Below are positions 1 through 64,000 of a stretch of DNA of 64,000 nt, piece after piece. Position 1 is the first letter of the stretch, and each line of letters starts with the position of its first letter. Source of the DNA: Phycisphaerales bacterium. Lineage in GTDB: Bacteria > Planctomycetota > Phycisphaerae > UBA1845. The translations under genes and the position numbers were made by a program. The notes beneath the pieces were generated by a model. It did not search any database. It was not told where the DNA came from and was given only the letters and a program-made list of their open reading frames with translations. Location of the stretch: the NCBI GenBank assembly GCA_003597935.1, contig QZJT01000039.1, forward strand, positions 8,336 through 72,335. Direction: 5' to 3'.

Positions 1-342
1 GTCTATCCGGTGGCGTCGTTTCTGCGGCTGCCTGCCACTCTGTCGGAGTCGCAAGTCGTCAAGGTGCCGCTGGACTCTCTGCACGAGGACCAGGCGCTCT
101 ACCGCGACTTCAACGGCGTGCCGCTGGTCGTCGTGTACACCGGCCGGGTGCCGCGCGTGTACGACGCCTCCTGCACGCACCTGGGATGTCTGGTGGCCTG
201 GGACGGCGGCCGACACCGGTTCCATTGCCCCTGCCACGGCGCCGTGTTCAACGATCACGGTGAGCCGGTCAGCGGTCCGGTCAGCCGGCCGCTCAAGGTG
301 ATCGAGGCGAGCGTCGAGGACGGGTTTCTGGTGATTGCGTAG
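1..342 (+). CDS. Rieske [2Fe-2S] protein of a cytochrome b6/bc-type complex (5' truncated by window edge)
   Basis: Rieske boxes CTHLGC and CPCHGAVF, plus GPVSRPL. The frame is open to base 1 and lies directly upstream of cytochrome b. Confidence 0.92.
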   Translation, partial: VYPVASFLRLPATLSESQVVKVPLDSLHEDQALYRDFNGVPLVVVYTGRVPRVYDASCTHLGCLVAWDGGRHRFHCPCHGAVFNDHGEPVSGPVSRPLKVIEASVEDGFLVIA

Positions 343-355
343 GCCGGGAGCAACG

Positions 356-1009
356 ATGATCTCCGCCATATACAGGTTTCTGGATCAGCGCTTTCACGTC
401 ACGCCGGTGCTGGAAAAGAACGTGACCAAGAAGCTCGTCCCGCGCACGCTGGGCTGGGCGGGCTGCTTCGGAGGGCTGGCGCTGTTCACGTTTCTGATCC
501 AGGTGTTCACCGGCGCGCTGCTCTTGATGTATTACAAGCCGGACCCGTCGCGAGCCTGGGACAGTGTGACGTTCATCAAGTCCAACGTGCCGATGGGCTG
601 GCTGATTCAGCGCGTCCACGCCGTGGGCGCCAACGTCATGATTCTGCTGGTGATGCTGCACATGGCCCGCGTGGCGTACTACAGGATCTTCCGTCCGCCG
701 CGCGAGTTGCACTGGGTCAGCGGGGTGATCCTGTTTCTTCTGACCACCGGACTGGCCTTTACCGGGTATCTGTTGCCCTGGACGCAGCTCAGCTACTGGG
801 GGGCCAAGATCGGCACGGAGATCCCCGGCGCCGTGCCGGCGTTCGGCGAGACCATCGTCACCTGGGTCCGCCGCGGGCGCGTGATCGGACCGGAAACGCT
901 CGGCTTCTTCTTCTCGCTCCACGTGTGGATCCTGCCGGCGCTGATCAGCGGCGTCATGGGTCTGCACTTCGTCATGATCCGCAGGACGGGAATCAGCAAG
1001 CCGCTGTGA
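356..1009 (+). CDS. Cytochrome b6-type (split, N-terminal) cytochrome b
   Basis: Heme His pairs RVH...LHM and LHVWILP...LHF, GYLLPW motif, C-terminal RRTGISKPL. Cys in WAGCFGG sits at the heme ci position. Confidence 0.93.
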   Translation: MISAIYRFLDQRFHVTPVLEKNVTKKLVPRTLGWAGCFGGLALFTFLIQVFTGALLLMYYKPDPSRAWDSVTFIKSNVPMGWLIQRVHAVGANVMILLVMLHMARVAYYRIFRPPRELHWVSGVILFLLTTGLAFTGYLLPWTQLSYWGAKIGTEIPGAVPAFGETIVTWVRRGRVIGPETLGFFFSLHVWILPALISGVMGLHFVMIRRTGISKPL

Positions 1010-1032
1010 AAAAGGGGGCATGGGAGTCGGAA

Positions 1033-2067
1033 ATGGGAGTCAACTACGCCGAGCAGTATGAGCCGGACCAGTTGGAGCCGTTCTGGCCCAATGAGATCCT
1101 CAAGATGATCTCCGTGGTGCTGTGTACCATGGCCGTGATCATGTTCTTCGCCGTGCTGCCCGTGCTGCTGGAGATCGTCGGACTGACGGGATTCGCCGAG
1201 CACGAGCAGCCGGCCGACCCGCGCACCACCCCCTCCCACATCCGGCCGGAATGGTACTTCCTGTCCGTCTACCAGTACCTCAAGCTGATGCCGTCGCAAA
1301 TGCTGGGCGTCGAGGGGGCGGCGCTGGGCGTGCTCAGCCAGAGCGTCGGCGTGGTGCTGCTGCTGACGTTGCCGTTCTGGTATCGCGACGGCCGGCCGGA
1401 CCTCGACGTGGCGCAGACGCGGCGCGGCGTCGCCTGGTTCAGCGTCGCGTGCCTGGCGTTCGTGGTCAGCGGATACCTCGTCAGCCGCGCCAACGCGATG
1501 CTGAGCGACCGCATCGGGGCCTGGCTTCACCCGGTGTTCTGGTGGCCGGTGCTGGCGGTGGGCTGCTGGGGACTGGCGCTGGTCGGCGGTCGCATGGCGG
1601 GTTTTGACGCGGTCGGGCGATGGCTGATGCTGCTGACGGTCAGTCTGCTGTTTGTTCTCTTTCAGTTCGTGATGTTCGTCATCGTGCTGGGGCGCTGGCT
1701 GGCCGGGCTGGTCCCGGCCGGGGTCGCGCTGACCGTCGGCGCGGTGATCTTCCTAGCTGCCGCCGTCTGGGCGCTGAAGGTCACCGCCGCCCACCTCCAC
1801 GGGCGGGCGCAGCAGGCCAGGCGCGCCGTCTTCATCGTCACGGTGACGGAGAACGTCGCCCTCTTCCTGGGCCTGATGGTCTGGGCCAAGTGGCCCCACG
1901 ATCCGCTGCTGGACGCCGCCGGCGCCTTGACGGAGGAGGCCCGGCATTTCGCCTACATGCTGGTCGTGGTGATCGCGGCCGTGGTTCTCTTTGCCTCCCT
2001 GGTCGCGGTGGAGCGCCGCAACATCACCCGCGTGCTCGGTCCCAGACACAAGGAGGACCAACCATGA
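1033..2067 (+). CDS. Cytochrome b6 complex subunit IV (PetD/QcrC-like) with extra transmembrane helices
   Basis: EPFWPN and PADPRTTPSHIRPEWYF (PEWY Qo motif), followed by several additional hydrophobic segments. Confidence 0.85.
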   Translation: MGVNYAEQYEPDQLEPFWPNEILKMISVVLCTMAVIMFFAVLPVLLEIVGLTGFAEHEQPADPRTTPSHIRPEWYFLSVYQYLKLMPSQMLGVEGAALGVLSQSVGVVLLLTLPFWYRDGRPDLDVAQTRRGVAWFSVACLAFVVSGYLVSRANAMLSDRIGAWLHPVFWWPVLAVGCWGLALVGGRMAGFDAVGRWLMLLTVSLLFVLFQFVMFVIVLGRWLAGLVPAGVALTVGAVIFLAAAVWALKVTAAHLHGRAQQARRAVFIVTVTENVALFLGLMVWAKWPHDPLLDAAGALTEEARHFAYMLVVVIAAVVLFASLVAVERRNITRVLGPRHKEDQP

Positions 2068-2981
2068 CGTTGTCATGCCTGCTCCTGCTCCACGCGGCGG
2101 CGGTTGGACAGCCGAGCGACGATTCTTTCGCCGACAACGCCTGCGTCCAGTGCCACCGGAATCTGGCCGGCCGCTCCAGCGAGATCGTCGACGTGGAATG
2201 GAAGAACAGCATTCACTACGCCAACGCCGTCGCGTGCGACGGCTGCCACGGCGGCGACGCCAGCCTGCGGGCCGATCAGTTCCCCAACGACGAGGCATTC
2301 AAGGACGCCGCCCACCTCAGCCGCAACCCGGAGTTCCTCACCCTCACCGCCGAGGAGGGGCGGTTCATCAGCGAGACTCGAGGGCGGAGCATCTCGTATT
2401 TCTGCGGCCGGTGTCATGCCCTCATCAAGGAAAAGCACCTGGGCAGCCCGCACGGAGACTTCGGCGACCCGAGTTGTCTCTACTGCCACGGCCAGGGATC
2501 CCACGCCATCCAGCGGGCGGGCCTGGAGATCATCGACGTCAGGCCGCTGGCTCAGAACGGCCGCTGCGCCATGTGCCACCAGGCGAGCACCATGGAGGCC
2601 GTCGCGACCATCCGGAACACCCTGCAGGAGGCGGCCGACAAAATCGAGACCTCCGGCCGGCTCTATGCGGAACTGGAGTCGTGGGGATACCACAACCTGG
2701 AACTGGAAACGCTCCACCACCATCGCGAAGAGGTACACTCGGGGCTGCGGCGCGTGTTCCACAGCTTCAACATGCGCGAAATCAACGATTTCGTGGGAGA
2801 AATCAGCGGGATTTCGGAACGGACCACCCAGACGCACAAGCTGATCGGCCAACTCCGCGCCGCCCGCCGCACCCAGACGCTGATCGGTGTTCTGGCGGCC
2901 GTGTTCCTGGTCTCGTTCGCGCTCGTCCTGGTGTACTACAAGAACCACTGCTGCGCGGCCCACGAAATGCAGGCGACTTGA
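2064..2981 (+). CDS. Membrane-anchored pentaheme cytochrome c
   Basis: AGGAGG SD and ATGA overlap with the previous stop. Signal-like N-terminus, motifs CVQCH, CDGCH, CGRCH, CLYCH and CAMCH, and a C-terminal TM helix. Confidence 0.88.
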   Translation: MTLSCLLLLHAAAVGQPSDDSFADNACVQCHRNLAGRSSEIVDVEWKNSIHYANAVACDGCHGGDASLRADQFPNDEAFKDAAHLSRNPEFLTLTAEEGRFISETRGRSISYFCGRCHALIKEKHLGSPHGDFGDPSCLYCHGQGSHAIQRAGLEIIDVRPLAQNGRCAMCHQASTMEAVATIRNTLQEAADKIETSGRLYAELESWGYHNLELETLHHHREEVHSGLRRVFHSFNMREINDFVGEISGISERTTQTHKLIGQLRAARRTQTLIGVLAAVFLVSFALVLVYYKNHCCAAHEMQAT

Positions 2982-3019
2982 GGGTCGGCCGGGATGGTCC
3001 GACGCGCAGGAAACGTTTA

Positions 3020-5050
3020 ATGAATCCAGCAGCCTCCGAACCGCAGTCCGACGCCAGATCGGTGGTGTTCTGGCGGAACAAGCTGACCTTCGCCGGGGCC
3101 ATCCTCGCGTACGCCGCCATTCTTTTCCTGGGGTGTTTTTTCCTCATCGGCCTGCTGACCCCCGTACACAATCCTTACGTGGGGCTGTGGTTCTACCTGG
3201 TTCTGCCCGGCGTGCTGGTGGTGGGTCTGCTGCTGATGCCGCTGGGGACGCTGGTCGAGTGGCGCAAGCAGCGCCGGGCGGCCCGACGCAACGGCGACCC
3301 GGGCAAGCCCCTCCGCCTGGACCTGAACCTGCCGCACCACCGCAAGGTCCTGAAGTTCGTCATCGTCACGACGGTGTTCGTCGTGCCGGTGGTCGCCACC
3401 ACGACCTATCAGGGATATCACTACACCGACTCGACGGACTTCTGCGCCAAGGTGTGCCACACGGTGATGGAGCCGCAGTACGTCGCCCAGCAGCGCTCGC
3501 CCCACGCCCGCGTACCCTGCGTCGAATGTCACATCGGCTCCGGCGCGGAATGGTACGTCAAGTCGAAGCTCTCGGGGGCGCGGCAGGTACTGGCGGTGGC
3601 CCGCAATTCGTATCATCGCCCCATCCCGCCGGCCATCACGGAGCTGCGCCCGGCGGTGGAGACGTGTCAGGAATGTCACTGGCCGGAGAAGTTCTACGGC
3701 GACCAGCTTGTGCGCATCGCCCACTACGCCAACGACGAAGGCAACTCGCCCCGGCACGTCGAGATGATCGTCAAGACCGGCGGCGGCGACCCGAAGCACG
3801 GCCCCGCCCGCGGCATCCACTGGCACATGGCGCTGTCCAACCGCATCGAATACGTCGCCACCGACGAGGGGTTGCAGGATATCACGTGGGTGCGGCAGGT
3901 TACGGCCGACGGGCGATCGATCGTCTACCGCCGCGACGGCCTGACCGGCCGGGATCCCAAGCCGGACGGCATCGAGCGCACGGTGGACTGCATGGACTGC
4001 CACAACCGCGCCGCCCACGATTTTCATCCCCCGCTGGTCGCGCTGGATCTGGCCCTGGACTCGGCGGGGATGATCGACCGGTCGCTGCCCTACATCAAGC
4101 GCGAGGCCATCGCCGCCCTGGTTGCGGCCCGGACCGCGCCGGACAACGCGCCGCAGGTCATCGATCGGCACATCAACGAGTTCTATCGCCGCGAGTATCC
4201 GCGCGTCGCGCGGGACAGCGCCGCCTCCGTCCGGCAGGCCGTGATCGCGGTGAGTGATATCTTCCGCACCACGTTCTTTCCCCGGATGTCGGTGGATTGG
4301 CGGACCTATCCGAACAACATCGGCCACAAGAACTTCCCCGGCTGCTTCCGCTGTCACAACGGCGACATGGTCAGCGACGACGGCACGGCCATTCAGCGCA
4401 CCTGCGCCTCCTGCCACGTTTTTCTGGAAGTGCAGTCCGCGGACGCGGAATCCTCACTGATCCGGGCCGGCCGCTTCGCCCACCCCGTTCCGCTGATGGG
4501 CGTTCACGCCACGACGGCGTGCAGCAACTGCCACAACGGCGGCGTCCCGCCCGCCACGAGCTGTGCCAGTTGTCACACGGTGGAATCGGGCCTGGCGGCC
4601 GGCACGCTGCCGGAGCTGCAGCGCTTCGGCATCTCGGCCGGGCCGCTCGCAAACCACTCGTGCGAAGCCTGCCACGACCTGTCCAAGCCGCGCGACGTCC
4701 AGGCGATCGCCTCCCGCTGCACCACGTGTCACAACGACGCCGCGGCCGATCATCCGTCGGGGATCCATGCCGAGGCGCTGCTGGCCGCCCAGACCGCACT
4801 GGTCGAAGCCCGCCGCCGCGCCGAAGCGGCGCTCGCCGAGGTGAAGGCGAGCGCGGGCGTTGCGTCGCAAGCACGCGCCGATCCCCTGGCTTACGCGGGT
4901 GGACGCGGGGACGAGCGAAGCAACAGCTTCGCGTGGCTCGAGGACAGCGCCTCTGTAATGAGACTCCTGGATCAAGCCAGCGCCATTCACAATCCGGATG
5001 CTGCGATTACCGTCTACGACGCCATCGTCGCACACGCACAAGGGCGGTAG
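3020..5050 (+). CDS. NapC/NirT-family multiheme cytochrome c (9 CxxCH + 1 CxxxCH)
   Basis: Three N-terminal TM segments, TDSTDFCAKVCH, then CVECH, CQECH, CMDCH, CFRCH, CASCH, CSNCH, CASCH, CEACH and CTTCH. Confidence 0.88.
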   Translation: MNPAASEPQSDARSVVFWRNKLTFAGAILAYAAILFLGCFFLIGLLTPVHNPYVGLWFYLVLPGVLVVGLLLMPLGTLVEWRKQRRAARRNGDPGKPLRLDLNLPHHRKVLKFVIVTTVFVVPVVATTTYQGYHYTDSTDFCAKVCHTVMEPQYVAQQRSPHARVPCVECHIGSGAEWYVKSKLSGARQVLAVARNSYHRPIPPAITELRPAVETCQECHWPEKFYGDQLVRIAHYANDEGNSPRHVEMIVKTGGGDPKHGPARGIHWHMALSNRIEYVATDEGLQDITWVRQVTADGRSIVYRRDGLTGRDPKPDGIERTVDCMDCHNRAAHDFHPPLVALDLALDSAGMIDRSLPYIKREAIAALVAARTAPDNAPQVIDRHINEFYRREYPRVARDSAASVRQAVIAVSDIFRTTFFPRMSVDWRTYPNNIGHKNFPGCFRCHNGDMVSDDGTAIQRTCASCHVFLEVQSADAESSLIRAGRFAHPVPLMGVHATTACSNCHNGGVPPATSCASCHTVESGLAAGTLPELQRFGISAGPLANHSCEACHDLSKPRDVQAIASRCTTCHNDAAADHPSGIHAEALLAAQTALVEARRRAEAALAEVKASAGVASQARADPLAYAGGRGDERSNSFAWLEDSASVMRLLDQASAIHNPDAAITVYDAIVAHAQGR

Positions 5051-5214
5051 TCCCACGGCACGCGCAGCGCGTCCCCACCCTGACACTGAAACGGGTCGTG
5101 TGTACAAACCGGACCGCGGTGTTGGTCTGCGGGCGGAGCCCGCGCTATGCCATCCGTCTGATCTGTGTGATCTGTGTTGTCGGTGGTTCCTTGACTATCC
5201 GCGGACGGCGCCCC

Positions 5215-6765
5215 TCATTCCCACTCGATGGTCGCCGGTGGTTTTGAGGAGATGTCATACACCACGCGGTTCACGCCCTGGACCTCGTTGATGACGCGGG
5301 TGGAAATGCGGCCGAGCAGTTCGTAGTCGACGTGGACCCAGTCGGCGGTCATGAAGTCAGCGCTTTCGACGAAGCGGACGGCGATCACGTGCTGGCCCGT
5401 ATACGTCCGGCCGTCGCCCATCACGCCCACTGTCGATATCGGCAGCAGCACGCCGAAGGCCTGGGCGATCTTGCGATACCACCCGGCCGCCCGCACTTCC
5501 TCGATGATGATGTCATCGGCCGCCCGCAGGATCGCCAGCCGCTCGCGCGTCACCGCCCCCATGATCCGCACCGCCAGCCCCGGTCCCGGGAACGGATGCC
5601 GCCAGACGATCTCCGGCGGCAGGCCCAGGTGCTCGCCCACCCGCCGCACCTCGTCCTTGAACAGGTCGCGGAGCGGCTCGACCAGCTCGAAGCCGAGTTT
5701 CTTCGGCAACCCCCCGACGTTGTGGTGCAGCTTGATGTTGGCCGCCTGACCGGCGTGGCCGTGGCCGGATTCGATCACGTCCGGGTAGAGCGTGCCCTGG
5801 GCCAGGAACTTCGCTCCCTCGATGGAGGCCGCTTCCGCCTTGAAGACGTCGATGAACTCGTGCCCGATGATGCGGCGCTTCTCCTGCGGATCGACCACGC
5901 CCTCCAGCCGCGTCAGGAAGCGGTCGCCCGCGTCGGCCACCCGCAGGTCGACGTGGAAGTGCTCGCGAAACGTCGCCTCGACCAGTTCCACCTCGCGATT
6001 GCGCATCAGGCCGTTGTCCACGAAGATGCACGTCAGGCGGTCGCCGATCGCCCGATGGATCAGCGCGGCCGCCACGCTGCTGTCCACGCCGCCGGACAGG
6101 CCGCAGATGACGCGGGCCTGCGAGCCGACCTGCCGCCGGATGGCATCCGTCAGGTGTTCGGTGACGTTTCCGACTTTCCAATCGCCCTCGCAGCCGCACA
6201 GGTCGTACAGGAAGTTGCGAAAGACCTGCGTCCCGCACGGCGTGTGCGTCACTTCCGGGTGGAACTGGACGCCGACGATGGGTCTGCTGCGATGCCGCAC
6301 GGCCGCGTAGGAACAAGTCGGCGTTGCCCCGACCGGCAGGAAATCGCCGGACATCTGAGTAACCACGTCGCCGTGGCTCATCCACACGGTGGTCGGTGAC
6401 GGTACGTGCGCCAGAAGGGAACCGGGATCGGTGACATCCAGTCTGGTGCGGCCGTACTCCCGCGTGGGCGTGGCCGTCACCCGCCCTCCGAGCATCTGGC
6501 AGGCGAGCTGCAGGCCGTAGCAGATGCCCAGGATCGGCAGACCCATGTCGAGGATCTCGCGGCGGCAGCGGGGAGCGCCGTCGTCGTAGACGCTGTTGGG
6601 TCCGCCGGAGAACACGAACCCGAAGGCGTTCAGCCGGCGGGCCTCGGCGGCGGAAATGTCCGGGGCGACGATCAGGCTGTGGACGTGCTGCTCGCGGATG
6701 CGCCGGGCGATGAGCTGGACGTACTGGCCGCCGAAGTCGAGGACGAGGATGGTCGCGGGTGTCAT
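5215..6765 (-). CDS. guaA: GMP synthase (glutamine-hydrolysing)
   Basis: [34 protein letters not shown] and C-terminal [10 protein letters not shown]. Confidence 0.98.
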
Positions 6766-7220
6766 CGGGCTGTTTTCTTCCGGCTTCGTTCCATAACGGC
6801 GTGACCGCGGCGTCCGGGACGGGGGCGGTCGCGATCACCATGGCGACGCGTTTATAGCCCGGACTTGGGCCCGCGGAAAGGCGCCGGCTTCAGATGCGCC
6901 CATCTTGAATGCGTGACGCAATCGGCAGCTCCTTCCAGCGAGCCGCGTGGCTTCAGCCCGCGCGGCGTTTCCCAGTGAACGCAGTCTCACGCCGCGGGAG
7001 CCGCTCCACGCTGCCGCCAGGCTGGAGCCTGGCGGTCCCAAGGGCACTCGTCGCATCCATCACGCAGCCGGCGGCGTTCACGGGACCGCGGGCGTACCGG
7101 CGCGGAATCGAATCCGCCCGCCGATCCCAAGCCGTTTGAGCGCGTTTATGCCCGCCGCTACCATCCTCCGTCCAATGGTCCGCCGCGTGGCGGGCGGCGG
7201 ATGGCTGTAGAGGTTGCGCG

Positions 7221-10559
<3,339 letters not shown>

Positions 10560-10585
10560 TTGCTGCTCGGGGCACGCGACTTCGC

Positions 10586-11500
10586 TCAATCCTCGCCCGC
10601 CCTTTCCGCCAGCCGCTGGCGGGCGCGAGCGATCGTGTACACCCCCAGCAGGATGAGGCACCCGCCCAAGATCGTCCGCACGCTGACCGTCTCCTGGAGC
10701 GCGCGGCGGGCGACCGCCCAAGTCACGAACGGCTCCAGGTACAGATACGAACCCGTGCGGGCCGCCCCGTGTTCCGTCAGCGCCGCGTACCAGCAGTAAT
10801 AGGCCACACCGCCGCAGATCACGCCCAGAAACAGCAGCGCCCCCACCGCCCGCGGCGTGACCGCGCCCGCCAGCAGAGGTCCGCCGAAGATCGCCATCGG
10901 CGCCATCAGCACCGCCGACAGCGCCGTAACGAAGGCCGTCACCGTGAGCGGTCCGTTGCGCCGTACCGGCCCGGCGCTGATGAGCGTGTGGGCCGTCCAC
11001 GTCAGGCAGGAGGACAGTTGCAGCATGTCGCCGAAGGAGGCGTTTACGAACTCCCGCACCTGTTGCAGCATGATCAGCGTGATCCCGCCCGTGGCGATCG
11101 CCACCCCCAGCCACGCCGCCGACGACAGCCGCTGCTTCAGGAAGACGCGGGCACCCAGGGCGATCGTGACGGGGATGAATCCGATGATCCAGCCGGTCCG
11201 CACGGCCGACGTGTGCATCAGACCGTGCGCCTGGATGAAGAGGTGTACCGCGCCGATCGCGCCCAGGACGACGCACACGCGACGGTCGCCACGAGGGACA
11301 ATCGCGCGGCCGCTAAACCGAGCCAGCGCCAGCATCGCCGCGCCGCTGACGACCAGCCGCGTGGCAGTCAGCCCGTAGGGAGTGAAGGTCTCCAGCGCCA
11401 TCCGCGTCGCGACGAACGACGCGCCCCACACGACAACGGCAAACAACGCCTTGCCGGACCAGCGCGCCGCGGATGAATCGTCAGCCGAATGCGTCGTCAT
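10586..11500 (-). CDS. DMT/EamA family transporter
   Basis: WGASFVATR, about 10 TM helices in two repeats, YLEP motif. Confidence 0.88.
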   Translation of the reverse strand: MTTHSADDSSAARWSGKALFAVVVWGASFVATRMALETFTPYGLTATRLVVSGAAMLALARFSGRAIVPRGDRRVCVVLGAIGAVHLFIQAHGLMHTSAVRTGWIIGFIPVTIALGARVFLKQRLSSAAWLGVAIATGGITLIMLQQVREFVNASFGDMLQLSSCLTWTAHTLISAGPVRRNGPLTVTAFVTALSAVLMAPMAIFGGPLLAGAVTPRAVGALLFLGVICGGVAYYCWYAALTEHGAARTGSYLYLEPFVTWAVARRALQETVSVRTILGGCLILLGVYTIARARQRLAERAGED

Positions 11501-11658
11501 GGCGCCATCGTAACGTGCCTCAATGACGCGGGCGAAAGAGGCCGCCCTGTCGTCATGCGGGAGTCCGGAACGGATACGAGAAGCTGCGGCGTCCCCGGCT
11601 GCCCGCTTCTTCCTTCCCCCGCGTTGCTCGACCCTGCACAGCCGCTACGATTCCGCCC

Positions 11659-12942
11659 ATGTTCGAGACGCTGGCGCAGGCGGACGCGGCAACGCGGGAG
11701 ATTCTCGTCGAAGACCCGGTCGGGGTGCTCGTCATCCTGCTGGTGGTGCTGGCCGTGGTCCTGTCGGCGGAAGCGCATCCGTACTGGGGGCGTGTGCTGC
11801 GGATCGTGCCGGCGCTGGCGCTGTGTTACATCATTCCGTCGATCCTCTCCAGCACTGGCGTCATCCCCAGCAGCGGCGGCTTCCCGCTCTACGTCTGGAT
11901 CAAGAACTACGTGCTGCCGGCGAGCCTCCTGCTGCTGACGCTCTCGCTGGACCTGCCCGCCATCGCCCGGCTGGGACCGAAAGCGGTCATCATGATGCTG
12001 GTCGGCACGGCCGGCGTGGTGGTCGGCGGACCGATCGCACTGGCGGTGACCGACCCGATCGCGTCGCTGTTCACGGAGAACGGGCTGCCGGACGACGCCT
12101 GGCGCGGGATGGCGGCACTGTCGGGCAGTTGGATCGGCGGCGGCGCGAACATGACGGCCATACAGCACGCCGGCTTCGTCCAGACGCCGGACTCGATGAT
12201 GGGGCCGATCATCGTGGTGGACACCGTAGTGGCGGCGGTGTGGATGGCGTGCCTGTTCTTCCTGGCCGGGCGGCGCGAGGCCATCGATCGCTGGACCGGC
12301 GCCGACGTGCGCGCCATCGACGCCCTGCAGCAGAAGATGAGCGACTATCAGGCGTCGGTGATGCACGCCCCGCGGACGTGGGAACTGATGGTGCTGGTGG
12401 CGCTGGGCTTCGGCTTCAGTTGGCTGGCCACGCTCCTGCCGGCCCGGGGGATCGTGCCGAAACTATTCGAGATCCGCGGGAGCGGGGAGTACATCCTGGA
12501 GGGGTTCACCTGGACCGTGGTGCTGATCACCTCGTTCGGCGTCTTGCTCTCGATGACGCCGCTGCGGAAGCTGGAGGGCGCGGGAGCGTCACGGCTGGGC
12601 TCGGTGTTCCTCTATGTCCTGGTCGCCTCGATCGGGGCGAAGGCGGACCTGCACGAGATCCTCAAGACCCCGGCCTACGTGGTGATGGGGTTCATCTGGC
12701 TGTCGATTCACGCGGCCGCCATGCTGATCGCAGGATACCTGATCAAGGCGCCGGTTTTCTTCCTGGCGGTGGGTTCGCAGGCCAATATCGGAGGGGCGGC
12801 GTCGGCGCCGGTGGTGGCCTCCGCGTTCCATTCGTCGCTGGCGCCGGTCGGCGTGCTCCTGGCGATCCTCGGCTACGTGCTGGGCACCTACGCCGCTCTC
12901 GTCTGTGCCTATCTGCTGAAAGCGGTCGCAGGTGCGTCGTAG
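11659..12942 (+). CDS. DUF819 family membrane protein
   Basis: GSWIGGGANM and SQANIGGAASAPVVA motifs in a polytopic membrane protein. Confidence 0.88.
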   Translation: MFETLAQADAATREILVEDPVGVLVILLVVLAVVLSAEAHPYWGRVLRIVPALALCYIIPSILSSTGVIPSSGGFPLYVWIKNYVLPASLLLLTLSLDLPAIARLGPKAVIMMLVGTAGVVVGGPIALAVTDPIASLFTENGLPDDAWRGMAALSGSWIGGGANMTAIQHAGFVQTPDSMMGPIIVVDTVVAAVWMACLFFLAGRREAIDRWTGADVRAIDALQQKMSDYQASVMHAPRTWELMVLVALGFGFSWLATLLPARGIVPKLFEIRGSGEYILEGFTWTVVLITSFGVLLSMTPLRKLEGAGASRLGSVFLYVLVASIGAKADLHEILKTPAYVVMGFIWLSIHAAAMLIAGYLIKAPVFFLAVGSQANIGGAASAPVVASAFHSSLAPVGVLLAILGYVLGTYAALVCAYLLKAVAGAS

Positions 12943-12947
12943 CCCGG

Positions 12948-13394
12948 TCAGGTCAGCATCCGCTCGAAGATCACCACGTTGTCGCCGCTTTCGGTGTCCC
13001 AGCGCAGCCCCACCAGGTCGTAGCCCTGTGTGATGGCGGCGTGCAGCATGGGACGATGCTGATTCGCGCACTCGAAGCGGATGGAAACGTAACCGTGGTC
13101 GGCTGCCCAGGCCCGCTGGCCCTCCAGCAACTGGCTGGCGATCCCGGCCCGGCGGTAGTCCGGCAGCACGCCGCACAGCCAACTGAAGTAGGTGCTGGGT
13201 GTCAGCTCGAAGCCCAAGTTGAAGCCCACGGCCGCGTCTTCGACGCTGGCGACCATCATGCAGACGTTATGGCGGCCCTTGAAGCGGCGTTCGAAGTGCG
13301 ACGCATCGTGCTTCGGTGTGAAGACCCGGTTGTAGAGATCGACGATCACCTCGATCTCGTACGGTCCGACCACGTCGATTCTCGCGTTCGCCAT
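12948..13394 (-). CDS. GNAT family N-acetyltransferase
   Basis: Motif A GVLPDYRRAGIA, about 148 aa. Confidence 0.85.
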   Translation of the reverse strand: MANARIDVVGPYEIEVIVDLYNRVFTPKHDASHFERRFKGRHNVCMMVASVEDAAVGFNLGFELTPSTYFSWLCGVLPDYRRAGIASQLLEGQRAWAADHGYVSIRFECANQHRPMLHAAITQGYDLVGLRWDTESGDNVVIFERMLT

Positions 13395-13641
13395 GCGACC
13401 TCGCTCCACCGGAGACTACGTTCCATCAGCCGCCGATTCTAGAGCACCCGCCGACCTTCCGCACCACGACCGGCGGGCCGGGAGCACGCGCGGGCGTTTG
13501 GATCGCTCCCCGCATCCCATATCGGCAGCGCTATGCCCTCCCCTCGTCCGGCCCCGAGCCGAACCCTCCGCGTATGAGTGTCAGGAGTTTCGCCCGGGGC
13601 CGACCAATACCGGACGAACCCGATCGAAAGGACGGTGCGGA

Positions 13642-14838
13642 ATGGCGAGCGGCAGGCTGTGGGCGGCGAGGCCGGTGTTGTGGGCGGTGGCGGTGGCCCT
13701 GCTGGCGGGCCGGGCGGCGTACGGCGAAGTGACTCTGCTGTGGCCGAACGGCGCAGAGGTGCTCCAGGCCGGGTCGGAAGTCGAAATCCGCTGGGTGCTC
13801 GATGTCCCGCGTCCCCAGCACGACTGGGACCTGTGGTATTCACTTACCGGGCCGGCCGGGCCGTGGATCGAGGTCGTCATGGACCTCCCGAGCGGCAGTC
13901 CCGAGCCGGGCAGCGTCCACACCTTCCGTTGGACCGTTCCTGACACGGCTTCGAGCCACGTCCGAGTGCGGGTGCGGCAGGACCTGACCGCTTATGGTGA
14001 CCTCTACGACATCAGCGACGCCGACCTGCGCCTCCGACCCGCCCCGGTCGTCGGCGACGTGGACGACGATTATGACGTGGACCTGGACGACTATCGCCTG
14101 GCCGCAGCCTGTATGGCCGGCCCGGGAGTCAAGGCCCCTCCGCAGGGCTGTACGCCGACCGAGTTCGAAGCTGCGGACGGCGACGGCGACCGCGACGTGG
14201 ACCTGGCCGATCTGTCGCGCCTGTTCGCAGGATTCACCGGCCCGCCGGCCGACGTGGCGGTCTACTTGCTGACCTTCGACTCCACCTGGAGCCGGGAGAC
14301 GCACCCGATCGACTTCCCGGCCAATCCGCATTTTTCCGGCTTGATCGGCGGGACGCATCACGATGCGGCCGTGTTCTGGCGGGAGGGCGAACGGGCCAGC
14401 CTGGGCATCAAAAACATGGCGGAACTGGGATCGAAGACCGCTCTGACGCGGGAGGTGGAGGCTCAAATCGTCCTGGGGCGCGCCTTGGAGGTCGTCTCCG
14501 GCCCGGGCATCAGCCGTTCGCCCGGACGGGCGTCGGTGGCGCTGAACGTCACGCAGGAGTTTCCGCTGGCCACGGTCGTCTCGATGATCGCACCCAGTCC
14601 GGACTGGTTCGTGGGCGTTGCGGGTTTTCCGCTGTTCCAGGACAACCGCTGGCTGGAAGAGATCGCCATTCCCCTTCAGCCCTACGACGCCGGCACCGAC
14701 AGCGGCGTCACGTACTCGTCGCCCAACCAGGTGACCGATCCGCCCGAGCCGATCTACGAGATCTTCACCGTCCCCTTCGCCGACGACGGCACCGTCCCGC
14801 CGCTGGGGACGTTCCGCTTCACGCGGCAGCCGGAGTGA
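13642..14838 (+). CDS. Secreted protein: Ig-like domain + dockerin-like EF-hand pair + Spondin_N domain
   Basis: Signal peptide and PNGAE Ig-like start. Ca-loops GDVDDDYDVDLDDY and ADGDGDRDVDLADL. Spondin motifs HFSGLIGGTH, SMIAPSPDWFVG and YDAGTDSG. Confidence 0.8.
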   Translation: MASGRLWAARPVLWAVAVALLAGRAAYGEVTLLWPNGAEVLQAGSEVEIRWVLDVPRPQHDWDLWYSLTGPAGPWIEVVMDLPSGSPEPGSVHTFRWTVPDTASSHVRVRVRQDLTAYGDLYDISDADLRLRPAPVVGDVDDDYDVDLDDYRLAAACMAGPGVKAPPQGCTPTEFEAADGDGDRDVDLADLSRLFAGFTGPPADVAVYLLTFDSTWSRETHPIDFPANPHFSGLIGGTHHDAAVFWREGERASLGIKNMAELGSKTALTREVEAQIVLGRALEVVSGPGISRSPGRASVALNVTQEFPLATVVSMIAPSPDWFVGVAGFPLFQDNRWLEEIAIPLQPYDAGTDSGVTYSSPNQVTDPPEPIYEIFTVPFADDGTVPPLGTFRFTRQPE

Positions 14839-14968
14839 GTGAGGCCGCGTTCGAACCGCACCCGCCCGCGAGGGGAGGGCCGGGAACCGCCGCCGCGGTC
14901 ACTGAACCGTACCTCGCCCACTGCACCGGACGCGGCCAAATCCGTCCGCGAGTCCCGCAATGCCCGCG

Positions 14969-16534
14969 CTATTCGCACTTCGAGCGCCGGCAGGTCTCGG
15001 GGCAGCCGGAGGCGCAGATCTCGCTGCCGTCCGGCGGGCGGTCCCATTTGGCTTTGGCCTTCCCTCGCCTGACGGGGGCGGACTTGGGGCGGTCGGCGTC
15101 GCTGGAGAAGATCACCGTTCCGCCGTCGGGCAGGCGGGTGGGCAGCGTCGCTTTCAGCTTGCTCTGGCCAGGGCACTTGAGCCTGACCGGCTCGACGTCG
15201 GAGCAGATCGACTCGTATGCCCCCATGTCCACCACGTCGTTGAGGATCCGCGGGTTGCCATCCAGGTCGTGGGGCGAGGTCACGGCCGCGTTGTCGCCGG
15301 CGTCGATGCAGGGCGAGCCGGCCTCCATGCGGAAGTCGCCCTTGTCGAAGTCGATGAAGCGCGGGTCGAGGCCGTGGTTGCCGACCCCGCCATAGCTGCC
15401 CGTCCAGCCCTGGACGCACGAATGGTTGATCACGGCGCTCGTGGTCGATCGCTGCTGCCGTTGCACGTCGCCCCGCGGACTGCGATTACCCCAGAAGACG
15501 CAATTGACGATGGTTGGCTTTGGGATGCTTGATACGCCGCCGCCGAAGAAGTTCCTCACCCAATTGTCGGCGAATGTACAATTGGTAAGCGTCAACGATC
15601 CGGCCCACTGAAAAAACGCGCCGCCGTAGTCGCCACAGCGGTTCCCGCGAAAGACACAATTCACGTATACCGATGTGCCCAACGAGAATACAGCGCCACC
15701 TTCGGACTGGCTGTGATTGCTGACGAACACGCAGTCGACCGCCGTGGTGGCGCTTCCGTGGCTGTCAAATATCGCGCCGCCCTCGTGTCCAGTGTTTCTA
15801 TTGGACTCGATAATTGTCTCACGGATTGTCAGCTTGCTATTGTTATTGTGAACGGCGCGGTTTTCGTTGTCTGAAAGGGTGGAATAAGATATGTCAATCA
15901 TGCTCTCTTCGTTCCACAAGCCACCGCCGCCAAGCGCCATATTGCGCGTGACCGTGCATTGTCTAATTCGAAGCACGCTGCGTACCGCATAGATGCCGCC
16001 GCCACGACCTAGTTCCTCTGGGCGATCGTTCTGGGCATCGGTGATCCACAAGCCGTCGACGGACACACCATCGGTTGCGTCAATCAACGTCACAACGTGG
16101 TACACGTTGTCATCAATCTGCTTCGACACTCCGATGTCCCCACTCAGGATCGTCGGGAATCGCACAGGATCTCGGTCGCTCCTCTGCATCTCATCGCCTG
16201 AGAATCCGCCGAAGATCTCCAAGCCGTCTGGTAAGGTGAACGTCGCCTTCCGATCGAGTGAATCGGTCGGCAAGTAAATGCCGCGTGAGATCCAAACCTC
16301 GTCCGACGGGCTAACCCGTGCCAGTGCCGTCTGTAGCTTCCGGTAGGCGTCAGCCCAGGAAGTTCCGGTGTCACGACCTGTCGCATCCCACTTAACATAC
16401 ACGACATCTGCGCGAACAGATGAGGTCATGCTTGAGCAGACAAGCAGTGCAATCGTGACCTGCATAGCGGTTGCTCGTGACAGTGCCCGCCTAGGCACTC
16501 CGGGCAGCCAACTCTGTGAAGTCCTATCCCTCAT
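14969..16534 (-). CDS. Secreted right-handed beta-helix protein (choice-of-anchor Q type) ending in CTD-B module
   Basis: GTSWADAY, TILSGDIG, GGA-x-F/FxxN repeats and SPCIDAGDN...DMGAYE. The start is 16534 or 16465. Confidence 0.78.
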   Translation of the reverse strand: MRDRTSQSWLPGVPRRALSRATAMQVTIALLVCSSMTSSVRADVVYVKWDATGRDTGTSWADAYRKLQTALARVSPSDEVWISRGIYLPTDSLDRKATFTLPDGLEIFGGFSGDEMQRSDRDPVRFPTILSGDIGVSKQIDDNVYHVVTLIDATDGVSVDGLWITDAQNDRPEELGRGGGIYAVRSVLRIRQCTVTRNMALGGGGLWNEESMIDISYSTLSDNENRAVHNNNSKLTIRETIIESNRNTGHEGGAIFDSHGSATTAVDCVFVSNHSQSEGGAVFSLGTSVYVNCVFRGNRCGDYGGAFFQWAGSLTLTNCTFADNWVRNFFGGGVSSIPKPTIVNCVFWGNRSPRGDVQRQQRSTTSAVINHSCVQGWTGSYGGVGNHGLDPRFIDFDKGDFRMEAGSPCIDAGDNAAVTSPHDLDGNPRILNDVVDMGAYESICSDVEPVRLKCPGQSKLKATLPTRLPDGGTVIFSSDADRPKSAPVRRGKAKAKWDRPPDGSEICASGCPETCRRSKCE

Positions 16535-19380
16535 CTGGCGTCTCCTCGGCTCCCATGTCGATATCCTCGTCGAGGTCGTCCAGGTCGACACAACGCGTGT
16601 CGCCGTCCACGTCAGTCTGATTGAGACAGATGGGTTCACCGATTTCGCCTTCGCCCCTGTCAATCGACCGAGATACGCAGTTGCCCCCGCCGCAGCTCGT
16701 CGGCAGCAACCAGTATTCATCGCCATCAGCGTCAGCATACAACGGATCGTTGCCCGTATTTCCCTCGCCCGCCAAGCCGTCCAAGTGGTGAACACAGCAG
16801 TACGTCGCCGTCACCGTAATGCCGCTGCCCGTGTAGTAGATCTGGTCTTCCTCGACATCGTGATTGCCGTCCGACTTGTTTTTCCACAGGATCGTGTTGT
16901 AGAGGGTCGTCGAGCTGGAGTAGGGCTTGAGGTAGATGCCGCCGCCGCTGTCGGCGGCGCCGCTGCGGTTGAGCCCGAAGGTGCAGTTCTCGACGTACAG
17001 CGGCCGCTCCGACCAGATCGCCCCGCCTTCGCCGCCGCTGCTGTCGTCGTCGGCCTCGTTGCGGTAGAACAAACAGTTGTAGAACTGCGGCGGCTGAAAC
17101 GTGTTGGTGTGGACGCTGACAGCCCCGCCGCGCTTCTGAACCGTGTTGGAAGCGAAGGTGCAGCGGCGGAAAGTCGCGTCGTCGGCGTCGGGGTTGTTGT
17201 AGCCGGGCGAGAGCGACACCGCCCCGCCGCCGCAGTCGTCGCAGGTGCCCGTCACCTCGTTGCTGGTGAAGCGGCAGGCGAGCAGCTGCGCCCGAGCCCG
17301 GGCCAGCAGCAGCGCCCCGCCGTTGTGTACCGCCGTGTTGTCCTCGAATACGCAGTTCGAGAACCGGGTAGCGTCGCCGTCCCCGTAGAGGTCGGCCAGA
17401 ATGTAGGCGGCACCGCCGCGCCAGGAGGCGGAGTTGTCGGTAAAGCGGCAACTCTCGATCTGCAACTCGCCTTCCGTCGAGTACAGCCCCCCGCCGAGGG
17501 CGAGGGGGTGTTCGACCTGGCTGTTGTAGTCGGCCCGGCCGAGCGTGATCGTAAACCCGTCAAGGGCGGTGGCGGTCGTGACGTCGTCGCCGGCCGTCAC
17601 GACGTGATAGCTGTTGTCGCTGGGGCCGGCGCCGCCGATGTTCCCGCTGAAGACGGTCTCGTAGAGCGCAACGTCGCGTGCATCGGGGACGGTGCCCTGC
17701 ACACCCGCGTAGCCGCCGTAGACGGACGCGCCGTCGACCATCGCAAACGAGATCTGCCGGTCCTGATCCGAGCAGGAGGTGCATGGGGACGGCTTGTAGG
17801 TCCCCTGGCCGACGCGGATCTCACAGATCGAGCCGGTGTTGCGGGCGTCTTCGAGGGCTTCCTGCAAGTCATCGTAGGCGTCTTCCCAGCTTGAGCCGTC
17901 GTCGTCACCGGTGGCCGCGGCGTCTACATAGACGATGCTGCCCCCCTGGAACTCATAGGAACCCAGGTCGATGACGGGCGAGCTTCCCGCGCCGGTATCG
18001 GGGATGCAGTGTACGTCGCGCTTGCGCGAGTTGCCGTCCAGGTCGTAGCTCTCATTGTTCGCCGCGTTGTTGCCGGCGTCGATGCAGAAGGAGCTGCGCA
18101 GCAAATGGTAATCGTCGCTGCCGGGATCCGCGAACATCGGATCGACGCCGAGGTTGTGGTCGCCGGCGCTTTCGCAGTAACCGCCGCCGGCCGACAGACA
18201 CCCTTCGATGTCGGAATACTGCATCGAGAGCGTTCCGTAACCGTTGACGCGGATCACCTGCCGAAGTTCCCTGGCGTTTGTGGTGCCGTCGGCGTTGCCC
18301 CAGAAGATGCAGTTGTCGATGTCCACGTCCGGGCCATCGTATTCGAGGATGTAAACGTTGTCGATCAGGATCCCGCCACCGACGCCGTCCTCGTCATCCT
18401 CGGTCCGATTACTGGCGAACGTGCAGTTGATGATGGAAACGTCCTCGCCGTTGCGGGCGGCCAGAAGCATCGCGCCGCCGCCCCCCGGGTAGTTGACGTT
18501 GTCGGTCGTCTGGTTGTCGTAGAAGAGGCAGTTGATGAAGGTCGCATAAGAATCGCCCACAGTCACGGCCCCGCCCCAGCGCGATGCGGTATTATCGTGA
18601 AAAACGCAGTTCTTGATGGTCGGTCCGCTCTGGTCCGAATCGCAGCAGGCGTAAAGCGCGCCGCCATGTGCTTCATTCGTGCCCTGCACGGCGTTGTCAT
18701 GAAACGTGCAGCGTTCGATCAGGGACGGCGCTCGAACGTGAACGCCAGCCGACGACCCACCCGCCCGGTTATAACGAAACGTGCAGTTGCGGATGGTCGG
18801 CGCGTCGTCAGCCGGCGTCCCGCTGCATGCTTGCTCCCCTGCGCCGCCGCAGGACACGTACCCCGCGCCGGCGCCGTTGTAGCCGAAATCGGTCGCGGAG
18901 GCATTTCCATCTTGGATGACAAACCCGTCCAGCGCGCCCGTGGCTCCGTCGTTGGCGCCTGCGCCGAGGACGACGTGGTAGCTGTTGTCGTCCGGATCCT
19001 GCGCCGTGCCGACGTCGCCGCTGAGGATGGTCACGTACGTGTCGATGTCGCGAAGGTCCGGGTTCTGCGCCCCATAGCCGGCGTAGCCGCCCTCCAGCGT
19101 GACGCCGGCCTTCAGGTGGAACGTCTCGCTGCGGTCATCCGGCGTGTGGCCAGCGCCGTCATCGGGATAGTAGGCGCCCTGCCCCACCTTGATCGTGTCG
19201 CCCGAGCCGGCCGCGCCGAGCGCATCCTGTAGATACCGATACGGTTGCTGCCAACTGCCCCCGCAGCCCTGCGTACACCCGGAGCCGTCATCCACGTAGA
19301 TGGTGTCCGCCAAGGCGGGCGCCGTCACACACACACACACACACACAGATTTGCAGCGTTTTCGCGATCGCGTGCCTCAT
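16524..19380 (-). CDS. Large secreted tandem beta-helix protein, frameshifted in its signal peptide at a (TG)11 tract (open frame 16524-19346)
   Basis: Two beta-helix modules (YVD...GSSW...LQDAL; CIDAG). ATG at 19380 with a G-rich SD-like stretch reads MRHAIAKTLQI into the TG tract but is out of frame with TAPALA-DTIYVDD. Confidence 0.75.
19326..19347. repeat. (CA)11/(TG)11 dinucleotide microsatellite
   Basis: 22-nt perfect dinucleotide tract; no comparable tract was noticed elsewhere in the window. Confidence 0.95.
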
Positions 19381-19555
19381 ACCCGATCCCCCGAAAGAAG
19401 GCGCCCCGGCCGCCGGGCGGGCGCCAACCTGCCCCTTCGCGGTCGAGCGGTCGGATTGTACGGCAGTGACGCGTTCGGTCAAGGAGAATCTCGCGGCGCG
19501 CGACAAGCTGGGGTCGTGACAGAATCGGCGGGCCTGCGAAACCGGTCCGCGGTGA

Positions 19556-19632
19556 GTGTGGCACCTGTGGCACCGGCATGTTGCCCGTGGCCGCCGCGTG
19601 AGCCGCGGCTTCCATGGCCTGCAAGGCCGTGC
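19556..19632. repeat. REP-like element, GTGGCAC family (also about 32957-33023, 34130-34257, 51994-52117)
   Basis: Shared TGGCAC[CG]GGCATxxTGCC...GGCCTG[GC]AAG[GA]CC[GA]TGC core. Confidence 0.65.
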
Positions 19633-19770
19633 TCTCCGGCAGGAAGTGGCGTTTGATCGCGGACGCCGCATCAGGCCACGTCCGCCGCACCCGTTTTCCC
19701 GTATAGCCTCAAGCGCTCGCGCCCGCGCCCATTCCCTCAGTGTCCGGCACGCTCGGTTCCTTCTTCCATC

Positions 19771-20148
19771 TCATTTATCCTGCCGGAACTCCACGCCGAT
19801 GATGAAGCCGCCTACCGTTTCCGTACACTGCCGGACGCGCCCCTCGACGTGCTCCTCACCGTCGTCGACGAAGAGGCGGATCATGGTGCCCGGCTCGACG
19901 GGCTGGTTGCACCACACGCCGATGCCGCCCTCGCTGATGTCGCGCGAAGTCACGAAGAGGCTCGTCTGGCGCTGGCCGGTGGTAAGCGTCTCGATCATCA
20001 CCGGCACCTGCCATTTGATGCGTGGCCAGCGACGCTTCCCCGAATAGACGTCGGACGCGCCGTCCAGTTCGGCGTCGGCGACCCAGCCGCGGATAATGGC
20101 GGCAGCGTCAGTTTCGCGGGTTGGCACAGGTGTCTTGTTCACGAGCAT
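19771..20148 (-). CDS. PilZ domain protein
   Basis: RRWPR (RxxxR) and DISEGG (DxSxxG) c-di-GMP motifs, ending GVEF. Confidence 0.85.
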   Translation of the reverse strand: MLVNKTPVPTRETDAAAIIRGWVADAELDGASDVYSGKRRWPRIKWQVPVMIETLTTGQRQTSLFVTSRDISEGGIGVWCNQPVEPGTMIRLFVDDGEEHVEGRVRQCTETVGGFIIGVEFRQDK

Positions 20149-20396
20149 ACTCCGTGATTCCTGACGGACGCGGGCCTGGCGCCGGCCGAGCGGGCCGAGC
20201 CACGGCAAGCCTCCACGACGGCGTCATCACCGTCTTGGAGAGGCTGCGGATGAGTTCGGCGGCCGGACGGGCGACCGATCCGTCTACGGTCGGCCCAGGC
20301 GCCATCCGCCTCCGACACGTTCACCTTTCTGTCGGAAGCATACGGAAGCACCGTAATGACACGCGGGCTATCGGAACCAGGAGCGAGGGGTAGGTC

Positions 20397-20477
20397 GTCC
20401 ATGCAGTCCATTAAGTCCATCCAGTCCGTCCAGTCCATTACGTCCATTCAGTCCATTAAGTCCATCCAGTCCATCAT
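20397..20477. repeat. 9-bp tandem repeat (GTCCATnnn)x9
   Basis: Nine consecutive units read directly; the same unit occurs five times at 59036-59080. Confidence 0.92.
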
Positions 20478-20732
20478 CGGGACCAAGAGCGCGAAGCAGG
20501 TCGGCGGGCGCACCTGTTGGATCGGCTCCGCCGGACATGAGCCCCCGAGCGATACCAGTTATCGGGCGATTCAACGCCGCCGCCCGTGACTCGCCGAGTA
20601 CGTGTCGGCGCGGGTCGGGCACCGACAGCGTCTGCGATCGAGCAGCTCGGTGATCGGCAACCGGTGGTGGCCTGTGCCAAGCCAGTGGCGCGAATCCCTA
20701 CCAGTCTTTCCGCCGCATCCCCGCTGACAGCG

Positions 20733-21572
20733 CTATGGTGGAAACGCTCCGATCCAGACGGCGTTCGCTATGGCCTCAGCGGCGGGGCGCAGCCAGAGCG
20801 CCATCGCGCCCAGAAAGACCAGCCCCAAGACGCGCAAGCCGACGCCCGGGGCAGCACCCACGACCCGCAGCGCCGTCCATCCTGCCGGAAGGACGACCAG
20901 CCCACCGACGCTCGCCGAGAGCGGGAATGACACCACCACCGCTGGTGAGAGCAGCGCCGCAACGAAGGGAACCAGGCACCACCACCCGGCGATGCGGGCG
21001 CCCGGCAGCAAGTCGCAACGCCGCGCCAGCGCAAGCCCCGCCAGAAGCGCGGCCGGCAGCACAATGGCGATGACGTCCTGAGCTTGTCGCCAGAGGGTGG
21101 GATACGACGGGCGTTCGTTCTCGGTCCCACTCCAGGGCGACGCGGTCCAGCCCCACGCGAGCAACACGGGCAACGCGAGCGCCGCGGCGACCGCGGGCAC
21201 GCGCTTCGTTTCCGCCCTTCGGAAGGCAAGGTAGATCAGGATACTCCCGCACGCGGCCGTCAGCGCATCGGCGAAGCCCGCACCGGTCAGCGCCGCCAGC
21301 CCGCCCAGCACCAGGCCGACGGTCAGAGCGCACAACACACGTTGCCGCGACGCACATGCAAGCGCGTGCGTCAAGACGATCGCGCCTGCGGCCAGAGCAG
21401 CGCCGACCGACGCCACGATCAGCCATCCCGCACCCCCGGGCGTCCGCGGGTCAGTGGCAAGATCGAAGCGATGACGCCCCCAGCACGCCACGAGCACGCA
21501 GCCCGATGCCCCGGCCGCGGCGAGCCAGTCGCCCAATCGAAGTGCGGCGGTGGTTTTCGGCAAATGGGTCAT
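20733..21572 (-). CDS. Hypothetical polytopic membrane protein
   Basis: ATGA overlap with the upstream gene's stop and multiple hydrophobic segments. Confidence 0.6.
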   Translation of the reverse strand: MTHLPKTTAALRLGDWLAAAGASGCVLVACWGRHRFDLATDPRTPGGAGWLIVASVGAALAAGAIVLTHALACASRQRVLCALTVGLVLGGLAALTGAGFADALTAACGSILIYLAFRRAETKRVPAVAAALALPVLLAWGWTASPWSGTENERPSYPTLWRQAQDVIAIVLPAALLAGLALARRCDLLPGARIAGWWCLVPFVAALLSPAVVVSFPLSASVGGLVVLPAGWTALRVVGAAPGVGLRVLGLVFLGAMALWLRPAAEAIANAVWIGAFPP

Positions 21573-23059
21573 TCCCCGGGCCACCTTCCGTCGTTGCGTC
21601 CCAGGCTGCCGTTCTCCCAGCGTACTACTTGCTCGAAATGGCGCTGATCGGCGGCGGGGTCGAACTGCCGCAGCCGCGTCCAGGCGACCGGGTACAGCTC
21701 GTTGAACGCCGGACGCATGACGGCCAGTGACCACAGCACGGCCGCGGCCAGGATCGTCATTCGCACGCACCCGGCGGCGCTATCGGCGTGCAGCTCGGCC
21801 GGCAAGTCCGCGCGGGCTGAAGCCCGCGGCTCGCCGCTGGCGCCTGATCGCGCGCTGGGATCACGCAAGCCAGCCGGCGTCGCGAGCGTGTCGATCAACG
21901 CTCTCCAGAAATACCCCGACGCCATCACGATCGGCAGGAACGAGAGGACGTAATAGTGATACGAACGGCGCGGGAGTTGAACGAGCAGAATGCACTCGAT
22001 GATCTGCCAGAGGAGCAGGAACGACATCGCGGCCGGAAGAATGCCGTGCCGGAGCGTGTGATCCGCCGCCCCGTCGACGTCGAGGCCGGTCGGGCTTGCT
22101 GCGGCAGACGGGCTGACGCGCGCGGTTCGCCACGGGAGCACCAGCGGCGTCAGCGCCAGCCACATGAGCGGCGCCCACAGCGGCTTGACGTCGCGCCAGG
22201 TGTCGGGCCATCCGGTCTCGCGCTCCAGCATCATCGCCGCCTGCACCGTCATGTCGTGCCACGCCTGTCGCCACGTACCCTGAATCGTCAGCATCAGCGC
22301 GAATGGCAACAGGGCCAGCGCCACGCCGAACGACACGCTCACGCCATCCACGATGGCCAGGCGGAACTGGCGCCGCAACGAGCGGCGGAGCACGACGTGA
22401 CCCAGCACGGCCGCGGCGATCGGGATCGCCGTCTGCTTGGCCGCCAGATTGATGCCGATGCAGGCGCCGCAACCGATGAGGGTCCATCGCGAGCGACGTT
22501 CGGCGTCCCGCACACCTGACGACTCTGCTGCCGGCGCGACCTGCCGCGTGCCGCCCAGCGAATGGACGTAGAGCAGCGCCGCCCCCGCCTGCGGCAGCAC
22601 CAGATAGCTCTCCGCCAGTGCGAACCCCTCGCCGGTGAAGTCGAGGGCGGAGAAGTAGTTGATGGCCAGCACCGCGGCGGACGCCGTCATCAGCGCCGGC
22701 CACGGCCCGTACAGCGTCCGTGCGAACCGGTAGATGACCACGTACCCTAACACCATCAGCAGCGATTCCATCGGGATCAGCGACGTCCGCGCCGCGGGCA
22801 GCACGAGGTAGGGCAATGTGTTGACCACCATGATGGCGGGCGGCTTGTCGATGCTCATGTCGCGATAGAGGACGTCACCGTGGACCATGCGGTAGGAGAA
22901 GGCCGCGGACGTGTAGCTGTCGGTGCGGATGTCGCTGCAATAACAGGCGATCCGCCCCACCACGTGGGTCAGCACTATCGCCGCCAGGGCCGACGCGACA
23001 ACCCAGGACGGCGGCCTGGTCCAGTCGGCGTGCGTGGGGCCATTCACGTGCGTGACCAT
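21569..23059 (-). CDS. ArnT/GT39-like (GT-C fold) membrane glycosyltransferase
   Basis: LYRDMSIDKPP loop, E in LAESY, AKQ motif, YHYY, many TM helices. Confidence 0.7.
   Translation of the reverse strand: MVTHVNGPTHADWTRPPSWVVASALAAIVLTHVVGRIACYCSDIRTDSYTSAAFSYRMVHGDVLYRDMSIDKPPAIMVVNTLPYLVLPAARTSLIPMESLLMVLGYVVIYRFARTLYGPWPALMTASAAVLAINYFSALDFTGEGFALAESYLVLPQAGAALLYVHSLGGTRQVAPAAESSGVRDAERRSRWTLIGCGACIGINLAAKQTAIPIAAAVLGHVVLRRSLRRQFRLAIVDGVSVSFGVALALLPFALMLTIQGTWRQAWHDMTVQAAMMLERETGWPDTWRDVKPLWAPLMWLALTPLVLPWRTARVSPSAAASPTGLDVDGAADHTLRHGILPAAMSFLLLWQIIECILLVQLPRRSYHYYVLSFLPIVMASGYFWRALIDTLATPAGLRDPSARSGASGEPRASARADLPAELHADSAAGCVRMTILAAAVLWSLAVMRPAFNELYPVAWTRLRQFDPAADQRHFEQVVRWENGSLGRNDGRWPGE
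21806..21835. repeat. REP-like palindrome GCGCGGGCTGAAGCCCGCGGCTCGC (copies at about 6938, 21806, 25583, 30250, 39917, 55855)
   Basis: Six near-identical copies in both orientations; this copy lies within a CDS. Confidence 0.85.
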
Positions 23060-23067
23060 CTTTCCCG

Positions 23068-23225
23068 ATCCGAACCCCGACCGTATCCGAACCCCGACCG
23101 TAAGGGAGGGGCCGCCGCGCCCATCCGAACCCCGCCGTAAGGGAGGGACCGCCGCGCCCATCCGAACCCCGCCGTAAGGGAGGGACCGCCGCGCCCATCC
23201 GAACCCCGACCGTAAGGGAGGGGCC
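23068..23225. repeat. 37-38 bp tandem repeat ATCCGAACCCCG(A)CCGTAAGGGAGGG..CCGCCGCGCCC
   Basis: Three full and two partial head-to-tail units with no unique spacers. Confidence 0.9.
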
Positions 23226-23525
23226 GACCGCCCGGAACGCATACCATGACGGAACTGCAACCGAAAGCCGGGAGCCGCGCCATTACGGGCGCCGTTCGGA
23301 TGGCGTCACGCAGGCAACAGCCGCGGCCGGGACGAGTTCCCGGCCGCGGCCTCGGACCCACCCACGTCAGGGTTGACGCGGTGTCGCAGGAGTTCACCGT
23401 CGGTCGCGCTGCCCACGCCGCATCCTCACTCCGAACACACCCAGTCGGGCTTCACGCCGGCTCGGACCGACCGATGCGACGCGGACGCCCCCCTCGCCGC
23501 CGAGGGAAGCAGTTCGTGTCATGGC

Positions 23526-25415
23526 CTACGGCTCGAGGATGCACTGGCATCCATTGCCGGTGGCCTGCACCGTGCAGTAGGCGTCCTTGTTCGGATCGGC
23601 CTTGGTCTGACACGTCGTCTTGACGGTCTTATTCGCACCGGTCGGGCAGGAGCTGCCACCGCTCTTGCACGCCCCGCGGCAGATCACGGAACCCACCGGC
23701 AACGGCACGCACGCGGTGCAGTTGTCGCCGACCAGCGGGGCGGCCGTGGTCGTGTATTTGCACTCCCGATCGGGATCGCCGCCGCACAAGACCTCCCTGG
23801 GCTCGAAGCAATCGAACGGCCGGAGCAGTTCCAGCGTGACGTTGCCGACGCTGCCGGGCTGGGCGAACGACGCCTTCTTGCCGCGGATCGCCACCTCGTG
23901 GACGATGTCGTTGACCGCCAGCAGGATGGTCTCGCCGGCATGGCGGGCGTCCGTGAAGATCGTAATGGCCTTCAGCTTCCCTTTGCGGCTGCACTTGGTC
24001 TTGAACTTGCTGACATCCTCGCAGGGGATTCCCTCCGGCCCACCCGGCCGAACGGCCTCGAAGCAGAGGATCTGGTGGACGTTCGGGAAACCGATCTGGG
24101 CCAGATCGACCCACTGGTTAGTGCGGTTGCACTCGATCGCCCGCAGGAAACTCGGGCTTTCCTGTCCGAACGGGTTGGATCCCGGCCAGAAGCCGAAGTA
24201 GTCGGTGGCCTTGTGGTTGTACACCTCGATGACCATAGGGCCGGGCGGTGCGATCGGGCCGCGCATCTCGACAGTGCGCCGCTGGAACTGCGTGCCGTCC
24301 GGCACCAGGTCCTGCTGGCTGTCGAGCAGCTCGGATCCCTCGAACTGCGGGAAGTTCGGCGCGTGCCAGACGTTGATGTAGACTTGGCACGGCCGGCCCT
24401 CGCCGGTGGCGTCGCGGCAGGCCTCGACGGCGTACTCGACGTTGCCGATCCGGGTCGGCTGCTCCAGCTTGAACACGCGGGCGTGACCGTTCTCCGTCAC
24501 CGTCCGGCCGCCGTCGGCGGAGCACGCCACGCTCCCGCGCGTCGGCTCCTGGCGGATGGAGCCGCATTTCTTGTCGGTGTCGACGCAGTCGCACAGGCCC
24601 GCGTCGCGGTCATAGCGGCACACCTTGGGATCGAAGCAGGAGTTGTTGACGCACTTGATCTTTACGCGAATGACGCACGAGCCGAACCCGACGCAGCCGC
24701 AGTCGATGATGCCCTGGCAGACGCCCCAGTCGCACGGCTCGTCCGGGTCGCTGACGCACTCGTTGACGTTCTGCACGTCGCAGTCGCGCATCGACACGCC
24801 CGGCCCCGGTCCCTCGTACTCGATCTCCTCACCATCCTCGAGCACGCCACGAAGATGGGCGAGCCGCAGTTCGCCGTTTTCATCAATGCGATAGCCCACG
24901 TCGCGCACCAGCAGTTCCCGGTCGGTATCGCCGCAACCCCACAGGATCTGCCGCCCGACAAAATCGGCCGGTCCGTCGATCAGCTCGACGTCCGGCCACA
25001 GAGTGTTGTCGACGTCCACGGCGCGGCCGTCGTCCATCAGACCGCTGAGCCGGACCAGCACGATCCGGCCGTTGCGCACGCCGTAGGCGATTTCGCTGAC
25101 GTAGACGCGCTGCACGCCTTCACCCCCGTCGTCGCGGGGCGTGGCCAGCAGGCTCCCGGCGGCGTCCGCGAAGGAGACGATCTCCCGCGGGCCGGCGATG
25201 GGAAGTCCGGCCCGCACGTAGGCGGGCGCCGGTTCGACACCGAAGGCCGAGTCGTCCGCAGCCGGGCTGAGCACGAACTCCGCCGGGCCGATGGCGTGCG
25301 TCCAGTCCGCATCGAGAGACGCGGCCGCAAGGGCCCACGACTGCGCGGACGCGACGGCGACGCACAGCGCGCCGACCACGGGTCCGCACAACCTACACCA
25401 CGTTCCGGTTTTCAT
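23526..25415 (-). CDS. Secreted Cys-rich multidomain protein with CTD-B and a divergent CTD-A-like tail
   Basis: GGAGG SD and signal peptide. Central Cys cluster, CEDVSKFKTKCSRKGKLKA module, and terminal CKY...CTAC Cys-rich module. Confidence 0.72.
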   Translation of the reverse strand: MKTGTWCRLCGPVVGALCVAVASAQSWALAAASLDADWTHAIGPAEFVLSPAADDSAFGVEPAPAYVRAGLPIAGPREIVSFADAAGSLLATPRDDGGEGVQRVYVSEIAYGVRNGRIVLVRLSGLMDDGRAVDVDNTLWPDVELIDGPADFVGRQILWGCGDTDRELLVRDVGYRIDENGELRLAHLRGVLEDGEEIEYEGPGPGVSMRDCDVQNVNECVSDPDEPCDWGVCQGIIDCGCVGFGSCVIRVKIKCVNNSCFDPKVCRYDRDAGLCDCVDTDKKCGSIRQEPTRGSVACSADGGRTVTENGHARVFKLEQPTRIGNVEYAVEACRDATGEGRPCQVYINVWHAPNFPQFEGSELLDSQQDLVPDGTQFQRRTVEMRGPIAPPGPMVIEVYNHKATDYFGFWPGSNPFGQESPSFLRAIECNRTNQWVDLAQIGFPNVHQILCFEAVRPGGPEGIPCEDVSKFKTKCSRKGKLKAITIFTDARHAGETILLAVNDIVHEVAIRGKKASFAQPGSVGNVTLELLRPFDCFEPREVLCGGDPDRECKYTTTAAPLVGDNCTACVPLPVGSVICRGACKSGGSSCPTGANKTVKTTCQTKADPNKDAYCTVQATGNGCQCILEP

Positions 25416-25741
25416 GGCATGTCCTCCAGAAATGAACCGCGGATACGGGTCGGAGCGGCTACGCCGCCGACCCCGTCCCCGCTCCAGTCCGTATCCGTGC
25501 GTGGGAGGACGGTTCTTACAGTTGTGCAGGTGGATTCTGCGAACGTGGCGCCTGGATGAGCATGCGCGATCATGCGCCCCCAGCGAGCCGCGGGCTTGAA
25601 GTCCGCGCGGACTTCCCGGCAGTGATTCGGCTGCGTTTCACGCACGGCGGTGCCGTTTCTGACGGTCGTGATGGAGTCTCCAGGCTCCGTTCCACAGCCG
25701 CGTATACAACACGGAGGTTAGTCGTGAAGGAGTTTGAACGC

Positions 25742-26250
25742 TCCAGTCTTCAGCCGCGAGTGCGGCTCCAGTCTTCAGCCGCGAGTGCGGCTCAAGTCTT
25801 CAGCCGCGAGTGCGGCTCAAGTCTTCAGCCGCGAATGCGGCTCAGGGCTGTAGCCGCGGGTGAAGCCCGTCTGCGGGCGAACCCGCGGACGGACGGACGG
25901 ACCTCGGGAAACCGCGGGGAGCCGCGAAGCGGCGAAGGAACTCGCGCGATGTGCGTTTCCCAACGATGAAACGGGCGTCGGTTCGCACTGCGGCCTAGCG
26001 CGGATTCGCTCCACGTGGACTGCCCTGTTCGTCGTTGCGGATCCAACTCGCGCGGCGACGCGTCCCTCGCCGCTTCGCGGCTCAAGGGATGGGGGGCCGG
26101 CCCGATCCGCGGGTTCGCCCGCAGACGGGCTTCACCCGCGGCTACAACCCTTCCGCCGCTGCGCGGCTACCTCCGAGGACGTCGGCTCAGCGCCGGCGGC
26201 CGGCGCCTACAGCCCTTCCGCCGCTGCGCGGCTACCTCCGAGGACGTCGC
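25742..26250. repeat. Composite REP/MITE-like mosaic: 25-bp tandem units x4 plus long inverted repeats
   Basis: AGTCTTCAGCCGCGAGTGCGGCTC x4. TGTAGCCGCGGGTGAAGCCCGTCTGCGGGCGAACCCGCGGA (about 25849) is inverted at about 26106-26144. Confidence 0.82.
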
Positions 26251-28196
26251 CCGAGCGCCGAACGATGCCGCACGACGCGCATCGTCCCCAGGCCGAACAC
26301 CAGGCTCAGCAGGAACAACGGGCCCAGCGCCCCGCACGGATCGAAGAACGAACCATCGAAGAAGAAGAAGTCGTCAAAGGCCGTGCCGCGGAAGCGGGCG
26401 GAATCGACGCAGTCGCTGAGGCCCGCGTCCAGCAGTTCCTGCTCGCCGACGATGTCGATCGTCGCCTGCGACACCGGCGCGTCGAGATCGGCGATCGCCA
26501 CCGTCTGGAACGCCACGTCGGAGAGCACCCAGGCGTGCTGATCGAGCAGGTCCGCCCGGCGGACCAGGCCGCGGTGGTCGATCACGCCGCGCTGGCGCAG
26601 GTTCGTGGCTCCCAGTTCGATCAGCGCCAGCGAATCGACGTAGTCGCCCAGTTCCTCGTCGAAGGTGCTGAAGGGCAGCAGGATCAGCCCGGCCTCTTCG
26701 ATAATCTTGAGGGCCTTCTCGTCCACCGTCGCTTCGGAGGAGGTGTCGTACCGGCCGCGGTCGCCAAGGATGATGCGGTCTCGCTGCGACGGATCCGACG
26801 GGTCGGACACGTCATAGAGCGCGATGGCGGGCCGGAAGCCGTTGGTATCGTCGAAACCAACGCCGATCAACCGGTCTCCCAACGGCTCCAGGTGGGTGCT
26901 GAAACCGGGCACTTCCAGTTCTCCCGCCACCTTGGGCGCGGACGGGTCGGACAGGTCGAGCACGAACAGCGGGTCGATCTGCACGAAGGTCACCGCGTAT
27001 CCGCGCGTGCCGTCGAAGCGCACCGCCCGCAGCGACTCGTCCGCGACGATCGGCAGGCGGGCCAGGCGGGTGATCGCGTCCGGATCAGTCACGTCGTAGG
27101 TATAAAGCGCCACCACGGTGCGGAAGCCGGATTCGATGAACTCCTCCGTGACGATGCGGAAGGCGCCCTCGAACTCGTCGACGAAGAACCGGTCTTCCAC
27201 CAGGCCGGGCACGCGGAACTGATCGCGGCGGACGATGTCGCCGGCCGGGTCGCGGATGTCGACATAGGAGACCAGCGTCGTGTCCTGCAGGTCGACGTCC
27301 GGGCCGAAGACGTAGAGCGCCGTATTCGAAACGTGGATGTCGAGGGCGTCGCCGGCGAAGGTCTCGGTCTCGACTTCGGTCACGTTCTGCGGGTCTAAGA
27401 TGCTGATGGAGGTGACGAAGACGCCGGAAGTCCGTGGCTCCTCCTCAATGACATCGCCATTGACGTTGTCATTCTGATTGTCGTCGCCGTTCGGACTTTC
27501 ATTGTCGTTCTGGTTCTCATTGTCGTTCTGGTTCTCGTTCTGGTTCTCGTTACCGTTCTGATTCTCGTTGTCGTTCTGGTTGTCGTTGTCGCCGCCGTTT
27601 TCGTCGTCGCCGTCGCCGCCCGAGCCGGGCACGACGTTCCCGGCGACGTAGATCACGCCGCCGACGCGGCGGGTGGCGGTGACGAAACCGGCGAAATCGA
27701 AGGTGTGGATCACCTGGGGCGCGTCCTTGTCGGCGATGTCAACCACCCACAGGCGGCTGCCCTGGAAATCGGGTTGGAGCAGCTCGGCGAATTCGCCTTC
27801 CGCGAACCCGACCACCTCGCCGGCGCAGCGGAAGAAGTCCGCAGCGGTGAAGACGAACGCCAGGTCGTCGCGGACGAACAGCTCGACCCCCCGGCCGCCC
27901 AGACTGGCGCCGCCGCGCATCACCGGGTCGGTCACGCTGGTGGCGTCGATGATGCGCAGCCCCTTGAACGGGTTGGCCAGGTAGAGGAAGCCGTCCACCA
28001 CTTTGACGATGTCGGCCTCTTCGATCTCGCGGGCGATCACCTCGCGGTCGGTCGCGTGGTCGTCAAAGCCGGGACCGGCCTGCGGCGCGAGGGAGGCGCA
28101 CGAAAGCGGCTGCGCGGCCAGGGTCAGCGTGAGAATGACCAGCGCACCTGCGGAACTGAGCAGACGCGCCCGTGGGAGCCATCGTCGGGTGGACAT
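26232..28196 (-). CDS. Secreted beta-propeller domain protein (Beta_propel-like) with Asn/Asp-rich insert and C-terminal TM anchor
   Basis: EADIVK, AVRFDG-x-RGYAVTFVQIDPLFVLDLSDP and GELEVPGFSTHLEP motifs; tail CGALGP-TM-basic. Confidence 0.85.
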   Translation of the reverse strand: MSTRRWLPRARLLSSAGALVILTLTLAAQPLSCASLAPQAGPGFDDHATDREVIAREIEEADIVKVVDGFLYLANPFKGLRIIDATSVTDPVMRGGASLGGRGVELFVRDDLAFVFTAADFFRCAGEVVGFAEGEFAELLQPDFQGSRLWVVDIADKDAPQVIHTFDFAGFVTATRRVGGVIYVAGNVVPGSGGDGDDENGGDNDNQNDNENQNGNENQNENQNDNENQNDNESPNGDDNQNDNVNGDVIEEEPRTSGVFVTSISILDPQNVTEVETETFAGDALDIHVSNTALYVFGPDVDLQDTTLVSYVDIRDPAGDIVRRDQFRVPGLVEDRFFVDEFEGAFRIVTEEFIESGFRTVVALYTYDVTDPDAITRLARLPIVADESLRAVRFDGTRGYAVTFVQIDPLFVLDLSDPSAPKVAGELEVPGFSTHLEPLGDRLIGVGFDDTNGFRPAIALYDVSDPSDPSQRDRIILGDRGRYDTSSEATVDEKALKIIEEAGLILLPFSTFDEELGDYVDSLALIELGATNLRQRGVIDHRGLVRRADLLDQHAWVLSDVAFQTVAIADLDAPVSQATIDIVGEQELLDAGLSDCVDSARFRGTAFDDFFFFDGSFFDPCGALGPLFLLSLVFGLGTMRVVRHRSALGRRPRR

Positions 28197-28348
28197 GGGT
28201 GGACCTTTCTTCCTGGAGACGCGGGCAGGGAGGGGGGCGGTGCGTCCGCCTCCCCTGGACGGCGGCTCGCTTCCGGTGGACGCATGGAAGGAACCGCGCG
28301 GGCGATTCTACGTCCCCACCAGGTGTCCACGGAAGCCGGCCGAGCGCG

Positions 28349-30208
28349 TCACCCCGCCGCCGCCGGGCGGTTCAGGGTGCGGAGCAGGTCACGCTGCTCG
28401 ACCAGACCGACGACCCTGCCGCCGCCGGCGGCGTCGACCACCGCCAGCGAGCCGAAATCGGTGCGGCCGAAGACCTCCAGCAGTCCGGCCAGCGACGTGT
28501 CGGCCGGCACGCTGGGCGAGTCGGCGTCGGCGATGTCGGCGGCCGTGACCAGATCGCGCAGGGCCGGGTCGTAGATCAGGTCGCGCAGATCGGAGAAGTG
28601 GATCATGCCGACGTAGGCGCCGTCGTCGTCCACCACCGGAAAGTGGTTGAACGCGCTCGATTCCACGAACTGGAGCACCTCGTCGATGGTCGCGCCGGCC
28701 CGCAACAGCCTGGCGTTGGTGCGCATGATGTGGCGGGTCTGAAGCGACTGCGGATCGGCCGCTTTCCTCGCCTCGCCGAAGCCCAGCAACCGCAGGAGCG
28801 CCTCCCACTTCAACTGCAGAACCGAGTCGCCTTCGGCCGTCGAGGGCCGCCGTCGCCGCATCAGGCTGATCGCCTTCACCTCGCCGCTGGCCACCACCAC
28901 GTGCTTGAGCGCCACCGGGCCGAGCAGCTCGAACACGACCACGGCCCCCAGGACGATCGACTTGAAGGTGGTCGCCATCGGATCACTGACAAACCCCTCG
29001 GCGGTGCGGGTCCCCCAATGGGTAGCGGCGAAGTCCGCCAGACCGATCGCCACCCCCGCCTGGCACAGCAGCCCCAGGCCCAGCCGCCGCCGCGATTCCG
29101 CCCGCGGGCCGTTCGCCCATCGCACACCCAGCCACGGCCCGGCGACCTTGCCGACCAGACGCCCGGCGACGTACGCGGCCCCGACCCATCCCATGGCCGC
29201 CAGATCGCCCACGTGAAGCTCGTATCCGGCCAGCACGAAGAACGCCGCGAACACCGGGCTGCCGAAGATACGAACCGCCTGCTGGAACGGCTCCTGGTCC
29301 ATGGTGATGTTGGAGAACACCGCGCCAGCGCATAGGCAGGTCAGCAGGTAGTTCAACGACAGGTTGAAGTGGGCGGCCAGGTAGCTCCCCCCTCCGCTCA
29401 GGCCCAGCAGCACCGTCAGGAAAACCAGGATGAACTCCGCCTGAGACAGCTTGGCGTATGCCACGCTGAGCGCAAACCCGGTGACCAGTCCCACCGCGGC
29501 GCTGCCCAGCGTGGTGGAGAGCAGATCCAGCCACAGCATGCCCCGGGCGCCGGCGCCCGAGTCGATCAGCCCGGCCGCGCCAAAGACGACAAAGAGCACG
29601 TGGAACGATATGATGGCCATGGCGCCGTTGACGGCGGTCATGGTCAGGATCGTGTCGCCCATCGGTCCCTTGGCGTCGTATTCCCGCAGGACGATCGTCG
29701 TCGCGGTCGGCGCCGTCTCCAGCGCAACGCACGCCAGCAGAAGCGCCATGACGATGGCCGCCGCCCCGCCTCCCGCGCCGAACGCCAGTGACGCACAGAG
29801 GCACAGGATCGCCACCAGCAGGCCCACCGCGACGTGCTCACACAGGCACAGCTTCCACAGCCGCGCGCCGACCCGTCGCAGGTGGCTGGCCTCGAACACA
29901 GCGCCCATCGAAAAGAGAACCAGCCCCAGTGCCAGCGTCTTGACGGCCCGAACGGCCAGCGCCGCTTCGTCCGCCAGCGCCGCGGCGGCATCTTCCTCGT
30001 GCCGCTGCTCCAGCAGGGTCAGTACGCCCCAGCGCAGGACCACGCCGCCGACGAGATACCCCACCACCCGCGGCACGCGCACGATGCTGGCCGCCGCCCC
30101 TCCGCAGATCGCGGCCAGCAGCAGCAGCGCTAGAAACACGCCGGAGGGGATCGCGGCCGCGGACGACGCCCCGGCGGACGCCGCGAGGATGGTGGGATCC
30201 ACGCTCAC
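28349..30208 (-). CDS. Cation:proton antiporter (CPA2-like) with C-terminal CBS pair
   Basis: TAPTAT, LLCQAGVAIGLA and FELLGP motifs; CBS motifs FPVVD and LAVVD. GTG start. Confidence 0.87.
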   Translation of the reverse strand: MSVDPTILAASAGASSAAAIPSGVFLALLLLAAICGGAAASIVRVPRVVGYLVGGVVLRWGVLTLLEQRHEEDAAAALADEAALAVRAVKTLALGLVLFSMGAVFEASHLRRVGARLWKLCLCEHVAVGLLVAILCLCASLAFGAGGGAAAIVMALLLACVALETAPTATTIVLREYDAKGPMGDTILTMTAVNGAMAIISFHVLFVVFGAAGLIDSGAGARGMLWLDLLSTTLGSAAVGLVTGFALSVAYAKLSQAEFILVFLTVLLGLSGGGSYLAAHFNLSLNYLLTCLCAGAVFSNITMDQEPFQQAVRIFGSPVFAAFFVLAGYELHVGDLAAMGWVGAAYVAGRLVGKVAGPWLGVRWANGPRAESRRRLGLGLLCQAGVAIGLADFAATHWGTRTAEGFVSDPMATTFKSIVLGAVVVFELLGPVALKHVVVASGEVKAISLMRRRRPSTAEGDSVLQLKWEALLRLLGFGEARKAADPQSLQTRHIMRTNARLLRAGATIDEVLQFVESSAFNHFPVVDDDGAYVGMIHFSDLRDLIYDPALRDLVTAADIADADSPSVPADTSLAGLLEVFGRTDFGSLAVVDAAGGGRVVGLVEQRDLLRTLNRPAAAG

Positions 30209-30504
30209 GCGGCAACCTCGGTGGCACGGCGCGCGACCATCTGCCGCCAGCGAGCCGCGGGCTTCAGCCCGCGCGGGGTCTCCTCCCGCGACACGGTTTC
30301 GATTTGCGCACGCCGATACACGTCGCGCCGCGCATCGCCGACGGGTGACAATGCCGCTTCAGACCTCGGTAAAATGATGAGGTCAGATGAGCGCGACGCG
30401 CTGCGCGGCAGGTGTCGGTGGTTGCGGGGACGCCTCATGCGTCGCGATTATGGATGAGATCGCGCCCGCCCGCCATCGCGGGGGATCGTACGGGTGCGCG
30501 ACGG

Positions 30505-30740
30505 GATTGCTCTGCTCTGACGCTGCGCAGCGGTGGTGTGACGAGAATGCTCTGCTCTCGCGCCGCGCAGCGGGCGAGGGGTTGTAGCCGCGGCTACAGC
30601 CCTGGGCCGCATTCGCGGCCGCAAACCAGAGGGTGTACCGGTCACCACCGATCCCTGAGCCGCATTCGCGGCTGCAGACCGGAACGTGCCAGCGCCATCA
30701 CAACTGACGCCTGAGGCGCATTCGCGGCTGCAGACCGGGG
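30505..30740. repeat. Composite REP-like mosaic related to 25742-26250 and 35455-35725
   Basis: GCTCTGCTCT...GCGCAGCGG units, TGTAGCCGCGGCTACA palindrome, three GCATTCGCGGC units. Confidence 0.72.
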
Positions 30741-30814
30741 CACGCACATTCCATCAGGACTCACGCCAGGGCCAGACACGACCCGCTCGACGCCGGCGTC
30801 CGTCGTCCCGGCTG

Positions 30815-31465
30815 TCACGACGGCGCCGGGTGGGCGTCCACCGCGGCGGGCGACTGGTAGAGCCGCTGCTCGGCGATGTACTGGCGGACGGCCTCCGGCA
30901 CCAGGTACTGGATCGACTTGCCCTCGCGCACCCGGCGGCGGATGTCGGTGGCGGAGATCTCGATTTGCGGGGTATCGAGCACGCCGGCGCGCAGGATCGC
31001 GATCTGGTCCTCGCTAAGGCGGGAGCGAAGACGGTCCCAGTCCACCTCGCGGAATCCCGGCCGGCGGGCCGTGATGATCCGGCAGCAGTCCACCAGGGCG
31101 CCCACCCGGTACCAGGTGGTCAGATCGGCCAGTGAATCGGTCCCGATGATCCAGTAGAGAATGATCTCCAGGCCCAGGGTCTGGCGGAAATGGGAGACGG
31201 TATCGATGGTGTAGCTGGGTCCCGGCCGGTTCTGGTCGTAGTCGCTCAGCTCGAACAGCGGCTCTCCGGCGATCGCCAGCCGGACCATCTGGCCGCGGTG
31301 GTCGCCCTCCGCCAGGGCGGCGCCGTTCTTGTGCGGTGGCCGCGAGGAGGGCAGGAAGATAACGCGGTCCAGGCCGAGCTGCTCCGCGATGTTCCGCGCG
31401 ACGATCAGATGCCCCAGGTGAATGGGATTGAAACTGCCGCCGAAGAGTGCGATCCGTGTGGCCAT
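30815..31465 (-). CDS. nadD: Nicotinate-nucleotide adenylyltransferase
   Basis: FGGSFNPIHLGH, PPHK, SYTIDT, IIGTD, ISATDIR, YLVP. Confidence 0.96.
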   Translation of the reverse strand: MATRIALFGGSFNPIHLGHLIVARNIAEQLGLDRVIFLPSSRPPHKNGAALAEGDHRGQMVRLAIAGEPLFELSDYDQNRPGPSYTIDTVSHFRQTLGLEIILYWIIGTDSLADLTTWYRVGALVDCCRIITARRPGFREVDWDRLRSRLSEDQIAILRAGVLDTPQIEISATDIRRRVREGKSIQYLVPEAVRQYIAEQRLYQSPAAVDAHPAPS

Positions 31466-31716
31466 AGGGTTTAAGCGGGTGCAGCGAGCCAGATGGCGAC
31501 GGTCCGTGGCCGCGGCCGGACATGGCGCCCGGCCTCCGCTGCGGCGCTGCTGTGTGCTCTGGCGGACCGGTCGTCCGGCACGGCCCCACGCGGCCGGCTG
31601 AGGGGAACGGTACGAACCGGTCGATACTATGCCCGCTACCAGACCGGGTCAATTCGAGGTCCGATACCCGTCGGCGGAAGTGTGTGGCAGCCTGGGCTGA
31701 ACCGCCGCGGCCCCGG

Positions 31717-31763
31717 AAAAAAAAGGCCGACCGGAAGCGCCCTCCAAGGGCGCTGTCCGGTCG
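31717..31763 (-). terminator. Intrinsic terminator of 31800-32483
   Basis: GC hairpin CGACCGGA..GCGCCCT/AGGGCGC..TCCGGTCG followed on the minus strand by T8. Confidence 0.75.
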
Positions 31764-31799
31764 TGCTGTGCTGACCCTGTCCGTGCCGTCGCAGGCGGA

Positions 31800-32483
31800 C
31801 TAGGCGCAATCGCTGCGCTTGCCCTTCAGCTTGCACTTGCCGTCACCACCGCCCGGGCAGGCAATGGTCGTCCTGATCTTCTTGGCGCAATCCCCGACGT
31901 CCTCGCACTCCGCCTCGGTCCCGTAGTCGGACCCTTCCGCCGGGCAGTCGTCGCACTTCTTGGCTTTGCTCTTCTTGAGCGTGTAGACGCACGTCGGACC
32001 GCCCAGACCCTGAGAAGCCGGCGTGAAGTCCGCCGCAGTAGCGCCGCCGACGGTGCCGGCCAGCGTGCTGTAAAGCAGCGCCGGCTCATCGAGCGCGGCG
32101 GTAGACGTGCCGCTCCAGTTGAGCTTCTCGTCCTGGCTCTGCGGGATCCAGTACGCGAGCACGAAGCCGAGGGTCGGTCCGTTGTGACCGCCGCCGGACG
32201 AGGTGTAGGCGGTCCAGGGACCGATGGGCAGGTCGTTGGGGTCGCCGACGAAGTTCGTCAGCGGGCTGGGCTGGTTGTTGGCGATATCGCCGAAGATGAA
32301 CCATCGCCAACCCATGCCCTGAGTCCAACGATCGTCGACGGAGAGTTCGAACTCGTACTCGAACCGCCCTCCGCCGATGTCGACGTAGTCATACGCCAGG
32401 TGAATCTGCGGCTGGGCCATCGCCGACGGCACGATGAGCGCACCCAGTGCCAACACCACCGTCGCGATACTGATCTTCTTCAT
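31800..32483 (-). CDS. Secreted protein with CTD-A (paralog 1)
   Basis: Signal peptide MKKISIA...AMA, GAGGGG SD, 8-Cys Lys-rich C-terminal module. Confidence 0.85.
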   Translation of the reverse strand: MKKISIATVVLALGALIVPSAMAQPQIHLAYDYVDIGGGRFEYEFELSVDDRWTQGMGWRWFIFGDIANNQPSPLTNFVGDPNDLPIGPWTAYTSSGGGHNGPTLGFVLAYWIPQSQDEKLNWSGTSTAALDEPALLYSTLAGTVGGATAADFTPASQGLGGPTCVYTLKKSKAKKCDDCPAEGSDYGTEAECEDVGDCAKKIRTTIACPGGGDGKCKLKGKRSDCA

Positions 32484-33173
32484 TTCGATTTGCTCCCCTC
32501 AAAAAAAGGAACAATAAGCCGACGGACCGCGCGCTTACGCGACGCGCTCGACCGCCGAACCTGATTCCCAAGGACACCCCCGCTGCGCTCGCCTGTGCCG
32601 CCCGCGGGGGCACGTGTGAATGCTCTGCCGAGCGTCTGGTAAGTCTCCCACCCGAGTCGGGCAGAGCGATCCGGTAGCGGCCCGCTCCGCGTCTTGAACC
32701 CGGAGTGTAACGAATTCCACCGGCAGGTGCAACCCCTACGAAGTGTAACGAATCGTGAGGTTGCGAGACGTCGCCGGCGTGGCGTCGATCCGGGCGGACA
32801 ATCTTCGCCATCGCCTCCCCTGCGCGAAAGGCCCGCTCGGGCGCAGCGGGCGATACTCGGACCACCCTTGCGACATCCGCGGCACCCGTCGCGCTCCCCC
32901 TGCGGGGCATACGCCGAAGTGTCAGCGGGGCGGCGAAACCGGCGGCCGGCGCGCAATGGCACGGGCATCCTGCCGTGATCGCACCTGGCGCGGTGCAACC
33001 AACGGCCTGGAAGACCGTGCCACGCGCCCGGCTCGCCTCATGTGTCCCGAACCCAGCCACGCGCTGCCACGTCGCCGCGCTACCTCCGGCGTCGCCGGCA
33101 AACTCGACGCGCTTGGGCGCCGGCGGCCGGCAGAAGCCGCGGTTCACTGGCCGCACGCGGTGCAGGAGGCGAT

Positions 33174-33851
33174 TCAAGCACAGTCGCTGCGCTTGCCCTT
33201 CAGTTTGCAGGTGCCGTTGCCGCCGGGGCAGGCGATGATCGTCTTGATCTTCTTGGCGCAATCTCCGACGTCTTCACATTCCGTCTCGGTCTCGTAGTCG
33301 GACCCTTTCGCTGGGCAATCGTCGCACTTCTTGGGCTTGCTCTTCTTGATCGTGTAGACGCACGTCGGCCCGCCCAGGTCCTGAGTAGCCACGGCGAAGT
33401 CCGCCGGGGTGGCGCCGCCGACTGTGCCGGCGATGGTGCTGTAGAGCAGCGCCGGCTCATCCAGTGCGGCCGTGGAAGTTCCGCTCCAGTTGAGCTTTTC
33501 GTCCTGGCTCTGTGGGATCCAGTAGTCGAGGACGTAGTGCAGCGTGGGGCCGTTGTGACCGCCGCCGGACGAGCCGTAGGCCGTCCACGGTCCGATGGGC
33601 AGGTCGTTGGGGTCGCCGACGAAGCTCGTCAACGGGGACGGACAACTCCGGCAGTCGCCGAAGATGAACCAGCGCCAACCCATGCCCGGACTCCAACGGT
33701 CGTCCAGAGAGAGTTCGAACTCGTACTCGAATCGCCCTCCGCCGATGTCGACGTAGTCGTACGCCAGCAGAATCTGCGGCTGGGCCACCGCGGCCGGCAC
33801 GATGAGCGCACCCAGTGCCAGCACCACCATCGCGACACTGATCTTTCTCAT
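33174..33851 (-). CDS. Secreted protein with CTD-A (paralog 2, tandem duplicate of 31800-32483)
   Basis: Near-identical protein; start MRKISVA with AGGGGAG SD. Confidence 0.85.
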   Translation of the reverse strand: MRKISVAMVVLALGALIVPAAVAQPQILLAYDYVDIGGGRFEYEFELSLDDRWSPGMGWRWFIFGDCRSCPSPLTSFVGDPNDLPIGPWTAYGSSGGGHNGPTLHYVLDYWIPQSQDEKLNWSGTSTAALDEPALLYSTIAGTVGGATPADFAVATQDLGGPTCVYTIKKSKPKKCDDCPAKGSDYETETECEDVGDCAKKIKTIIACPGGNGTCKLKGKRSDCA

Positions 33852-34129
33852 TTCGTTACACTCCCCTGAACAGATGAGGAACGGCTCTGCGCAATCACGC
33901 GACGCGCTGGACCGTCGAGCTTGATTCCAAAGCAACGCTCCGGCGAGGCTCGCGCGCGCCACCTGCGGGGCACGTGTCGATGTACCGCCGTGCGTCTGAC
34001 AGGTCTCCCACTCCCCTGCGCCAAAGAGGCTAGCGGCGAGCCACTCCAGCGCTCGAACCAGTAGCATAACCGGATCGGCGGGCGAGTGCAAGCCCGCGCG
34101 TCAGCGGTCAGGGCGGCTGGGTGCGTGAC

Positions 34130-34257
34130 GAGATCGGCGGGGCTGCGAGTATGCTCCGTCAGGCGTGTGGCACCGGCATCTTGCCGGTGGTTGCGGCGAA
34201 GCCGCGACTGGCATGGCCTGGAAGGCCATGCCCACCGGCTGGAAGCCGGTGCCACAC
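34130..34257. repeat. About 125-bp dispersed palindromic element, with an inverted copy at 51994-52117
   Basis: GTGTGGCACCGGCATCTTGCCGGTGGTTGCGGCGAAGCCGCGA...GAAGCCGGTGCCACAC aligns along its length with the reverse complement near 52 kb. Confidence 0.85.
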
Positions 34258-34270
34258 TGGGGGGGGCAGG

Positions 34271-34307
34271 AAAGAAAAAAGCGGACCACCCCGCTGGGGC
34301 GGTCCGC
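34271..34307 (-). terminator. Intrinsic terminator of 34386-35144
   Basis: GCGGACC..CCC/GGG..GGTCCGC hairpin plus T-run on the minus strand. Confidence 0.7.
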
Positions 34308-34385
34308 CCTCGGACACTCTGCCGTTCGCGCGTTCAGTGCCGGGGATCACCCCGCCGGATCACGAGCGAAAGACCACTCCCGCGA

Positions 34386-35144
34386 TCAGGCGCAGTCGCT
34401 GACCTTGCCCTTGATCTTGCAGGTGCCGTTGCCGCCGTCGGGGCACGGGATGATCGTCTTGATCTTCTTCTTGCAGTCCTTCACCGTCTCGCACTCCGCC
34501 TCGGAGGTGAATGCATCGCCGACGTTCGGACAGACGTCGCAGCGCTTGGCCTTGCTCTTCTTGATCTTGTAGATGCAGTTGTTGCCGCCGCGCTCGATGA
34601 TCTGCATGTCGTCCATGTCGATGAACGCGCCGCCGAAGAGCTTGCCGATCACGTCGATCTCGTGGAACGCAGCGCCGTCCGTCTGCCAGCCGTTCCAGTG
34701 CCACAGGCAGTCGCCCTCGCCGGTGGCGGCGATGGCGCGGCCGATCTCATTGCCGCCATCGTCGCGGAAGATCATCGTCGCGTCGTTGTTCTCGCCCAGG
34801 TTCGGCGCGTTGGAGCCGAAGAACCCGCCGAAGAGATCCTGCGGCGGATTCAGCGTATAGCGGTAAAAGCCGCCGGCGCTGCCCGTGAAGCGCACGCCGC
34901 CGTGGGGACGGATCACGCAGCGGAACGACCAGCCGCCGGTGATGTGGGCGCCGCTGTTACCCGGCGTACACAGGGTGCTGGCGCCGCCGAACACGCCGCC
35001 GATGATGCACGGATTGAATCCCGGAGAGTTTTGCGTCTCGAATCCTTCGGACACGTCGCCGGTGAACTCCGGCACCGGCGTCTGCGCGGAAGCGACCCCG
35101 GCCATGACCGCCATCAGAGCGATCGCCCACAGACCCTTTCTCAT
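34386..35144 (-). CDS. Secreted protein with CTD-A
   Basis: Signal peptide MRKGLWA...ASA, GGAGG SD, Gly/aromatic-rich passenger ending IDMDDM, then CTD-A. Confidence 0.85.
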   Translation of the reverse strand: MRKGLWAIALMAVMAGVASAQTPVPEFTGDVSEGFETQNSPGFNPCIIGGVFGGASTLCTPGNSGAHITGGWSFRCVIRPHGGVRFTGSAGGFYRYTLNPPQDLFGGFFGSNAPNLGENNDATMIFRDDGGNEIGRAIAATGEGDCLWHWNGWQTDGAAFHEIDVIGKLFGGAFIDMDDMQIIERGGNNCIYKIKKSKAKRCDVCPNVGDAFTSEAECETVKDCKKKIKTIIPCPDGGNGTCKIKGKVSDCA

Positions 35145-35454
35145 GACATTCCTCCCAAAAAAAGAACGGACGTTCGTCGCGCGACGTTCCCCAACGCCGC
35201 CGCGACAAAGTCGATTTCACTCGACTCATCCGGCGCCGGCCGCGGGCCGGAAGCCTGCGGGCGCACGCCTGGCAGAGATGAACTCGTACCCGGAGGCAGA
35301 ACCGCAACCACTACGGCGACCCCCTCGACGTGACGAGCCTCACTCGTGCGGGAGCGATTGTAGCAGAAACGACACGTCAGATAAAGCCCCCGCCGGCGGT
35401 TTTCTGCAGGAGAATCGGAATTCACCGACCATGCGGCGGAATCCCCAACGATAG

Positions 35455-35725
35455 CTCCGCGCCGCGGCGCGGTGTGACGCCGGTGCTCTGCACTGGGGCC
35501 GGGCGGCGGTGTGGTCTAGCAAGATGCTCTGCTGTGGGGCCGCACGGCGGTGAGATGTGACGAGGGCACTCCGCTCTGGAGCCCCGCCGCGGTGAGATGT
35601 GAGGAACGTGCTCTGCTCTGGAGCCGCGCAGCGGGCGATGGGCTGTAGCCGCGGGTGACGCCCGCAGACGGGCTTCACCCGCGGCTACGGCCCTGGGCCT
35701 CATTCGCGGCCGCAGACCGGAGCGC
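35455..35725. repeat. Composite REP-like mosaic (about 40-bp degenerate tandem units + TGTAGCCGCGGG hairpin)
   Basis: Repeated GCTCTGC..TGG.GCC..CGGTG units and CTGTAGCCGCGGGTGA...TCACCCGCGGCTAC. Confidence 0.72.
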
Positions 35726-35943
35726 GCCCCGAGCGTCGCTGTGGGGGAGTTCTCACGCGATACGCAAGTGCTCCTCCACACGGGGTTCGATCGGGTCTCG
35801 GCCGGCGCCTGATCCTGCCGCATAAAGCAAGGCCGCCCCGACAGGAGGCCGCCCTGGCAGGACGCGGCCCTGGCAGGAGGCGGCCGGCACTCAACGCGTG
35901 GGTGTTCGCACCCCGGCGAGGTGTACGCCTTCCCGCGGCTCCG

Positions 35944-36621
35944 CTACCCGCAGGCCGCCCGTTTGCCCTTCAGCTTGCAACTGCCGGGGCCGTCGGGACA
36001 CGCCGTCTGGGTCCTGATCTTCTTGCGACAATCCTCCACGTCTTCACACTCGGCGAAGGTGGGCAGGTTGTCGCCGGGCGCCGGGCAGCTTTCGCAGCCG
36101 CCCTTGGCCTTGCTCTTCCTGACGGTGTACTGGCATTTGCCGCCCGTGAAGAACTCGACAATGATCGTCTGGCTTGCACCGTTGCAGGTGGCGGTGTTGA
36201 CGCCGCCCCAGTTGGCGTTGCCGATACAGGGCCGCACGATGTACTGCGGATTGGGGCAAGCACAGATGCTGCCGGCGGCGCTGAGTTCGACGCCCCCGCC
36301 GCAGCCTCCGGTCATCCAGGTGCGCCCGTCGCACGGATAGCTGAGCCGCGCCTGGTTGTTGGTATTGATGTTGGCGGCGATCTGAGCGATGACGTCCGGG
36401 TCACCGCACGAGACGCCTTCCGGATCGTTGGATCCACGCAGCACGAGCAGGCGATAATCCTGTTCCACCAGCTCCGCCGCGAAAGCCCGCCATGCCGTAC
36501 ACTGGGCCGGCGAGGGCTGCCCCTGAACGAAGTCCTGTTCGAATACGATCTGTCCGTCGGCGGACGCGACCCACGTGGCGAGCACGGCCACTCCCACTCC
36601 ACACGCCTTTCTCGTCCTCAC
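35944..36621 (-). CDS. Secreted protein with Cys-containing passenger and CTD-A
   Basis: GTG start after AAGGGAG, signal peptide, passenger RPCIGNANWGGVNTATC, CTD-A. Confidence 0.82.
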   Translation of the reverse strand: MRTRKACGVGVAVLATWVASADGQIVFEQDFVQGQPSPAQCTAWRAFAAELVEQDYRLLVLRGSNDPEGVSCGDPDVIAQIAANINTNNQARLSYPCDGRTWMTGGCGGGVELSAAGSICACPNPQYIVRPCIGNANWGGVNTATCNGASQTIIVEFFTGGKCQYTVRKSKAKGGCESCPAPGDNLPTFAECEDVEDCRKKIRTQTACPDGPGSCKLKGKRAACG

Positions 36622-36956
36622 TTTGATCTCCCTTCGCCAGGATAGCACGGCGGTGCCCGGAGGCCGCTCTCCGAACCGGCGCGGCGCCGCGACAGGGGCG
36701 AAGTCTCTTCGCCGCGGTGGCCGCGCAGATGACCCCGTGGGCGATCGGCCCCGCTGAGCACGCTGCTCGCCGTGAACGACCCCTCCAAGCCCCGATGCGA
36801 CGCCGGGTAGAATAGCAGTTTTAACCCGCAAGTGCAACGGAATGGCGACGGCGCGGGCCGCCCGACTCGCCGGCTCGCGGCTGGCACGAAACGTGTAACA
36901 CTCATGCTGCAAGGAAAGCACGACCGCCGTCGGCGGCCTGCAGCAGGAGTCCGTCC

Positions 36957-38375
36957 ATGTTTCACGACGCTCGCGAGGCCCTTCGGTACATCGCCGGCCA
37001 TGACATCGCCATGGTGGACCTGAAGGTAGTCAGCATCGCCGGCCAGTGGCTGCACCTGACCATCCCCGCCGCCCAGTTCACCGAGAAGCACTTCGAGGAG
37101 GGCATCGGCTATGACGGTTCGGCGGGGTCCGGTTTCGCCAGCGTCGAAAGCGGCGACGTGGTGGCGCGGCCGGAGCCGGGCACTGCGTTCGTCGATCCCT
37201 TCTGGCGCGAGCCGACGCTGAGCTTCATCTGCGAGACCGTCGCGGCCGACAACCGCGCCCCGTTCGCCCACGACCCGCGGACGATCGCCCGGCGGGCGGT
37301 CGAGTGCCTGAAGCAGGCGCGCGTCGCCGACGCGGCGATGATGGCGCCGGAGTTCGAGTTCCACGTCTTCGACCGCCTCAGCGTGCGTAACGGGCCGTAT
37401 CAGACCCTGGTGGAGATCGAATCGCACGAAACGGCACCGGACGGGACGGTGGCGCGGATCGGGCCGCGGAAAGGCTACCTGCGCCTGCCGCCGTCCGATC
37501 AACTGCACAACCTGCGCTCCGAAATGGCCATCCTGCTTTCCGCGATGCACGTGCCGGTGACGTATCACCATCACGAGGTCGGCGCGCCCGGTCAGTGCGA
37601 GATCGAGACGGAGCTGGCCCCGCTGGTGACCGCCGCCGACCGGGCGATGCTCATCAAGTACGTAGTCAAGAACGTCGCCCGCAAACATGGCAAGATCGCC
37701 ACCTTCATGCCCAAGCCGATCTACAGCGAAGCGGGCAACGGGATGCACGTACACCAGAAGCTCGACCAGCAGGGCACGCCGCTGTTCTTCGACAAGACCG
37801 GCCGCAACTACGCCTCGCTGAGCGACCTGGCGCTGCAGTACGTCGGCGGGCTGCTCTCGCACGGGCGGGCGGTCACGGCGCTGACCAATCCCTCGACGAA
37901 CTCGTTCAAACGGCTGGTGGCGGGCTTCGAGGCGCCGGTCAACCTGTTCTTCTCCCTGGCGAACCGCTCGGCCGCCATCCGCGTGCCCAAGTACGCGGTG
38001 TCGCCGCATGCGAAGCGCATCGAGTACCGTCCCCCCGATTTTTCCGGCAACGTGTACCTCTCGCTGGCGGCGCTGCTCATGGCGGGCCTGGACGGGATCC
38101 TCCAACGCACCGACGTCAAGGAGCACGCTTTCGGCCCCTACGACGTGGACGTGGCCGCGCAGCCCAGCGAGTTCCGCGCCCGCGTCACGCCGCTGCCGCG
38201 AACGCTCTATGACGCGACGCTGGCGCTGGAGGCGGATCACGCCTTCCTGACCCGCGGCGAGGTCTTTCCCGAATCGTTCATTCACAACTGGATCGCCGCC
38301 CGGCGACGTGAGGAGTCCGCCGAAATCGCCTGCCGCCCGCACCCCTATGAGTATGAGTTGTACCTGGACGTGTGA
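36957..38375 (+). CDS. glnA: Type I glutamine synthetase
   Basis: PEFEF, HHHEVG..GQCEI, ATFMPKP, GNGMHVHQ, NRSAAIRVP, RIEYRPPD, RPHPYEY. Confidence 0.93.
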   Translation: MFHDAREALRYIAGHDIAMVDLKVVSIAGQWLHLTIPAAQFTEKHFEEGIGYDGSAGSGFASVESGDVVARPEPGTAFVDPFWREPTLSFICETVAADNRAPFAHDPRTIARRAVECLKQARVADAAMMAPEFEFHVFDRLSVRNGPYQTLVEIESHETAPDGTVARIGPRKGYLRLPPSDQLHNLRSEMAILLSAMHVPVTYHHHEVGAPGQCEIETELAPLVTAADRAMLIKYVVKNVARKHGKIATFMPKPIYSEAGNGMHVHQKLDQQGTPLFFDKTGRNYASLSDLALQYVGGLLSHGRAVTALTNPSTNSFKRLVAGFEAPVNLFFSLANRSAAIRVPKYAVSPHAKRIEYRPPDFSGNVYLSLAALLMAGLDGILQRTDVKEHAFGPYDVDVAAQPSEFRARVTPLPRTLYDATLALEADHAFLTRGEVFPESFIHNWIAARRREESAEIACRPHPYEYELYLDV

Positions 38376-38386
38376 GGAAGAAGGGG

Positions 38387-38441
38387 ACGAGGGAATCGCG
38401 GAGTCAGGGAGTGAGGCAGCGAGGCAGTGAAGGAGTGAGGG
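38387..38441. repeat. Degenerate 8-bp tandem repeat (GAGGCAGT/GAGGGAGT-like)
   Basis: About 6-7 purine-rich units directly after the glnA stop. Confidence 0.55.
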
Positions 38442-38555
38442 CGATGCGTAGGTCGCCGCGGCGCGGCGCCGGAGCGGCGCACCCAGGTCGCGTCGCGCCG
38501 CAGCGCGGCGTCGTTCGCGTGGCTGGCGGCACGTGGTCGAGGGACTGAAGCGCCG

Positions 38556-38590
38556 AAACAAAAGCACGCCGCGGGGAAACCCCCGCGGCG
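38556..38590 (-). terminator. Intrinsic terminator of 38630-39544
   Basis: CGCCGCGGGG-AAAC-CCCCGCGGCG hairpin with a T-rich tail on the minus strand. Confidence 0.75.
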
Positions 38591-38629
38591 CACGTGGTCA
38601 TCATCCCGCCGATGGGTGTCAGCCGATCA

Positions 38630-39544
38630 TCAGCCGCACGAACGGCGCTTGCCCTTGATCTTGCACGTGCCGTTGCCGCCGCGCGGGCAGGCGATCGTCC
38701 CCTTCAGCTTCTTCTCGCACTCTTTCACATCCTCGCAGGCCGCATCGGAGCGGAATTCCGCTCCCTTCGGCGGACAGGTCTCGCACCCGCCCTTGGCCTT
38801 GGACTTCTTGATCAGGTAGTTGCAGCGGGCGCCGCCGCCGGCGAACGCCAGGCCGTCGTGCGAGCCCAGGCCGGTCTTGACGGTGGTGCGGGCGTACCCG
38901 TTGGCGATGTCGTACTTGAATAACCTGCCCTGCCAGTCGATCTGCCAGAGCACGTGCTGTTCCGGGTCGTACGCCAGGCCGCTGTTGTCCGTGAACTCGC
39001 CGTTGAACACCAGCGTCGCTTCGCCGGTGTTGCGGTCGATGCGGTAGAGGTCTCCGGCGCCGTCGGAGACGCCCAGCAGTTCGTCGTCGCGGGAGTTGTA
39101 GGCCAGGTTGCCCAGCCGCGGCACGATCGTGCCCCGCGGAGTGACGGCGCCCGTGCTTCGATTCACCGTGTACAACGGCTGGTTCGGGACGAATGCGCAC
39201 GCAAAGAGCACGTCGTTTTGCGAGTCGTAGCCCAGCCCGAACAGGTCGGTCACGCCGTGTGCGCCGACGGTGCCGGACTGGCCGGTGTTCGGATCGATCT
39301 TGTGCAGCGATCTGGTTCCACGGCCGTCAACCGCGTAAAGCGTATCCGTGCTGCTGTCCCACTCCAGACCGCCAAACTGAAATACCTCGTTGAGCGGGCC
39401 GACGTCGGTGAACTCCAGCGTGTTGGTGTCGATAGCCACGAGGATGTCGCCGGTCTCCCTCACGGTGTACAGGGTTCCGGCTTCGACGATGCCGGCGGAT
39501 GCCAGGACGCCGGCAATCAATCCGAGTACGATGGACTTTCTCAC
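38630..39544 (-). CDS. Secreted beta-propeller-like protein with CTD-A
   Basis: GTG start after AGGAGAGG, signal peptide, repeated GL-x-[YW]D...LY...LY-x-[IV]D-x-x-TG blades, CTD-A. Confidence 0.85.
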   Translation of the reverse strand: MRKSIVLGLIAGVLASAGIVEAGTLYTVRETGDILVAIDTNTLEFTDVGPLNEVFQFGGLEWDSSTDTLYAVDGRGTRSLHKIDPNTGQSGTVGAHGVTDLFGLGYDSQNDVLFACAFVPNQPLYTVNRSTGAVTPRGTIVPRLGNLAYNSRDDELLGVSDGAGDLYRIDRNTGEATLVFNGEFTDNSGLAYDPEQHVLWQIDWQGRLFKYDIANGYARTTVKTGLGSHDGLAFAGGGARCNYLIKKSKAKGGCETCPPKGAEFRSDAACEDVKECEKKLKGTIACPRGGNGTCKIKGKRRSCG

Positions 39545-39978
39545 GGTTTCCTCTCCTGCAAAAAAGGACTTGTCGGTTCGCAACGACCGCCCTCGACTCA
39601 CTCCGATGTAATCGCAACGGCCGAGGGACCAGACTCACCCCGGATTGTACCAAGGGAAGCGAGCCGACCCAAGCCGGTTGACGCGTCGACCCGTCGAGGT
39701 TGCGTCGATGGCCGCGTGACATCAGGATATGCCCATCCGTCAGGTTGGAGTCATCAGCTATGCCGATCGCTGGATTCGTGCGTCGCAGGCAGTCCGGTGG
39801 GCGTGGAAATACCGGACCGGTCAGGAGGGGGCGTGTTGTCGGCGGACTCGGTCTGGCCGGGAGGAGCGCTACGCTACGTCACCGTGCGCGATCCGCGGCC
39901 ACGTCGAAGCCGGAGAGTCCGCGCGGGCTGAAGCCCGCGGCTCGCGCGCAGCGCATCATCGCGCACGGTCATGTAGTG

Positions 39979-41472
39979 ATGCTGGCCGTTCTGGCGGTCC
40001 TTTCGGCGTCCCGTGTCGCGGCGCAGAGTCCGGAGCCCGCCGCGCCGCCAGCGGCCGCGGTCGGGGCCGCGGACCGGCAGAGCGAAGACGCCGCCGATCG
40101 GGCCACGTTGACCGATCGGTATCGCCAGACGGCCGAGCGCATCATCGACGCGGCCTTGGCCGGCAACGATGCGTGGCGGAAGATGGAGGAACTGTGCGAC
40201 GGCATCGGCCATCGCCTCAGCGGATCGCCCGAGCTGGAGCGGGCGGTGGAATGGGCGGCGGCCGCGATGACGCGCGACGGGCAGCAGAATGTCCGCAAGG
40301 AGTTGGTCTCAGTGCCGCGCTGGATCCGCGGGCGCGAATCGCTGGTGATGACCCAGCCGCGGCGGATGGAATTGACCCTGCTGGGTCTGGGAGGCTCCAT
40401 CGCCACGCCGCCGGACGGCATCACGGCGCCGGTGCTGGTCGTGTCGGACAAGGATGAACTCGACAAGCTCGGTGAGGACGCCCGCGGGCGGATCGTGCTC
40501 TTCAACCACGCCATGCCGCCCTACGACGTGGAAACCGGCACGCACTACGGCCGCACCGTGGCATACCGCGGCAACGGGGCGGTGTGGGCGGCGGAAAAGG
40601 GGGCAGCCGCGGCCTTGGTGCGCAGCGTCACGGCCCGCAGCCTGAACTCGCCCCACACCGGGGCGATGCGCTATCGCGAGGGCGTGCGCAAGATTCCCAC
40701 GGCGGCGATCTCGATCGAGCACGCCGAGATGCTCGCCCGCCTGACCCGCAGCGGTACGTCCGTCACCGTCACGCTCAAGATGGAAGCGCAGACGCTGCCG
40801 GACGCCCCGTCGGCCAACGTCATCGGCGAGCTGCGCGGCCGGACCCGCCCGGAAGAAGTGGTGGTGATCGGCGGCCATCTGGACTCCTGGGACGTGGGCC
40901 AAGGCGCCCACGACGACGGCGGAGGCTGCGTCATCTCGATGGAGGCGATCAACGTGCTGCGCAAGCTCGACCTGCGTCCTGCCCGCACCATCCGCGTGGT
41001 GCTGTTCACCAATGAGGAGAACGGTCTGGCGGGCGGAAGGGCTTACGCCGAGCAGCACCTCGACGAAATGCCGAACCACGTGGCCGCCATCGAGTCGGAC
41101 GGCGGCGTGTTCGCGCCGCTGGGCTTCTCGGTCACCACCGCCAGCGAAGCCCGTCAGGACCGGGCGGTGGAGCAACTGGGGCAGATCACGGCGCTACTTG
41201 CGCGAATCGGCGCGACGCGGGCGAAGGGCGGCGGCGGCGGCGCGGACATCGGCCCGATGCGCCAGCACGGCGTCACGCTCCTGGCCCACGACGCGGACAT
41301 GTCTACCTACTTCGATTACCACCACTCGCACGCGGACACCCTGGACAAGGTGGATCCGCTGGAACTGAGCCGCAACGTGGCCGCCATGGCGGTGATGGCC
41401 TATGTGCTGGCGGACATGCCGGGCCGGTTGGGCGACGCCGCGGCGTCTCCGCCTCCTGCGACCGAACCGTAA
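39979..41472 (+). CDS. M28 family aminopeptidase (carboxypeptidase Q-like, PA domain)
   Basis: IGHRLSGS, GGHLDSWDVGQGAHDDG, NEENG, IESD, YHHSHADT. The start is uncertain (39760 is possible). Confidence 0.9.
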   Translation: MLAVLAVLSASRVAAQSPEPAAPPAAAVGAADRQSEDAADRATLTDRYRQTAERIIDAALAGNDAWRKMEELCDGIGHRLSGSPELERAVEWAAAAMTRDGQQNVRKELVSVPRWIRGRESLVMTQPRRMELTLLGLGGSIATPPDGITAPVLVVSDKDELDKLGEDARGRIVLFNHAMPPYDVETGTHYGRTVAYRGNGAVWAAEKGAAAALVRSVTARSLNSPHTGAMRYREGVRKIPTAAISIEHAEMLARLTRSGTSVTVTLKMEAQTLPDAPSANVIGELRGRTRPEEVVVIGGHLDSWDVGQGAHDDGGGCVISMEAINVLRKLDLRPARTIRVVLFTNEENGLAGGRAYAEQHLDEMPNHVAAIESDGGVFAPLGFSVTTASEARQDRAVEQLGQITALLARIGATRAKGGGGGADIGPMRQHGVTLLAHDADMSTYFDYHHSHADTLDKVDPLELSRNVAAMAVMAYVLADMPGRLGDAAASPPPATEP

Positions 41473-41733
41473 TTACGTCGCGGCGAGCCTCCCGCCCCAA
41501 ACGACCGTGATCGCCGACTGAGGACCAGCGAGCGAATCCGTGTGTTACCTGTCGCGGTCGCCAACGATCCGCGCCAGGTTCGGGTTTCGCCGGAGTTCTC
41601 AGGCCGCACGGCCGTCTACTTTCTTTTTTGCGATAGTTGCGATAGACTGAAATCCCGTTCAGGCCGCTGCGGTCGAAAACGGTTTCGACCACGCATCCGC
41701 GGTCTGGTCTTGCACTTGAAAGGAGGAAGAGGG

Positions 41734-44214
41734 ATGAGTATGCGCCTTGCGTTTGTGGGCACGTGTCTTTGGGCCGGTTTGAGCGCCGTCACGGCGGCGC
41801 AGGACATCGACCTGACGGATCCCGTCTACGAGGACATCGCGCCGATCCTCAACGATCTTCCGCAGGAAGACTGGACGGCGCCGGGGGGAGCCGATCAACA
41901 CTGGGAAGGCGGTTCCGTGCTGTCGTTCGCGCAGACCGTTCAGGCGGACGTCCGTTCCAACGGCGCTGCGCTGCAGTTCGCGGCGCTGACGCTCGATGAC
42001 GACGGGGCCGACAACCTGTTCATCAAGGTGCAGCAGCAGGACAGCTCCGGGAAGTTCTCCCACGTCGGGTTCTACCACGGCAACGGCGCCGGCGGGTGGC
42101 CTAACATGACCGGAGGGGCAGCGTTCGTAGCCCTCAGCGCCCAGTTCACTTTCGCCAAGATGACCGTCACGCACAACGGCGCCGGCACGGTCACGCTGAC
42201 CTTCTCCGAGATCGACGGCGGAAACGGCGTGCAGGTGTACGCCCGTGGCGGCTGGGTCAACCGTAACGGCCTGGGCATGGGATACGGCGGCTTCGCCGGG
42301 CACTCGAGCATCGACAACTGGGGCAACGCCGGCGGCCAGGTGTGCGACAACTTCGAGCGCCCCAACGGCGGCCTGGGCGGCAACTGGGTCACGGTGAACG
42401 GGACGACGTCCATTGTCGACAAGACCGCGCGCGGAACCAACACCGGGCGGGCCCGCTTCGCGGGCGCATGCGCCGGCCAGTCGACCACCATCGAGGCGGA
42501 CGTACGCGTCAACGGCACCGGCCTCCAGTACGCGGCCATGCTGCTGGACGGCGACAACAACAACAACCTGTTCGTCAAGGTGCAGCAACAGGGCGGCGGC
42601 GGCAAGTTCAACTACATCGGCTTCTATCAGGGCAACAACGACACCGACGGCTGGGGCGGCATGACCGGCGGCGTGCCCTTCCAGCTTCTCAACCAGCCGT
42701 TCAACTCGGCCCACATGGCGGTCATCCACAACGGCTTCGGCGACGTCACCATCGTCTTCTCGAAGATCGACGGCGGTCCGGGGCAGCAGATCTACTCGCG
42801 CGGCGGCTGGGCGCCGCTGGACGGCGACCGGATCGGGTTCGGCGGGTTCGCCGGGCTGACCATCATCGACAACTGGGGCAGTTCCTTCGTCTGCGACGAT
42901 TTCAACCGCCGCAACGGTCCGCTGGGCGCCAATTGGAACACCACCGACGGGTCGGCGTCGATCGTCAGCCTCGCGGCCCGCGGCGACAACCTCTCGCGTT
43001 CGTGGTTCATCGGCAACTGCGGCGCCTGCAACGACGACACCCCGCCGCTGGTCAGCATGACCGCGCCGGCGCCGGAATCCTGCGCCTGCAACGTTGTGCC
43101 CATCAACGGCAGCGTCAGCGACCCGGAGGGCTACGGGGGAGACGTGCTGGAATACCGCCGTACCGACCAGAACAACTGGACCCAGGCGGGCAGCAACAAC
43201 AACGAGCGTAACGGATTGCTCTACAACTGGAACACGGCCGGGCTGCCCACCGGGCTGTATTTCGTGCGCGTGGTGGCGGAAAACACCTGCGGACTCTCTT
43301 CGTCGGCGGTGTCGATCGTGTACGTCGATCATGATTCATTCTCCGGGCTGGAGATGCGGGCGCCGGGCGAGGGGCAGATCCTGGCGGGTACAGCCTGCTT
43401 CGACGGCACCGCCTGGGACCGCTGCTTCGACGAATACCAGGTGGAATACCAGCCCGGCGGCGGCGGCCAGTTCAACCCGGTCGATCCGAACAACCCGGTC
43501 TACAACACCACGGTCATCAACGATCCGCTGGCCCAGTGGAACACGGGAACGGTCGGCGACGGCAACTACCGCGTGCGGCTGACCGGCCTGGACATCTGCG
43601 GCAACACGGGCGCAATTCAGAAGAACGTGGTTGTGGACAATACCGCGCCGGTCTCCGTGATCTCCGCCCCCCAGGAGTGCGTGTGCCTGACCGGCCAGGT
43701 AACCGTCACCGGCACCGCCGACGACGCGAATCTCGCCGCCTGGTCGCTGCAGTACACCGGCGGCGACGCCCATGGCTGGGTCACCATCGCGTCCGGCAAT
43801 GCGCCTGTCATCAATGACACGCTCGGCGTCTGGAACACCGATGGCCTGCGGCCCTGTGCCTACACGCTGCGGCTGATCGTCACCGACAAAGCCAACGTGA
43901 ACTGCACCGGCAATACCCACCGCACGGATGATTACGTCTCGCTCAACGTCGGCGACTGCGGCAGCGGCTGCACGGGTAATGAGACCCTGACAGCCAAGTG
44001 CAAGAACAGCCGCAAGATCACGGCGACCGTTAAGAAGGGCTCGCCGGGAGCGGTGGTGACCTTCGAGGTCGACGGCGGACAAACGAAGCAGGAGACGATC
44101 AACAACAAGGGCAAGGCCAAGGCCAGTTGGCCCGGCAACGCGCCCGGCCAGCACGGCGTCAGCGCGGAACTCGCCTGCGGAGACGTGCTGAACAAGAACG
44201 TGACCTGCCCGTAG
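41734..44214 (+). CDS. Large secreted repeat protein (duplicated N-terminal module, three Ig-like domains) ending in CTD-B
   Basis: AGGAGG SD and signal peptide. Internal duplication (NLFIKVQQQ/NLFVKVQQQ; DNFERPNG/DDFNRRNG) and three WNT...G-x-Y domains. Confidence 0.85.
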   Translation: MSMRLAFVGTCLWAGLSAVTAAQDIDLTDPVYEDIAPILNDLPQEDWTAPGGADQHWEGGSVLSFAQTVQADVRSNGAALQFAALTLDDDGADNLFIKVQQQDSSGKFSHVGFYHGNGAGGWPNMTGGAAFVALSAQFTFAKMTVTHNGAGTVTLTFSEIDGGNGVQVYARGGWVNRNGLGMGYGGFAGHSSIDNWGNAGGQVCDNFERPNGGLGGNWVTVNGTTSIVDKTARGTNTGRARFAGACAGQSTTIEADVRVNGTGLQYAAMLLDGDNNNNLFVKVQQQGGGGKFNYIGFYQGNNDTDGWGGMTGGVPFQLLNQPFNSAHMAVIHNGFGDVTIVFSKIDGGPGQQIYSRGGWAPLDGDRIGFGGFAGLTIIDNWGSSFVCDDFNRRNGPLGANWNTTDGSASIVSLAARGDNLSRSWFIGNCGACNDDTPPLVSMTAPAPESCACNVVPINGSVSDPEGYGGDVLEYRRTDQNNWTQAGSNNNERNGLLYNWNTAGLPTGLYFVRVVAENTCGLSSSAVSIVYVDHDSFSGLEMRAPGEGQILAGTACFDGTAWDRCFDEYQVEYQPGGGGQFNPVDPNNPVYNTTVINDPLAQWNTGTVGDGNYRVRLTGLDICGNTGAIQKNVVVDNTAPVSVISAPQECVCLTGQVTVTGTADDANLAAWSLQYTGGDAHGWVTIASGNAPVINDTLGVWNTDGLRPCAYTLRLIVTDKANVNCTGNTHRTDDYVSLNVGDCGSGCTGNETLTAKCKNSRKITATVKKGSPGAVVTFEVDGGQTKQETINNKGKAKASWPGNAPGQHGVSAELACGDVLNKNVTCP

Positions 44215-44250
44215 GACGAGCGGCCGCGCGGTCTTACTGAGTCCCCGATC

Positions 44251-44287
44251 AAGCCCCGAATGGCCCTGCCGCCCGGGGCTCTCTTCT
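44251..44287 (+). terminator. Possible intrinsic terminator
   Basis: AGCCCCG...CGGGGCT stem followed by CTCTTCT. Confidence 0.45.
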
Positions 44288-44579
44288 AACTCCAGACGGG
44301 TGAGCAAGCATACGCACAACGGCACCCCAGCATCGGCCGCACGTGTGGAACGGGAGGCTGTAACTCATTCTAACGACCTCACTTACATGCGTACGCGGCG
44401 GTCCGGACGGAATGAATGTTCGGTATGTGTTCAGCCCATCGGCCGGAACCACGGAATCCACGGGATCGCGAGCTTGAAAAACACTTGCAAGCGGCTCACC
44501 TGTGCGATAACATTGGCCATGAGGCGGTGCCGGAGCCGCCGATTCGCTGCTCACGGTCTTTAGCGGAGGATACCAACTC

Positions 44580-45020
44580 ATGTTACGCTTTTTCAATTGC
44601 TCTGCGGGGTGGCGCATCGTGCTCGCCTCACTTTGCGGCTTGGCACTTGCGTCGCCTTCGCACGCGCCCGCCCAGGAGTGCGGTACCAACGAGTACTGTG
44701 TCTGTCCGGTGATTTCGTACTGCGGCGGGTGGCACGTCTACCCGTGTAAGTGCGTCGAGACCGCAACAGGAAAGGCGTGCGATCTTTGGCAGGCTACAAT
44801 CAGCGGCCCGTGGGGGGATGAAGCGTGCGAGGTAGGGCACTGCGCCGCGTTGGATCTCTGTCCTTGCGCTGTGGAGCGAGTGTGCCTGGATCGCGATTGG
44901 GAACCATTTGGGTCCAATTGTCTGGTGGACTCGCACTGCATTGAAGATGACATCTTTGATTATCTATATCAGACTTGCTGGGGGGACTTGGGTCCTGAGT
45001 GTATATGGGTGGAGCCGTAA
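44580..45020 (+). CDS. Small secreted Cys-rich protein (16 Cys in the mature part)
   Basis: GGAGG SD, signal peptide ending HAPA, acidic Cys-rich mature domain, visibly lower GC. Confidence 0.7.
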   Translation: MLRFFNCSAGWRIVLASLCGLALASPSHAPAQECGTNEYCVCPVISYCGGWHVYPCKCVETATGKACDLWQATISGPWGDEACEVGHCAALDLCPCAVERVCLDRDWEPFGSNCLVDSHCIEDDIFDYLYQTCWGDLGPECIWVEP

Positions 45021-45271
45021 GCATGGCGCCCGGCCGTCTCAGGAGATGTTCACCAGCGGCGCGGGCGGTTTGATGCGGTGCCGTCCAGGGGCGTGACCGC
45101 TCGCTGGCTGTCGCACGCGCCTCACGATTGCGCGCGGAGATTCCTCGCCCGCACGCCTCGGCACCGTTGAAACCAAGGTGTGGCTTGGGATTGTCCATCC
45201 ACGCAGGTGCGAGCACCTTTTCGCGAAGGCGTTCCTTCGCCGGAGGAGTTTCGTCCTGAAGGAGGCAGAGC

Positions 45272-46684
45272 ATGGTGGGATGTTGCATGCTAGGGATCCT
45301 CGGCGGGTACGCCTGTACCTGGATCCCTTCGGGGACATCGCCTCAGGTCAGCCAGTTGGGGAAACCGGAGGCGCTCGTCCTAGCAGAATCGCAAAGGCTG
45401 AGTTTTCAGACTGGCGAGATTCAGTGGAAGAGTGAAAAACCCGACGGCTATCAGCGCCACTTCTCCGCGCGGTTTTGCCCGACCAGCAGGTTGCGAATTG
45501 AGTGCGGAGACTCGACGGGAGCAGTGGTTCCTCACCGCGCCGGTGAACCCTACTCGTACTCAGAGTTTCGGCAGCTCGTTGCGACGGATCGTGAATGGAC
45601 GTACATTGAGGACTCGCCCTCTGCTGAGGCCACCCCAATTGAACTCGCGACCGGTGTAGCCGATGTCCTCGCTCTTGGCTTTCTGCCCTACTACACGTCG
45701 GGAACTGCCATGCGTTTCGAGAACTATTGCCTCGGGGAAGCGTTGTCATACAGTGTTGCGGACGATGCTGGCCTGAAGGTCGTCACCGCACACTTGCAGT
45801 CAGGCGGCAAACAGGTCTGGTGGTTGGACGATACTGTCGGCGGGAACCCGGTTCGGTGTGCCTTGATTTCGGAGGACAAGGTTGTCGCGGAATCGCAGAC
45901 GACCTACAGAGAGTACGCAGGCGGGCGGTTCGTTGACTCGATAAGCTACTACGACTCTACGCGTAACCTCCGGCGCCGCGATATCGTGCTGGATGCATCA
46001 TTTGATCAGCCTTGGCATTCCCAGCAGCTTGGCCCGAAGGAGATCGGCGTGCTCGAAGGGATGATGGTTGGCGGCCGCGATCTTGTCGGCGTTAGGCCGG
46101 CGAGATGGGATGGCGCCAAGATCATCACCCATGAAATGTACACAGCCCGAGTCGAAGCGGGTTTGCTCGATCCATCGCCATATCTGATCATGCTCGAACG
46201 TGTGCGAGAGCAGGGCGGTCCGGGCGTACTACCCAACCAACCACTCGCTGTTGATCTCGTCATAGTAGCACGGGAACCGGGCCTGTGGGAGCGCTACACT
46301 CGGACGTTTGTTCTTACCCACGCGCTCGATACGGAGCGTGCCAGGCAGGCTTGGTGCTTGCTGCGACAGTGCCAGGGACTGGCCTACGAGATTCTTAAGA
46401 CGCAACGGCCGCGGCTGGACGAGGTCGAGAGAGTTCGTACCGACCTCCGCCGCGAGATTGAGGCCGAAGACACGGAAGTGCGACGGCGCGAGCTTAGCGA
46501 GCGCAAGCTCGAGCGTTTAAGCGAAGACGAAAAGATGTTGCTGGCGCCGGTCAGACGGTTGTTCGAAGAATGTCTGCAGCGGAAGCTCTTCGCCCTCCTG
46601 ACGCCCGAGGAGCGCGCCCGCAGTCCCATGGTGACGTCCGCGTCGGAGCCGCCGCCGCGACAGGAGGCGGAGCGCACTCCGTAA
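45272..46684 (+). CDS. Hypothetical exported protein with C-terminal helical/coiled-coil domain
   Basis: AAGGAGG SD, 470-aa ORF with atypical codon usage and a charged helical C-terminus. Confidence 0.7.
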   Translation: MVGCCMLGILGGYACTWIPSGTSPQVSQLGKPEALVLAESQRLSFQTGEIQWKSEKPDGYQRHFSARFCPTSRLRIECGDSTGAVVPHRAGEPYSYSEFRQLVATDREWTYIEDSPSAEATPIELATGVADVLALGFLPYYTSGTAMRFENYCLGEALSYSVADDAGLKVVTAHLQSGGKQVWWLDDTVGGNPVRCALISEDKVVAESQTTYREYAGGRFVDSISYYDSTRNLRRRDIVLDASFDQPWHSQQLGPKEIGVLEGMMVGGRDLVGVRPARWDGAKIITHEMYTARVEAGLLDPSPYLIMLERVREQGGPGVLPNQPLAVDLVIVAREPGLWERYTRTFVLTHALDTERARQAWCLLRQCQGLAYEILKTQRPRLDEVERVRTDLRREIEAEDTEVRRRELSERKLERLSEDEKMLLAPVRRLFEECLQRKLFALLTPEERARSPMVTSASEPPPRQEAERTP

Positions 46685-46753
46685 GAAGGCCACTTTGGCC
46701 GACCCGGACTTCGGGCGGTACGAGGCCACGCGCGTGCGCCTTGGCCCTGCCGT

Positions 46754-47203
46754 GGAGGCATCTACACTATCAATCTGGGGAAGCGCGCTGCGTGGCTCGT
46801 GGCCAGCCCCGGCGGCGTCAACGACTGCGACATCGCCTACGACGACGCCCAGGTGTACTGGGCGATGGACTGGAGCGGGAACCTCTTCAGGTACGACGCC
46901 CAGTGGGGCCGCACCACCGTCAGCACCGGCCATGGATCGGCGGGCGCTTGCGAGTACGTCGGGCTGGGCGGCGCCTGCGGCGAGAAGGCGGAGCTGATGG
47001 TCAAGTGCAAGTCGAACGGCGCCACGGTCGTCGCCAAGCTCAAGAAGGCCAATCCCAACGTGCCGGTCGTCTTCGTCCTCGACAACGAGCTGCGCCGGCC
47101 CGGCCAGACCAACAACAAGGGCAAGGCCAAGGTGAAGTTCACCGGCCTGGACGAGGGCCGCCACGAAGTGCGCGTGTGCAACCTGGTTGAAGAGTGCGGG
47201 TGA
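46754..47203 (+). pseudogene. 5'-truncated remnant: last beta-propeller blades + CTD-B
   Basis: IAYDDAQVYWAMDWSGNLFRYD...RTTVSTGHGS aligns with the end of the 38630-39544 passenger. No signal peptide or SD. Confidence 0.68.
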
Positions 47204-47564
47204 TTGTGGGAGGATCAAGGGAAACGGTGACGGGCGGTCGGAAGTACACGGACGCGGTTCACCCTCCGAGCCGGAACTCCCCTTTCCCATCTAGGGTGGC
47301 TGCCGTCCGACGACGCGCCGTCCGCGCGTCGTAGCCTCTTCGAGGGTGCGGAACAACCCGAACCCGGTCGCCAGAGTCAGGCCACGCGAAGAAGGTGGCC
47401 GTGCACTCCTGCGCCGTCAACAGCAGTCGGACCGCCGCCCGGCCGGGTCCTCGTTCGCTCCGGCACGCCACCGAGCATCGACCCCGGCCCAACCCGGTCC
47501 CTTGCTCGCGCGGCTCAAGCGACGTATGTTGCCAAGCCTGAATCGGAGTTGCTGAGCTAAGGCC

Positions 47565-48659
47565 GTGCAGAAGACGATGCTCGAGTCACACGTGGACGAC
47601 GCTACCGCGGTCGATTCCGGAGTCGCGTTCCAGGACTACGCCGCCCGTTCGCGCCTCTGCCCGCTGTTTCTCCTTGGCGACGCCGCCACGTTACTCCGTG
47701 AGTTTCCGCCGCGCGCGGTGGACTGTGCCATGACCAGCCCCCCCTATTGGGGGAAGCGGGAATACGCGGGAGGCGGTATTGGCATGGAGGCGGATTGGCG
47801 CGACTACGTGCAGGCCCTGCTCCGCGTTTTCGGTGAACTCAAGCGCGTTCTCAAGCCGACCGGATCGTTCTGGCTGAACATCGGGGACAGCTACGTAAAC
47901 AAGAATCTTGCGGGGCTGCCCTGGCGCGTGGCGCTTGCCATGACCGACGAACAGGGCTGGATTCTACGCAACTGCGTCATCTGGAATAAGGTCAAGGGCG
48001 GACCTGACAACGCCGTCGACAAGCTCCGCAATGTGCACGAGCCGGTTTTCCATTTCGTCAAATCGCCCAAGGGCTACTACTACGACGTGGACGCGATTCG
48101 GACAAACCCGAAGAAGGCCCAGGTAGTCAACGGCGCCGTGGTGTCCGCGACGGGCGTGAGCGGAGTTCGCTACCGGCGGCAGATCGAACTCTCAACGGCC
48201 CTTTCGGACGAGGAGAAGCAGGCTGCGTTCGAGGCATTGGAAGCCATCCTCGACCAGGTTCGTGCGGGGGAGTTGGCGGACTTCCGGATGATCATTCGCG
48301 GGCAGCAACGGACGACCCACTCGGACTCGTCAGCGGTGTCCGGACGCGCGAGAGACCTGGCTGTGAAAGGCTTCTACTTTTTGAAATACCACCCCAATGG
48401 CTCCAAGCCGAGCGACGTCTGGGACATCATTCCCGAGGACACGCAGAAGCGAAAGACGCACTTCGCGCCCTATCCGGAGGATCTGTGCAAGTTGCCCATC
48501 CTCGCCACGTGCCCGCCGGGCGGAATCGTGCTGGATCCGTTCTGCGGTACAGGGACGACGAACTACGTTGCCCATTGTCTGGGGCGGAAGTCCGTCGGCA
48601 TCGACGTTTCCGCGGAGTACCTTGAGGCCGCTCGTGACAGGTGTAACTTTCTGATATGA
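47565..48659 (+). CDS. Site-specific DNA amino-methyltransferase, beta class (SPPY, probably m4C)
   Basis: Motif IV TSPPY at the N-terminus; HFAPYP and motif I LDPFCGTGTT at the C-terminus. Confidence 0.92.
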   Translation: MQKTMLESHVDDATAVDSGVAFQDYAARSRLCPLFLLGDAATLLREFPPRAVDCAMTSPPYWGKREYAGGGIGMEADWRDYVQALLRVFGELKRVLKPTGSFWLNIGDSYVNKNLAGLPWRVALAMTDEQGWILRNCVIWNKVKGGPDNAVDKLRNVHEPVFHFVKSPKGYYYDVDAIRTNPKKAQVVNGAVVSATGVSGVRYRRQIELSTALSDEEKQAAFEALEAILDQVRAGELADFRMIIRGQQRTTHSDSSAVSGRARDLAVKGFYFLKYHPNGSKPSDVWDIIPEDTQKRKTHFAPYPEDLCKLPILATCPPGGIVLDPFCGTGTTNYVAHCLGRKSVGIDVSAEYLEAARDRCNFLI

Positions 48660-49504
48660 GCGAAGTCCTCGAACTTTTCGGCCATTCTACCGACCGCATG
48701 GGCGCACGCTACTGGACTCGCATCGTCGCCGATCAGCACTGCCCATACTTGAACCGGCGATGTATCAAGGTCCGAAAGAGCGAGCCGGATGTTTCTATCG
48801 GTACGTGTACGGTAAACCATGGCCAGGAACGGCGAGCCATCATGATCTGTCCGTTCCGATTCCTGGAGCGCCGTCAGATCTTCGTTGACGCGCTGCATCT
48901 GCTCACCCTGCACGAACCTGGGAATGAGCTTCACGTCGTGCCTGAGGTTACCATTCCCGGCGGAAGTGTGGATTACTTCCTAGTATCGGCTCGAAACGGG
49001 AAACCGCTCGACTTCGTCGGGATCGAACTCCAAACGCTCGACACGACCGGGACGGTCTGGCCCGCCCGCCAGCGCTTTCTGCAATCGGTGAAAGCAAAGG
49101 CCCCGCTTTCCGCATCCGCAGCCGATAGGCCCTTCGGCATGAACTGGAAGATGACGGCCAAGACAAGCCTGCTGCAACTCCACCACGAGGTGGAGACATT
49201 CGAGCATCTGTCCAAGCGGCTGGTGTTGGTCTTGCAGGACTGCCTTCTGGAGTACATGCAGGGCGAGTTTACGCTGGGACACCTGTCCGATCCGAAGGTT
49301 GGGCACGCCATGCACGTCCACGCGTACAAGTTGGATATGACATCGGAGGGTTTACGTTTGGGGCTTGTCAAGCGCTTGAGCACAGACGCCGCCGGTGTCG
49401 CCACGGTACTCGGATTGCAAGCGCAGGCCAGGGTTGAACTCGAATCCATCCTGGCGGCCATCGAAGAACGTCTGTCGGCCCAGACGCTGTGGTCGCCGGT
49501 CTGA
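48656..49504 (+). CDS. NotI-family type II restriction endonuclease
   Basis: N-terminal four-Cys motif CPY..RCIK..GTC..ICPFRF, catalytic-like VD...IELQ, ATGA overlap with the methyltransferase. Confidence 0.8.
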   Translation: MSEVLELFGHSTDRMGARYWTRIVADQHCPYLNRRCIKVRKSEPDVSIGTCTVNHGQERRAIMICPFRFLERRQIFVDALHLLTLHEPGNELHVVPEVTIPGGSVDYFLVSARNGKPLDFVGIELQTLDTTGTVWPARQRFLQSVKAKAPLSASAADRPFGMNWKMTAKTSLLQLHHEVETFEHLSKRLVLVLQDCLLEYMQGEFTLGHLSDPKVGHAMHVHAYKLDMTSEGLRLGLVKRLSTDAAGVATVLGLQAQARVELESILAAIEERLSAQTLWSPV

Positions 49505-49580
49505 GCAGTGGATCGGCGGCGGACGTACCAAGCCTGGCGGAGGCTGACCGCGGAACAGTCGGTCTGGTCCCCGCGGCAGC

Positions 49581-50783
49581 TTACAGAACCAACTTCGCGA
49601 ACTTCCGCTTGCCGCGCTGGATCACGTCGCCGGGCTTGACGGCGACCGGCGTGACCGCATCGTCGATCGTCTCGCCGTTCAGTCGGACGCCTTTTTCGCT
49701 CACCAGCCGGCGGGCTTCGCTGCGGGACTGGGCGAAACCGCAGGCGACGATGAGGTCCACGGGTGAGGCGGTGCCGTTTTCGACGCAGGAGCTGACGTCG
49801 ATCTCCGGGACGTCGTCGGGCAGCCCGCCCCCCCCGCCGCCGAAGACGCGGCTGAACTCTTGCGCCGCGGCTTCCGCCTCGGCCGCACCGTGGTACTGCG
49901 TCACGATCGTCCGGGCGAGCGTCTCCTTCGCCTGCCGCGGATGGGTCCGGGACGCGTCCGTCAGCTTGGCGATTCGTTCGGCCGGCAGATCCGTCAGCAG
50001 CGTGAACCAGTTGGCCATCAGCGCGTCTGGGATGCTCATCACCTTGCCGAACATCTCGCCGGGCGGGTCGGTGACGGCCACGTAATTGCCCAGCGACTTG
50101 CTCATCTTCTGCGCGCCGTCGGTGCCGATCAGGATCGGCATGACCAGCACGATCTGCGGCAGTTGGCCGGCGCTGCGCTGCAGGTCGCGGCCGCACAGGT
50201 TGTTGAACGTCTGGTCCGTGCCGCCCAGCTCCACGTCGGACTGGATCATCACGCTGTCGTACGCCTGCATCAGCGGATAGAGCAGTTCGTGCAGGTAAAT
50301 CTCCTTGCCCTCCGCCTGCCGCCTGGCGAACGTGTCGCGCTCCAACATGCGGGCGGTCGTCATCCGGCTCATCAGCTTCACCACGTCGGCGAAACTCAGC
50401 TTGCTGAGCCATTCGCTGTTGTGGCGGACCTCGACTTTGTCCGGCGACAGGTCGAGCACCATGCCGGCCTGATCGAAGTAGGTGCGGGCGTTGGTTTCGA
50501 TGTCGTCGGCCGAGAGCACCGGCCGCGTCTTCGACCGCCCCGTCGGGTCGCCGATCATGGCGGTGTAGTCGCCGATGATCAGCACCGCCTTGTGCCCGGC
50601 GTCCTGGAACTGCCGCAGCTTGCGCAGCACCACCGTGTGGCCGAGCGTCAGATCCGGCGCAGTCGGGTCCATGCCGAGCTTGACCCGCAGCGGACGCCCG
50701 AGCCTGAGCCGCTCCGTCAACTCTTCAGCAGAGTAGATCGAGTCCGCGCCGCGGAACAGTATCTCGTGGGACGTGGGCGTCAT
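49581..50783 (-). CDS. tyrS: Tyrosine--tRNA ligase
   Basis: KLGMDPTAPDLTLGH, IGDPTG, YPLMQAYD, ELGGTDQTFN, KMSKSLGN, C-terminal S4 domain (GKRKF). Confidence 0.97.
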   Translation of the reverse strand: MTPTSHEILFRGADSIYSAEELTERLRLGRPLRVKLGMDPTAPDLTLGHTVVLRKLRQFQDAGHKAVLIIGDYTAMIGDPTGRSKTRPVLSADDIETNARTYFDQAGMVLDLSPDKVEVRHNSEWLSKLSFADVVKLMSRMTTARMLERDTFARRQAEGKEIYLHELLYPLMQAYDSVMIQSDVELGGTDQTFNNLCGRDLQRSAGQLPQIVLVMPILIGTDGAQKMSKSLGNYVAVTDPPGEMFGKVMSIPDALMANWFTLLTDLPAERIAKLTDASRTHPRQAKETLARTIVTQYHGAAEAEAAAQEFSRVFGGGGGGLPDDVPEIDVSSCVENGTASPVDLIVACGFAQSRSEARRLVSEKGVRLNGETIDDAVTPVAVKPGDVIQRGKRKFAKLVL

Positions 50784-50905
50784 CAGCAATAGCGAACGTC
50801 GAAAAGCGAATAACGAATTGTGGAACGCAGCGTGTACCCAGCTTCTTCGCCGGGCGTCGCGCGATTCCCATTCGACGTGGCCGCGTAGAGGTCTTCCCTT
50901 TCGCT

Positions 50906-50941
50906 CTTCATTCGTTATTCGCCATTCGTTATTCGTTATTC
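50906..50941. repeat. 7-bp tandem repeat (ATTCGTT/ATTCGCC)
   Basis: About 5 units, with a complementary copy GCGAATAACGAAT near 50807. Confidence 0.75.
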
Positions 50942-51796
50942 ACCCATACAGGCGTCCGCTTCCTCGTCACACGCCCCCTCCGGGCACGGCGGCGTGCCGG
51001 TCAGGCACGAGCATCCGTCGCAGGTCTCCTGCCCGTTGCAGAATGCGCCGTCGTCGCACTCCTCGTCGGATACGCAGGGCGCCAGGCAGCCGCCCAGTTC
51101 CTCGTCGCAGGCGTTGCAGAAGTCCCCGGTCCGCGGGTTCTCGGTCGGGCACAACGGCTCGCCAGCCAGGCAGGCGCAGGCGACGCACGTCTCAGTCCCG
51201 TTGCAGATCAGTCCGTCGTCGCAGTCCGCGTCGGAATCGCACGGGCAGGCGCTGCACTCGCCGGTGAGTTCATCGCACTCTTCCCCCTCCGGGCAGGGCG
51301 GCGCGCCCGGCCGGCAGGCGCAGTCCTCGCAGACTTCCTGGCCGTTGCAGAAGACGCCGTCCGTGCAGTCCTCGTCGCTTTCGCACAGGCATCGCTCGCA
51401 CGCCCGCAATGCCTCGCTGCACGGGTCGTCGCCGCAGTCGACCGGCTCCCCCGGGACGCAGCCGCCATCGACGCATTGCTCCTGACCGTTGCAGAACAGC
51501 CCATCGTCACAGTCCGTGCTGGAAGCGCAGGGCGGGATCATGGTACACAGCCGCAACGACTCGCTGCACACGCAGTCCGGACAGATGTCCGACTCGCAGG
51601 GCGGCCCGTCGGCGCACGTCCCGTCCGACTGGCAGACCTCCCGACCGTTACAGAACACGCCGTCGTCGCAATCGGCGTCCGACCGGCACAAGCCGTCATC
51701 GGCGGGCGGGCTGACCGTGCAGCCGGGCCCGAGCAGGGCCGCGGCGATGCACCCGATGGCGGCCGCTCCCGCCAGTATGGCATGAACAATCCTCAT
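50936..51796 (-). CDS. Cys-rich repeat lipoprotein
   Basis: Lipobox-like LLGPGC and five C-x-S-x-x-x-C-x-DG-x-x-CNG-x-E-x-C repeats. Confidence 0.8.
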   Translation of the reverse strand: MRIVHAILAGAAAIGCIAAALLGPGCTVSPPADDGLCRSDADCDDGVFCNGREVCQSDGTCADGPPCESDICPDCVCSESLRLCTMIPPCASSTDCDDGLFCNGQEQCVDGGCVPGEPVDCGDDPCSEALRACERCLCESDEDCTDGVFCNGQEVCEDCACRPGAPPCPEGEECDELTGECSACPCDSDADCDDGLICNGTETCVACACLAGEPLCPTENPRTGDFCNACDEELGGCLAPCVSDEECDDGAFCNGQETCDGCSCLTGTPPCPEGACDEEADACMGE

Positions 51797-51993
51797 TCAA
51801 TCTCGCTCCAAGGCACTCGCCAGGCGGTCATCCGGCCGTTTCGTCAGCCGGCTTGGGCGCCGGTCAGCGCCGGCGCCCGGTGCGGTGGATGGATAGACCA
51901 TAAGAGCGTTGTCGGGCGAAGGCGGAATGTCAAGCGAGATCGCGACGGCCCGCGCCCCACGCGTGGGTGACGCTCGCGGCGGGCGTCCCTTCG

Positions 51994-52117
51994 GTGTGGC
52001 ACTGGCTTCCAGCCGGTGGGCATGGCCTTAAAGGCCATCCCAATCGCAGCTTCGCTGCAACCACCGGCAAAATGCCGGTGCCACACGCATAGCGGAGCGT
52101 ACTCTCAGCCCCGCCGG
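51994..52117. repeat. Inverted copy of the element at 34130-34257
   Basis: Direct sequence comparison. Confidence 0.85.
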
Positions 52118-52891
52118 TCAGTCGCTGTTCCAATGTACGCGCCCGCGTTCGCCGTCGCAGCGACCCGGGTCGAGACGGTCGAGCAGGCGTCGGCGGAACA
52201 GCTTGGCGGGACGGGTGACGCCGTTGTGCAGGCAGACGTACCAGGGCCTGCGATAAGACGCCTGGCGCTGCTCGGGCGTGAGCTGGTCCGGGCGGGTGCG
52301 CCGCTGGAGCTTGACCAGATGGTACCGGTCGCCCGCCTGCAAGCGCCGCCGGATCGTCCGCAGCGGCCACCCATCCCCCCCCCAGCGCCGGGGCCAGTGC
52401 CACGATATCTGGAAGTCCACCAGGTACGGCCGGCCGTCGTCGCCGACGACGACGTTCTCGCACTTCTCGAGATCGACGTAAGCGACGCCGCGATCGTGCA
52501 TGGCGTCGATCGCCGACCGCAGGCGGGGGTGAAAATCGTCGCCGACCCGCTCGCCCCTGCGCATTGCGTGGCCGGGGATGAACTCGTGCAGGATGCCGGT
52601 GGGGCCGTAGCACCCCAGAAACCGCGGCACGCCGTCAATGCCTTGCACGTGCCGGAAGATGCGCGCTTCGCGGGCGGCCAGCCAGCGGCCGATCCACGAC
52701 AACGGCAGCCCGAACATCGGCGCCTGCCGGTTCAGCTTGAGCACCACCCGTCCGGCGTCGCCGGCATAAAGGCACGTGACGGCAAAAAAGTCGTTTTTGA
52801 ACACGCGCTCCAGGACGAACTCCCAGCCCTCCACCGCGATGGACGGCGGCGGCTCGCGTCGGCCCAGGGCTTTCAGGAAAGCGGGCGGCAT
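52118..52891 (-). CDS. RIO/Kdo-like protein-kinase-fold phosphotransferase
   Basis: VVLK, REA, GVP, GVAYVDLEKCENVVV...PYLVDF. Confidence 0.78.
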   Translation of the reverse strand: MPPAFLKALGRREPPPSIAVEGWEFVLERVFKNDFFAVTCLYAGDAGRVVLKLNRQAPMFGLPLSWIGRWLAAREARIFRHVQGIDGVPRFLGCYGPTGILHEFIPGHAMRRGERVGDDFHPRLRSAIDAMHDRGVAYVDLEKCENVVVGDDGRPYLVDFQISWHWPRRWGGDGWPLRTIRRRLQAGDRYHLVKLQRRTRPDQLTPEQRQASYRRPWYVCLHNGVTRPAKLFRRRLLDRLDPGRCDGERGRVHWNSD

Positions 52892-53100
52892 GGGACGCGG
52901 CGCTCCCGCTGGGCAGCGAACGACAGGCAGGCGCGGATGTCCTCGGACGTAAGGTCGGGGAAGTCGGCGAGGATCTGCGCCTCGGTCATTCCCGAGGCAA
53001 GGTACTCGAGCACGTCAGACACGGTGATCCGCATTCCACGGATGCAGGGCTTCCCACCGCGCTTCCCGGGCTCGATGGTGATGATCTCTGCGTAACCCAT
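52873..53100 (-). CDS. DUF433 domain protein (antitoxin-like)
   Basis: RGGKPCIRGMRITVSDVLEYLASGM...DFPDLTSEDIRACL. Confidence 0.9.
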   Translation of the reverse strand: MGYAEIITIEPGKRGGKPCIRGMRITVSDVLEYLASGMTEAQILADFPDLTSEDIRACLSFAAQRERRVPCRPLS

Positions 53101-53203
53101 GCACAACAGTCTAACCGCACGCGGGCGACGTGACAAACTGAAAGCGCGCGCGATGACATGACCCCGGCAGCCCCGAGAGGCAAAGCCTCGCCCCGCCACC
53201 GCT

Positions 53204-55051
53204 CTACTGCGTCATGGCGCTCAGTTTGTCCGCCAGTCCCGACAGGCGGTCGCGCGCGGCGCGAAACGGCTCGATCATCGGCGCCAGCACCTCGTGCAGG
53301 AGGACGGCGTCGATCCGATCGGCCAGCGGCGACTCGCCGGACTGTGCCTGGCGGGCCGTGCGCACGTCACGCAAAGCACGGGTGAACATCGCGGTCAGGA
53401 TCACCACGTACACGGCCGCCACTACCGCCAGCCCGGCGAGCAGTCTGGCCGCGCCCAGCGCCGCCACCACCCGGTACAGGCCGTGGAGCACGCTCAGCGT
53501 CCCCTGCAACGCCGCCATCTCCAGCACGCCTTCCAGTACCGGCTGCACCAGGGGAAACCAGATCAGCACAACCCAGATCGCGGCGCGCTGCCAGCGCTTC
53601 GAGGGCGCTTGATCCCCGTGGATGCCTTCGAGGAAACGCTCGCGCATCTGCGCTCCAAGCTCCGCCAGCGCCGCCGCGGCCTGTGCCACGAGGTCGCTCG
53701 TCGAGGGCCGATCGTCGGCGATGCGGAGACGTTCGACCACGACGCTCTGCTCGTCGAGGAGGCGCGAGCGAAGGGCGTCGATGCGTTCCGGCAGACTCGC
53801 ACCGTCGATGCGGAAGGCGTCGTCGCCGATCCTGTCCGGCGATGCTTCGGCCGTCGACGAAAAACGCCTCCCCAGCAGCCGCGGCAGCCAGCCGAACAGT
53901 CGATAGACGACGCTCAGCACCGGCCAGTCCGCCACGCGGCGTTCGAGCAACTCGTGCGCCAGCTCAGCGGTGGGCGGCAGGCGGCTGAAGAGCTTCGCCC
54001 CCACCGCGGCGCAGTACTCCGGGCCGAACCCGGCGTTGAGCAGAGACTGCTGATAAGCGGCGTCACACGCGCCGCCGAGCAGCTCGAGGCTCTCGTCGAG
54101 GCGATAATGCGCCCGCACCGCGTCGGCGTTGACGCGGCGCTCGACGCGCTCGTTGGCCTGTTTGATCTGTGCGGCTTCCTCTTCGCTGACCGGGCTCATC
54201 ACCGCGGCGCGGAGCCGTTCGAACTCGCGGCGCGCCAGCCGCGCCACCCGCACGACGGACTCGCGGTCTTCGTCGTATTTCTCCCAGTCCAGATCGTCCC
54301 ACAGCCAGGCGATGCGGGCGGCGAACTCGTCCTCGGGGACGTACTTGGCGGCGATGACGAAGCGGTGTTCGTCGCTCTGAGCGCATCCGGCGGACGCCAG
54401 GGACTCGGCCAGCCACGCGTGCTGACTGCGCCAGAAGGCATCGGCCGGGTGGCCGTTGCCGCCCTCGAAGGGGTCGGCGTCGGTGAGGAGTTCATCCAGC
54501 TTGTTGAGCACGCAGTGGACGTTGTCGGGGTCTTTGATGACCCTGCGGAACATCCCGGCCCACAAGCGGTCGCCCACCTTGCGCGGCGTCATGACCCACA
54601 GCACCCGGTCGAGCAGCGGGGCGACCGCCTTGACCTGCTTCTGGTGGTCGGTGAACTCGCTGTCGAAGTCAGGCAGGTCGATCAGCACGACGTTGCGGAC
54701 GGCGTCGGCCTCGTGCTCGGTGACGTCGATGGGAGTGATCGCCTCGATGGCCGCCAGGCGCGTCGCCACGCCCGGCCGGGCGTCGCGGTGGACGTAGGCC
54801 ATTGGCCGTCGCGTGCCCTCGCCCACCTCCTCGTCGTCCACGGAGACATCGCGCTGGGCCAGGGCGTTGATCAGCGTGCTCTTGCCGACGTCCTTTCCGC
54901 CCAGGATGCCGCAGACGACCAGCGAATCACCCAGCGCCCGGGCGGCGCCGCAGGTCAGCGACAGGGGCGCGACGTGAAAGACGTCCGCCAGGGCCGCGTT
55001 GACGGCGTCCAGCGAGTCGGGGGGGGGGTGAATGTCCTGGGTCTGGGACAT
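53204..55051 (-). CDS. Dynamin-like/TRAFAC GTPase with C-terminal TM helices
   Basis: G1 GGKDVGKST, G2 GT, G3 DLPD, G4 NKLD; helical region and two TM segments. Confidence 0.8.
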   Translation of the reverse strand: MSQTQDIHPPPDSLDAVNAALADVFHVAPLSLTCGAARALGDSLVVCGILGGKDVGKSTLINALAQRDVSVDDEEVGEGTRRPMAYVHRDARPGVATRLAAIEAITPIDVTEHEADAVRNVVLIDLPDFDSEFTDHQKQVKAVAPLLDRVLWVMTPRKVGDRLWAGMFRRVIKDPDNVHCVLNKLDELLTDADPFEGGNGHPADAFWRSQHAWLAESLASAGCAQSDEHRFVIAAKYVPEDEFAARIAWLWDDLDWEKYDEDRESVVRVARLARREFERLRAAVMSPVSEEEAAQIKQANERVERRVNADAVRAHYRLDESLELLGGACDAAYQQSLLNAGFGPEYCAAVGAKLFSRLPPTAELAHELLERRVADWPVLSVVYRLFGWLPRLLGRRFSSTAEASPDRIGDDAFRIDGASLPERIDALRSRLLDEQSVVVERLRIADDRPSTSDLVAQAAAALAELGAQMRERFLEGIHGDQAPSKRWQRAAIWVVLIWFPLVQPVLEGVLEMAALQGTLSVLHGLYRVVAALGAARLLAGLAVVAAVYVVILTAMFTRALRDVRTARQAQSGESPLADRIDAVLLHEVLAPMIEPFRAARDRLSGLADKLSAMTQ

Positions 55052-55101
55052 GATGTCAGTTCAGCCGAACGTTGCGACTAATGGAAGCGATGAACGTCGA
55101 A

Positions 55102-55241
55102 GGGCGAATGGCGAATGTCGAGTGTCGAATGGCGAACCTTGCACGTCGAATGTCGAATGGCGAATGTTGCATGTCGAATGGCGAACGTCGAATGGCGAAT
55201 GTTGCATGTCGGATGTCGAATGTCGAATGTTGAATGGCGAT
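55102..55241. repeat. 7-bp short tandem repeat (GAATGTC/GAATGGC), about 20 degenerate units
   Basis: Read directly from the sequence. Confidence 0.9.
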
Positions 55242-55335
55242 TAACGAGTGCAGAACCAAGCGACGTGAGTCCAGTACGGCAGGCGCCACCGCGATCCCTG
55301 ACATCGAACGGCACATGGTGTCCAATGATTCCGGC

Positions 55336-55786
55336 GCCCCGGAGGGGCGAAGGCTTGTAGCCACGGGTGGAGCGCAGGCCGCGCCAGCGGCCGAAGCGGA
55401 ACCCGTGGAAAGCGGCGCGTCTCCCCCCCCCGCCCTGGAGGGGCGAAGGCTTGTAGCCACGGGTGGAGCGCAGGCCGCGCCAGCGGCCGAAGCGGAACCC
55501 GTGGCAAGCGTGCCCTTTTTTCTCTTTCCGCCCCGGAGGGGCGGAGGAGGCTGAGCGCAGCAATCGTCGGCGCGCAGTCGTGTCACGCCCAAAAGCTGCA
55601 ATGACCCAACTGCGGTGGATGTATCAGATTGCGTAACCATCGCTGATGATGAGTTCATACTATCGTATCACAACTCGATCGGTGAACGCTTCCTCCGCCC
55701 CTTCGGGGCGGTGGTATTCTTCTCTCTCGCTCCCACGGGTTGCGCTGCGCGCCACCCGTGGCTGCACGCCTCGGCCCCTCCGGGGC
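55336..55786. mobile_element. Non-autonomous MITE/REPIN-like element with duplicated left arm
   Basis: Two about 73-bp direct copies (55336-55408, 55432-55504) of GCCC[CT]GGAGGGGCGAAGGCTTGTAGCCACGGG...ACCCGTGG, an inverted right arm (about 55692-55786) and a lower-GC core. No transposase. Confidence 0.6.
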
Positions 55787-55891
55787 CAGTGGACGGTCGC
55801 GCATGGATCTCCGAACCGTCCCATTCATTGGTGCAGTCTCCCGCACTCGAGACTCCGCGCGGTCTGAAGCCCGCGGCTCGCTTCCGTTCAA

Positions 55892-57673
55892 TCATCGCTC
55901 TTTGCTCACTACCTCCAGCGCCTCCAGCAACGGATCCGCCGCCGCGATGACCAGGTCTCGGGCCTGATCGAGGTGCTGCGCCGCCAGGGCTTCTCCGAGC
56001 TGGGTAACGGTCGCGACGAAGTCCGCCGCCGCGCGAGTCACGGCGGTGAACTCCGGCGTTCCGATCAGCTTCTCGCGCACCACCGCGGCCAGCCGCCCGG
56101 CCTGCTTGCCGACCAGGGCGCCGGTGCCGGCCAGGGCGGCCAGCTTGCCGACCGACGCCCAGACGGCGCCGGCCGCGGCCGGCACGGTGAGCGCCCCCAC
56201 CGGACCCTGCACGGCGATCAGCACCATAGCCAGCCCGATTGCCCCCGCCCCGGCCGCACCGGCGAAGTTGGGCGCCAGGCCGGCGCACTCGCGCTCGACC
56301 TTTTCATGCCAGCCCTTCAAGGCGGCGTCAACGGCCAGGGCGCGCTCACGCACGCGCCGTTCGGTGTCTTCGTTCCACGCGACGTGGACCGGCCGCGCGT
56401 CCACCTTCGTCCAGTGCTTCACTTCGTGCCAGAATCGGCTGGTCCTGGCCGCGCGGTTCAGATCGTGCGCCACCCGCACGAGGTGTTTCTCCACGTATGC
56501 CCGCGCCAGTGCGACCCGATCGTCCGAAACGAGCGACTCGACCGGTGCGTGGGCCGGCGCGCGGCCGCTCACCGCCACCCTCACCAGCGGCACCTTGTGC
56601 AGGACGGCTTCGATGCGTTGACGCTGGTCCGTCAGCCACTGCCGCGTCTGCCGCAGCCGCAGTACGCGCGACACCCAGTCGAGGTGTTCGCGCTCACGGC
56701 GGTTCATCAGCGCCGTGGCGCAGTCCCAGGGAGAAGGCGCCAGCCGCCGCAGCACGTCGCCGAGCGTCGCCTCGAGCTTGCTCATTCGCGCCGCACGCTC
56801 AGCGTTCTGGTTGAGCGCGTCCGTGCAGCCTTGGGCGACGAAGGCCGTCAGTTTTCGCGTGCGCGGCCGGGGTGGGCGGGCCAGCAGCGCCGCCACTTCG
56901 TCGAGCGTGCCCGGCGGAAACCGGCAGAACCCGCGGCCGCGGCGGAATTCCAGGATGGTGGCATGTTCCGCCCCCAGCCGCTCGGCCTGCTGCTCCAGCA
57001 GGCGGCGATCGGAATCGGCCAGGTCGCCTTCCTGCGTGCGGTTGAACAGGGCGATGCGCGTCTGACCGAAGCGCGCCGAGTGGCGCCTCAGTTGAGAGAT
57101 GGTCTGACGATCGAACCACCGCTCATGGTCGATCACCACGATGAGCCGATCGAACCACGGCAGCAACCGCAGCGTGACGTCTCCTTCCAGCCGGGCCGCT
57201 TCCGAGGTGAAGTCCGGCGTATCGAAAAGCAGCACGTCGGCCAGGGCGTCGAAGTCGTGAAACAGGACGCAAAGGCCGTCCAGGTCTCCGGGCGTGTTGT
57301 CGTCCAGGTCGATGCAGCGCCGGGCGGCGCCTGCCAGCAGCCCGTCGTCAGCCAGCAGCGCCGACACCCGCGCTCGCTTCGATTCATGCACCGCCAGGAC
57401 CGGTCCGAGCGTCGCATGCCCCCTGGCGGTGACGCGGCTGACCAGACGACCCTCGAGCAGATTGTTGAACACGGTGCTCTTGCCCGAAGACGCTCCGCCG
57501 ACCACGGCGCACAAGGTCAGACCTTCCAGCACTTCGTCCGGCAGGCTGAGGCGCCGGGCCGCCTCGCGGTGCTGCTGCGACCAGTCGAAGCGCCATCGGC
57601 TCGACAAATCGGCGCCTCGCGACGCAAGCGTCTCGAGGGCCTGCCGGAACTGAGTTGGCGTCGGCTCCCTCAC
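55892..57673 (-). CDS. Second dynamin-like/TRAFAC GTPase
   Basis: G1 GGASSGKST, G3 DTPD, G4-like NRTQ, hydrophobic C-terminal hairpin. GTG start. Confidence 0.78.
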   Translation of the reverse strand: MREPTPTQFRQALETLASRGADLSSRWRFDWSQQHREAARRLSLPDEVLEGLTLCAVVGGASSGKSTVFNNLLEGRLVSRVTARGHATLGPVLAVHESKRARVSALLADDGLLAGAARRCIDLDDNTPGDLDGLCVLFHDFDALADVLLFDTPDFTSEAARLEGDVTLRLLPWFDRLIVVIDHERWFDRQTISQLRRHSARFGQTRIALFNRTQEGDLADSDRRLLEQQAERLGAEHATILEFRRGRGFCRFPPGTLDEVAALLARPPRPRTRKLTAFVAQGCTDALNQNAERAARMSKLEATLGDVLRRLAPSPWDCATALMNRREREHLDWVSRVLRLRQTRQWLTDQRQRIEAVLHKVPLVRVAVSGRAPAHAPVESLVSDDRVALARAYVEKHLVRVAHDLNRAARTSRFWHEVKHWTKVDARPVHVAWNEDTERRVRERALAVDAALKGWHEKVERECAGLAPNFAGAAGAGAIGLAMVLIAVQGPVGALTVPAAAGAVWASVGKLAALAGTGALVGKQAGRLAAVVREKLIGTPEFTAVTRAAADFVATVTQLGEALAAQHLDQARDLVIAAADPLLEALEVVSKER

Positions 57674-57685
57674 TCGGTCACGCCC

Positions 57686-58870
57686 TCATCCCCTGCCGCC
57701 TGCCGCGGCCAGGCGGTTCAGGGCCGCCTCCGCCTGGTCGAACTCGCGGAAACGCCGCTCGTCGCGCTTGAAGGCGGGCGTGTGGGCGTTCGACCGGCAG
57801 GCCGACCAGACCAGCCCGTGCTTCTTGTGCAGCAGTTCATGGTACATCACGAAGTCCACCGCGTACGGCGGCGCCAGCGGATGATCGAGGGTGCAACTGA
57901 TCATCACGGTGTCGCGGACGTGGTCATAGTGGCCCAGCTTGCGATGAGTGAACGTCCGGTTCCACGTCAGCCGGGGACGGTCCATCCCCGCCTCGAAGTA
58001 GTCCCGGTTGACGCGCTCGAATGAGTGAGCCAGGTCGTGATACACGCCGCGCGTCTGTTCCACCACGCCGCCCAGCGCCTCCAGCTCGGCGTCGGCGCTC
58101 TGATACGCCTCAGACTGAGTCGCCTCGATCAGCGCCTGCCGCGCCCTGCCGCGGTCGAACATGTCGCGGACCAGCAGCGCAAACTCTTCGTCGGAGAACG
58201 TGAACATCGGCGTGGGCAGGCTGACGCGGGTGCCGTCTTCCTGGCCGCGCAGGCGGAACAGGCCGCTGATCGGCGCGAACTCGATCCGCGCCGGCGGAGC
58301 GAACCGGCCGGACAACACCAGTGCCGGGTCGAGCATCGCACCCAGACGGCGCATCGCCTGGACGTACTGGGCGAGGTTGGGTTCATCACGAAAAAAGGCC
58401 AGCCACCCGCGGGCAGCCCGCGATCGGGATTGCATTTCCTCAGGTCGAATCCGGTCCCCTCCGATGCAGCGCTCGACCCATTGGCTGAGCTTCACGATCC
58501 GCGCGTGCAGGTTCGCGGTCGCGGCCGGATCGCCGGCGCGGGCCAGATCCTCGATGATGCCCTGCCAACGCGACCACAGACCGGGAAAGGTGAAGCTGCG
58601 CGTGCGCCGCGCGGCCGTGGACGGATCGGCCACGGTGGTGATCTTGTCGAAATCCACGCCCGCCAGATAGGCGTACGCACGGCGGGTGGGCGTCGGCAGC
58701 GCGTCGATCCGGGCGCGATGGTGGGCCAGGATGCTGTCGACCGTGCGAATCGTGTGGCGGACGCGCCGTTGGATCTGCGCCAGCCGCGCCGCCGTGGTCG
58801 GTCCGGCGGCCAGCTCGCGGCGGATGGCGTTGGCGACGCGGACCACTCCGTTGATCCTCAGTTGGGGCAT
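57686..58870 (-). CDS. SprT/YgjP-like zinc metalloprotease with N-terminal extension
   Basis: FERVNRDYF, LGHY, VMYHELLH and HTPAF motifs. Confidence 0.78.
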   Translation of the reverse strand: MPQLRINGVVRVANAIRRELAAGPTTAARLAQIQRRVRHTIRTVDSILAHHRARIDALPTPTRRAYAYLAGVDFDKITTVADPSTAARRTRSFTFPGLWSRWQGIIEDLARAGDPAATANLHARIVKLSQWVERCIGGDRIRPEEMQSRSRAARGWLAFFRDEPNLAQYVQAMRRLGAMLDPALVLSGRFAPPARIEFAPISGLFRLRGQEDGTRVSLPTPMFTFSDEEFALLVRDMFDRGRARQALIEATQSEAYQSADAELEALGGVVEQTRGVYHDLAHSFERVNRDYFEAGMDRPRLTWNRTFTHRKLGHYDHVRDTVMISCTLDHPLAPPYAVDFVMYHELLHKKHGLVWSACRSNAHTPAFKRDERRFREFDQAEAALNRLAAAGGRG

Positions 58871-59035
58871 GGCGACAGTGTAGTGGACGACCAGCGTACC
58901 CCCAAGCGCCAGCGCGCCGCCCGCCGCCTCGCCAGCGCGCCGCCGCTACCACGCCCGTGTGCCACCATCACGGGCGTGCGCCGCTGCCACGCCGTCGCGT
59001 GGAGTTGCCCGGCCGCACGCCCGGGCGTCGAGTTC

Positions 59036-59080
59036 GTCCATAAAGTCCATCCCGTCCATAGAGTCCATCCAGTCCATTTC
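59036..59080. repeat. 9-bp tandem repeat (GTCCATnnn)x5
   Basis: Same unit as 20397-20477. Confidence 0.85.
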
Positions 59081-59216
59081 TGCGCCGCCTGCAACACCCC
59101 CCTGCCATGCCGCCGCCGGAATCCTATAATGCCACTGGGCGTGCCCGGGCCCTGAAACGCCGTCGCCGCCGCGACGCGACTGCCGCGCCGCGCGATGCGC
59201 CGGGCAGGATGCAGCC

Positions 59217-60335
59217 ATGTCCGCCACCGTCCAGCTCCGCAATCTGCTTGTCGACCGTTCCATGCCCTCGGCGCCCGAACTCGAGATACGCCTGGTGGAC
59301 AACTGGGTCCGCTGCGTCGCCTGTGGTCACCGCTGCCGCATCAAGCCGGACGGCGCCGGCGTCTGCCGCGTCCGCTTCAACCGCGACGGTCGCCTGCGGG
59401 CGCCCTTCGGCTACGTGGCGGGCCTGCAAGTCGACCCGATCGAGAAAAAGCCCTTCTTTCACGCCTTTCCGGGCCGCGACGCCCTGTCGTTCGGGATGCT
59501 CGGCTGTGATTATCATTGCAGCTACTGCCAGAACTGGGTCACCAGCCAGGCGCTGCGCGACGATCAGGCGGTAGCCAGACCGCGGTTCTGCCAACCCGAG
59601 ACGCTCATCGACCTGGCCCGGCAGCGCGGGGCGCCGGTGATGGTGAGCACCTACAACGAACCGCTGATCACGGCGGACTGGGCGGTCGAAGTCTTCCGCG
59701 GCGCCCGCGCGGCCGGCATCCGCTGTGGCTTCGTCAGCAACGGCAACGCTACGCCTGAAGTACTCGGATACATCCGGCCGTACGTGGACCTCTACAAAGT
59801 GGACCTCAAGGGCTTCGACGACCGGCAATACCGCAGGCTGGGAGGCACGCTGGACAACGTGCTGGCCACCATCGCCCGGCTCATCGAGATGGATTTCTGG
59901 GTAGAGGTCGTCACGCTCATCGTGCCCGGCTTCAACGATGGCGACGAGGAATTGACGGCGATCGCCGAATTCCTGGCCGGCGTGTCGGCGAACATTCCCT
60001 GGCACGTCACCGCGTTTCACCCGGACTACAAGATGACCGACCCGCCCGCCACGCCGGTATCTACGCTGATCCGGGCCTACGACATCGGCCGCACCGCAGG
60101 GCTGCGCTTCGTCTACGCCGGGAACATCCCCGGCGCGGTCGGCGAACGGGAGGACACCTGCTGCCCGGATTGCGGCCAGACGCTCATCCGCCGCCGCGGC
60201 TTCTACGTGCTGGAAAACCGCCTGACGGACGGACGCTGCCCGTCCTGCGCCGCCACGATCCCCGGCGTGTGGGAAGACGCCCCGCCGAAGCGCTCCACGG
60301 GTACGGGCATCCCGCTGCCGGTGGCGCTGGCGTAG
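59217..60335 (+). CDS. amrS: AmmeMemoRadiSam system radical SAM enzyme
   Basis: CVACGHRC...GVCRVR, DPIEKKP, CDYHCSYC (CxxxCxxC), TYNEP, FHPDY, YAGN, C-terminal CxxC pairs. Confidence 0.9.
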   Translation: MSATVQLRNLLVDRSMPSAPELEIRLVDNWVRCVACGHRCRIKPDGAGVCRVRFNRDGRLRAPFGYVAGLQVDPIEKKPFFHAFPGRDALSFGMLGCDYHCSYCQNWVTSQALRDDQAVARPRFCQPETLIDLARQRGAPVMVSTYNEPLITADWAVEVFRGARAAGIRCGFVSNGNATPEVLGYIRPYVDLYKVDLKGFDDRQYRRLGGTLDNVLATIARLIEMDFWVEVVTLIVPGFNDGDEELTAIAEFLAGVSANIPWHVTAFHPDYKMTDPPATPVSTLIRAYDIGRTAGLRFVYAGNIPGAVGEREDTCCPDCGQTLIRRRGFYVLENRLTDGRCPSCAATIPGVWEDAPPKRSTGTGIPLPVALA

Positions 60336-60379
60336 GCTCGCGCAGCCGATTCCGCAAGGTCATTCGCTCAGCGTTGAAC

Positions 60380-60417
60380 AAAAAAAGGGCGGCCGGCTCC
60401 GAAGAGCCGGCCGCCCT
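60380..60417 (-). terminator. Intrinsic terminator of 60465-61601 (possibly bidirectional)
   Basis: AGGGCGGCCGGCT/AGCCGGCCGCCCT stem plus T7 on the minus strand, between convergent genes. Confidence 0.82.
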
Positions 60418-60464
60418 CTAAAGTCGGCAGCGCCCTGCACGAGCGCGCCCGGGTTCAAGCGCTG

Positions 60465-61601
60465 CTAGCCGCAGCTATCGCGCTTGCCCTTGATCTTCTT
60501 GCAGAAGCCGTCGCCGCCGTCCGGGCAGTCGATCTTCTTGACCTTGATCTTCTTGGCGCAGTCGCCCACTTCCTCGCAGGCCTCGCCGGAGTCGTAGAGA
60601 TCGCCCTTGGCCGGGCAACTGTCGCACTTCTTCGCCTTGGAGTCCTTCTTCAGGGCGTACTGGCAGGCATCGCCGCCGCCACCGGTTCCGATCAGGACGA
60701 ACGGCCGGTCGCTCGGGGCGCCGGAGCACCCGTCGACGTTCGCCGCCCAGGCGCCGCTGGACACCGTGAAGAACCGGCTGTTGTCAGTCTGCGGATTGCC
60801 CGGGGCGGAAACGGGCAGCCACGGGCCGGAAGCGCCCTGTCCGCGGGTGGCGAACTCGATCCAGTAGGTACCGGCCTCGAGCGGGTCGAGCCAGCTCATG
60901 TCGAAGGACACGGTCTTGATCACCCGGGCCTGGTCCAGCGGGGTGGCCGGGTTCACGCGGTTGGCGTGCGAGTACTCGCTGGTGCCCATCAGGCGGTTGG
61001 TGATCATATCGCCGCCGATGATGTTGCCGCCCCCGCCGGGGACGCCATCGTAGATCTGGATGTAGATCTCGGTGATGAGCTGCTCGCGCGTCGCGCCGGT
61101 CTGGTAGATCCAGGTGATCCCCTGCGCGATGTCCCACGTCTGGCCCTCCGGCACGACGAAGTCGTCGGCCTGGTGGAAGGCCGTCACCAGCGTGTTGTTG
61201 CCGAACGTGCAGTTGGGAGGCTCAAAGGCGGAGATGTCCTCGCCGTTGATGCCCAGGCCGCCCTGCACGAAGATGTCGTCGGCGCCGTTGTTGACGAGCA
61301 CGTCATTCTCGCCCGTCCCGCCGTTGCAGTACCGCTTGTTCCCGTTCGGGTCCTCCTCGCAGGCGGCGGCCACGTGCGTGCAGCCGGCCTGCACGCAGGA
61401 CACGCCGCCTTCGGCCTGCGCGAACACGCTGCACACGCAGTCGGCGGCGACGCTTGGCCCACCCGGAGTCGGCGCCGGCGAACTGAGCGTCGGCATCGCC
61501 TCGTCGTGGAGCAGGTCATCCGCGTACCGCGGCTGATCGGCCGACACCACGCCGGCCAGCGCCAGGCACGCCGCGACCGCACAACACTTCCTTACCAACA
61601 T
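60465..61601 (-). CDS. Secreted protein with CTD-A
   Basis: GGGAGG SD, signal peptide, passenger with ADDF...W and L-x-AGTYW motifs, CTD-A. Confidence 0.85.
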   Translation of the reverse strand: MLVRKCCAVAACLALAGVVSADQPRYADDLLHDEAMPTLSSPAPTPGGPSVAADCVCSVFAQAEGGVSCVQAGCTHVAAACEEDPNGNKRYCNGGTGENDVLVNNGADDIFVQGGLGINGEDISAFEPPNCTFGNNTLVTAFHQADDFVVPEGQTWDIAQGITWIYQTGATREQLITEIYIQIYDGVPGGGGNIIGGDMITNRLMGTSEYSHANRVNPATPLDQARVIKTVSFDMSWLDPLEAGTYWIEFATRGQGASGPWLPVSAPGNPQTDNSRFFTVSSGAWAANVDGCSGAPSDRPFVLIGTGGGGDACQYALKKDSKAKKCDSCPAKGDLYDSGEACEEVGDCAKKIKVKKIDCPDGGDGFCKKIKGKRDSCG

Positions 61602-62206
61602 CGCATTTCCTCCCAGCAAAGTCAGAGAGAACCGTAACGACGATGCACCTCGTCACACAACGAGGCGTCGCTAAAACGCTCGTTCTCGCGCGTCCACCCA
61701 GGAAAGAGATACCCCTTCTTGAGCGACGGCGCGCTCCGGCCAAAGCCGTCGCTTCCCCCGGGGACGTCACGTGCTTTCGTATGCCTGCGTACACAACCCG
61801 CCCGACCGCAAGCCCCGCGATCATGACAAGCCGTCATTCCACAGCCCGACGCACCCGGCGTCCGACCCTGGAACACGCAACCACACGAAAGCGCACCCCG
61901 TCGACGACCGTCGGCGAAATGGAGACCGACGTGTTTGGTCAACGGGCCGACATGAACGTTGCGCCAGCCACGGCGACTAGCGCGGGTGCCATGATACCAC
62001 AAGCGGGGCGTGCGATGCAAGGGCATTCCCTGGATGCGGGTCATCCGGCTCCGGGAACCGGTCCCACTGCGCCCGACTCGCGCCGCTGAGCTTCGCGGAC
62101 CCTGCCCTGCCCGCAAGGTCGGCCGACTGTCCGGAAAACCAGGCCAACGCCATCGAGGAACGGGCCGCCAGCCACGTGTCCGGGCCATATCGTACAGTTC
62201 CCTCCG

Positions 62207-63691
62207 GTGGGGAACGAAGCAATCCCTGTGCGCGGAGTCCCGGAGCGGCGGTCGCGATGCCGCCCGGGGGTCCGCGGCAACGTCGGCCTGACCCGGCCAG
62301 CTACCGGAAGTACAACAGGTTCGCCGAACCGGACGCCCCGCGTGCCCGCGTTCCCACGTCGTGTGCGACTCGTACCCGCTTCCCAGCCGGTTCACCCGCG
62401 CCGGCCAAAGTCTGCGGTTCGCTGCCGGCGGTTCACCGCGCTCGCCGGTATAGTGGCGCTCCTGTCAGCGTCGCTCGTCACCGGCTGCGGCGTCGTCCCC
62501 GCCCCCGACGGCGGCACGCCCTCCACGATCGAACCCTTTTCCGGCCTGGACCTCGACGGGGATCCGAACCACGACGAGATCGGCCGCAACGGCGCCTTCG
62601 CCATCGCCGAGCCGGTAGACCTGGTCGCCGACGAACCGTTCCGCGTCTCGGGACGCATCTCCGACGCCGCCGACGTCGACGTCTTTGACATCGGTCCCGT
62701 GCTCGAGGGCGACCGCATCGTCGCCGAAGTGTTCGCCGCCGCCGGTCTGGAGGGCGCCATCGCCATCTTCGACGGCAACGCCGAGTCCCTCCTCGTCAAC
62801 GATTCGCGCAACGTCTATCTGGGCCGCATCGAGCCGTACGTGGACGTAGTGCTGCGGCGACCGTCCGACCATTGCTACCTGGCGGTGTCCGCCACGCCCG
62901 GAAGCGACTCTTTCGGCGACTACGAACTGGTGCTCTTCCGCGCCCCGGGACAGCAGACGCTGCCCCGCCGGCCGCAGGTGGCGCTGCTCAACTTCGACGG
63001 CGTCGATCAGTTGCGCCTCGGCACCCGCACGCCGGTTGCCGTACCGCCGTTCGACGCCGCTTCGCTTTCGTCGCGCTACGCCGGTCAGACGGAGGCGATG
63101 GAGGCCTTCATCGTCGCGGCCGTGCGCCAGGACTACCTCGGCATGAACGTCGTCATCCTCTCCACCAGCGAAGGCGAAGTCGATGACGGCACGATGACGC
63201 GGATCAACTTCGGCACCTATGATCCGGCCCTGCTGGGCGTTGCCGAGGGCGTGGACGAGTTCAACGAACGAGCGGTGCAGGACGCCATCGTTTTCACCGA
63301 CACCTTCACGGTATTCGAGCGGCTGTCGCCGGGCGTCTCCGAGATGGCCCAGGCGCTGGCCAACGTCGCCAGCCACGAACTGGGCCACCTGCTCGGGCTG
63401 GTCCACACCTCCGACGTACGCGACATCATGGACGTGACGGCCGGCCTCGGCGAACTGCTGGCGGATCAGCAGTTCGCCACCGCTCCGCTGGAACAGCAGG
63501 TCTTCCCGCTGGGCCATCAGAACTCGCCGCAGTACCTGTACGACGTCGTAGGCGGCGACCTGGACCTCATCAACCAGGTGGCCGCCATTCACAAGGCGGC
63601 GGTGGTGCGGGCCAGGTCGATCGACGTGCTGGAAGCACGCCGCCAGCGACGCGGGCTGGTGTTCGGCTCCTGCGGCCTGCACCCGCGGTGA
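62207..63691 (+). CDS. Metzincin (matrixin-like) lipoprotein with PPC-like domain
   Basis: Lipobox-like LVTGC, DVDVF (PPC-like), HELGHLLGLVH plus Met-turn DIM. The true start is probably downstream of 62207. Confidence 0.78.
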   Translation: MGNEAIPVRGVPERRSRCRPGVRGNVGLTRPATGSTTGSPNRTPRVPAFPRRVRLVPASQPVHPRRPKSAVRCRRFTALAGIVALLSASLVTGCGVVPAPDGGTPSTIEPFSGLDLDGDPNHDEIGRNGAFAIAEPVDLVADEPFRVSGRISDAADVDVFDIGPVLEGDRIVAEVFAAAGLEGAIAIFDGNAESLLVNDSRNVYLGRIEPYVDVVLRRPSDHCYLAVSATPGSDSFGDYELVLFRAPGQQTLPRRPQVALLNFDGVDQLRLGTRTPVAVPPFDAASLSSRYAGQTEAMEAFIVAAVRQDYLGMNVVILSTSEGEVDDGTMTRINFGTYDPALLGVAEGVDEFNERAVQDAIVFTDTFTVFERLSPGVSEMAQALANVASHELGHLLGLVHTSDVRDIMDVTAGLGELLADQQFATAPLEQQVFPLGHQNSPQYLYDVVGGDLDLINQVAAIHKAAVVRARSIDVLEARRQRRGLVFGSCGLHPR

Positions 63692-63696
63692 TGCGC

Positions 63697-63790
63697 CACC
63701 GCAGATCGGAGGGACCGCAGAGTCCGCGGAGGCCGCAGAGAGCACAGATAAGAGATCCAACCGCAGATGCACGCAGATGACACGGATATG
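63697..63790. repeat. Degenerate 9-bp repeats (CGCAGAnnn)
   Basis: Repeated CCGCAGA/ACGCAGAT/ACAGAT units; a complementary type (ATCTGTG) occurs at about 5151-5177. Confidence 0.55.
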
Positions 63791-64000
63791 AAGGAGGGGC
63801 GTGCCGCGCTGCTGCCGGGGACGGCCGGAATTGACCGGACTTTCGGTCGGACCATACCATCCCGAACCGGGAACTCGGGTCTGGCGGAAGGGGCAAGCCT
63901 GGATGTCAGCAACGAGGGTTTCAAGAGAGCGATCCACCGCGATGACCGCTCAGCAAGGGAATGCGCGACGATGATGAAACGTATCGTAATGCGAGTAGGG

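Follow-up and report, generated by a model that had tools for sequence, protein, structure and literature searches.

The feature at positions 46754–47203 of the window (the whole stretch of 64,000 nucleotides that was analysed) is, judging from its sequence, a recently 5′-truncated pseudogene of a Sec-exported DUF4394-type propeller protein with the C-terminal module CTD-B. A second module, CTD-A, ends a related propeller protein encoded at 38630–39601 (−). We consider it probable that the feature is such a truncated CTD-B propeller gene, and that both tails are lineage-specific modules which have been joined to many passengers and rarely swapped at the hinge. Two undescribed modules behave like exchangeable cargo tags on approximately 190 secreted proteins, and CTD-A has no recognisable fold.

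The truncated gene and its intact ortholog

The stop-to-stop frame 46685–47203 (+) has 172 codons, is open throughout, and matches the initial annotation from 46754. The translations quoted there for the remnant and for the gene at 38630 agree with ours. The remnant has 149 aa, consisting of 74 residues of propeller and a 75-residue Ig-like tail. It reads GGIYTINLGKRAAWLV... to ...EYVGLGGAC, then GEKAELMVKCKSNG...VCNLVEECG and a stop. By translation, the passenger part (46754–46975, +) contains approximately the 74 last residues of a DUF4394/DUF6923-type β-propeller, which is the last blade or two. The tail (46976–47203, +) has 75 codons plus TGA, scored 74.5 bits with the local CTD-B HMM, and is of the short subtype ending in VCxLExxCG. 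Its predicted fold is a 7-strand Ig/FN3-like sandwich with four conserved Cys (AF2 pLDDT 93.8).

The remnant begins partway through a propeller blade and lacks both a start codon in context and a signal peptide or leader-like segment. A narrow family HMM covered the remnant passenger at positions 113–188 of 188. The 74 residues alone gave no DUF4394 or DUF6923 match in Pfam, as expected for a fragment. The remnant was placed in the DUF4394/DUF6923 family because it is 74% identical to an ortholog that passes the Pfam cut-offs. This ortholog was found in G001, a genome of the same genus; among 41 related genomes and the genome under study (G000), matches to the remnant were limited to these two. 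The search for intact orthologs in related genomes, proposed in the initial annotation, thus yielded a syntenic gene of 310 aa (G001:C111, L002) with a signal peptide, a DUF4394/DUF6923 propeller and, again, CTD-B. Its Pfam scores were 46.8 bits for DUF4394 and 29.4 bits for DUF6923, both above the gathering cut-offs, and the 74% identity extends across all 149 residues of the remnant. The dN/dS between the two was 0.225 over 149 codons (dS 0.79), and that of the neighbouring gene was 0.18. The break appears to be recent because the dN/dS is 0.225 and there is no internal stop.

The same two observations could also be read as the mark of a live gene. A 134-aa frame starting at GTG 46799 may encode a cytoplasmic or leaderless CTD-B protein; it is called by gene callers, and the Atlas entry starts at residue 16. 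However, such a protein would start mid propeller blade without a signal-peptide-like segment, whereas genuine stand-alone CTD-B ORFs all have their own leader, and a low dN/dS is expected when a break is recent relative to a dS of 0.79. We regard a live small gene as improbable and treat the remnant as a pseudogene.

The locus and its synteny with G001

The gene upstream of the remnant (41542–44214, +) encodes an 890-aa secreted protein ending in CTD-B (tail approximately 43969–44211), and in G001 the ortholog of this gene immediately precedes the intact gene. Between this gene and the remnant, G001 has 928 bp, compared with 2,593 bp of lower-GC DNA in G000. The GC content of the lower-GC stretch is 0.59–0.62, compared with 0.65–0.70 nearby. 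The initial annotation had noticed that the 5′ part of the remnant is missing beside a lower-GC cassette. The synteny with G001 and the GC profile show an insertion (44215–46753, +), which replaced the intergenic region and approximately 534 bp of 5′ coding sequence. In the blastn comparison of the two genomes, identity was 81% at the 3′-end of the 890-aa gene (43591–44215; L002 3–627), 79% in the remnant (46808–47201), and 82% in tyrS (49580–50140), inside which synteny resumes at 49580.

The insert has no homology to the syntenic G001 stretch and is present as a single copy in the G000 assembly. It contains a Cys-rich ORF of 146 aa with a signal-peptide-like start (44580–45020) and an ORF of 470 aa (45272–46684), neither of which matched a Pfam, NCBIfam or PADLOC family. 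Of 41 related genomes, 15 have members of the family of the 470-aa ORF, all at loci other than the syntenic one. The insert flanks carry no terminal repeats of the kind typical of a transposon. Downstream of the remnant, a type II restriction-modification pair (N6_N4 methylase and NotI-like endonuclease; 47565–49504, +) was annotated by Pfam (PF01555, 2e-48; PF12183, 3.6e-5) and PADLOC (MTase_II, REase_II). The pair is absent at the syntenic G001 locus, where a small unrelated gene stands. Its GC content is also lower, and the insert lies on the other side of the remnant. Because the insert and the restriction-modification pair flank the remnant, the locus appears to be a hot spot of gene flux.

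In a MAG of 155 contigs, a fall in GC across 44.2–46.7 kb could also point to a chimeric assembly join near 46750. Against such a join, the two outer flanks are syntenic with G001 and keep its order and orientation, the remnant sits between two separate indels, and the insert occurs once in the assembly. We consider a chimeric join very improbable and an insertion the better reading.

Two side observations concern the remnant frame. The 470-aa insert ORF and the remnant frame 46685–47203 are in the same frame with a single TAA (46682–46684) between them; this has a chance of 1 in 3, and no sign of readthrough was seen. A perfect 23-nt direct repeat (44100–44122 and 47110–47132) lies within the NNKGKAK motif of the two neighbouring CTD-B tails, those of the 890-aa protein and the remnant, which are otherwise only approximately 35% identical as proteins. 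The repeat may be explained by strong codon bias on a conserved motif, and such tracts could act as seeds for recombination between tails.

Properties of the tail modules

HMMs of CTD-A and CTD-B were built here by iteration on six-frame ORFs, and all counts refer to the six-frame ORFs of a 77%-complete, 4.3-Mb, 155-contig MAG. CTD-A was found in 62 ORFs and CTD-B in 126. The tail was terminal (at most 20 residues from the stop) in 60/62 and 124/126 of them, respectively. One tail per protein is the rule and no ORF had both A and B, while a few divergent internal or tandem copies of CTD-B were seen (C11_2_1891, C48_5456, C49_27910). When the C-terminal 90 residues of 12,246 ORFs (at least 150 aa) were clustered independently of these HMMs, CTD-B (132 members) and CTD-A (60 members) emerged as the two largest C-terminal families.

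CTD-A has 64 residues, eight invariant Cys and a high Lys content, and four strands were predicted (AF2 pLDDT 89.3). It had no match among solved folds (Foldseek best E 1.6, VIA best Z 3.4), and no Pfam or NCBIfam family matched it in the gene at 38630 or, for Pfam, in 30 A-tailed ORFs. CTD-B has 70–85 residues, with a KGKAK motif and four Cys that are invariant. Its matches to known folds are generic; an FN3 domain aligned with a VIA Z of 8.2 and an rmsd of 2.1 over 69 aa. For neither tail did the Atlas feature search yield a usable match. The median net charge is +7 for CTD-A and +5 for CTD-B, and the tail pI is approximately 9.2, compared with approximately 4.6 for the passengers. According to the structure models, CTD-A and CTD-B are predicted to be autonomous, confidently folded, basic, Cys-stapled all-β modules with unrelated folds.

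Gly occupies positions −4 and −3 ahead of CTD-A in 32 and 30 of 59 ORFs, and ahead of CTD-B in 35 and 47 of approximately 122. A crude signal-peptide rule detected a leader in 50/60 A-tailed and 107/124 B-tailed ORFs. The median length upstream of the tail is 284 aa for A versus 435 aa for B. In the window, HMM matches marked four CTD-A genes in a row (stop-to-stop frames 31803–32498, 33177–34100, 34389–35216 and 35947–37029, all −; C2_40138, C2_41512, C2_42724 and C2_44282), a further CTD-A gene at 60468–61652 (−; C2_68803_69987), and a further CTD-B gene at 14972–16810 (−; C2_23307_25145). Mini-proteins made of a signal peptide and one CTD-B alone were also observed (C13:47321–47740 and 48166–48516, L062; C38:20488–20847; C22:37779–38297), two of which immediately follow an A-tailed gene.

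In addition to CTD-A and CTD-B, 34 ORFs form a third, dockerin-like C-terminal family, in which the motif D-x-D-x-D-G-x-V-D-L is duplicated. It scored 18.7 bits against PF00404, below the cut-off of 22.9, in two of the six proteins scanned. Two ORFs with this tail and four B-tailed ORFs have a common passenger (39% identity over 226 aa, E 1e-50). Examples of the family are C84:56–829 and C1:120231–121541, together with four giant tandem genes at C50:5057–25020. Another ORF (G000:C3:61623–64118, L096) combines the dockerin-like tail with an MtrC/MtrF-like multihaem cytochrome domain (PF22113, 28.6 bits, just below the cut-off).

Passenger homology and exchange of the tails

The CTD-A paralog of the remnant has a signal peptide and a DUF4394/DUF6923 propeller (38825–39601, −), identified by Pfam and collinear with the remnant's ortholog. 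Its CTD-A tail (38630–38824, −) consists of 64 residues plus the stop, with 8 Cys and many Lys, and scored 88.2 bits with the local HMM. The gene at 38630–39601 (−) reads GDLYRIDRNTGEATLV...GLAFAGGGARC, then NYLIKKSKAKGGC... Its Pfam scores were 40.1 bits for DUF4394 (PF14339, cut-off 29.6) and 30.1 for DUF6923 (PF21959, cut-off 27).

The significance of the pairwise alignment, a check that the initial annotation had proposed, was assessed with the remnant and with its ortholog. BLASTP aligned the 149-aa remnant to the 38630 gene with 37% identity over 92 aa (E 1e-12 for the pair), and the few columns beyond the first Cys are K-rich noise. The intact ortholog gave 36% identity over 220 aa (E 2e-40) in one collinear block, which spans residues 21–236 against 42–260 and ends at GLGGAC/GGGARC, the Gly-Gly hinge. 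The match stops just ahead of the first tail cysteine, in agreement with the earlier observation that similarity ends at the GG linker. When the 74-aa passenger was compared by phmmer with 47,004 six-frame ORFs (at least 50 aa), it had two non-self matches, C86_10673 (E 1.4e-8) and the 38630 gene (E 6.6e-8), and both are CTD-A proteins. By these alignments, the similarity between the remnant and the 38630 passenger is most plausibly family-level homology.

A maximum-likelihood tree of the narrow DUF4394-type family was built from 15 rows, 10 from G000 and 5 from G001, comprising all members at the set thresholds except L020, a G001 copy broken by a TAG. The B-tailed remnant and its ortholog group with three A-tailed proteins with a support of 97/96. 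The tree requires at least three tail changes, of which well-supported branches force at least two. Trees in which a single branch separates all eight A-tailed rows from the others were rejected by the AU test (p 0.00046, log-likelihood difference 25.2). A single tail change in this family is rejected because of this p value.

The exchange is also seen in other passengers. A total of 182 passengers of at least 40 aa were clustered with cut-offs of E < 1e-10 and 50% coverage. The coverage filter was preferred to single linkage at E 1e-6, which merged unrelated propellers into a cluster of 51 members. In the passenger-by-tail matrix that the initial annotation had called for, 24 families had several members, of which 5 had A only, 13 had B only, and 6 had both tails. 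At stricter cut-offs, 8 of 27 families were A-only, 15 B-only and 4 mixed. The strongest mixed pairs include the WD40 proteins C133 (A) and C57 (B) with 52% identity over 593 aa, C140 (A) and C81 (B) with 48% over 260 aa, and C11 and C64 (A) against C30 (B) with 55% and 51%. Four A-tailed proteins are 40–49% identical to the 890-aa B-tailed protein of the window. In all six aligned A/B pairs, homology ends before the first tail Cys, from a few to approximately 15 residues upstream of it. Where the shared domain abuts the tail, the BLAST alignment ends 1 to 7 residues before the tail, and this distance is 1–5 residues for C133/C57 and C140/C81. The 890-aa protein and the first copy in C30 are multidomain B proteins that have the shared domain at an internal position. 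The claim that tails are swapped at the linker is borne out by these pairs and by the six mixed families. Judged from alignments and trees, CTD-A and CTD-B have evidently been interchangeable in evolution.

The concern that the remnant and the 38630 gene share only generic β-propeller blades, with nothing swapped, is legitimate because a loosely iterated passenger HMM drifted into WD40 and other propellers (68 ORFs), showing that blade-level similarity is widespread in this genome; a narrow model was used instead. This concern is answered by the collinear, near full-length alignment at E 2e-40. A generic resemblance would also hardly restrict the 74-aa passenger to two family members among 47,004 ORFs, group the remnant with CTD-A proteins at 97/96, or place both tails on five other, unrelated passenger families. 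The initial annotation had named generic blade similarity, together with the lack of any family bearing both tails, as the outcome that would overturn its claim, and we found the opposite on both counts. We consider generic blade similarity extremely improbable, and homology of the passengers with exchange of the tail is the preferred reading.

Exchange of the tail is rare in comparison with its retention. The nearest paralog has the same tail in 95/106 cases. All five ortholog pairs that were compared between G000 and G001 keep their tail (remnant/L002, C97/L007, C64/L017, C86/L012, C140/G001:C14), and the pair C140/G001:C14 is 69% identical through the tail. All observed swaps are older than the split of the two species. 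Mixed A/B adjacencies of tail genes numbered 9, compared with 16.9 expected by label shuffling (P 0.0075). The 600 nt downstream of each tail gene contained no relic of a displaced tail, and the sole strong match there is a separate ORF with its own leader. The tail fidelity fits duplication of genes with their tail and occasional replacement.

A leader-bearing WD40 family was also observed (C31, C57, C67, C79, C93, C110, C125, C16, C17 and C133). It has 13 members of up to approximately 830 aa, 12 with CTD-B and one with CTD-A. This is an unusually large number of exported WD40 propellers.

Distribution of the tails

CTD-A was found in 3 of 251 genomes sampled from the class, namely G000 and two genomes of one other genus in the same family. 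In the second genus it is a divergent variant with 3–4 copies per genome. CTD-B was found in the same 3 genomes and in one genome of a neighbouring family. Among 351 genomes of the phylum, CTD-B occurred in G000 with only one further, marginal match. G001, of the same genus as G000, has many copies of both tails. Approximately 20 further genomes of the family were searched and have neither tail. Both tails are thus jointly confined to a few Phycisphaeraceae genera, apart from rare CTD-B matches outside.

Larger collections were searched as well. The CTD-A profile matched 128 representatives at E ≤ 0.001 among 1.84 billion, nearly all of them at the C-terminus. A search with the CTD-A region returned 27 proteins, none with a name in the source, and a locus scan with a single CTD-A protein returned 5 loci, all in one MAG (uncultured Phycisphaeraceae bacterium). 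One word-index search for CTD-B retrieved the entry of the query alone, and another gave at least 11 matches among 8,000 scored candidates; neither result says much about distribution. A single query for the DUF4394-type passenger had no match in G138, G207 or G039.

The CTD-A-like tail of the second genus (G138, G207; L064, L065, L067, L068) is longer, more Cys-rich and less Lys-rich, and its passengers are SGL/NHL-like propellers. Among the G000 copies, the divergent C143_3509 and C36_29626 are similar to it. This longer Cys-rich variant may be the older form.

Possible role of the tails

We propose that CTD-B, CTD-A and the dockerin-like module form a small set that was joined to varied acidic secreted passengers through a short Gly-rich hinge. 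The genes would mostly duplicate with the tail attached, and now and then recombination at the hinge would exchange one tail for another. The tails may serve as address or anchor modules, a view to which we give about even odds. A tail might hold its acidic cargo on an anionic polymer of the cell surface or envelope by charge, or it might be read by an export or attachment machine. A tail swap would then re-address the passenger.

The initial annotation also held that both modules probably play an equivalent role, and this part of its claim has indirect support only. The two tails have the same slot, hinge, basic charge and narrow range, and from these features CTD-A and CTD-B may be functionally equivalent. 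However, they have unrelated folds, and 95/106 paralogs and 5/5 orthologs keep their tail. Free functional equivalence is disfavoured because of the unrelated folds, the tail fidelity, the shorter A-tailed ORFs and the fewer mixed adjacencies. This pattern agrees equally well with distinct and with equivalent addresses for the two tails.

The main alternative denies the tails any part in sorting or anchoring and takes them for ordinary accessory domains, one an Ig-like spacer and the other a small disulfide knot. They would stabilise the protein or bind a ligand (glycan, mineral), the shuffling would be plain domain accretion, and the terminal place would be incidental. The generic Ig/FN3 fold of CTD-B agrees with this alternative, as do its few divergent internal or tandem copies and the stand-alone ORFs of a signal peptide plus CTD-B, which suit a binding domain no less than a pure export signal. 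The machinery of a known system was also not found. SprA_N (PF14349) had no match in G000, a 77% complete genome, in a search that also matched none of 14 control genomes, and Por_Secre_tail (PF18962) had no match in six-frame G000 in a search without a positive control. Ordinary Ig or CBM domains, however, vary in position and number, whereas 184/188 tails here lie within 20 residues of the stop, with one tail per protein and never A together with B. Accessory domains would also not be expected to be the two largest C-terminal families of a genome, to have in common a strong basic charge on acidic passengers, or to occupy a slot that a dockerin-like module also uses. We consider the accessory-domain explanation unlikely; if it is right, the case is an ordinary one of lineage-specific domain shuffling.

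Within the address or anchor view, a stronger version can be formulated. A few Phycisphaeraceae genera might possess an undescribed planctomycete system for surface display or outer-membrane export, which would handle approximately 220 proteins in this MAG and use CTD-A, CTD-B and the dockerin-like tail as alternative address tags. Each tag would be recognised by a separate receptor or attachment partner, CTD-A would have arisen for this purpose as a new fold, and cargo would be re-addressed by tag swaps at the Gly-Gly hinge. We put this version forward tentatively, as a speculation that is rather doubtful in its full extent.

Because a given passenger can carry either tail A or tail B, nature provides matched pairs of propeller, WD40 and other passengers, on which localisation or binding assays could directly test what the tails do. 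Phylogenetic profiling also has a sharp target, because both tails are confined to the same few genera.

Comparison with known systems

To our knowledge, no dedicated cargo tag is known for Phycisphaerae, and the placement of proteins on or beyond the planctomycete envelope is poorly understood. Exchange of C-terminal modules between secreted proteins is in itself a known phenomenon. A full-text literature search, taken at the level of titles and abstract openings, returned nothing on the CTD-A or CTD-B modules or on a Phycisphaerae cargo tag. In that literature, neither the modules nor their joint confinement to a few Phycisphaeraceae genera is described.

Tripartite sorting tags consist of a motif, a transmembrane helix and a basic cluster. 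According to the available parts of the reports, LPXTG, PEP-CTERM, GlyGly-CTERM and MYXO-CTERM belong to the many-to-one C-terminal tags, which mark dozens of secreted proteins in a genome, and an invariant Cys is present in some tags of this kind (PMC3237569, PMC1569441, PMC11980579). CTD-A and CTD-B, in contrast, are folded β domains of 64–85 residues with no hydrophobic helix. The three tail-bearing proteins searched against NCBIfam matched no tripartite sorting-signal family, and no hydrophobic helix was seen in the tail alignments.

CTD-B resembles Big_3_5 (PF16640) and Big_1 (PF02369) in its Ig-like fold, with an Atlas TM of 0.77 to Big_3_5 clusters. Its Pfam scores were below the cut-offs, with 21 versus 34.9 bits for Big_1 (remnant) and 25.1 versus 35.5 for Big_3_5 (890-aa protein). 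Unlike these domains, CTD-B has four conserved Cys and a KGKAK motif, and it is used once and last, not in internal tandem arrays.

Dockerins (PF00404) of the cellulosome type are interchangeable C-terminal assembly or anchor modules on many enzymes. The likeness lies in the dockerin-like tail family of G000, of which one passenger family also occurs with CTD-B. CTD-A and CTD-B themselves differ from dockerins, as they are all-β and have no PF00404 match.

For the T9SS of Bacteroidota, the available parts of the reports describe type A and type B CTDs that have one translocon in common and route cargo to different attachment partners (PMC9143113, PMC12618676). No T9SS CTD model (PF18962/TIGR04183, TIGR04131) matched the three tail-bearing proteins at E ≤ 0.1 in Pfam or NCBIfam, and none in Pfam matched 32 B-tailed ORFs at E ≤ 1e-5 or 30 A-tailed ORFs at E ≤ 0.001. 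Membership of the tails in the T9SS CTD family is not supported. Both tails also differ from T9SS CTDs in their conserved cysteines, their strong positive charge and their phylum, Planctomycetota, and CTD-A is a four-strand, 8-Cys module without a counterpart there. Like the tails described here, however, T9SS CTDs are globular modules of approximately 70–100 residues at the extreme C-terminus of many unrelated, Sec-exported passengers, and two different CTD classes occur in one organism. CTD-B is closest to them, as a 7-strand β-sandwich at the extreme C-terminus of signal-peptide-bearing cargo. By this resemblance, the T9SS with its type A and type B CTDs appears to be the closest working analogy for the tails.
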